Made by a program: the position numbers and the translations under genes. A model generated the notes under the pieces. The model was not told where the DNA came from. It searched no databases and saw only the letters and a list, made by a program, of their open reading frames with translations. A stretch of 24,000 bases of DNA from positions 301,458 to 325,457 of the forward strand of contig OY969929.1 in the NCBI GenBank assembly GCA_963704665.1, in the 5' to 3' direction. How positions within the stretch are numbered: position 1 is the first letter of the stretch; each line of letters begins with the position of its first letter. Positions 1 through 24,000 of this stretch are shown piece after piece. This DNA comes from an uncultured Actinomycetota bacterium (GTDB lineage: Bacteria; Actinomycetota; Actinomycetes; Propionibacteriales; Propionibacteriaceae).

Positions 1-294
1 GGCCGGCTCAGCGGGGCCGACCTGCAGTGCCCGTTGTGGCCGGTGAAGTCGGCCCGGGCCCAGCCGGAGGTGAGCGCGGACGGGACGCCGCCGATCGTGG
101 TGATCGGGACGACCGGCGACCCGGCGACCCCGTACGAGTACGCGCCGGCCATGGCCGACCAGCTGGAGAACGGGGTGCTGGTCACCTTCCGCGGCGAGGG
201 GCATCTGGCCTACAGCCAGAGCGCATGCGTCCGTGCGCTGGTGGCCGCGTACCTCAACGACGGCGTGGTGCCGGCCGACCGGACCACCTGTTGA
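1..294 (+). CDS. alpha/beta hydrolase, C-terminal fragment (tripeptidyl-aminopeptidase 'TAP-like' C-terminal domain); 5' end outside window
   Basis: Frame 1 is open from the window edge to TGA 292-294. The translation ..CPLWPV..IVVIGTTGDPATPYEYA..VTFRGEGHLAY..C..YL..G..P....C has the conserved C-terminal pattern of actinobacterial TAP-type hydrolases. Confidence 0.6.
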   Translation, partial: GRLSGADLQCPLWPVKSARAQPEVSADGTPPIVVIGTTGDPATPYEYAPAMADQLENGVLVTFRGEGHLAYSQSACVRALVAAYLNDGVVPADRTTC

Positions 295-717
295 TCAGAT
301 CGGCCCGTCGTCCGCGGTGCTGGGCTCGGGCTCGGGCTCGGGCTCGTCGGGCGCGGTCTGATCAGGCGCGGTCTGATCAGGCACGGTCGGCTGAGTGCCC
401 TGGCCCTGCTGCTGCAGTTGGTCGTCGTCCTGCGGCGGTACACCGAGCTCGCCGCGCCCCATCCCTGCCGGGCCGCCGCCCTGGCGCTGGGTGACCTGGG
501 CCTGGCTCGGCGTGCTCGACCCGGCCACCGCGTACGTGGCCCCGCCCCCGGCGAGAGCGCCGGCCGCGACCAGCGCCGCTCCGATCAGCCACGTCCGGCT
601 CCTGCTCGGGTGGGCGGTAGCGGCGTGGGTCGGGGCCGTGGCCTCGGCCACCGGCTCGACCACGTACACGGTCGGCGGCGAGGCCGGATCGATCGGATGG
701 TTCGTGTCGTTGTCCAT
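295..717 (-). CDS. small single-pass membrane protein with Pro/Asp/Gln/Glu-rich repetitive C-terminus (hypothetical)
   Basis: ATG (cat 715-717) opens a 140-aa ORF, MDNDTNHP.... It has one hydrophobic helix, WLIGAALVAAGALAGGGATYAVAG. The tail contains PDQTA x2 and (EP)4, encoded by the tandem DNA repeats at 322-394. The longer 293-aa track ORF runs through the tRNA and is discounted. Confidence 0.5.
   Translation of the reverse strand: MDNDTNHPIDPASPPTVYVVEPVAEATAPTHAATAHPSRSRTWLIGAALVAAGALAGGGATYAVAGSSTPSQAQVTQRQGGGPAGMGRGELGVPPQDDDQLQQQGQGTQPTVPDQTAPDQTAPDEPEPEPEPSTADDGPI
322..394. repeat. tandem repeats: (GGGCTC)x4 at 322-345, then a 15-nt unit GGCGCGGTCTGATCA x2 plus a degenerate third copy at 350-394
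   Basis: Read directly from the sequence. The repeats lie inside the 3' part of the minus-strand CDS 295-717. Confidence 0.85.
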
Positions 718-797
718 GGCGACGACGGTGCCGAGCCCGGCTGTGCCGATGCTGCCGGGCGTCTGTGAACCAGCTCTGAACCGTCCTCCGGTTCGAC

Positions 798-827
798 TTC
801 GACGCCGGCCGGGACGCCCGATATAGT
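798..827 (+). promoter_or_regulatory. candidate sigma-70-type promoter for tRNA-Thr (-35 TTCGAC, 18-nt spacer, -10 TATAGT)
   Basis: TATAGT at 822-827 lies ~36 nt upstream of the mature tRNA 5' end. TTCGAC at 798-803 is a weak -35. Assignment is by eye only. Confidence 0.3.
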
Positions 828-863
828 TGCCCCTCGTGCGTCGGGTCACCCCTGACCGCACAG

Positions 864-939
864 GCCGCCTTAGCTCAGATGGCAGAGCAACGCACTCGTA
901 ATGCGTAGGTCGAGAGTTCGATTCTCTCAGGCGGCCCCA
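864..939 (+). tRNA. tRNA-Thr (anticodon CGT), genomically encoded CCA
   Basis: Manual cloverleaf. The acceptor GCCGCCT/AGGCGGC is fully paired. D arm is GCTC/GAGC. The anticodon stem ACGCA/TGCGT carries the loop CT-CGT-AA. T arm is GAGAG-TTCGATT-CTCTC. Discriminator C936 is followed by CCA 937-939. Confidence 0.92.
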
Positions 940-1034
940 CCCGAACCACTTGACCAGGTGGTCATTGTTCCCTCTGCTTTCGTCCCGTCGCGGCCGCGGC
1001 GCCAGGAGCAGCCAACCGAGCAGCCTAGGCGCGC

Positions 1035-1270
1035 TCAGCACCCTCGGTGAGCAAGGCTGGTCACGCCCTCGATGGCGGACCGCGAGACATTCGCAGAGAG
1101 GTGGCTGTAGGTGTTCATCGGGACGCTGATCTGGGAGTGGCCCAGGACCTCCATCACCACCCGTGGATAGCCTCACCGGCGAGCATCAGAGAAGCGGATC
1201 TGCCCCCAACCTGGCTCCAGTCAACAGCCGAGGGGCGGCGATGCGCTGCTCGCGGTAGTTGCGAAGGGCA
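1035..1270 (-). pseudogene. tyrosine recombinase (phage-type integrase) C-terminal remnant, frameshifted and truncated
   Basis: The minus-strand translation ends ..VVMEVLGHSQISVPMNTYSHLSANV..* (stop tca 1035-1037), which is the catalytic-Tyr region. ..SASLMLAGEAIHG.. (the RHxxAS-like box) sits in a different frame, and ALRNYREQR in a third. No N-terminal domain is present. Confidence 0.6.
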
Positions 1271-1410
1271 TACCTCCTTCCCGCCTGGTCCGAGCGAGGC
1301 CTGCAAAGACGCACTGCCGCGGCGCTCTGCCCGGCAGGACGTGGTCACCTCAGTAGCAGTCCCAAGGTGGGTGTGGTTCGCCCATCAGGTCGGCTAGCTT
1401 CTTCCCTTTT

Positions 1411-1427
1411 ATACCCCATGGGGGTAT
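1411..1427. promoter_or_regulatory. CsoR-type operator (ATACCCC-ATG-GGGGTAT), 9 nt upstream of the ATPase start codon
   Basis: A perfect 7-3-7 inverted repeat with a GC tract flanked by ATA/TAT, as in known CsoR operators of B. subtilis copZA and Streptomyces. It overlaps a possible -10, TATTGT 1424-1429. Confidence 0.6.
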
Positions 1428-1436
1428 TGTTCCCGT

Positions 1437-3791
1437 ATGTCTACTCATCCTCATCCGCACCACACGGACGTCTCGGCCGCCCTTGTCCGGGACCCTGTCT
1501 GCGGTATGGACGTGGATTCTGGGGCGGGCGGCCCGCATTCGGAGCATCGCGGGGTGACGTACCACTTCTGCTCAGCGCAGTGCCGGGCGAAGTTCGACGC
1601 CGACCCGACGGCGTACGCCGTCGACGCCGAACGCGCTCAACCTTCGGTCAAGCCGGTGGTGGTGTCAGCGGGTGAGGAGGTTGAGTACACCTGTCCGATG
1701 CATCCGGAGATCCGGCAGACGGGACCGGGCGCCTGCCCGATCTGTGGCATGGCGTTGGAGCCGGTGGTGGTGACCGCCGCCACTGGACCGAGTCCCGAGC
1801 TGGCGGACATGAGGCGAAGGTTCTGGGTCGCCTTGGTCTTGTCGGTCCCGGTCGTCGTGCTGGAGATGGGCGGGCACCTGTTCCCGGCGTTACATCAGCT
1901 GGTGTCCCCGTCGGTGTCGACGTGGGTCCAGCTCGTACTGGCGACTCCGGTCGTGTTGTGGGCGGGCTGGCCGTTCTTCACCCGCGGCTGGACCTCGGTC
2001 CGCACCCTCAAGCTGAACATGTTCACCCTGATCGCGATGGGCACCGGCGTTGCCTGGCTGTTCAGTGTCATCGCCACCGTCGCCCCGGGGGTGTTTCCCG
2101 ACTCCTTCCGGGGCATGGGCGGCACCGTGGACGTGTACTTCGAGGCCGCGGCGGTCATCACGGTGCTGGTGCTGCTGGGTCAGGTGCTCGAGCTGCGGGC
2201 CCGCGACCAGACCTCCGGGGCCATTCGGGCCTTGCTGGACCTCACCCCCAAGACCGCGCACCGAGTGGACGCGGACGGCACGGAGGCGGACGTGAGCTTG
2301 GACCTGGTGCAGATCGGGGACCGGCTCCGGGTCCGTCCGGGTGAGAAGGTCCCGGTTGACGGCATCGTCGAGAGCGGTCGCTCCGCGTTGGACGAAGCTC
2401 TCGTCACCGGCGAATCGATGCCGGTCACCAAAACCGACGGCGACATGGTCATCGGCGGCACCCTGAACCAGACCGGGTCGTTGGTCGTCCGCGCCGACAA
2501 GGTCGGCCGGGACACAATGCTCGCCCGGATCGTCCAGATGGTGGCCGAGGCGCAACGCTCTCGGGCGCCCATCCAGCGGACGGCGGACCGGGTCGCCGCC
2601 TGGTTCGTGCCGGCGGTCCTTCTCATCGCTGTGGTCGCCGCCGTCATCTGGGGCACCGTCGGGCCCGAGCCGCGGCTCGCGCACGCCCTGATTGTTGCTG
2701 TGGCCGTGCTGATCATCGCCTGCCCCTGCGCGCTCGGGCTCGCCACACCCGTCTCGATCATGGTGGGTGTCGGCCGCGGCGCAGGCCTGGGCGTCCTGAT
2801 CAAAAACGCGGAAGCGCTCGAGCGGATGGAGAAGGTCGACACCCTTGTCGTCGACAAGACCGGCACCCTGACCGAAGGGCGGCCCTCGCTCACCCACATC
2901 GTCGCGTCGGCCGGCTTCGACAGCGACGACGTCCTGCGCCTGGCGGCCGCGGTGGAACGCCCATCAGACCACCCTCTCGCCCGCGCCATCGTCAACGCAG
3001 CCGACAAGGCCGGCGTGGTGATTCCCGAGGTGAGCGACTTCGACTCCCCAACCGGCAAGGGCGCGATCGGCACCGTGGCGAACCGCCGCGTCGTGATCGG
3101 CAGCGCCTCCTTCCTGCTCAGCAACGGCATGGACACCGCTCAGCTCACCGCCTCAGCCGATGAGCTGCGCGCCGAGGGCGCCACCGCCATCTTCATCGGG
3201 GTGGACGGTCAGGTCGCGGGCATCATCGCCATCGCCGACCCGGTCAAGGACACCACCGCCGACGCCCTCCGCGCGCTTCGTGCTGAGGGTATTGACATCG
3301 TCATGTTGACCGGTGACAACCGGGTCACCGCGGAAGCCGTCGGAGCCCGCCTGGGCATCACCCGGGTAGAAGCCGAAGTCCTCCCCGACCACAAGAGCGA
3401 CATCGTCAAACAGCTCCGCAGCAGGGGGAAGGTCGTCGCCATGGCCGGCGACGGTGTCAACGACGCCCCGGCCCTCGCCGCCGCAGACGTCGGACTGGCT
3501 ATGAGCTCAGGCACCGACGTAGCGATAGAGAGCGCCGGGATCACCCTGCTCAGGGGCGACCTGACCGGTATCGTCCGCGCTCGGCAGCTCTCCCACGCCA
3601 CCATGTCGAACATTCGACAAAACTTGGTGTTCGCGTTCATTTACAACGTGGCCGGCATCCCGATCGCCGCCGGCATCCTCTACCCAGCCTTCGGGCTCCT
3701 GCTGTCTCCCATCATTGCCGCAGCCGCCATGGCCCTGTCTTCGGTCAGTGTCATCACCAACGCCCTACGCCTCAAGACCCGACAGCTGTGA
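1437..3791 (+). CDS. copA: copper(I)/silver-translocating P1B-type ATPase
   Basis: 784-aa ORF. Motifs present: TGES (VTGESMPV), CPC ([13 protein letters not shown]), [23 protein letters not shown]. The N-terminus has a His-rich HPHPHH stretch, a TRASH/YHS-like DPVCGMDVD...HFCSAQC and a YTCPMHPE...CPICGM zinc-ribbon-like metal-binding module. Confidence 0.95.
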
Positions 3792-3815
3792 CCACCCCTA
3801 TGGGAGCCGCACGAG

Positions 3816-3848
3816 CAGCCGCCGCAGCGGCTGAGGCGACTGTCGCCT
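3816..3848 (+). terminator. two adjacent GC-rich hairpins downstream of the ATPase stop (candidate intrinsic terminator, no U-tract)
   Basis: CAGCCGC-cgca-GCGGCTG at 3816-3833 is followed directly by AGGCGA-ctg-TCGCCT at 3834-3848. They begin 25 nt after TGA 3789-3791. Confidence 0.3.
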
Positions 3849-4091
3849 CGCGAGGCCACGGAGTGAGCTCTATTCGACCGTAGCCAACTGCCCGAGTCGA
3901 AGTTGGCGGCGCAGGGGGAGGGGTCACTGATCGAGTCGCTCAGGAGCGGACCAAGGCGGGCGGTCGCAGCAGACGCTTTCTTCACGTTCAGGTCGGCCCC
4001 CTCACCGCCAACGGCGAGAAGGTGTAACCACGCAGTTGGTGCAAGTGTTCATCCAGCCGTCCCAAGGAGACGAAGGCGCCGCGCCAACGAC

Positions 4092-4108
4092 ATACCCCCC
4101 TTGGGTGT
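4092..4108. promoter_or_regulatory. degenerate CsoR-like operator (ATACCCC-CCT-TGGGTGT) upstream of the DUF6153-like gene
   Basis: It has the same 7-3-7 architecture as 1411-1427. The left half is 7/7 and the right half 5/7. It lies 59 nt upstream of GTG 4167. Confidence 0.4.
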
Positions 4109-4166
4109 GCGTCGTAGTCTGGGCAAGGAAGCGGTCAAGCGAGCGAAAGGCTGGAGGCGGTCGCCG

Positions 4167-4769
4167 GTGCGGGTTCACTGTGCTGCCAGCTCAAGCGGGT
4201 CATCTCGTTCGGTTGACTGGTGGCGACGCGTCGTCTTGGCTTCGGCTCTGTGGGTGGTGGTGCTGGGTGTGGTCGGGATGCATCAGCTCTCGCTCGGCCA
4301 CGACTTCGCCGCTCCGGCCGTCGCCGGCGGCCATTCTCATCGTGGCGCCGGGCACCCTGACAGCGTTCAGCATGACGTCGCGCAGCAGATGGACGGTGCC
4401 GACCGCGCTTCCGGAGGTCCGCACCAAGCGGGTCTAGGTGTGGACTCTGTCGGTGCGGGTGGTTACGCGATCGCATCTGCCGTGCACCACGAAACCAACG
4501 TCGGCCAGGTAGGTAGTGGGCTGACCGCCGCCTGGGGCTGGCCGTCGAGCGCGGAGGCCGATGCGTGTCCCGGCTGCGGCCCGCACAACATGGCGTTCAG
4601 CGCTTGCCTGCTGGCGATGACGCTGCTGGTGCTGACCTGGCTGCTGACGCCGCCACAGATGAGACACCTCCCACCCCGACGGGTGCGGCATACCGCGACC
4701 ATGGCCACACCAGTCGGTCGGCCACTGCCAGCAATGTCCCTGACGGAGCTTTCGATACTCCGCACCTGA
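4167..4769 (+). CDS. DUF6153-like membrane protein (Cu-island associated, His/Cys motifs)
   Basis: GTG 4167 is preceded by GGAGG (4153-4157, 9-nt spacing). An N-terminal TM ends in ..VVGMHQLS.., followed by His-rich HSHRGAGH. Further on come CPGCGPHNMAFSAC plus a second TM, and a C-terminal ..LTELSILRT typical of this actinobacterial family. Start is uncertain; the track ORF begins at TTG 3903. Confidence 0.55.
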   Translation: MRVHCAASSSGSSRSVDWWRRVVLASALWVVVLGVVGMHQLSLGHDFAAPAVAGGHSHRGAGHPDSVQHDVAQQMDGADRASGGPHQAGLGVDSVGAGGYAIASAVHHETNVGQVGSGLTAAWGWPSSAEADACPGCGPHNMAFSACLLAMTLLVLTWLLTPPQMRHLPPRRVRHTATMATPVGRPLPAMSLTELSILRT

Positions 4770-4888
4770 GCCGAACTGTGGAGCGACGCCTCTTCACCGA
4801 CCAGACAGCGCGCCCAACGGTCGCCCGGTTCGGTCAGCCCCTTCTGGGGACTCTTACACACCCGTGCACACACGAAGGACTGAACCAC

Positions 4889-5548
4889 ATGATGAAGCAG
4901 CATGCAGCAAAAATCACCCTGACCGCGTTGACCCTGGGCATCACCCTCGGGTTGGCCGGATGCGGGGGCAGTAACGACGCAGGCGGAATGGGTGGTACGG
5001 ACCATGGCGCGTCACCGATGTCGCAGATGCCGTCTACCAGCCCTAGCTCCACCGAGGCGTCGCCGAGCGCAAGCGCGGCGGCACAGTTCAACGACGCTGA
5101 CGTCATGTTCGTCCAAGGCATGATCCCGCACCACAAGCAGGCCGTCGAAATGAGCACCACCCTGGTGAACAAGTCCGGGATCACCGCCGACACGACCGCC
5201 CTCGCTCAGCAGATCCAAGCCGCCCAGCAGCCTGAGATCACGGCCATGGAGACCTGGCTCAAGACCTGGGGCAAGTCGGTCGACGAGGGCATGGGCGGCA
5301 TGAACCACGGCGGCATGGACGGGATGGCCACCGACGCGGAGATGAAGGCGTTCGACCAAGCAGACGGATCCGCCGCGGAGAAGCTGTACCTGGAGATGAT
5401 GACCAAGCACCACGAGGGCGCGATCATGATGGCCCAGATGGAGCAGAAGAGCGGCAAGAACTCAGACGCGATCGAGCTGGCGGAGAACATTGTCAGCAGT
5501 CAGCAGGCCGAGATCGACATCATGAAAGGGCTTCTTGCCGCCCTGTGA
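4889..5548 (+). CDS. DUF305 family lipoprotein (copper-resistance associated four-helix-bundle protein)
   Basis: ATG 4889 follows AAGGA (4875-4879). The signal peptide has the lipobox LAGC. Duplicated DUF305 motifs are present: MFVQGMIPHHKQAVEM and YLEMMTKHHEGAIMMA. A Met/Gly/His-rich linker reads MGGMNHGGMDGM. Confidence 0.9.
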   Translation: MMKQHAAKITLTALTLGITLGLAGCGGSNDAGGMGGTDHGASPMSQMPSTSPSSTEASPSASAAAQFNDADVMFVQGMIPHHKQAVEMSTTLVNKSGITADTTALAQQIQAAQQPEITAMETWLKTWGKSVDEGMGGMNHGGMDGMATDAEMKAFDQADGSAAEKLYLEMMTKHHEGAIMMAQMEQKSGKNSDAIELAENIVSSQQAEIDIMKGLLAAL

Positions 5549-5614
5549 GTCCCGCCGGAACGTCGGGAGGCGGACGCTTCGGTCTGGGCCGCCTTCCGGC
5601 GTACAGGTCACAAG

Positions 5615-5631
5615 ACACGCCCTTGGGGTTG
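5615..5631. promoter_or_regulatory. weak CsoR-like 7-3-7 element (ACACGCC-CTT-GGGGTTG) upstream of the lipoprotein gene
   Basis: Each half matches ATACCCC/GGGGTAT at 5/7. It lies 35 nt upstream of GTG 5666. Weak evidence. Confidence 0.2.
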
Positions 5632-5665
5632 TTCAACCCGCTCGCTTGCGACCTGCGTCGCTGGC

Positions 5666-6346
5666 GTGCTCACCCGATTCACGCGGTGCGGCCGACTCGT
5701 GGCGCGGCCGGCTCGTGTCGGCTTCACCCTCTTCGTCGCGAAATCATCGAAGGAGCTCCCCATCACCTCGACCTGTTCGCGGCCGGCTCGAAAGGTCGCC
5801 GCAGTTGTACTCAGCTTCTGCGTTGCCACCGTGGCAGTCGGCTGCAGTACCAACCGGACTGACTCGGCTGCACCCAACCCGAAAGGTACATCCACAATTG
5901 AATCGGTCGGACTGGACGGCCGGTCGCTGCCGCCGTGGCCGGCACCCCTCGACGTGGCCGCGCAGGTGGCGGCCGCCGGCCTCGACCTCGGGCCCATGGG
6001 CATGGCCGAGCACTACCATCCGCAGCTGCGGATCATCATCCGCGGCACCGCAGTGACGGTGCCCGGCGACATTGGCGTCGATCCCGCCACCGGTGCCATG
6101 TCTGCGCTACACACCCATGAGTCTGGCGGGACGGTCCACATCGAGGCCGACACCGTCGGTGAAGTCTTCACACTGGGCCAGCTGTTCACCCAGTGGGGCG
6201 TGGAGTTGACCTCCACCGAGATCGGCGGCGTCCGAACCACGAACGGCGAGAAGGTGACGGTCACCAGTAACGGGGCACGCGTCGCCGGCGACCCGGCGGA
6301 ACTCCGGCTTGAGCCGGAGCAGAAGATCGTGCTGGAGCTGTCATGA
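5666..6346 (+). CDS. lipoprotein of a conserved uncharacterised family (HYH / LHTHE / VHIE motifs; possible metal site)
   Basis: 226-aa ORF starting at GTG 5666 (alternative GTG 5699). Lipobox AVGC. The C-terminal domain reads ..EHYHPQLRIIIRGTAVTVPGDIGVD....ALHTHESGGTVHIE....FTLGQLFTQWGV.., resembling a widespread unnamed family. High GC3. Confidence 0.7.
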   Translation: MLTRFTRCGRLVARPARVGFTLFVAKSSKELPITSTCSRPARKVAAVVLSFCVATVAVGCSTNRTDSAAPNPKGTSTIESVGLDGRSLPPWPAPLDVAAQVAAAGLDLGPMGMAEHYHPQLRIIIRGTAVTVPGDIGVDPATGAMSALHTHESGGTVHIEADTVGEVFTLGQLFTQWGVELTSTEIGGVRTTNGEKVTVTSNGARVAGDPAELRLEPEQKIVLELS

Positions 6347-6483
6347 GCGCAGTCCACCTCGCCCGCCGGCTGAGGCCTTTCCTCTGGGGTTTGTCGGCCC
6401 TCGTCCTGGTGGCCATGACGGTGTGGTGGTGGAGCCCGTGGACCGATGGTCTCACCCTCAGGTTGATCACAATCCGCCGCTGA
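6343..6483 (+). CDS. 46-aa single-TM peptide, translationally coupled (ATGA) to the upstream lipoprotein gene
   Basis: Not in the ORF track because it is under 60 aa. ATG 6343-6345 overlaps TGA 6344-6346. Sequence: MSAVHLARRLRPFLWGLSALVLVAMTVWWWSPWTDGLTLRLITIRR. Hand-counted GC3 is ~87 percent, like the flanking genes. It has a positive-inside N-terminus and one hydrophobic helix. Confidence 0.45.
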   Translation: MSAVHLARRLRPFLWGLSALVLVAMTVWWWSPWTDGLTLRLITIRR

Positions 6484-6735
6484 TCCTCGTCAGTGCCGCC
6501 ACCACGGCCACACTCGTTCAAAGGATTAGTCCTCGTACCCTGAAAGACGGCGACGAAGCTGCTGGTTCTGACCGTGCGACGCGGCAAGAGCGCGCTCAAG
6601 GGCAGCATGCTCGGCACCTGCGGCCTTGACCAGCCGTGGAGTAGAGCGTCGAGATTGGACCCATCCGATCCTTGCGAGGCCTCCGAAGTACGGACGAGTG
6701 CACGAAACGATCGTGCCCAGTCTCGGAGGAACTCA

Positions 6736-7374
6736 ATGAAGATCAAACTCCTGGCAGCCACAGCAGCAGGCGGAGCCGTTCTGCTCAGCACCGTCGCCCT
6801 GGGCGGCACCGCCGTCGCAACGGGCTACTCGCCCCAGCACCGGGACAACAAGGTAGAGGCGCATCTGGACCCCCTGAACAACTCCGGGGTCACCGGCCAC
6901 GCCCACGTCAAGGTGGAGGGGAAGAAGCTCGACGTGCATTATGAGGCGAAGGGCCTGGCGCCGAACCTGCCGCACGCCGCTCACATCCACTACGGCGAGC
7001 AGGCCACGCACGAGTGCCCCACGGTCCGGGACGACAAGAACGGCGACTTCCGGCTGAACGTGGTCGAGGGCGTGCCGCGCTACGGCCCGATCGCGGTGTC
7101 TCTCACCACCAAGGGCGACACCAGTCCGGCTAGCGGCCTCGCCGTCGACCGGTTCTCCACCGCCCCGAAGGGGGCCATCCACTACGACCGGACCGTGAAG
7201 ACCAGCAAGGCCGTTGCTCGCGCCATCCGCAACGGTGAAGGCGTCGTGGTCGTGCACGGCGTCGACTACAACAACAACGGCAAGTACGACTTCGACAGCG
7301 CAGGCAAGAGCGAGCTCAACGCCGCCCTGCCCGCCGAGGCGACCGACCCCGCAGCCTGCGGCGTCCTGCGCTGA
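6736..7374 (+). CDS. secreted CHRD-like / Cu,Zn-superoxide-dismutase-like beta-sandwich protein (His-rich)
   Basis: ATG 6736 is preceded by GGAGGA (6725-6730). A signal peptide is present. Motifs: LNNSGVTGHAHVKV, GLAPNLPHAAHIHYGEQATHECP, VVVVHGVDYNNNG and a C-terminal ..PAACGVLR. These recall the CHRD 'aHIHxG' and the SodC 'ACGVI' ends. The exact family is unresolved. Confidence 0.7.
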   Translation: MKIKLLAATAAGGAVLLSTVALGGTAVATGYSPQHRDNKVEAHLDPLNNSGVTGHAHVKVEGKKLDVHYEAKGLAPNLPHAAHIHYGEQATHECPTVRDDKNGDFRLNVVEGVPRYGPIAVSLTTKGDTSPASGLAVDRFSTAPKGAIHYDRTVKTSKAVARAIRNGEGVVVVHGVDYNNNGKYDFDSAGKSELNAALPAEATDPAACGVLR

Positions 7375-7561
7375 AGGATGTGACGGGCTGACCAGCCTCA
7401 CCTGATGGGCCAGAGCCCGGACGCCACCAGCGGGTGTCCGGGCTCGTCTGCTCAACTGCGAGAAGCAGCCAACGAGCAGCCAAGCCCAAGAACGAAACGG
7501 GCCCGGGTGGTGCTGACTGAGACGTCCTCGAGCGTTGGCCGCACTTGCGCGGACGCTTCGC

Positions 7562-7612
7562 TCGCAACTCGTGATGCGTAGGTCGAGAGTTCGAATCTCT
7601 TAGGTGGCCCCA
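7562..7612 (+). repeat. degenerate direct repeat of the 3' half of tRNA-Thr (att-type island boundary)
   Basis: 7567-7612 is ACTCGTGATGCGTAGGTCGAGAGTTCGAATCTCTTAGGTGGCCCCA. The tRNA at 894-939 is ACTCGTAATGCGTAGGTCGAGAGTTCGATTCTCTCAGGCGGCCCCA. That gives ~41/46 identity, and no 5' half is present. Confidence 0.85.
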
Positions 7613-7692
7613 GTGAAAGGCCTAGCCGGAGGGCCTTGCTCCGCACGCATCGGTCATTCTCCATCGGACCGGCAGCCACGGCGCCAGCTGGC

Positions 7693-8045
7693 TCACTCGG
7701 AGTCGTCATCGAACAACCGTCTTATCCGAACGGCGGCAGCTCGGAACAGGTCTGGTGAGACGTGGCCGGAGGTGTTGAGCGTGACGCTGATCTGCGAGTG
7801 CCCCAGGGTCGGCATGACGACCCGAGCCGGTACTCCTTGGCTCAGCATCAACGCCACCGGCCGTGTGCCGAAGGTCGTCGCGCAGGACCCGCCGAAGTCC
7901 TGCACCATCGAGCAGCGCCATAGCCCTCCCAGCTCCTGGGCCTCACGACGCGGCCTGAGCGCATCAACGACAGAGTCGTGCAGCGGGATAGGACGGCGGG
8001 AGCGGGCAGTCTGGGGCTCGACCGGCTCGAGACCATGGCCCGAGC
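7693..8045 (-). pseudogene. tyrosine recombinase (integrase) C-terminal fragment, frameshifted, N-terminus replaced by IS3 relic
   Basis: Minus-strand translation: ..EPQTARSRRPIPLHDSVVDALRPRR..ALMLSQGVPARVVMPTLGHSQISVTLNTSGHVSPDL..* (stop 7693-7695). The box ..LRRVLRDDLRHTA.. is in another frame (track ORF 7706-7921). The catalytic Tyr position reads SGH rather than YSH. Confidence 0.75.
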
Positions 8046-8313
8046 GGTACTGGAGCACCTGTTGGCCCGCTCCAGCTCGGCGTTCTCCAGCGGCAGCCGT
8101 TTCAGCTCAGCCGACTCCTCCGACGCGGCGCCCGGGCGACGGCCCGCGTCGACCTCGCCCGCCGGACCCACCTGCGGATCGTCTCGGCCGCACCAATCCG
8201 GAGCAACCGGGCGACCTCGCTCATCGCCGCCCCCTCCGACTCGTGATCACCGGCCATCTCGACGACCATCCGACCGCCCGCTCACGCAACTCGGGCGGAT
8301 ACCTCTTGGGCGT
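8046..8313 (-). mobile_element. IS3-family OrfA (HTH/leucine-zipper transposase subunit) relic with several frameshifts
   Basis: The minus strand gives T-PKRYPPELRERAV | MVVEMAGDHESEGAAMSEVARLLRIGAAETIRRWVR | VDAGRRPGAASEESAELKRLPLENAELERAN in three different frames. The expected ATG reads ACG (8311-8313). No OrfB or DDE domain follows. Confidence 0.65.
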
Positions 8314-8498
8314 GCTTCCGGCCTTGACTCCAACCTCTCGACAACGGGAGGCTGCGGACACGCGGGTGCGGCTCACGAGTACCAGGTGTACGCGATCAGG
8401 ATCCCCTCACCGACGCCGAGCTGGTACAGATCTCCTGTCCACAGCATCCCTCGCCCGCCGCGCCCGGGGTCGAGTTCCTCGGGCATCCGACGGCGATG

Positions 8499-9569
8499 TC
8501 AGCCGGGGCGGAGGTCAGGAACGGCCCACAGCCCGCCAGACGCCGGGAACAGCACACCAGTCCGGTCGCCCGGCCGGAGGACAGTACCGAAGTGGGCTTG
8601 AACCTCCACTCTCGCTCGGCCGCCGTCACCAGTTGTGTCGAATTCCACGACGACATCGTGGTGCGGCCCAGACTGGCGGACCTGCACGACCAGCCCCTCG
8701 CGTGCAGTCGCCGTGCCAGGAGGAACGAGGGCAAGACGTTCTTTGCGAGCCAGAAGGATGGAAGGTCCGGCAACCTGCGCCGACGGCGGAACGGCGAACG
8801 TTCCCAGGGGTGAGTGGTGGACCCCGGAGCGGACGGTTCCGGGTAGCTCGTTGAACCCGCCCACCAGCCGGGCAACGGCCAACGTCCTCGGTGTCGTGTA
8901 AAGAGCCTGGACGCGGTCGAACTGCTCGATCCTACCGGCCACGAGCACGGCGACGCGTTCAGCCATCGCGGCTTCGTCGAGGTCATGGGTCACCATGACG
9001 ACCGTCGGGTCGAGGGCAGCACGGACCTCGGCGAGAAGCTGGTGCATCGAACTCCGCAGGGCGGTGTCGAGGGCACTGAACGGCTCGTCGAGCAGCATCA
9101 CCCGGGGGCGGGCGGCCAGAGCCCGGGCCAGGGCGACGCGCTGTTCCTGGCCACCGGACAGTTGCCCGGCCCGGCGACGACTGAGGTCCCCGAGCTCGAC
9201 CAGATCGAGGTACCTCTGAGCAGCCGCCCGGCGTTGAGACCGACTCCGACCCCGCAACCGGTCCGCGAAGGCCACGTTGTCCAGCACGCTGAGGTGCGGG
9301 AAGAGAAGCGGCTTCTGAAACATCACGGTCAGGTCGCGCCGCTCCGGTGGCACGCCGAGCATGCTCACCCCGTCGAGCAGCACGTCACCCGACGTGGCCG
9401 GCTCCAGGCCGGCGACGACCCGGAGGAGGGTCGACTTGCCGGACCCGGAGGGTCCGAGCACCGCGATCATCTCGCTGGCCCTGACGTCGAGACTGACGTC
9501 AGCCAGCGTCGGTCGCTCGTCGCCGCGGTAGTGATGGGTGATCGAGGCCAGGTCCAGGGGGGCGGTCAT
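8499..9569 (-). CDS. ABC transporter ATP-binding protein (YnjD/PotA/FbpC-like, with C-terminal TOBE-like domain)
   Basis: The start MTAPLDL (cat 9567-9569) overlaps the permease stop (ATGA). Motifs: Walker A GPSGSGKST, signature LSGGQEQRVALARAL, Walker B VMLLDEPFSALD, H-loop MVTHD. Confidence 0.9.
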   Translation of the reverse strand: MTAPLDLASITHHYRGDERPTLADVSLDVRASEMIAVLGPSGSGKSTLLRVVAGLEPATSGDVLLDGVSMLGVPPERRDLTVMFQKPLLFPHLSVLDNVAFADRLRGRSRSQRRAAAQRYLDLVELGDLSRRRAGQLSGGQEQRVALARALAARPRVMLLDEPFSALDTALRSSMHQLLAEVRAALDPTVVMVTHDLDEAAMAERVAVLVAGRIEQFDRVQALYTTPRTLAVARLVGGFNELPGTVRSGVHHSPLGTFAVPPSAQVAGPSILLARKERLALVPPGTATAREGLVVQVRQSGPHHDVVVEFDTTGDGGRARVEVQAHFGTVLRPGDRTGVLFPASGGLWAVPDLRPG

Positions 9570-10381
9570 CTGGACGCTGCCGTCGGACGACGCACGACGC
9601 AGGCGAAGACGGCCAGCGCCAGCAGCGGGGGCAGGCTGGCGGCGACGGACAGGGCCGCGATGAGCGGGTTGTTGCCGGATCCAGCCGCAGCGGCGCCGAT
9701 CAGCATGGGCATGGTGAGGATCTGACCGCCGCCGATGAGCAAGGTGACGGCGTAATCGCTCCATCCGACGAGGAACGCCAAGCCGACGCTTGCCACGAGA
9801 CCGGTGCTGGCGGCCGGAAGAGTGACATGCCAGCGGGCCTGCCGAGGGCTCGCGCCGAGCACTCGGGCCTGCTCCTCCAGCGCCGGGTCCAGGCGCAGAT
9901 AGGTGGCCCGCATGGTGAAGGTGGTGTACGGCAACGCGAACACGCTCAGGACCAGCACGACGGCGGCCTCACCCGGCACTCCCAGACGTAGGGTGACGAC
10001 GTCGAACCCCATGGCGACCGCGTACGGGGCCAGCACGACCGGGCCGAGCAGGACGACCGCCGGCAGTGCGGGACGGCGGACCAGGCGCCATCCCAGCGCA
10101 CGACCCGCGGCGGCCCCGAGGGGAGTGGCAACGAGGGCGACGGATACGCCCAGCAGCCCCGACCGGACCAGTGCGGCGATGGCACCCGAGTCCAGGGCCT
10201 CTTCCCAACCACGCAGTCCGAGGTCCTGCGGTAGCCGCGCAACCCCCGACCAGCGGGAGGTGCCGGCCCACAGCAGCAGCGGGGTCAAGGGGACCAGGAG
10301 CCAACCCAGCAGCAAAGCCGAGAGCAGCAGCTGCTGTGGTTGGACCTCCGTACGCCGGCGGCCGGCCAACGGGCTGGTCAC
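9566..10381 (-). CDS. ABC transporter permease (second membrane component)
   Basis: GTG 10379-10381 overlaps the upstream permease stop (GTGA). A multi-TM protein with an EAA-like loop, ..LDPALEEQARVLGASPRQARWHVTLP... Confidence 0.85.
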   Translation of the reverse strand: MTSPLAGRRRTEVQPQQLLLSALLLGWLLVPLTPLLLWAGTSRWSGVARLPQDLGLRGWEEALDSGAIAALVRSGLLGVSVALVATPLGAAAGRALGWRLVRRPALPAVVLLGPVVLAPYAVAMGFDVVTLRLGVPGEAAVVLVLSVFALPYTTFTMRATYLRLDPALEEQARVLGASPRQARWHVTLPAASTGLVASVGLAFLVGWSDYAVTLLIGGGQILTMPMLIGAAAAGSGNNPLIAALSVAASLPPLLALAVFACVVRRPTAASR

Positions 10382-11268
10382 CGGTCGACACCCAGCCGAT
10401 TCACCCAGGGAACGGCGAGCAACGTCGCGCACAGGGCCAGCCCGGTACCGACCACGGCGGTGGCGGCCGCCTGGGGTCGGGCGGCGATGTCGATATCGGT
10501 GAAGAGCCGGTAGGCCATCACCGGGAGCGGCTCAGGGTAGGCGCGGCCGAGTAACCGTGGCACTTCGTAGTTGCCGAGCGAGAAGAGGAACACGATCAAC
10601 GAGGTGGACGCCATCGCGGGTAACGCCAGCGGCAGCAGCACCCATCGCCACTGCGCAGCGGGAGCAGCGCCGAGCACCGCCGCCACTTCCCGCAGATCCG
10701 CGTACCGTGGCCCCACCGAGGCGACGATGACCAGGGCGACGAAGGCCGACTCCTTCCAGGCCAGCTCGATCACCGTGGCCCAGGGCCATGGCCCGCCGAC
10801 CAGCTCGGGCCAGGGCGTGCCCCGAGCCCCGAACCAGCGCTGGGCCAGGCCAGAATCAGAGAGCAGCAGCCCGGTCGTGACCGCACCGATCAGGTGCGGG
10901 ACGGTCAATACGGCGATGGCCAGCCCGAGTAGCAGTCGTCGGCCACGAACCGCGCAGAGCAGGACCGTGGCCAGGGTGAGACCGATCACCGCAGCCAGCA
11001 CAGTGGCGCCAGTGGACGCGAGCAGCGACTCGTGGGTGGCCACCCACAGGTCCCGGGCCTGGGTGGTGAAACCCTCGGCGCTCAGCCGAGGTTGCCCCAC
11101 CAGGGGCAACAACCCCAGACTCGTCGCCACGATCGCGACCAACGACGTGCCGGTCACCGTCACCACCAGCAGGACTGCCGGTACGACGAGATGGGCCTGG
11201 CCGAACGCCCTGTGGGCTCGCAGATCCCCAGCCCGCAGATCCGACGTACGGACGGGTGGCAGGTTCAC
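10378..11268 (-). CDS. ABC transporter permease (first membrane component)
   Basis: GTG 11266-11268 overlaps the SBP stop (GTGA). Six predicted TM helices. The EAA-like loop reads ..YADLREVAAVLGAAPAAQWRWVLLPL... Confidence 0.85.
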   Translation of the reverse strand: MNLPPVRTSDLRAGDLRAHRAFGQAHLVVPAVLLVVTVTGTSLVAIVATSLGLLPLVGQPRLSAEGFTTQARDLWVATHESLLASTGATVLAAVIGLTLATVLLCAVRGRRLLLGLAIAVLTVPHLIGAVTTGLLLSDSGLAQRWFGARGTPWPELVGGPWPWATVIELAWKESAFVALVIVASVGPRYADLREVAAVLGAAPAAQWRWVLLPLALPAMASTSLIVFLFSLGNYEVPRLLGRAYPEPLPVMAYRLFTDIDIAARPQAAATAVVGTGLALCATLLAVPWVNRLGVDR

Positions 11269-12506
11269 GATCCGGCTCCGAGCACATTCCTGCGCCAGCC
11301 GGCATCCAGCTTCGACACCCAGGACGAGGCCAGCTCGGGGTTGGCGTCCTGGGAGAGGACGTCGTAGGTCGGTACCACATCAGAGGTAGGAAGGCGTTCG
11401 AATCGCGCCTGGTCTGTGGGGGTCAGTCGACTGGTGTCGAGCACCGTGAACTGTCCCCAGGTGTCGGGATCGGCCTTGAGCGACTGCTGCTGGGGTGACA
11501 GGGCCAGGTTCGCCACCACCATCGCGCCCTCGGGGTCGCCCGCAGAGGAGGGAACGGCCAGGAAGCTGGCGTTCCCGAGGGTCCCCTCATCCAGGGGTAG
11601 CACCCGGGTGGTCTTCGGGAATGTGCCGTCCGCCACGAGCTTGGTGAGGGTCGCCGGCCCGTACGTCATGGTCATGTCGACCTGCCCGTCGGCGTAGAGC
11701 CGGTCCAGCGCGACCGCATCCCGGGGATAGGTCCCGCCCTGCCGCCACAACGATGGCTTGACTTCATCCAGCGCGTCCCAGAGGCCGGGGGTGAGCTGGT
11801 CGTAAGCGTCTTGGTCGAACTGCGCCGGGATCTTCGCATAACCGCCCGAGGTGGAGTAGAACACCCCGCGCAGGAACGCCGAGCCGGTGAAATCGGGCGG
11901 AGCAGGGTAGGTGAAGCGCCCGGGGTGGTCCTTCGCCCACTGCAGCACGCCTGACATCGACGTCGGTGGCGCGTCGACCCGCGCCGTGTCGTAGACCAAG
12001 GTGAACTGGGCCTTGTGCCACGGGGCCTCGCATCCCCCGACCTCGGTCCCGAAGTCCTGGCTGACCAGGGTGTCGTCGGGCGCGACGTAGGTCATGTTCG
12101 GCAGCAGAGAGGACCAGCCGCAGCGCCAGGCGTCGGCTTGCTTCCCGGTCGCGAAGTTGTCGCCGTTGACCCACACCAGGTCCACCGAGCCAGCGTCGGT
12201 ACCTGCCTGCCGCTCGGCCAGGATCCGGATCATGGCGTCGGAGGTGTCGGCCACCGGGACCCGCCGCAGGGTCACACCGAGCTTCGCCGCGGCCGGGACG
12301 AGGTCGTCGTCGACGTAGGCATTGCCCTGCTGGTCCCCGCCGTACATCCACAGGTCGACGGTCTGGCCCTGCGCCTGCTCGGAGATCTGGGACCAGGAGC
12401 GGGTCTCGGCCCCGGAGCCCACCGGTCGATCCGGTGCTGCGCAGGCCGAGACAGCCCATCCGAACAGTGCGGCAGCGAGAATGCATCGGGCCCGGCGGGC
12501 GGCCAT
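11265..12506 (-). CDS. ABC transporter substrate-binding lipoprotein, YnjB-type
   Basis: ATG 12504-12506 follows GGAGG (4-nt spacing). Lipobox VSAC. Blocks GQTVDLWMYGGD, GSVDLVWVNGDNF, HPGRFTYPAPPDFTGSAFL and VVANLALSPQQQ..KADP..WG resemble my recollection of the E. coli YnjB family. Needs HMM confirmation. Confidence 0.8.
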   Translation of the reverse strand: MAARRARCILAAALFGWAVSACAAPDRPVGSGAETRSWSQISEQAQGQTVDLWMYGGDQQGNAYVDDDLVPAAAKLGVTLRRVPVADTSDAMIRILAERQAGTDAGSVDLVWVNGDNFATGKQADAWRCGWSSLLPNMTYVAPDDTLVSQDFGTEVGGCEAPWHKAQFTLVYDTARVDAPPTSMSGVLQWAKDHPGRFTYPAPPDFTGSAFLRGVFYSTSGGYAKIPAQFDQDAYDQLTPGLWDALDEVKPSLWRQGGTYPRDAVALDRLYADGQVDMTMTYGPATLTKLVADGTFPKTTRVLPLDEGTLGNASFLAVPSSAGDPEGAMVVANLALSPQQQSLKADPDTWGQFTVLDTSRLTPTDQARFERLPTSDVVPTYDVLSQDANPELASSWVSKLDAGWRRNVLGAGS

Positions 12507-12609
12507 TGAACCTCCAGAGCGAAGAAGATGTCAGGTCGGGAACACTTCAGGAGGTCAGGGACTTCCCGTGGCAGGACCTTCCTCGTGCATCGTGACGTCA
12601 GGATCACTC

Positions 12610-13275
12610 ATGGAAAGAGCAATGCTGGTCAAGACAGGCGTTCTCGCGCTCATCATTGTCGGAGCGGTTGCGCTCGCATTGGTGTTCGGCACACCGGACA
12701 TCGAGGCGCTGAGGACGCGTGTCGAGGCAGCGGGAGCGTGGGGGCCGGCTCTGTTCTTCGCCCTCTACGTGGGGCTCTCCCTCGTTCCCTGCCCCAAAGC
12801 ACTCCTCACTGCTAGCGGAGGAGCACTGTTCGGGCTGGCCGCCGGTGCCGGGCTGTCTCTCAGCGCTGCCCTGATCGGGGCGGTCATCTCCTTCGGATTC
12901 GGGCGACTGCTCGGACGGGAGACCGTTGACCGGCTGATTCGAGGACGCTTGGCGCGGGTCGATGGACTCCTGAGGGACCGCGGTCTGTCTGCGGTCCTCC
13001 TCGTCCGCCTGGTGCCGTTGGTGCCCTATCTCGCGATCAACTACGCCTCGGGGCTCTCGGGGGTGAAGTTCCGCCACTTCGCGCTCGGGAGCGCACTGGG
13101 AATGGTGCCCGGGAGCCTCGCCTACGCGGCGCTCGGCGCGTACGGGACGAATCCCTGGGGCCTGGCCGCAGCCGGCTCGGCCTTGATCGTGCTCGCGGTC
13201 GGTGGGTCCTGGTTCGCGCGTCGGTTGGGGTCTCGCCACGGGGGCGTGACGGCCGCGAAGCGGGGCCATGCTTGA
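12610..13275 (+). CDS. TVP38/TMEM64 (DedA-superfamily, SNARE-associated PF09335-like) membrane protein
   Basis: ATG 12610. A multi-TM protein with the motifs ..LVPCPKALLTASGGALFGLAAGAGLS.. and ..LVRLVPLVPYLAINYASGLSGV.., typical of YdjX/YdjZ-type proteins. Confidence 0.85.
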   Translation: MERAMLVKTGVLALIIVGAVALALVFGTPDIEALRTRVEAAGAWGPALFFALYVGLSLVPCPKALLTASGGALFGLAAGAGLSLSAALIGAVISFGFGRLLGRETVDRLIRGRLARVDGLLRDRGLSAVLLVRLVPLVPYLAINYASGLSGVKFRHFALGSALGMVPGSLAYAALGAYGTNPWGLAAAGSALIVLAVGGSWFARRLGSRHGGVTAAKRGHA

Positions 13276-13975
13276 CACTGCGGCTCGACGGGTCCTGGAT
13301 CGGCCGTTGTCCGAGCTCGCGCGCCTGATCGACCGACCTTTCGTCAGCCCGAACGCGCTGACCCTGCTCGGCCTGGCGGCTGGGTTGGCCAGTGCTGCGA
13401 CCGCCGCATCGCAGGCGTGGTGGTGGTCCTTGGGGCTGTGGCTGTTGTCCCGGGCGATGGATGGACTCGACGGTCCTCTTGCTCGCCGACGCCGCGCCGC
13501 CGACGACGCCACGGAGGCGCGACGGTCGTCGGCCGGCGGCTTCCTCGACATCACCGCCGACATCACCGTGTACGGCGTGACCGTGGTCGGAGTCGCCATC
13601 GGGGCCACCCGGCAGTACGACGCGGCGTGGTTGCCCTTCCTGCTGGTCCTGTTGGCCTACTACGTGAACGGAGCAGCGTTCCTGGCCTTCTCCTCCATAG
13701 CCGAGCGGACCGGGCGCCAACGCGACGATGGTCGCTCTCTGAGCTTCCTCGGCGGACTGGCGGAGGGCGTCGAGACCATTGCCGTGCACTCTTTGTGGTT
13801 GGTTCTCCCCGGCCACGCCGAGATCATCGCCACGGTATGGGCCGCCTTCGTCGGGTTGAGCGCTGTCCAGCGGATCGTGGCCGGATTCAAGGACCTGTCC
13901 TCATCGACGGCACCCGACGCTCCCGCGCCTTGCTGTCGCACGTCAGCGTCCGCTGCTGACCCGCCACCTCCGTAG
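13268..13975 (+). CDS. CDP-alcohol phosphatidyltransferase family protein (YnjF-like)
   Basis: ATG 13268 overlaps the upstream stop by 8 nt. The signature D-x2-DG-x2-AR...G-x3-D-x3-D is present as AMDGLDGPLARRR...GGFLDITADITVY. Multi-TM. Confidence 0.85.
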   Translation: MLDTAARRVLDRPLSELARLIDRPFVSPNALTLLGLAAGLASAATAASQAWWWSLGLWLLSRAMDGLDGPLARRRRAADDATEARRSSAGGFLDITADITVYGVTVVGVAIGATRQYDAAWLPFLLVLLAYYVNGAAFLAFSSIAERTGRQRDDGRSLSFLGGLAEGVETIAVHSLWLVLPGHAEIIATVWAAFVGLSAVQRIVAGFKDLSSSTAPDAPAPCCRTSASAADPPPP

Positions 13976-15421
13976 CCGGGCCAGCACGCCCAGGGCACCG
14001 TGGGTGGCCGGACGGGCGAGTTGATCCTGCACGTCAGAAATCGCTGCGTTCCACGGGCCGTCGTTGTAGGTGGGGTACGCGTGGGTCACGCGAGCGAGAT
14101 CACGGGTCGTGAGGCCGCGGCTGATCGCGAGCGCCATCTCGGCCAGGGTCTCCCCGGCGCGTGGTCCGACCACGGTCGCCCCGAGAACCCGACCGTGCTT
14201 GTCGATGACGAGTCGGGTGAAACCGCTGGTCGCGCGCTCCGTCACCGCCCGGTCGACATGGGAGTGGGGCCAGTCGACCGTATGCAGCCCGCGTGGTGCC
14301 CGAGCAGTCTCGAGGCCGACCGCAGCCACTTCTGGATCGGTGAACGTGACCCGGGGCACCACCGTCAGGTCGACCGTGCGGCGCACCCCGAGGATGGCGT
14401 TCGACGCGGCGAGGCTCGCGTGCACACCGGCGGTGTGGGTGAACTGAGGGTGACCAGTGAGGTCGCCTGCCGCCCAGACATGGTGGTTGCTGCTGCGCAG
14501 ATGAGCGTCAACCATCACGAATCCGCGGTCGTCGACGGCCACACCCGCGGCGCTCAAACCGAGATCGTCGGTACGAGGTGTTCGACCCACCGCCACGAGG
14601 AGGCAGGAGAACGCGATCTCCTGGCCGCTTTCCAGGTGCAGCACCCCGGAGGCTGGACCGTCGGGTCGGACCTTCGTGACACCGGAGCCGGTGTAGATGT
14701 CGACACCGTCGGCGATCAATGAGCGGGTGAGTTCGGCTGCCGCTCGGGGGTCTTCGCGCGGCAGGATCCGGTCCGCGCCCTCGACGACTGAGACCGAGCT
14801 TCCGAGGCGAGCGAAGGCCTGACCCAACTCGCATCCGATGCTGCCGCCGCCGAGCACCACCAGATCAGCGGGAAGCTCGTCGAGTCCCCAGACGGTCTCA
14901 CTGGTCAGGAAGTCGACATCGCGGAGGCCCGGGACCGACGGCACCGCCGGTCCGGCGCCGGTAGCAACCAGTGCCTGTCGAAACCGAACGGTCGTGCCGT
15001 CCAGGTCGGCCGAGTGCGGTCCCGTGAATCGAGCGGTCGCTCGGCGGACGGTGACCGAGGCGTTCTCGAGGGCTTCGACGGAGTCGACGGGGGCGATGTG
15101 TTGGATCGTCGCGCGGACGTGGTCCATCACCTCGGCGAAGTCAACCGAGATCTCCCCGGTCCTGATGCCGAACTCGCGACTTCTGCGGGCGCTGGCGGCG
15201 ACGCCGGCCGCGGCCAGCAGCGCCTTCGACGGAACGCATCCGGTCCACAAGCAGTCACCTCCGGTGCGATCACGCTCCACCAGGAGCACGTGGGCGCCGA
15301 GCCGCGCAGCGGTCTTGGCGCCGACGATCCCGGCTGTCCCGCCTCCGACGACGAGGAAGTCCCAGGGCTCGTCCTGGGCGGCGGCGGAGTTTGCCGTCGG
15401 GCTCGACTGGTCGGCGGTCAT
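13943..15421 (-). CDS. class-I pyridine-nucleotide-disulfide oxidoreductase (FAD; Lpd/MerA-like, DedA-associated clade)
   Basis: The start MTADQSS (cat 15419-15421) overlaps the anti-sigma stop (ATGA). Motifs: FAD GxGxxG VVGGGTAGIVGA, redox CxxxxC GGDCLWTGCVPSK, NAD site VVLGGGSIGCE, and a C-terminal dimerisation domain with THAYPTYND. Confidence 0.9.
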   Translation of the reverse strand: MTADQSSPTANSAAAQDEPWDFLVVGGGTAGIVGAKTAARLGAHVLLVERDRTGGDCLWTGCVPSKALLAAAGVAASARRSREFGIRTGEISVDFAEVMDHVRATIQHIAPVDSVEALENASVTVRRATARFTGPHSADLDGTTVRFRQALVATGAGPAVPSVPGLRDVDFLTSETVWGLDELPADLVVLGGGSIGCELGQAFARLGSSVSVVEGADRILPREDPRAAAELTRSLIADGVDIYTGSGVTKVRPDGPASGVLHLESGQEIAFSCLLVAVGRTPRTDDLGLSAAGVAVDDRGFVMVDAHLRSSNHHVWAAGDLTGHPQFTHTAGVHASLAASNAILGVRRTVDLTVVPRVTFTDPEVAAVGLETARAPRGLHTVDWPHSHVDRAVTERATSGFTRLVIDKHGRVLGATVVGPRAGETLAEMALAISRGLTTRDLARVTHAYPTYNDGPWNAAISDVQDQLARPATHGALGVLARLRRWRVSSGR

Positions 15422-15696
15422 GGGGAGTCCTCGTCGCTGATGGTGGACAGGTACTCCCGCAGCCGATCGACGGACTGGGGGTCGACTCGTGAGACTCCTG
15501 ACCACCGGGACAGTGCCCGGTGCAACATCCGGTGTTCGGACAGGACGCGGGTGCACTTCTCGCAGGTCGCCAGGTGGACTTCGAGCCGCACGATTTCCCC
15601 GGGCGTGAGTGGGGCAGCCGGGTCGGCGTCGAGGTAGCGTTGGATGCGTCGTGCGGACCAGTGGCACGTCAGCATCTGACGCAGAGTCCCGATCAT
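15418..15696 (-). CDS. soluble zinc-binding anti-sigma factor (ZAS, RsrA/RshA-like; no TM segment)
   Basis: 92 aa. ATG 15694-15696 overlaps the sigma-factor stop (ATGA). H41-x3-C45-x2-C48 (HLATCEKC) plus Cys11 (LTCHW) parallel the RsrA C11/H37/C41/C44 arrangement. Confidence 0.8.
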   Translation of the reverse strand: MIGTLRQMLTCHWSARRIQRYLDADPAAPLTPGEIVRLEVHLATCEKCTRVLSEHRMLHRALSRWSGVSRVDPQSVDRLREYLSTISDEDSP

Positions 15697-16256
15697 GACG
15701 GATCTCCTTGAATGAGTGGGCTGGTTCGGAGCGACGTGCGGATGCGGTTCCGCGCACGACTGAGTCGTGACATCACGGTGCCGATGGGAACGCCCAACAG
15801 CGCGGCCGCTTCGGCATAGCTCAGGTCGTGGACGTCGACGAGGATGAGCGCGCTCCGGAAACGGGGATCCAGAGCACGGATCGCGAGGTCGAGATCGCCG
15901 TCGAGCTGGTGATCCACGAAGCTGTCTTCGGCGCTTTGCAGCTCTGGCTCTCCGAAGGCCGGTCGAGCGCTGCGGATGAGTTCCCAGTCGCCGACGGTTC
16001 CCGGTCGCCGGCGGCGGTGCAGGTTGGCATTGGTGTTGCGCAGGATGGTCAGCAGCCACGCCCGCGGATGTCGACCGTCGAAGCGATCGATCGCCCGGTA
16101 GGAACGCAGCAACGTCTCCTGCACGAGGTCCTCCGCGTCGGCCTTGTTCGTGGTGATCGACGAGGCCACGCGCAGAAGCACTTCGATCTCGGGCTCCACC
16201 AGCTGCCGGAAGGACTCTTTCCGGTCGGCGTCGACCGGTGGTGGGGAATCCGTCAC
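15693..16256 (-). CDS. ECF (sigma-70 family group 4) RNA polymerase sigma factor
   Basis: Region 2: DAEDLVQETLLRSYRAIDRFDGRHPRAWLLTILRN. Region 4: SYAEAAALLGVPIGTVMSRLSRARNRI. The start is placed at GTG 16254-16256 (187 aa). Alternatives are GTG 16335-16337 and ATG 16461-16463. Confidence 0.85.
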   Translation of the reverse strand: MTDSPPPVDADRKESFRQLVEPEIEVLLRVASSITTNKADAEDLVQETLLRSYRAIDRFDGRHPRAWLLTILRNTNANLHRRRRPGTVGDWELIRSARPAFGEPELQSAEDSFVDHQLDGDLDLAIRALDPRFRSALILVDVHDLSYAEAAALLGVPIGTVMSRLSRARNRIRTSLRTSPLIQGDPS

Positions 16257-16666
16257 GACGAGGAAACCCGCTGAGCGCGCGACGCGATTCCCGCGACGTA
16301 CGGCGGTGTTGAGTTCTGTGGATCCGACATCGGTCACCCTCCTGGCAGTGCGCTCTGCGGCTGGTCCGTCGCCGGTCCGAGACGCCACCTTTCCAGATGT
16401 CGGGCCCGACGTCGCGATGTGATCACTGCGCTGGTCCCGCGGAGAGCAGCCACCACCCGACATCGCCGAGTCCGGTACCCCCTCTTCCGTCGCTACCGCC
16501 GCGACGCCCACGCCCTGCCGCCTCCTCCGCCGGTCGGGCAGATCTGACGGATCGTTTTCCCTCCTTTGTGGACGCCGGGAAGGGATCAGGCTTGCCACCG
16601 GGTTTCCCTCCTGACGGTTCCGTCGAGGACCCGCCTTCACGACCAGCCGAGCCACCAGGAGTCCTC

Positions 16667-17134
16667 ATGCGCACACTCAGCCTTCCGTTCCTCGACCACT
16701 TCCGGGGCCTCGCGCCCCTGGTGCTCCGCCTGGGTGTCGGCCTGGTCTTCGCAGTCCACGGTTTCAGCAAGCTGACCAACGGACCCGCCCAGTTCTCCTC
16801 GATGTTGACCGGACTCGGGGTCGGAGCGCCTCTGGTCTTTGCCTGGCTCGTCACCATCGCCGAGCTCGTCGGCGGATTGCTGATCATCGTCGGGCTGTTG
16901 ACTCGGCTGGCGACCCTCCCCTTGATCGCCACCCTGGCCGGGGCCATCCTGCTGGTCAAGGTCGACGTGGGGATCATCGCTCCCATGGGCTCTCCCATGC
17001 CGGGGGCCGAGGTCGACATCGCGTTGCTCGCGGGTCTGGTTGCCTTGCTGTTCATGGGACCGGGTCGGCTCTCGATCGACCGCATGGTCGGCGTCGAAGC
17101 CCAAGCGGACCGCTCGTTTGCCGAAGCTCACTGA
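16667..17134 (+). CDS. DoxX family membrane protein
   Basis: ATG 16667 follows AGGAG (16657-16661). 155 aa with four hydrophobic helices and a DoxX-like N-terminus, LVLRLGVGLVFAVHGFSKL. Confidence 0.85.
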   Translation: MRTLSLPFLDHFRGLAPLVLRLGVGLVFAVHGFSKLTNGPAQFSSMLTGLGVGAPLVFAWLVTIAELVGGLLIIVGLLTRLATLPLIATLAGAILLVKVDVGIIAPMGSPMPGAEVDIALLAGLVALLFMGPGRLSIDRMVGVEAQADRSFAEAH

Positions 17135-17260
17135 TCAGAGTCATCGGTGCACGCCGAGGCTGGGACGCAACACAGCGCGCACGCAGCCCACTCCGCGCAC
17201 CTGCCGTAGCGACCTGCCCAGGATCAGTGATGACCCAGGCCCAACCCGTCCACCGCGAGC

Positions 17261-17794
17261 GTGGCGGTGATGCGGCGGCCCGGCTGCCCGTCCTGTACAG
17301 CTCTGCGGCGGGGCCTGAGCCGTGCCGGTGTGTCCACGACCGAGCACGACATCTGGTCTTCGAAGGCCGCCGCAGCTCGGGTGCGCAGAGCCACGGGCGG
17401 TAACGAGGCAGTTCTCACCGTCTTCGTGGGCGACCGGGCGCTGGAGAACCCGACCGTTCGTCCAGTGGTCGACGCGATCACGGGGGTCGATCCCGCGTAC
17501 CAGCCCTTTCTGGCGGCTGCGGGCCGGACACGAGCCGGCGACGCGAGGACTCATCTCGCAGGGCTCATCCGGACGCTGGTGATCGCGGTGTTGTGGACCA
17601 GGTCGTCGCCCGGAGCCCGGCAACCACCGGGCATGTTGCGCCGCTCCTCCTGTCGGCGGCGTGGCCATGGGTTGTTGGTCAAGACGCTTCATCCCCCGAT
17701 CCCTCCGCTCGACGGAGGATCGTGTTCGCCGCCATCATCGGCCTCGGGACCACCGGGGCGCTCACGGCGGCGTTGGCTGTGGCCGGTCGCCTGA
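17261..17794 (+). CDS. mycoredoxin/glutaredoxin-like protein (CPSC active site) with an anomalous ~100-aa C-terminal extension; 3' extent uncertain
   Basis: The first ~75 aa, AVMRRPGCPSCTALRRGL...DIW...AAARVRRATGGNEAVLTVFVGDRALENP, match the mycoredoxin/NrdH-like pattern. The remainder is low-complexity and overlaps a TM-rich alternative frame (17593 onward). Confidence 0.5.
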   Translation: MAVMRRPGCPSCTALRRGLSRAGVSTTEHDIWSSKAAAARVRRATGGNEAVLTVFVGDRALENPTVRPVVDAITGVDPAYQPFLAAAGRTRAGDARTHLAGLIRTLVIAVLWTRSSPGARQPPGMLRRSSCRRRGHGLLVKTLHPPIPPLDGGSCSPPSSASGPPGRSRRRWLWPVA

Positions 17795-18047
17795 GCGGAC
17801 CGACGTGGACGGGACCGGGACGTCCTGTGGCGCAGTCGCTCCTGCTTGCCCTGGTCGGCGCTGTCGTCGCCACGGCAAGGGGGAGTGACGCGCGCCGGTC
17901 AGGTGGTCCGAGACGAAGCCATCCGCTACCGACACCCGTCTCCGCTGGCCAGGCGCCCCAAGAGCTCGGGTCGCCTTCTGGAATGGGATCCATGTCGACT
18001 CACCTACTCGGAGTCGAGAACAGTTGCGCGCTGAGCCGTGGGAAGCC

Positions 18048-19124
18048 TTACATCTGGTACATCCTCAACCACCGCCGATCGATGGACCGCTTGAGTCGCA
18101 GGGGCCCGACTCCGTACCACCACCAGCGCCCCCACACCGCCAGCCCCATCCCGCCACCGAGATCGAGGATCGACAGCGAACGGCGTCGAGGCCGGTACGT
18201 CGGAAGAGCGTCACCCTTGAGTCGGGCGAGCAGGCTACGGAGCAGCACCGGTCCTTGCCGCACCCCATGCACTCCCACGCGAGGCAGCGGATGCGGAAGG
18301 AAGAGCGCGCAATCGCCTACTGCGTAGACGTCGTCGTGGTCGACATGTTGGAGCGTGGCCCGGACGGGGACACCGCGGGCATCGCCGAGTCCGGTCTCGG
18401 CGATCAGTGGGGGTGCCGTGAGCCCGGTCGCGAGCACGGCCATGTCATAGGACATCTCGAACGCGTCACCGACTAACGCACGCTCGCCGAGGTCACGCAC
18501 CATGGACCTGGTACGGACGTTCACGCCGCGTTCGGCGAGCAGCCGGAGAACCCGCTGACGCGCTCCTCCGGACAGTTCGGCACCGATGACGGTGCCGGAG
18601 TCGACCAGGCAGACTCGGGCCACGTCCGGTCGCACCGACAGGTGAGTCGCCAGCTCCAGACCGGATCCGCCACCACCGACTACGACCACCGTTGCACCGT
18701 TGCCGTTCACCGGACTCTGCAGCCGGGCGCCGACCTCGGCGAGATCACTCAACGGTTTCACCTTGAGGACAGCCGGATCGACGTGCATCCCCACCGGCGC
18801 AACCACACTACCGATGTTGATCGAGAGCACGTCGTAGGTCAGGTTCCCGCCGTCCGACGTGGTTGCGACCCGGGTCTGGAGATCGAGGGATTCCAGCGTG
18901 CCCTCGTGAAACTCGATCATCGACGCGTCGGCCAGGGCTCGCACATCGATACGTCCGGTATCGCCGGACAGCACGCCGGCGGCTGTCGCCGACGCGACCC
19001 CGCTGTAGTGGAAGAATCGAGGTGCCAGCAGATGAACCCGGTATCCAGCCGAGATCAGTTTCGCGGCCTGCTTCACCACGTACAGGTGGGCGTGACCAGC
19101 CCCGACCAAGAGCAGAACCGTCAT
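18048..19124 (-). CDS. FAD-dependent pyridine-nucleotide-disulfide oxidoreductase (NDH-2 / sulfide:quinone-oxidoreductase-like)
   Basis: 358 aa. The N-terminus VLLLVGAGHAHL is a GxGxxH-type FAD fold. A second dinucleotide site is VVVVGGGGSGLE. VYAVGDCA is present. The amphipathic, Trp-rich C-terminus (GRWWWYGV..WLRMYQM) suggests membrane association. Confidence 0.85.
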   Translation of the reverse strand: MTVLLLVGAGHAHLYVVKQAAKLISAGYRVHLLAPRFFHYSGVASATAAGVLSGDTGRIDVRALADASMIEFHEGTLESLDLQTRVATTSDGGNLTYDVLSINIGSVVAPVGMHVDPAVLKVKPLSDLAEVGARLQSPVNGNGATVVVVGGGGSGLELATHLSVRPDVARVCLVDSGTVIGAELSGGARQRVLRLLAERGVNVRTRSMVRDLGERALVGDAFEMSYDMAVLATGLTAPPLIAETGLGDARGVPVRATLQHVDHDDVYAVGDCALFLPHPLPRVGVHGVRQGPVLLRSLLARLKGDALPTYRPRRRSLSILDLGGGMGLAVWGRWWWYGVGPLRLKRSIDRRWLRMYQM

Positions 19125-19331
19125 TCGGCGACCTGGGGACGGTCAGTGAGCGAGAGAACTGGATCCTCGGCGAACCGCGGTGGAAAGAATTCATCGAACG
19201 CACCGTCATGGTGTCGTCCCGCCCTCCACCGCACCCGCGTCCGAACGCGGAAAACCGGGGTTGTCGAGTTGCCGGGCTGTGCGCAGGTGGTCATCAACCT
19301 GGGAAGAAGAGTCGAGCGCCTCACGTGCGGT

Positions 19332-19952
19332 CTACAGCCGCTCGGGGTCAGCTGGAGGTACCGCCGCGCTGAGCTGCAAGACCGTGTCGACGCTCCAGCC
19401 GTCCGCGGCGTTGCTGCCATAGCAGCAGTCCCGGATCCCGCCGTCGGGATCGAGGAGGAAGTCAGCGGGCAGCCCGAGATGATCACCGATGGTCAGTGAG
19501 CCCTGCAGCGAACGGTGCCCTACGACGCTGCGGACGTAGGTGGCGAGTGCCGCGGGGTGGAGCAGCGACCGCACGCTCGAGGTCACCTCGAATTCGGCGT
19601 ACCACCGCTCCTCCGGGTCGGGCACCGTCGGTAGCCCCAACTGGCGCTCATGCGTGCGCACCTGGGCTTCGGTGGACTTGAACACGACGAACTCAGTGAC
19701 CCCCGCCGCCTCGAGCTCCGCCCGGCGCTGGGTGAACGGCCGTAGGTGCTCCGCGCAGATCGGGCAGCCGGCGAAGCGACGCACCTGCAGGTGAGTGAGC
19801 CCGTCGGCCGCCGGGAACCGCAGCGGGCCTTCGGTCGTGTCGACCGTCCGGACGTCGACACGCTCCCCGACCAGCCTGGTCATGACGTGCTGCTCAGCAT
19901 CATGGGTCACACCGTAGTTCGGCCGGACGAGGACGCCCGACAGGTCAATCAC
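19332..19952 (-). CDS. peroxiredoxin-like (AhpC/TSA-redoxin fold) protein
   Basis: ..LQVRRFAGCPICAEHLRPF....GVTEFVVFKS....LPADFLLDPDGGI.. shows a thioredoxin-fold CxxC and a typical peroxiredoxin-like family layout. GTG 19950-19952 or ATG 19881-19883 could be the start. Confidence 0.7.
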   Translation of the reverse strand: MIDLSGVLVRPNYGVTHDAEQHVMTRLVGERVDVRTVDTTEGPLRFPAADGLTHLQVRRFAGCPICAEHLRPFTQRRAELEAAGVTEFVVFKSTEAQVRTHERQLGLPTVPDPEERWYAEFEVTSSVRSLLHPAALATYVRSVVGHRSLQGSLTIGDHLGLPADFLLDPDGGIRDCCYGSNAADGWSVDTVLQLSAAVPPADPERL

Positions 19953-19990
19953 GTCTCCGTGGGGTTTCCCCCGAATCGTGGGGGGTCTTC

Positions 19991-20792
19991 TCAGGCCGCG
20001 ACCGGTGGGCGGCCGGTCAGGTTCTCGTAGGCGATCGGGCTCACCACATGGGCGCTGCTGTGCCTGCGGGGGCGCAGGCCCAGCCGTCGCTCATCGTGCG
20101 GTGGAATCGTTCGATCTTGCCGTTGGCCTGGGGCCGGTAGGGCCGGGTCGGTTTGTGGGTGATCCGGAGCTCGGTGCAGGCATGGGACGTGTAGGCCGAT
20201 CCGTTGTCGGACAGCACCCGTTCCACGATGACCCCTTGGGCGGCGAACCAGGCGGTCGCCCGTTGGAGCACCCCGATCGCGGTGACGGCTTTCTCGTCAG
20301 TGCAGATTTCGGCGTAGCAACCCGGGAAGGGTCATCGATGACGGTGTGCACGTAGCTCGGTGCCGAATGTGGTGACCTCGACATGGATCGGCGGGGGATG
20401 GTCGTGCGCGTGGCGGCGTAGCGGCGCAGCGGTTCACCGGTGACCCGGTCGAGATGGGACAGCCGGGTCATCCGGCATCGGGTCAACACCGCATGGACCG
20501 TCGATGCCGCCACGCTGAGCCGGCCGGCGATCTGGACGGGGCCGAGCCGGTGCTGCCACCGCAGCCGCAGATCGTCAGCCGACCGTGGGGTCGGTCGAGC
20601 GTGCGGTCGTGAGGTCCGGTCGCCCAGTGGCGGCGGTCGGTGAAGGTCCGCACGTTTCGGGTCGACGACCAGCCGGGCCAGCCGCAGACGAGCACGTGGA
20701 GTCAGCTGAGCGTTTTAGCGTGGGTTATGGAGGCCTCCTGGTCGGCGAAGCGGTTCCTCGGACAGCTCCACTTCACCACCGGAGGCCTTCAT
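19991..20792 (-). pseudogene. IS481-family transposase relic (in-frame stop, frameshifts, internal deletions)
   Basis: Minus-strand fragments in different frames: ..HNPR*NAQLTPRARLRLARLVVD.., ..DRTSRPHARP..LRLRWQHRLGPVQIAGRLSVAASTVHAVLTRCRMTRLSHLDRVTGEPLRRY.., HAHDHPPPIHVEV.., and YVHTVIDD..YAEICTDEKAVTAIGVLQRATAWFAAQGVIVERVLSDNGSAYTSHA..THKPTRPYRPQANGKIERFHRTM.. (DDE core). The tail ..SPIAYENLTGRPPVAA* ends at 19991. Confidence 0.8.
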
Positions 20793-20845
20793 CTGTCAGA
20801 TCGACTCACCGCCGAAACGCGGTACCACCTCTCTGGCCATCGCAC

Positions 20846-21625
20846 TCAGCTGGCGAGGGCTAGGACCGCCTGGACGATCACGTAAGCAGCAACGGCGAAG
20901 ACGAGGTAGGCGAACCAGCGTCGCAACTTCTCGCTGGGTAGGTGCGGTGCGAGCCGTCCCGCGACGAGGGAGCTGAGGATGGCAGCGCCGGTGAAGGCGG
21001 CGGCCGTGGGTAGGTCGAGGTGGGCGTCGCCGAGATGGGCGGTGAAGCCGGCGGCGGAGTTGATGACGATGACCACGAGGGAGGTCGCTGTTGCGGTGAC
21101 CATGGGAAGGCCGAGGAGCAGGGTGAGTGCGGGGATGATGAGGAAGCCGCCGCCGACGCCGAAGAGTCCGGTCAGGAACCCCACGACAACACCCGACGCC
21201 GCGGCTTTGGGCAGGCAGCTGCGCCAGTTCACCCCACCTCCGGGGAGGGCGCAGGAGCCGCCGACGTCGTCGGAGCTTCGGAGCATCCGTACCGCGGTGA
21301 CCACCATGACCGCGGCGAAGCCGAGCAGCAGGACCGACGGGTCGAGAAGTCGGTTGACCGCGGTGCCGGCGAAGGCGGCGACGGCGCCGGAGGCGCCGAA
21401 GATGGCGGCGAGACGCCATTGCACCTGGCGCAGTCGGGGCAGCACGGCGGTGGCCGAGGAGATGCCGACCACCAGCAGGGAAGTCGGGACGGCCACGGAG
21501 AGGGGCTGTCCGACGCCGTAGACCAGGGCGGGGACGGCCAGGATGGAACCGCCCCCACCGAGAAGTCCGAGTAGCGCGCCGATGACGAGTCCGAGGACCA
21601 GGGCCACCAGCAGGGTGGTGATCAC
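20846..21625 (-). CDS. TauE/SafE (TSUP, DUF81) family sulfite/organosulfonate exporter
   Basis: GTG 21623-21625 overlaps the upstream stop (GTGA). 259 aa, multi-TM, with duplicated GGGxxxxP motifs (LLGGGGSILAVPAL and LFGVGGGFLIIPAL). Confidence 0.9.
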   Translation of the reverse strand: MITTLLVALVLGLVIGALLGLLGGGGSILAVPALVYGVGQPLSVAVPTSLLVVGISSATAVLPRLRQVQWRLAAIFGASGAVAAFAGTAVNRLLDPSVLLLGFAAVMVVTAVRMLRSSDDVGGSCALPGGGVNWRSCLPKAAASGVVVGFLTGLFGVGGGFLIIPALTLLLGLPMVTATATSLVVIVINSAAGFTAHLGDAHLDLPTAAAFTGAAILSSLVAGRLAPHLPSEKLRRWFAYLVFAVAAYVIVQAVLALAS

Positions 21626-22212
21626 GCCGCGGCCGGGTCGGGGGTCGGGAGCCGGTCGAGGAGTTGCTGTGCGTCGGCCTGAGTTCCGCGGTTGTGGGGG
21701 AGGGCTGAGAGCAGCCGGCCCATGGTGCAGGTGTCGGTGAGGGCGGAGGCGGTGAGGCCGGCGCCGATGCCGCCGGCGAGGAGGACCGACTTCGGCGCCC
21801 ACCGACTCGCGAGGACGCCGGCGAGGACGAGGCTCCCGGCGACGAGGCGGACCTGCCGCTCGAGCGACCATCGTGGTCGGCCGTGGATGACCTGGCCGCC
21901 GGCGGCGGTGAAGCCGGGGACGCCGGTCTTGAGGACGTGCAGGTTGTCCATGCCGGTGCCGGCGAGTCGTTGGCGGGCTTGGTCGGCGCGCGCGCCGGAC
22001 TGACAGACGAGGACGACCTTGCGGTCGAGTCGGGCGGCCAGCTGGGCGGCGTGCTCGCCGACCAGGTCGAGCGGCAGGTTGTAGGAGCCGGCGATGTGGG
22101 TGGTCTCGAACTCGGCGGGGCTGCGGACGTCGAGGACAGTGACGGCGTCGGCGTCGGTCATCCAGTCGATGACGGTGGCAGCGTCGACATCGGTGGGGGC
22201 AGAGGTGGGCAT
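21622..22212 (-). CDS. rhodanese domain fused to DUF2892 membrane domain (YgaP-like sulfurtransferase)
   Basis: ATG 22210-22212 is preceded by AAGGAG at 6-nt spacing. The rhodanese active-site loop is VCQSGARA. The C-terminus WSLERQVRLVAGSLVLAG...ALTDTCTMGRLLSALPHN is DUF2892-like. Confidence 0.85.
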   Translation of the reverse strand: MPTSAPTDVDAATVIDWMTDADAVTVLDVRSPAEFETTHIAGSYNLPLDLVGEHAAQLAARLDRKVVLVCQSGARADQARQRLAGTGMDNLHVLKTGVPGFTAAGGQVIHGRPRWSLERQVRLVAGSLVLAGVLASRWAPKSVLLAGGIGAGLTASALTDTCTMGRLLSALPHNRGTQADAQQLLDRLPTPDPAAA

Positions 22213-22277
22213 GGGGAACTCCTTGCGGTCGAGGGCGCCGGGATCAGGGATGGTGAGCTGCAGCGCTGCTGCGGGGG

Positions 22278-22643
22278 TCAGGTGACTCTGCCTGGCTTGC
22301 CGCCGTTGGTGATGACGGGCAGGCCGGCGGCGGCCCAGGCGTTCATGCCACCGGTCAGGTTGGTGGCCTGGTAGCCGTGGCGGGTGAGCGTGTCGGCAGC
22401 GATCGCGGAGCGTCGACCGGACCGGCAGACGGTGATGATCGGCCGGTCGGTGGGCAGGTCGTCGAGGTGGTCTTGGAGCTGGCTGAGGACGAGGTGACGG
22501 GCTTGGGGGGCGTGCCCGGCCTGCCACTCGGATGATTCGCGGACGTCGAGCAGCACGGCCCCGTGGCTGGCCACCGCCTGATGAGCCCGGGCGGCGGTCA
22601 TGGTCGCGGGTCGGGTGAACAGGGCGAGGAGTTTGCGGATCAT
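22278..22643 (-). CDS. single-domain rhodanese (GlpE/PspE-like sulfurtransferase)
   Basis: ATG 22641-22643 overlaps the upstream stop (ATGA). 121 aa. LLDVRESSEWQAGHAP and the active-site loop TVCRSGRRS are present. Confidence 0.85.
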   Translation of the reverse strand: MIRKLLALFTRPATMTAARAHQAVASHGAVLLDVRESSEWQAGHAPQARHLVLSQLQDHLDDLPTDRPIITVCRSGRRSAIAADTLTRHGYQATNLTGGMNAWAAAGLPVITNGGKPGRVT

Positions 22644-24000
22644 GGCTGGTCTCCGGCTTGGGCGAGGTCTCCCCCGGTGTTCCCGTCGCCGTCGCCGTCG
22701 CCGTCGGTGTCGGTGTCGCGTGGAGCGGCCTCGTCCTCGGCGGTGATGAGGTGCAGACCGCTGGCCTTGGCGTTGTCGAAGGTGTCGTCGATGGCGACCA
22801 ACTGTCGGTTGGCGGCGGAGAGGAACGACGCTGCGACTGAGGCGCGGTAGCCGCCGGCGCAGTGCACCCACACCTCCCCGGCATCGGGGACCTCGTGGAC
22901 GCGCTTCGGCAGCTCGTGCAGAGGGATGTTGAGCGCGCCCTCGATGCGGGCCGCGGCGAACTCCGGCTCGCGGCGGACGTCGAGGATCACCACGTCGCGG
23001 TGGTGACGGACCAGGTCCAGGTCGGCGAAGGTGGCCTGGCGGAACGACGACAGCGGCCGGTCGGACCAGTGCTCAGGGCCGCCGGTCGCGGCCGCGGCGG
23101 GCCGGTCGATCCCGATCCGGACCAGCTCACGCTGCGCCCTCGTGACGTCGGCCTCGGTCTCCCCCAGCAGGGTGAGGGGGGTGCCCCACTCGATCAGCCA
23201 GCCGAGGTAGGTGGCGAAGCCGCCGTCGATGCCGAAGTTCAGCGTTCCGGGCATGTGGCCGGCGGCGAACACGGTGCGGTTGCGCAGGTCCACCACCCAC
23301 TCCCCGGCCTCGATCCGCCGACGCAGGTCGTCAGGCTCCGCCATCGCCGGCAGCGACAGGTCAGGTGCGGTCGGTCCGGCGGCGTTGGCCGGGGCCATGT
23401 GGACGTAGTAGGCGGGGTAGGCGTCCAAGCCGCCGAGCAGGGCCTCGACGTAGGCCTCCTCGGACTCAGTCAGGACCGGGTTGTTCTTCTTCTCCTGCCC
23501 GATGGTGGAGTCGGTGGCGTCGGACTGGGTGGCGGAGCAGAAGCTGCCGAACCCGTGGGTGGGGAACACCTCGGTGGCGTCCGGCAGCTCTGAGGCGAGC
23601 CGGTGAGCGGAGGCGTACTGGGCGTGGACCAGGTCGTGGGTGTGCTCGTGTCCGAGCAGGTCCGGCCGTCCCGTGGCGCCGTAGAGCAGCGACCCGCCGG
23701 TGAACACCGCGACCGGCTCGCTGTCGGCGGTGAGGGCGTAGGAGAGGTGGGTGAAGGTGTGTCCGGGCGTGGCCAGGGCCCGTAGCCGCATCGACGCGCC
23801 GACCTGCACCTCGTCGCCGTCGGAGATCGGGGTGCGGTCGTAGGCGACCTCGTCGGCGCCGTTCACGAAGTAGCGCGCGCCTGTGCGCTCGGCCAGGGCG
23901 AGCCCGCCGGTGACGTAGTCGTTGTGGATGTGGGTCTCGAACACGTGGGTGATCTGGACCTGTTCGTCGGCGGCGAGGTCGAGGACCCGGTCGATGTCGC
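22640..24000 (-). CDS. MBL-fold persulfide dioxygenase fused to two rhodanese domains (CstB/Blh-like); 5' end outside window
   Basis: The frame stays open past 23944 to the window edge (..DIDRVLDLAADEQVQITHVFETHIHNDYVTGG). Motifs: TPGHTFTH, FPTHGFGSFC, and a C-terminal rhodanese with active loop VHCAGGYRAS. The acidic tail reads DTDTDGDGDGDG. Confidence 0.9.
   Translation of the reverse strand, partial: DIDRVLDLAADEQVQITHVFETHIHNDYVTGGLALAERTGARYFVNGADEVAYDRTPISDGDEVQVGASMRLRALATPGHTFTHLSYALTADSEPVAVFTGGSLLYGATGRPDLLGHEHTHDLVHAQYASAHRLASELPDATEVFPTHGFGSFCSATQSDATDSTIGQEKKNNPVLTESEEAYVEALLGGLDAYPAYYVHMAPANAAGPTAPDLSLPAMAEPDDLRRRIEAGEWVVDLRNRTVFAAGHMPGTLNFGIDGGFATYLGWLIEWGTPLTLLGETEADVTRAQRELVRIGIDRPAAAATGGPEHWSDRPLSSFRQATFADLDLVRHHRDVVILDVRREPEFAAARIEGALNIPLHELPKRVHEVPDAGEVWVHCAGGYRASVAASFLSAANRQLVAIDDTFDNAKASGLHLITAEDEAAPRDTDTDGDGDGDGNTGGDLAQAGDQP

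Follow-up and report, generated by a model that had tools for sequence, protein, structure and literature searches.

Several described systems share parts with the locus analyzed here. In E. coli K-12, the genes ydjX-ydjY-ydjZ-ynjA-ynjB-ynjC-ynjD-ynjE share a strand, with ynjF on the opposite one, which agrees with the map given in a first-pass annotation of our DNA; the operon is FNR-activated, i.e. anaerobic. The COG0398 subfamily is regarded in the literature as putative phospholipid scramblases, and its commonest fusion is to a pyridine nucleotide-disulfide oxidoreductase; the literature on these fusions draws no link to YnjF or YnjBCD. Our literature search found no paper that describes the system below or assigns it a function, in agreement with the earlier view that it is undescribed so far.

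A second relevant system is the Pcs pathway, in which a binding-protein-dependent ABC importer supplies choline and a CDP-alcohol phosphatidyltransferase-family enzyme joins it to CDP-diacylglycerol.

Relation to known systems

The window, a stretch of 24,000 nucleotides of actinobacterial DNA, encodes an ABC permease and ATPase together with proteins resembling E. coli YnjB (36% identity, E=3e-67), YnjF (31% over the full length, E=1e-25), and both YdjX and YdjZ (30-31%, E~1e-26). Unlike the window, E. coli encodes its permease as a single fused protein and its ATPase in a short form; two TVP38 genes are present, along with those for YdjY, for YnjA (AhpD-like), and for a periplasmic rhodanese, YnjE, but neither the reductase nor the ECF sigma factor described below.

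The likeness to the Pcs pathway may be one of logic, i.e. condensation of an imported head-group alcohol with CDP-diacylglycerol. However, YnjF scores 19 bits against the Pcs model (cutoff 400), the importer belongs to another family, and the Pcs pathway lacks a DedA protein or reductase of its own. The fold of YnjF and its D-x2-DG-x2-AR...G-x3-D-x3-D motif recur in PIP synthase (PgsA1), archaetidylinositol-phosphate synthase, DIPP synthase, and AF2299, whereas identity is only 16-19%, the gene context differs, all 54 YnjF-family members examined fall below the cutoffs of the corresponding models, and the YnjF family occurs in E. coli, Vibrio, and Bacillus.

Gene organization

All six genes that the first-pass annotation had placed here, from the ATPase to ynjF, are present at those coordinates (Table 1), and we could read the junctions it described directly from the sequence. 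The genes for the binding protein, two permeases, and ATPase are translationally coupled by overlaps of GTGA (11265-11268), GTGA (10378-10381), and ATGA (9566-9569). A gap of 103 nt (12507-12609) separates them from the divergent TVP38 gene, which overlaps ynjF by 8 nt (13268-13275). The start of permease 1, at 11268, is GTGA-coupled; that of permease 2 is likely the GTGA-coupled 10381, not 10432. The longest ATPase frame extends to 9764; its start is likely the coupled ATG at 9569, which overlaps the permease stop as ATGA.

Table 1. Features of the locus, with positions in the window
Feature	Position	Strand	Evidence or remark
ABC ATPase, long form, 357 aa, YnjD counterpart	8499..9569	-	Pfam ABC_tran 119 bits
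ABC permease 2, counterpart of second half of YnjC	9566..10381	-	BPD_transp_1 45.7 bits
ABC permease 1, counterpart of first half of YnjC	10378..11268	-	BPD_transp_1 23.8 bits (slightly below Pfam cutoff); NCBIfam permease matches
YnjB-family substrate-binding lipoprotein	11265..12506	-	NF008633; SBP_bac_8 68.9 bits
ECF/SigR-like promoter motif GGGAAG-N18-GTTCCC	12538..12567	-	31 nt upstream of binding-protein start
TVP38/COG0398 DedA-family membrane protein, YdjX/YdjZ type	12610..13275	+	VTT_dom PF09335 88.4 bits
YnjF-family CDP-alcohol phosphotransferase	13268..13975	+	CDP-OH_P_transf PF01066 36.4 bits
Class-I flavoprotein disulfide reductase, MerA-like, not MerA	13943..15421	-	Pyr_redox_2 214.6 bits; Pyr_redox_dim 82 bits
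Soluble 92-aa CHCC zinc anti-sigma factor, RsrA-like	15418..15696	-	zf-HC2 21.6 bits
ECF sigma factor	15693..16256	-	Sigma70_r2 and r4_2
Candidate autoregulatory promoter motif GGGAAT-N19-GTTTCC	16262..16292	-	upstream of sigma gene
Motif, third copy	16577..16607	+	upstream of DoxX
DoxX-family membrane protein, accessory, predicted regulon member	16667..17134	+	DoxX 69.3 bits
FAD oxidoreductase, TIGR03169-type ('N-terminal to SelD'), accessory	18048..19124	-	198.9 bits (cutoff 310 not reached)
Rhodanese-domain ORFs	21622-23944		recognised from translations; 7.6-10 kb from ynjF

The proposal that four families form a conserved unit stood, but it had overlooked the reductase and the sigma/anti-sigma operon. 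The reductase gene is ATGA-coupled to the anti-sigma gene, whose start overlaps the sigma stop, again as ATGA. Its product shares the class-I fold and CxxxxC active site of the MerA/RclA/Har reductases (the translation contains CLWTGC) and scores below cutoff on both the MerA model (379 bits) and that of RclA (189 bits). Unlike MerA, it has no NmerA domain, and the C-terminal Cys pair is absent from its translation; we therefore rejected a mercuric reductase identity. Within the module, both Alteromonadales and an IncC plasmid carry TVP38-reductase fusions, and the Pseudoalteromonas fusion aligns to both the TVP38 protein and the reductase of the window, which, judged by this alignment, are the split form of the COG0398-reductase fusion.

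Conservation of the module

We scanned 55 species-level YnjF loci, whose flanks each extend 7 kb or more, for partners within 8 kb. A YnjB-type binding protein was present in 53, a permease in 53, and an ATPase in 52, followed by TVP38 (48) and the MerA-like reductase (46), which is the most consistent extra partner of the module. The importer and TVP38 occurred jointly in 46 loci and all five partners in 42, in at least six distinct gene orders. In 17 loci anchored on the binding protein, YnjF was present in nine (diverse genera; Cohnella and Loktanella are among the contexts that support the module) and absent from eight, which carry radical SAM enzymes, a nucleoside hydrolase, an acyltransferase, or no partner; a rough neighbour-joining tree did not separate these YnjF-less binding proteins from YnjF-linked ones. 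Both scans agree with the earlier claim that the same four families recur outside this genome as a conserved unit and not by chance.

Individual arrangements vary. In Proteobacteria and Firmicutes, ynjF lies directly after the ATPase gene or before that of the binding protein, and a Bacillus plasmid carries a single-strand operon (TVP38-reductase-SBP-perm-perm-ATPase-YnjF). Ilyobacter encodes on one strand TVP38, rhodaneses, an Hdr-like oxidoreductase, a rhodanese-VTT fusion, the ABC importer, and YnjF. Pseudoalteromonas and Catenovulum have a TonB receptor, a VTT-reductase fusion, DUF547, the importer, YnjF, and a fatty-acid hydroxylase family gene; the hydroxylase adjoining the module in Alteromonadales is OlsE-like. 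A lysophospholipid acyltransferase takes the place of YnjF in Deinococcus taeanensis. The module is also found on an E. coli IncC plasmid. In at least four bacterial phyla, and on plasmids, its genes have stayed linked, in most cases joined by a disulfide reductase.

Family assignment of the binding protein and transferase

As first proposed, the binding protein is YnjB-type: it passes the NCBI YnjB model NF008633 (455.7 bits, cutoff 203), and none of the PotD, ThiB, and FbpA models matches it at E<0.01. Its AF2 model (pLDDT 91.5) reaches TM ~0.6 only, at 12-19% identity, with the nearest solved binding proteins, some of which bind thiamine, polyamines, iron, or aminoethylphosphonate.

The transferase likewise proved to be YnjF-like and not a PgsA/PssA housekeeping enzyme, falling far under every cutoff of the PgsA, PssA, PIP-synthase, and Pcs models. 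Across 54 family members, D65, D68, G69, R73, G90, D94, and D98 (catalytic) are invariant and A72 nearly so. Profile and AF2 model are nearest to PIP synthases, AF2299, and DIPPS (best profile matches 4mnd, 4.8e-19, and 6h53, 3.5e-14; Foldseek TM 0.55-0.67). The best profile match of the family is DIPPS, an enzyme with a soluble product.

A candidate thiol-stress switch

The sigma/anti-sigma pair resembles SigR-RsrA (SigH-RshA) in combining an ECF sigma factor with a soluble CHCC zinc anti-sigma factor (C11 plus HxxxCxxC) and a GGAAT/GTT-type promoter with 17-19 nt spacing; SigR promoters are GGAAT/GTTG. C11-H41-C45-C48 of the anti-sigma corresponds to C11-H37-C41-C44 of RsrA, with a weak match to the RsrA model, and the models nearest to the sigma factor, which is conserved in 33-35 of 80 related loci, include SigH_actino (101 bits, below cutoff). 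Unlike SigR-RsrA, the pair, which stays below the SigH/RsrA model cutoffs, is a paralogue specific to this locus, where it is encoded alongside the reductase.

Copies of one SigR-like promoter motif precede the importer operon, DoxX, and the operon that joins sigma, anti-sigma, and reductase genes. The window contains three copies against 0.04 expected, counted with a pattern built from two of them, so that the copy upstream of DoxX is the sole match not used in defining it. The window and 80 related loci, which are mostly Actinomycetota and hence not independent samples, contain 60 matches (1.5 expected), 35 of them immediately in front of the binding-protein gene and on its strand. The same element, in the form GGAAC-N17-18-GGGTTCCC, precedes the sigma genes of most related loci. 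We identified no promoter for the TVP38-ynjF pair, where the + strand motif copy is degenerate (GGGAAC-N18-CTTCCC). The module in this bacterium appears to be wired to a thiol-stress switch; the RsrA-type anti-sigma and SigR-like motif lend independent support to the tie to thiol stress that had been suggested beforehand.

Function of the module and alternatives

Together, the results identify an envelope module that is conserved and horizontally mobile and has a core of four parts: the YnjBCD-type importer, the divergent CDP-alcohol phosphotransferase YnjF, the COG0398 TVP38/DedA protein, and usually a class-I reductase. We are confident that these genes form one functional unit. Our best explanation, a tentative one, is a module with stress-induced head-group lipid chemistry. 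Thiol-oxidative stress would oxidise the RsrA-like CHCC anti-sigma and free the ECF sigma; the importer would take up a polar head-group precursor, to which YnjF would move the phosphatidyl group of CDP-diacylglycerol; the TVP38 protein would carry the product lipid across the membrane; and the membrane-associated reductase would keep a disulfide or chalcogen group reduced, either in the head group or in its precursor. The YnjF step would resemble that of phosphatidylcholine synthase on imported choline, with a fold nearest to inositol-phosphate transferases. We infer this specific sequence of import, transfer, flipping, and reduction with more reserve still, as a possibility. Several observations speak against it: the eight binding-protein loci without YnjF, which the tree does not set apart; the missing reductase, opposite-strand ynjF, and FNR activation in E. 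coli K-12; and the failure to identify a promoter for the TVP38-ynjF pair.

Much of the same evidence could instead reflect scavenging and reduction of a small compound, whether a thiol, a disulfide, or a chalcogen (S/Se/Te) species of low molecular weight, imported in oxidised form by the importer or by TVP38 as a small-molecule carrier and then reduced by the reductase, with rhodanese and AhpD-like proteins handling sulfur or selenium and YnjF in a side role. The frequency of the reductase, the predicted thiol-stress regulation, the TonB receptors upstream in marine Gram-negative bacteria, YnjE in E. coli and Klebsiella, and the Hdr-like CCG oxidoreductase and rhodaneses that replace the reductase in anaerobic Ilyobacter all favor this reading. 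So do accessory families with NCBIfam names that point to selenium or selenoproteins (YnjA as a YciW-related (seleno)protein, a SelL-related redox protein, TIGR03169 'N-terminal to SelD', and 'diclust_near_Sec'), although such names denote Cys/Sec redox families, not selenium metabolism itself. We nevertheless consider it unlikely, since it leaves unexplained both the most tightly linked partner, the CDP-alcohol phosphotransferase (TVP38-coupled here), and the other lipid enzymes found at its place.

Uptake of a riboside- or nucleoside-like compound, from which YnjF-bearing organisms make a lipid or soluble phosphodiester and which others catabolise, is less probable again. Nucleoside hydrolase, PNP, and DeoC are encoded in one operon with a binding protein 44% identical to that of the window, Paracoccus has a comparable cluster, DIPPS makes a soluble product, and the top fold matches include a dinucleotide-binding protein; however, all of these fold matches are weak and generic, the window and most YnjF loci have no cytidylyltransferase or nucleoside enzyme, and the reductase and TVP38 go unexplained. 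Lastly, a nutrient importer and a membrane-lipid housekeeping pair might merely travel together, as the KEGG-derived name 'putative thiamine transport' (JGI/KEGG-style, on many YnjB homologues), the ligands of the nearest solved folds, and the eight importers without YnjF could suggest. This is very improbable: co-localisation in 53 of 55 loci survives rearrangement, operon unification, and several phyla, against a chance adjacency within 8 kb of ~1% (a rough estimate, assuming that a genome of thousands of genes holds a few from PF01066), neither the nutrient-binding nor the housekeeping synthase models are matched as noted above, and no TPP or other riboswitch was found in the window or seven other loci.

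Accessory genes

Rhodaneses near the module had also been cited in favor of one functional unit. Counterparts of the window's rhodanese ORFs exist in just 2-4 of 80 related loci, so this tie fails among actinobacterial relatives, but it holds in Ilyobacter, E. coli, and Klebsiella, where rhodaneses lie within the module. A DoxX gene flanks the module on the IncC plasmid too, and TIGR03169-type homologues occur in 21-23 related loci, on the IncC plasmid, and in the Cohnella locus.

A YnjB-type importer divergent from TVP38 and YnjF genes

The window (GC ~68%) carries genes for a lipoprotein-type substrate-binding protein, two permeases and an ATPase whose junctions, read from the sequence, are GTGA, GTGA and ATGA, i.e. 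translationally coupled. A divergent TVP38 gene, set apart from the importer genes by 103 nt, overlaps a CDP-alcohol phosphotransferase gene by 8 nt. The first-pass annotation had described this layout, and its junctions and overlap proved exact when checked on the sequence; its account of the ynj genes likewise agrees with the E. coli K-12 map. It overlooked a disulfide reductase gene that is convergent with ynjF.

Features of the window and their coordinates
Feature	Position	Strand	Remarks
tRNA-Thr(CGT)	864-939	+	
Copper P-type ATPase	1437-3791		
ABC ATPase	8499-9569	-	ABC_tran
Permease, second	9566-10381	-	BPD_transp_1
Permease, first	10378-11268	-	BPD_transp_1
Lipoprotein-type substrate-binding protein	11265-12506	-	YnjB family
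Promoter motif, copy 1	12538-12567	-	
VTT/TVP38 membrane protein	12610-13275	+	PF09335; COG0398 DedA subfamily
CDP-alcohol phosphotransferase	13268-13975	+	PF01066; YnjF family
Class-I flavoprotein disulfide reductase, MerA-like	13943-15421	-	Pyr_redox_2 + Pyr_redox_dim; convergent with ynjF
Anti-sigma factor, soluble, 92 aa	15418-15696	-	ATGA-coupled to reductase gene
ECF sigma factor	15693-16256	-	ATGA-coupled to anti-sigma gene
Promoter motif, copy 2	16262-16292	-	
Promoter motif, copy 3	16577-16607	+	
DoxX	16667-17134	+	
TIGR03169-type oxidoreductase	18048-19124		

BPD_transp_1 permeases and an ABC_tran ATPase coupled to a binding protein identify a type-I ABC importer; the first permease scored slightly below the Pfam BPD_transp_1 cutoff (23.8 versus 26.4 bits). 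The binding protein matched the curated YnjB model (NF008633/PRK11622) over residues 18-407 of 413 with 455.7 bits (cutoff 203); at E<0.01 it hit none of the other NCBIfam binding-protein models. It shares 36% identity with E. coli YnjB (E=3e-67). A grouping with PotD/ThiB/FbpA-type binders, which the first-pass annotation had named as evidence against a Ynj-like unit, was not observed.

No PDB sequence matched the binding protein at E<=1, and its AF2 model (pLDDT 91.5) resembled generic cluster-D binding proteins alone (TM ~0.6). Solved structures, consulted for a hint of the ligand, included none closely related; riboswitches, sought for the same reason, were found neither in the window nor in seven other loci. 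Its invariant residues include many Trp, Phe, Asp and Glu. A role in thiamine import is unsupported, there being no ThiB-type model match at E<0.01 and no riboswitch in the window or the seven other loci.

A divergent transferase, a TVP38 protein and a disulfide reductase

The transferase matched PF01066 with 36.4 bits (cutoff 22), and its alignment with E. coli YnjF is full-length (218 aligned positions, 31% identity, E=1e-25). It shows the D-x2-D-G-x2-A-R ... G-x3-D-x3-D signature and multi-helix membrane fold of the PF01066 superfamily: the catalytic residues D65, D68, G69, R73, G90, D94 and D98 are unchanged across 54 aligned family members, with A72 nearly so (>=90%), and the AF2 model (pLDDT 84.4) has seven helices and matches PIPS and AF2299. 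The nearest relatives by family profile and model are PIP synthases, AF2299 and DIPPS (16-19% identity, TM 0.55-0.67). Serine synthases (~1e-8) and, weakly, PgsA (E=3.7e-5) matched the family profile, and both were absent from the listed fold matches.

Every cutoff of a characterized synthase lies far above the scores of the window transferase. Its top synthase model was archaetidylinositol-phosphate synthase (42.7 bits, cutoff 180); scores were also low for PIPSynth (23, cutoff 170), pssA (19.8, cutoff 107) and Pcs (19.4, cutoff 400); the pgsA model gave no match, and no PDB sequence did either. A housekeeping synthase (PgsA, PssA, PIP synthase, Pcs or ClsA) was therefore rejected on curated equivalog cutoffs, and the PgsA/PssA grouping that the first-pass annotation had set against its proposal was not observed. 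The family is small and divergent, with 21 matches at E<=1e-30 and 375 at E<=1e-10 among 1.84 billion 50%-identity representatives. That set also holds predicted fusions (P0145, P0245, P0263, P0175), namely VTT+YnjF, Pyr_redox_dim+YnjF, YnjF+FMO-like flavoprotein and YnjF+TonB receptor, some of which are probably gene-calling artefacts. The window YnjF carries a 22-aa C-terminal tail absent from its ~213-aa relatives, and ynjF and the convergent reductase gene share 33 nt at their 3' ends (13943-13975).

The TVP38 protein matched PF09335 with 88.4 bits (cutoff 33.9). It aligned with E. coli YdjX (E=7e-27) and YdjZ (E=2e-25) and scored 21 bits against the DedA equivalog model (cutoff 236), so it is nearer to YdjX/YdjZ than to COG0586 DedA. 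The bacterial COG0398 DedA/TVP38 proteins are related to TMEM41B and VMP1 of eukaryotes.

The reductase (Pyr_redox_2, 214.6 bits; Pyr_redox_dim, 82 bits) carries CLWTGC, a CxxxxC redox-active disulfide motif, in its translation. Assignment as mercuric reductase MerA was rejected: the score of 379 bits falls below the cutoff of 454, Pfam found no HMA domain, and the translation contains no C-terminal Cys pair. Reductase and TVP38 are fused within the module in Pseudoalteromonas, Catenovulum and the IncC plasmid, where the fusion is split by IS150; the Pseudoalteromonas fusion protein aligns both to the window TVP38 protein and to the window reductase. In the anaerobe Ilyobacter, an 864-aa FAD/FeS protein that has a CCG domain of the heterodisulfide-reductase type stands in for the flavoprotein and adjoins a rhodanese-VTT fusion. 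Bacterial COG0398 proteins have been proposed to act as lipid scramblases or flippases; they are so treated in a 2023 paper ('putative phospholipid scramblases') that reports the TVP38-reductase type as their commonest fusion and mentions neither YnjF nor YnjBCD.

Conserved linkage of the module genes

We scanned one genome per GTDB species with the YnjF alignment; at least 436 relatives were confirmed among the 600 pattern matches listed, and the best 80 of these (at least) 436 supplied the loci compared. These are mostly from Actinomycetota and also include Solirubrobacterales, one MAG labelled Thermomicrobiales, a Comamonadaceae MAG, Vibrio, Psychromonas, Paraglaciecola and Aliiglaciecola. 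Partners were counted within 8 kb of YnjF in the 55 of these loci that have 7 kb or more on each side. A YnjB-type binding protein and a permease were each present in 53/55 loci, an ATPase in 52, TVP38 in 48 and the MerA-like reductase in 46, which makes the reductase as conserved with YnjF as TVP38 is. Importer and TVP38 occurred together in 46 of the 55, so the combination recurs outside this genome, unlike the absence of enrichment that the first-pass annotation would have counted against its proposal; all five partners were present in 42. Whole-length similarity, together with the nearby YnjB-type importer, places the window transferase in the YnjF clade, for which no curated model exists.

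Gene order varies. TVP38 lies 5' or 3' of YnjF or flanks it at both ends; most actinobacteria have the importer divergent from YnjF, and two loci (L026, L056) have it in the same direction; three others (L066, L067, L070) have the order YnjF-SBP-perm-ATPase-TVP38; and in Proteobacteria YnjF is directly 3' of the ATPase.

The comparison was also anchored on the binding protein. Tblastn yielded 95 plasmid or chromid records spread over many phyla, and 17 loci drawn from these records and from protein look-ups were compared. YnjF lay within 9-10 kb in nine: Bacillus sp. CMF21, where a single operon reads TVP38-reductase-SBP-perm-perm-ATPase-YnjF, and the E. coli IncC plasmid, Aliiroseovarius, Ilyobacter (Fusobacteriota), Pseudoalteromonas, Catenovulum, Klebsiella, Cohnella and Loktanella. 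The other eight, checked by tblastn, lacked YnjF and had other partners or none. They comprise two Deinococcus species, in one of which (D. taeanensis) a lysophospholipid acyltransferase gene (L093:9051-9938) overlaps the binding-protein start; Chondrinema (Bacteroidota) and a Vicinamibacteraceae MAG (Acidobacteriota), with a TonB receptor, radical SAM/SPASM and DUF2064 proteins (L087/L094); S. meliloti; Kiloniella; and Paracoccus and an actinobacterial-type MAG (L092, L099), with nucleoside hydrolase, PNP and DeoC. Comparison of 53/55 with 9/17 indicates that YnjF is nearly always found with the importer, whereas the importer family is used more broadly. A neighbour-joining tree of the binding proteins did not separate YnjF-linked from other contexts.

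On the E. coli IncC plasmid pVPS18EC0505-1, positions 917-12516 of the locus (L084) contain the entire module plus DoxX, ECF sigma, CMD and HAD type II genes. Other plasmids, from E. coli, Klebsiella, Salmonella, Citrobacter and Providencia, gave identical binding-protein matches (tblastn matches H3-H17), and many of the plasmid-bearing isolates came from cattle, veal or mastitis milk. The module is widespread, with representatives among the Actinomycetota, Bacillota and Fusobacteriota and the Alpha-, Beta- and Gammaproteobacteria, as well as on Enterobacterales plasmids, one of them typed IncC.

Predicted control by an ECF sigma factor

Similar sigma genes are present in 33-35 of the best 80 loci. 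The sequence of the window anti-sigma factor contains a CHCC ligand set (C11, H41, C45, C48), that is, an N-terminal Cys plus HxxxCxxC. In RsrA the ligands are C11, H37, C41 and C44, and C11 is needed for redox sensing. The protein scored 20.1 bits against the RsrA equivalog model TIGR03988 (cutoff 62.5); it is thus related to RsrA in pattern only, and its redox-sensing role is predicted.

The window has three copies of the pattern GGGAAK-N17-19-GTTYCC (0.04 expected). One precedes the binding-protein gene, 31 nt from its start and on the same strand; another precedes the sigma gene, 5 nt from its GTG start; and the third, upstream of DoxX, was the sole site left out when the pattern was defined. 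Across 81 sequences (the best 80 loci and the window) there were 60 occurrences (1.5 expected), of which 35 fell 31-193 nt upstream of a binding-protein gene, with a single one farther than 92 nt away; 25 of these 35 loci also encode a local sigma factor. Regions upstream of the sigma genes share GGAAC-N17-18-GGGTTCCC, and SigR promoters read GGAAT/GTTG. From the shared motif and the sigma operon, the importer and the reductase operon are predicted to belong to a single ECF regulon of the disulfide-stress type. In E. coli, the ynj operon and ynjE are activated by FNR instead. No promoter for TVP38-ynjF was found. Copy 1 is quasi-palindromic (GGGAAC-N18-CTTCCC on the + strand), and the element could be a dimeric-regulator site or a weak divergent TVP38-ynjF promoter.

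Candidate functions of the module

Family membership, conserved linkage, gene fusions and a common promoter motif were computed here. The component families are known and an import-then-attach logic has precedent: phosphatidylcholine synthase condenses imported choline, and our proposal for YnjF follows it. The module is not a new member of a characterized system, and full-text literature searches with gene names and family combinations found no functional study. In the proposed pathway, the importer would supply a polar head-group precursor, YnjF would condense it with CDP-diacylglycerol, TVP38 would move the product across the membrane, and the reductase would hold a disulfide or chalcogen group reduced. 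A specific version, which we regard as quite improbable, is a new phospholipid whose imported, redox-active thiol or chalcogen head group is joined by YnjF to CDP-diacylglycerol, shuttled from one membrane leaflet to the other by TVP38 and re-reduced on the cytoplasmic side by the TVP38-tethered or fused reductase.

There are three rival explanations. The module may serve thiol or chalcogen scavenging with YnjF peripheral; the frequent reductase partner and the disulfide-stress type of predicted control speak for this, the tight linkage of YnjF against it. Riboside salvage is hinted at by the binding-protein relatives that lie inside nucleoside-hydrolase clusters, both of them among the loci without YnjF. 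Alternatively, and very improbably, independent units may simply travel together; that the gene set is kept despite rearrangement argues for selection and not mere inheritance. An arsenosugar or selenium pathway, raised by DUF2064/TIGR04282-like, radical SAM and selenoprotein-family names, was not adopted: those partners belong to YnjF-less branches and score below cutoffs.

The proposed pathway would tie the orphan E. coli genes ydjX, ydjZ, ynjB, ynjC, ynjD and ynjF into one testable scheme, and COG0398 DedA/TVP38 proteins would be paired with particular enzymes, namely a disulfide reductase and a CDP-alcohol phosphotransferase dedicated to the module. If the redox-active phospholipid exists, it would be a lipid-borne redox buffer on the outer face of the membrane, induced by disulfide stress and spread by plasmids, and the first defined bacterial substrate for COG0398 DedA proteins. 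The breadth of the module and its predicted thiol-stress control suggest a transferable envelope-protection trait.

Flanking and recurrent neighbouring genes

AhpD/CMD-like proteins (including E. coli YnjA), HAD type II hydrolases and OsmC fusions recur beside the module; in marine Gram-negative loci it is adjoined by a TonB-dependent receptor, DUF547 and an OlsE-like fatty-acid hydroxylase. Just past the ABC ATPase in 26 of the best 80 loci lies a gene for a 494-aa Cys-rich protein with Cx3Cx2C (e.g. L035:3463-4947, +), which has no Pfam match and weakly matches 'radical SAM (seleno)protein TrsS'. The window lacks this gene and has no conserved ORF at 7400-8499.

To the right (16397-23944), the window has a group of genes as is typical for detoxification of reactive sulfur: DoxX, TauE, the TIGR03169-type oxidoreductase, a SelL-related thioredoxin-fold protein, two rhodanese ORFs and an MBL-plus-rhodanese protein. 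The oxidoreductase alone among these is conserved with the module, occurring also in 21-23 of the best 80 loci, the IncC plasmid and Cohnella. At the left end, the tRNA-Thr(CGT) gene lies directly 5' of the copper P-type ATPase gene and a long run of stress genes, a position that could be the border of an integrated island.

Follow-up and report, generated by a model that had tools for sequence, protein, structure and literature searches.

A conserved actinobacterial operon encoding an ECF sigma factor, a soluble zinc-type anti-sigma factor and a MerA-like flavoprotein reductase

The window analyzed here, a 24,000-nucleotide stretch of DNA from an uncultured member of the Propionibacteriaceae, carries three adjoining minus-strand genes that a preliminary description had read as a self-contained thiol-stress circuit of the SigR/RsrA type. 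This raises the question of what such a switch might sense and which genes it controls. Our analysis upheld the proposed make-up of the operon and spoke against its self-containment; RsrA-like sensing found little support, and the sulfide context proved not to be conserved. The first gene (15693–16256) encodes an ECF (group IV) sigma factor of 187 aa with Sigma70_r2 and r4_2 domains, which scored 87.2 against TIGR02937 (NCBIfam cutoff 42.9). It is followed by genes for a soluble class-I zinc-type anti-sigma factor of 92 aa (15418–15696; Pfam zf-HC2, 23.9 versus 22.2) and a 492-aa FAD/NAD(P)H disulfide reductase of the MerA-like (PRK06370) clade (13943–15421; Pyr_redox_2, Pyr_redox and Pyr_redox_dim). 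When re-read on the minus strand, the sigma stop and anti-sigma start codons share an ATGA (15693–15696), as do the anti-sigma stop and reductase start codons (15418–15421), both as originally described, and a Shine-Dalgarno-like AGGAG or GAGGA lies 6–8 nt upstream of both the anti-sigma and the reductase start. The first 4-nt overlap is retained in 80 of 84 related loci and the second in 75 of 79, so that these overlaps exceed chance. The complete triad was found in 79 of 86 related loci, most absences coinciding with contig ends. The Pfam and NCBIfam assignments, together with the conserved overlaps, confirm that the three genes form one translationally coupled, conserved operon.

GTG 16256, rather than the previously proposed GTG 16337, is the most likely start of the sigma gene. 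A start at 16337 is unlikely because the homologues are 186–187 aa long and because a conserved promoter motif would fall within the proposed N-terminus. This predicted autoregulatory ECF-type promoter (minus strand, 16292–16265) consists of GGGAA (16292–16288) and GGGTT (16269–16265) separated by 18 nt, has a PWM score of 22.9 and ends 8 nt upstream of GTG 16256. It is present with at most one mismatch in 79 of 83 loci, always 8 nt from the start codon, and the transcript is therefore probably leaderless. The promoter was assigned from comparative sequence data only. The motif is also partly palindromic (GGGAA...TTCCC), so it may conceivably be the operator of a dimeric regulator instead.

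A PWM scan of 2.96 Mb yielded 179 matches, as opposed to 1 in shuffled sequence. Matches were located upstream of sigma genes (76), importer binding-protein (SBP) genes (54), VTT genes (13) and other genes (33), the latter in other genomes including those for TlpA-like redoxins, glutaredoxin, AhpD/CMD (AhpD-like), DUF427 and radical SAM proteins. The window contains three. Besides the sigma promoter, a second copy (GGGAA-N17-GTGTT; minus strand, 12567–12541; score 19.7) precedes, correctly oriented, the SBP gene of an ABC importer, with equivalent sites in 54 loci, and the strongest copy (plus strand, 16577–16604; score 26.9) precedes a gene for a DoxX-family membrane protein (plus strand, 16667–17134; Pfam DoxX, E 4.7e-19; ATG start verified). 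Because the motif is shared with the ABC operon and DoxX, the circuit cannot be called self-contained, and the conserved unit comprises about 10 genes, namely those for an NDH-2-like flavoprotein, a VTT/DedA protein, a CDP-alcohol transferase and the importer in addition to the triad.

The YnjBCD-like ABC importer (minus strand, 8499–12506) is present in 62–64 of 86 loci. Its SBP (11265–12506) scored 455.7 bits against NF008633/PRK11622 (cutoff 203) and is 36% identical to Escherichia coli YnjB (E 2e-66), the two permeases (10378–11268 and 9566–10432) match the halves of YnjC, and the ATPase ORF (8499–9764), in which the true start is probably internal, shares 39% identity with YnjD. Transcribed divergently from the SBP gene is a gene for a VTT/DedA (TVP38, COG0398-type) membrane protein (plus strand, 12610–13275; VTT_dom, E 1.6e-24; 65/86 loci), with about 30% identity to YdjX and YdjZ of E. 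coli. The next gene encodes a YnjF-like CDP-alcohol phosphatidyltransferase (plus strand, 13268–13975; CDP-OH_P_transf; 67/86 loci; 32% full-length identity to YnjF), and its 3′ end overlaps convergently with that of the reductase gene by 33 nt. Judged by these similarities, the three functions are homologous to those of the uncharacterised E. coli ydjXYZ-ynjABCD(E)/ynjF cluster. This cluster is activated by FNR (PMC3688515) and likewise includes redox partners (the ferredoxin-like YdjY, the AhpD-like YnjA and the rhodanese YnjE), but it has no ECF/ZAS pair, MerA-like reductase or NDH-2-like flavoprotein. The gene for the last of these (minus strand, 18048–19124; 49/86 loci) is elsewhere located directly 5′ of sigma, with a 4-nt overlap in one locus (L001), or directly 3′ of the reductase gene. 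Its product had been described as SQR-like; it has no catalytic cysteines outside the GDC FAD motif, lacks those of SQR, and looks like an NDH-2/TIGR03169-type flavoprotein (TIGR03169 score 198.9, cutoff 310).

The regulon thus delineated by the motif appears to be an adjacent group of membrane transport and lipid genes rather than the sulfide genes of the window. This bears on the earlier proposal of a SigR/RsrA paralogue with a reductase that would recycle a disulfide or persulfide of mycothiol or CoA arising from the adjacent SQR-like, rhodanese and PDO genes. In its favour stand the conserved zinc ligands and a promoter similar to the GGAAT-N18-GTT class of SigR and SigH. The motif-bearing DoxX gene is, in addition, followed by a mycoredoxin/glutaredoxin-like ORF (plus strand, 17261–17794; Glutaredoxin), whose Grx domain spans only residues 5–59 and which scored 50.7 against TIGR02200 (cutoff 89.5). 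However, among the 86 related loci PDO-rhodanese genes occur within 10 kb in 8, whereas mycoredoxin-like genes are present in 7, and TauE and DoxX in 1 each; the conserved neighbourhood does not include rhodanese, PDO, TauE or copper genes. In the window, an integrase fragment separates the sulfide genes from the module, and no motif scoring at least 11 was found upstream of the genes at 18048–23944. As evidence for a persulfide substrate, the sulfide context is therefore weak. The sigma factor also falls short of the NCBIfam SigH/SigR model (100.9 versus 251.55); its closest solved relatives are Mycobacterium tuberculosis SigH (84 bits) and SigE (78 bits), the clade being roughly equidistant from both mycobacterial proteins. 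With SigR-RsrA of Streptomyces coelicolor and SigH-RshA of M. tuberculosis (ECF12), the present system shares a small soluble HxxxCxxC anti-sigma directly 3′ of an ECF sigma gene, an N-terminal Cys as fourth zinc ligand, an autoregulated GGAA...GTT-type promoter and thiol-redox proteins in the regulon. It differs in the translational coupling of a flavoprotein reductase to the anti-sigma, and in a core regulon made up of the ABC importer, DedA and CDP-alcohol transferase genes instead of trxBA or mycothiol genes. Considering also the missing SQR cysteines and the features of the anti-sigma and reductase described below, we regard the SigR/RsrA proposal as very doubtful.

From its distribution, DoxX is a regulon recruit specific to this genome; the motif precedes DoxX likewise in the closest relative (L031). 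In this respect the system recalls Neisseria SigE/MseR and Haemophilus RpoE2/HrsE (ECF13), where small, peptide-sized soluble ZAS anti-sigmas respond to oxidants and govern small regulons that include DoxX operons, with envelope thiol or methionine repair as output (PMC7907618). Those systems are, however, proteobacterial, have no reductase in the sigma operon and no Ynj-like module, whereas the actinobacterial motif lies at DoxX only in the window and L031.

The anti-sigma factor is indeed without a hydrophobic segment, with a maximal Kyte-Doolittle hydropathy (19 residues) of 0.66, and of 1.06 among the 120 listed homologues. The predicted ligands C11 and H41-x3-C45-x2-C48 are invariant in 121 sequences, and the additional histidines H12, H55 and H59 are nearly so. 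The claimed RsrA-like redox sensing fared less well. The protein missed the NCBIfam RsrA model (20.1 bits, cutoff 62.5), C11 and the His are 30 residues apart as compared to 26 in RsrA/RshA, and an alignment around the HCC motif revealed none of the four residues (E39/E40/L45/E46 in HFEECSPCLE) that set the diamide sensitivity of RsrA (PMC3177212). Instead, its HLATCEKC is nearly identical to HLETCEKC of Bacillus subtilis RsiW, which is redox-insensitive (PMC3177212), and 8–9 of 15 residues of this region are identical. Among PDB sequences, too, the family profile matched RsiW best, albeit weakly; a fold comparison with an AF2 monomer model yielded nothing significant. With such RsiW-like flanks, thiol sensing is only plausible.

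Accordingly, the zinc site might be purely structural, as in RsiW, and sigma might be freed by other means to report membrane/lipid or transport status: by regulated proteolysis, by phosphorylation-triggered degradation or by a partner that captures the anti-sigma, candidates being the co-translated reductase and the NDH-2-like flavoprotein. Degradation triggered by phosphorylation is the fate of M. tuberculosis RseA. The transport and lipid genes of the core regulon would fit, and so would the strong conservation of the anti-sigma over its whole length (60–91% identity across orders), which suggests more than one binding partner. Zinc motifs are, moreover, frequently non-sensory (PMC7406223). 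Yet RsiW is anchored in the membrane and eliminated through regulated intramembrane proteolysis, whereas the present protein has neither a TM segment nor an extracytoplasmic domain that could pick up a signal from the envelope. The zinc motif is found in 72% of soluble class-I anti-sigmas, which was taken as cytoplasmic redox sensing (PMC7406223), and the accessory regulon members are thiol-redox proteins. We therefore hold a structural zinc site to be a tentative possibility.

The reductase has the redox pair described earlier (C57/C62, motif GGDCLWTGCVPSK). Alignments with MerA (5x1y), Lpd (1ebd) and 73 orthologues showed that in HAYPT a Tyr replaces the catalytic His, as in MerA, the His-Glu dyad of GR, Mtr and Lpd thus being Tyr-Asp. 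Because of this replacement, simple disulfide exchange of the mycothione, CoA or lipoamide type seems unlikely. The enzyme scored below every NCBIfam cutoff listed, enzyme-specific models included (MerA 380 versus 454), has no NmerA domain, and has no C-terminal Cys pair across the 73 orthologues; it is not an ordinary Lpd, Mtr or MerA. With MerA and the PRK06370 clade it nonetheless has the fold and the CxxxxC redox pair in common. The nearest relatives outside the orthologue group include VTT-reductase fusions (38–46% identity): all eight tested relatives of 705–784 aa combine VTT with Pyr_redox_2, reportedly the commonest fusion of COG0398 DedA proteins (PMC10127716). These fusions bear out the suggested link between the reductase and the adjoining TVP38 gene, the VTT partner being a separate protein here. 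Two fusions examined in other genomes had no adjacent Ynj-like genes. A zf_CopZ-reductase fusion was also seen among the relatives.

Since MerA is the best solved relative (E 2e-79) and shares the Tyr, we considered a sensor-detoxifier of soft metals or metalloids (Cu(I), Hg(II), tellurite, selenite), in which the metal would displace zinc and be handled by the reductase and the DedA-type protein. The near-invariant anti-sigma histidines, the zf_CopZ fusion and a copper-type island in the window (YHS/HMBD P-type ATPase, DUF305, CHRD) are in line with this, as are the match of the neighbouring flavoprotein to the 'N-terminal to SelD' family and the presence of a SelL-related redox protein. However, the latter two matches, TIGR03169 and SelL-related, are below cutoff, none of the 86 related loci contains copper genes, the module has no conserved mer, ter or cop regulator or transporter, and the reductase lacks the Cys pair and NmerA domain of MerA. 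Metal handling is thus unlikely.

We consider it probable that the locus encodes an autoregulated ECF sigma/cytoplasmic zinc-anti-sigma switch with a dedicated reductase in its operon and a conserved membrane-associated regulon. In the resting state, the zinc-loaded anti-sigma would sequester sigma until its zinc-thiolate site is attacked by an oxidant, electrophile or thiophilic metal(loid), or until it is inactivated by another input. The freed sigma would transcribe its own operon, providing positive feedback, the reductase and new anti-sigma for shut-off, as well as the ABC importer and DoxX genes, probably the divergent VTT/CDP-alcohol-transferase pair, and possibly the mycoredoxin-like gene together with DoxX. 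The reductase may act at the membrane with the VTT/DedA protein, using NAD(P)H and the C57/C62 disulfide on a substrate tied to whatever the module imports or makes. Our literature search found no paper on any member of the triad. The triad is real and widely conserved among actinobacteria; it represents a predicted stress switch and a genuine, hitherto uncharacterised ECF/ZAS variant.

The three genes lie consecutively on the minus strand of the 68% G+C window, in the order ECF sigma factor (15693..16256), 92-residue anti-sigma factor (15418..15696) and 492-residue FAD-dependent disulfide reductase (13943..15421). The sigma stop codon and the anti-sigma start codon share the ATGA at 15696-15693, the anti-sigma stop codon and the reductase start codon share the ATGA at 15421-15418, and AGGAG-like or GAGGA-like ribosome-binding sites precede the anti-sigma and reductase starts. 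We gathered 86 related loci and searched these with the proteins of the window. The sigma factor was found in 83 of the 86 loci and the reductase in 79; the absences of the reductase mostly reflect contig ends, and in L078 and L086 the gene is genuinely missing. The 4-nt overlap between the sigma and anti-sigma genes is kept in 80 of 84 loci, and that between the anti-sigma and reductase genes in 75 of 79 loci. Because both gene presence and overlaps are conserved across the related loci, the coupled operon is a selected feature rather than a product of chance. The translationally coupled operon proposed in the preliminary description thus stands, and its four statements on the sequence (the two ATGA overlaps, a 92-residue anti-sigma factor that has the C11/HxxxCxxC (HCC) ligands and lacks a transmembrane segment, and the redox pair of the reductase) were all correct. 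A plasmid search with positions 12300-17200 returned only short matches of 67-75% to merA-like genes, which argues against a known plasmid element.

The sigma factor is a member of the ECF (group IV) family (Pfam Sigma70_r2, 61.7 bits; r4_2, 55.2 bits), with a score of 87.2 against TIGR02937 (cutoff 42.9), and this ECF superfamily model is its only placement in NCBIfam. It is not an orthologue of SigH/SigR (ECF12), as it reaches 100.9 bits against the SigH_actino model TIGR02947 versus a cutoff of 251.55. Its scores against the SigE models (98.5 and 99.8) are close to this value, and it remains far below the NCBIfam cutoffs for SigE and SigM. The nearest sigma factors of solved structure are SigH and SigE of Mycobacterium tuberculosis. 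Promoters of the GGAA...GTT class are used by SigH/SigR/SigE-like ECF sigma factors. Comparative sequence analysis revealed a motif that presumably belongs to this class upstream of the GTG codon at 16256, consisting of GGGAA (16292-16288), an 18-nt spacer and GGGTT (16269-16265). The motif is present with at most one mismatch in 79 of 83 loci, its end always being separated from the start codon by 8 nt. This arrangement implies that the predicted transcript of the sigma operon is leaderless or nearly so, and that the operon is autoregulated. The motif is also partly palindromic, GGGAA being the reverse complement of the TTCCC that follows the GGG of the -10 element. The position of the promoter 8 nt before GTG 16256 makes the previously proposed sigma start at 16337 unlikely: that start lies upstream of the promoter, which would fall inside the resulting N-terminal extension, and the homologous sigma genes encode shorter proteins of 186-187 residues, their start corresponding to GTG 16256.

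To define the predicted regulon, we built a position-weight matrix (PWM) from the sigma-upstream sites. At a threshold of 18.5, the scan gave 179 matches in 2.96 Mb of related loci, versus a single match in shuffled sequence. Sigma sites account for 76 of these matches. In the orientation of the gene concerned, 54 loci have a match ahead of the gene for the ABC-transporter binding protein and 13 loci have one ahead of a VTT (DedA/TVP38) gene. A recurring set of accessory genes with the motif encodes TlpA-like redoxin lipoproteins, often located behind a DUF427 gene, as well as glutaredoxin, AhpD/CMD-family, radical-SAM, membrane and zwf-like proteins. Some of these targets are genome-specific. 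The DUF427/TlpA-like lipoprotein operon carries the motif in L048, L054, L057 and L065. In L067 the motif occurs both at a glutaredoxin gene (-9470) and at a zwf-like (glucose-6-phosphate dehydrogenase-like) gene (+1763), and in L004 and L071 it occurs at a radical-SAM gene; the start codons of the glutaredoxin and radical-SAM genes lie 8 nt past the motif. Just three sites in the window exceed 18.5. One is the sigma promoter, another (12567-12541) precedes the binding-protein gene (ATG 12506), and the third, at 16577-16604 upstream of the DoxX gene (ATG 16667), is the strongest in the window. The circuit is therefore not self-contained, as had been suggested, since the motif is found ahead of the binding-protein gene and, in the window, ahead of doxX. 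On the opposite strand of the divergent region between the binding-protein and VTT genes (12538-12567), the sequence GGGAAC-N17-GACTT faces the VTT gene with a PWM score of 14.0. This site may represent a bidirectional promoter, an idea with which the extra conservation of GGGAAGTCCC in the binding-protein promoters is consistent.

The genes that accompany the triad include those of a Ynj-like module. A CDP-alcohol phosphatidyltransferase is encoded near the triad in 67 of the 86 loci, the VTT/DedA protein in 65, and the binding protein, two permeases and the ATPase in 62-64. These are of the YnjBCD/YnjF/YdjX type: the binding protein scores 455.7 bits against the PRK11622 (YnjB) model NF008633, above its cutoff of 203, and pairwise BLASTP identified the module as homologous to ydjX-ydjZ, ynjB-ynjC-ynjD and ynjF of Escherichia coli K-12. 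The E. coli ydj/ynj cluster is activated by FNR, and its function is not known (PMC3688515). An Rfam scan identified only a tRNA; it detected no riboswitch ahead of the transporter genes from which the imported substrate might be deduced. An NDH-2/TIGR03169-like flavoprotein is encoded near the triad in 49 of the 86 loci, either directly upstream of the sigma gene (overlapping it in Sanguibacter) or immediately after the reductase gene, where it forms the fourth gene of the operon. In the window, the NDH-2-like flavoprotein of the 18048-19952 region (minus strand) has its best match in TIGR03169 (the 'N-terminal to SelD' family) and the product of the adjacent gene has its own in the SelL-related redox protein NF040769, both below cutoff, which would give this pair a faint selenium flavour. 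A HAD-family hydrolase, absent from the window, accompanies the module in 33 of 87 loci (L001, L007, L010, L011, L019, L020 and others). Its gene either follows that of the ABC ATPase or is divergently oriented to the sigma gene, and in L053 it carries the promoter motif.

The other neighbours in the window are poorly conserved among the 86 loci (DoxX in 1, mycoredoxin in 7, PDO-rhodanese in 8 and TauE in 1), and no locus contained any of the copper genes or the SelL-related one. Of the neighbourhood invoked earlier, the side with TVP38 and the CDP-alcohol transferase is thus retained, and the side with DoxX, mycoredoxin, rhodanese and PDO is not. The latter side includes a mycoredoxin-like open reading frame (17261-17794, plus strand; 177 residues), of which only the first ~60 residues form a glutaredoxin domain with a CPSC active site, the remainder being of low complexity. 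An integrase-core (rve) fragment (20041-20331, minus strand) lies between the module side and a minus-strand sulfur cluster (20846-23944) that encodes a TauE exporter, a rhodanese with a YgaP-like transmembrane domain, and an MBL-fold protein that includes a rhodanese domain. The search for the ECF-type promoter motif gave no match in this cluster, and no site scoring 11 or more lies ahead of the window genes in 18048-23944. As the sulfide-oxidation genes are neither conserved neighbours nor preceded by such a site, we rejected them as functional context, and with them the persulfide/sulfide setting that had been proposed. At the other end of the window, tRNA-Thr(CGT) (864-939, plus strand) adjoins a copper-type island (1437-7374) that encodes a P-type ATPase with YHS and HMBD domains (1437-3791), a DUF305 protein (4565-5548) and a CHRD-domain protein (6574-7374). 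This island looks like a separate insertion because none of its genes accompanies the sigma module in the 86 loci.

The reductase carries GGDCLWTGCVPSK and belongs to the class I pyridine-nucleotide disulfide oxidoreductases (Pyr_redox_2, 215 bits; Pyr_redox, 81; Pyr_redox_dim, 82.5). Among 73 orthologues, the CxxxxC residues C57 and C62 are conserved in 71-72 and the motif tHaYPT.nDGpW is likewise conserved; a C-terminal cysteine was found in none. The enzyme falls below every enzyme-specific NCBIfam cutoff, its best matches being PRK06370 (427.5 against this 'FAD-containing oxidoreductase' subfamily, cutoff 620), MerA and Lpd, and the nearest solved structures are MerA (5x1y) and then Lpd (1ebd). 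It is not a true MerA (TIGR02053, 380.3 bits versus 454.45): a tyrosine aligns with the metal-site tyrosine of MerA, but this is the only such feature present, the C-terminal cysteine pair and the N-terminal metal-binding domain of MerA both being missing. As the preliminary description had anticipated, it is not an ordinary Lpd or mycothione reductase either. It scores 336.8 versus 408.8 for Lpd (TIGR01350), and has Tyr...Asp (HAYPT.ND) where Lpd carries its C-terminal catalytic His-Glu dyad (HAHPT..E). The scores are 239.3 versus 501 (NF005884) and 199.9 versus 635.65 (TIGR03452) for mycothione reductase. The reductase and the plus-strand CDP-alcohol transferase genes overlap convergently by 33 nt at their 3' ends (13943-13975), where no intrinsic terminator was detected.

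When relatives of the reductase were sought among 1.8 billion representative proteins, all eight tested relatives of 705-784 residues (38-46% identity) proved to be fusions of VTT_dom, Pyr_redox_2 and Pyr_redox_dim; fusions with DEP and zf_CopZ were also found. The VTT-reductase fusion is reportedly the commonest one for COG0398 (YdjX-type) DedA proteins and is unexplained (PMC10127716). The DedA-fused reductases mentioned in the preliminary description thus do exist. Such fusions provide Rosetta-stone support for a functional partnership of the reductase with the neighbouring VTT protein, and so for the proposed link of the enzyme to the adjacent TVP38 gene. Two fusion genes examined in other genomes were not adjoined by Ynj-like genes.

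The anti-sigma factor (MIGTLRQMLTC11...H41LATC45EKC48...) has a maximum 19-residue hydropathy of 0.66, and therefore no membrane segment. It has the motif of class I zinc-binding anti-sigma (ZAS) factors, just exceeding the cutoff of zf-HC2 (PF13490, 23.9 versus 22.2). At least 397 relatives are present in the database; the best 120 are 63-91% identical and nearly all of 92 residues. Their sources are Nocardioides, Marmoricola, Janibacter, Knoellia, Sanguibacter, Dermatophilaceae and numerous metagenome-assembled genomes, and culturable carriers include Nocardioides sp. JS614, Janibacter sp. GS2, Sanguibacter antarcticus and Isoptericola jiangsuensis. Every one of the 121 aligned sequences retains C11, H41, C45 and C48, a conservation that is indicative of an intact zinc site only. 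H12, which adjoins the ligand C11, and H55 and H59, which are spaced i, i+4, are near-invariant (at least 90% of the family), and these three residues might constitute a second site for a metal or ligand. A PDB sequence search with the anti-sigma factor alone or with a 33-sequence profile gave insignificant matches only (RsiW, E 0.42; DdvA, E 0.63). The AF2 monomer model (three helices, pLDDT 79), in which residues 32-67 make up a single helix, gives no information on the zinc site, and Foldseek retrieved nothing from the PDB with an E-value below 1.

Whether this site senses redox changes is a separate matter. Diamide sensitivity is set by residues that flank the cysteines, in RsrA KFEHHFEECSPCLEK with E39, E40, L45 and E46, and the redox-insensitive RsiW carries VLNEHLETCEKCRKH (Jung et al., PMC3177212). 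The family consensus RLExHLATCE(K/R)C(T/S)x contains none of the four RsrA determinants, the equivalent positions being A, T, T/S and variable (Q, R or E), and its HCC flanks are RsiW-like. The protein also fails the RsrA/RshA equivalog TIGR03988 (20.1 bits versus a cutoff of 62.5). Of the RsrA-like switch originally suggested, a soluble ZAS factor with invariant ligands remains, and the assignment to the RsrA type does not. On the other hand, zinc motifs are enriched among soluble class-I anti-sigma factors (PMC7406223), and the small ZAS systems of Neisseria and Haemophilus, which are analogous to the present one, are oxidant-responsive and regulate DoxX operons (PMC7907618). Together with the solubility of the protein and the thiol-disulfide-rich accessory regulon, these observations favour a thiol-reactive signal, which would be the most likely input, albeit only modestly so.

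Starting from the observed operon architecture and conservation, the promoter motif with its distribution, and the homologies, we infer the following sequence of events. The zinc-loaded anti-sigma factor would sequester the sigma factor. Release would follow when a thiol-reactive or thiophilic signal in the cytoplasm, or some other route, inactivates the anti-sigma factor. The sigma factor would then transcribe its own operon and the YnjBCD-like importer, probably also the VTT and CDP-alcohol transferase pair and, in the window genome, doxX, to which the mycoredoxin-like gene may be added. At the membrane, the reductase would act together with the VTT protein, and newly made anti-sigma factor would close the loop.

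The ECF/ZAS type of switch is already known. Within the literature that could be searched, the present clade is uncharacterised, and so are the reductase hard-wired into its operon and the Ynj-type regulon: no characterised member was found in the literature on ECF and anti-sigma factors with mercuric reductase or DedA, or on ynj/ydj genes. It is conceivable, if rather doubtful, that the triad provides the regulation and the redox activity at the head of an ancient, as yet uncharacterised membrane pathway (COG0398 DedA/VTT, YnjF-type and YnjBCD proteins) shared with E. coli ydj/ynj. In this pathway the MerA-like reductase would physically partner the DedA protein, as the widespread DedA-reductase fusions suggest, and would reduce a thiol, disulfide or chalcogen compound that is either imported or linked to a lipid. 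If true, the system would define a redox-dependent pathway for a lipid or cofactor that is new, and would explain the DedA-reductase fusions. The combination of a soluble ZAS factor, an RsiW-like motif and a thiol-redox regulon also makes the clade a test case for the generality of sequence rules on redox-sensitive zinc anti-sigma factors. Its regulon, as defined computationally, is unusually clean and provides an experimental handle on the ydjXYZ-ynjABCDEF-type cluster of E. coli, as well as on COG0398 DedA proteins and their unexplained fusions with flavoprotein reductases. Because the sensor is soluble and the promoters are few, reporter fusions should reveal the inducing signal quickly. 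The main value of the system is thus that it offers a tractable way into the orphan ydj/ynj-DedA-reductase module.
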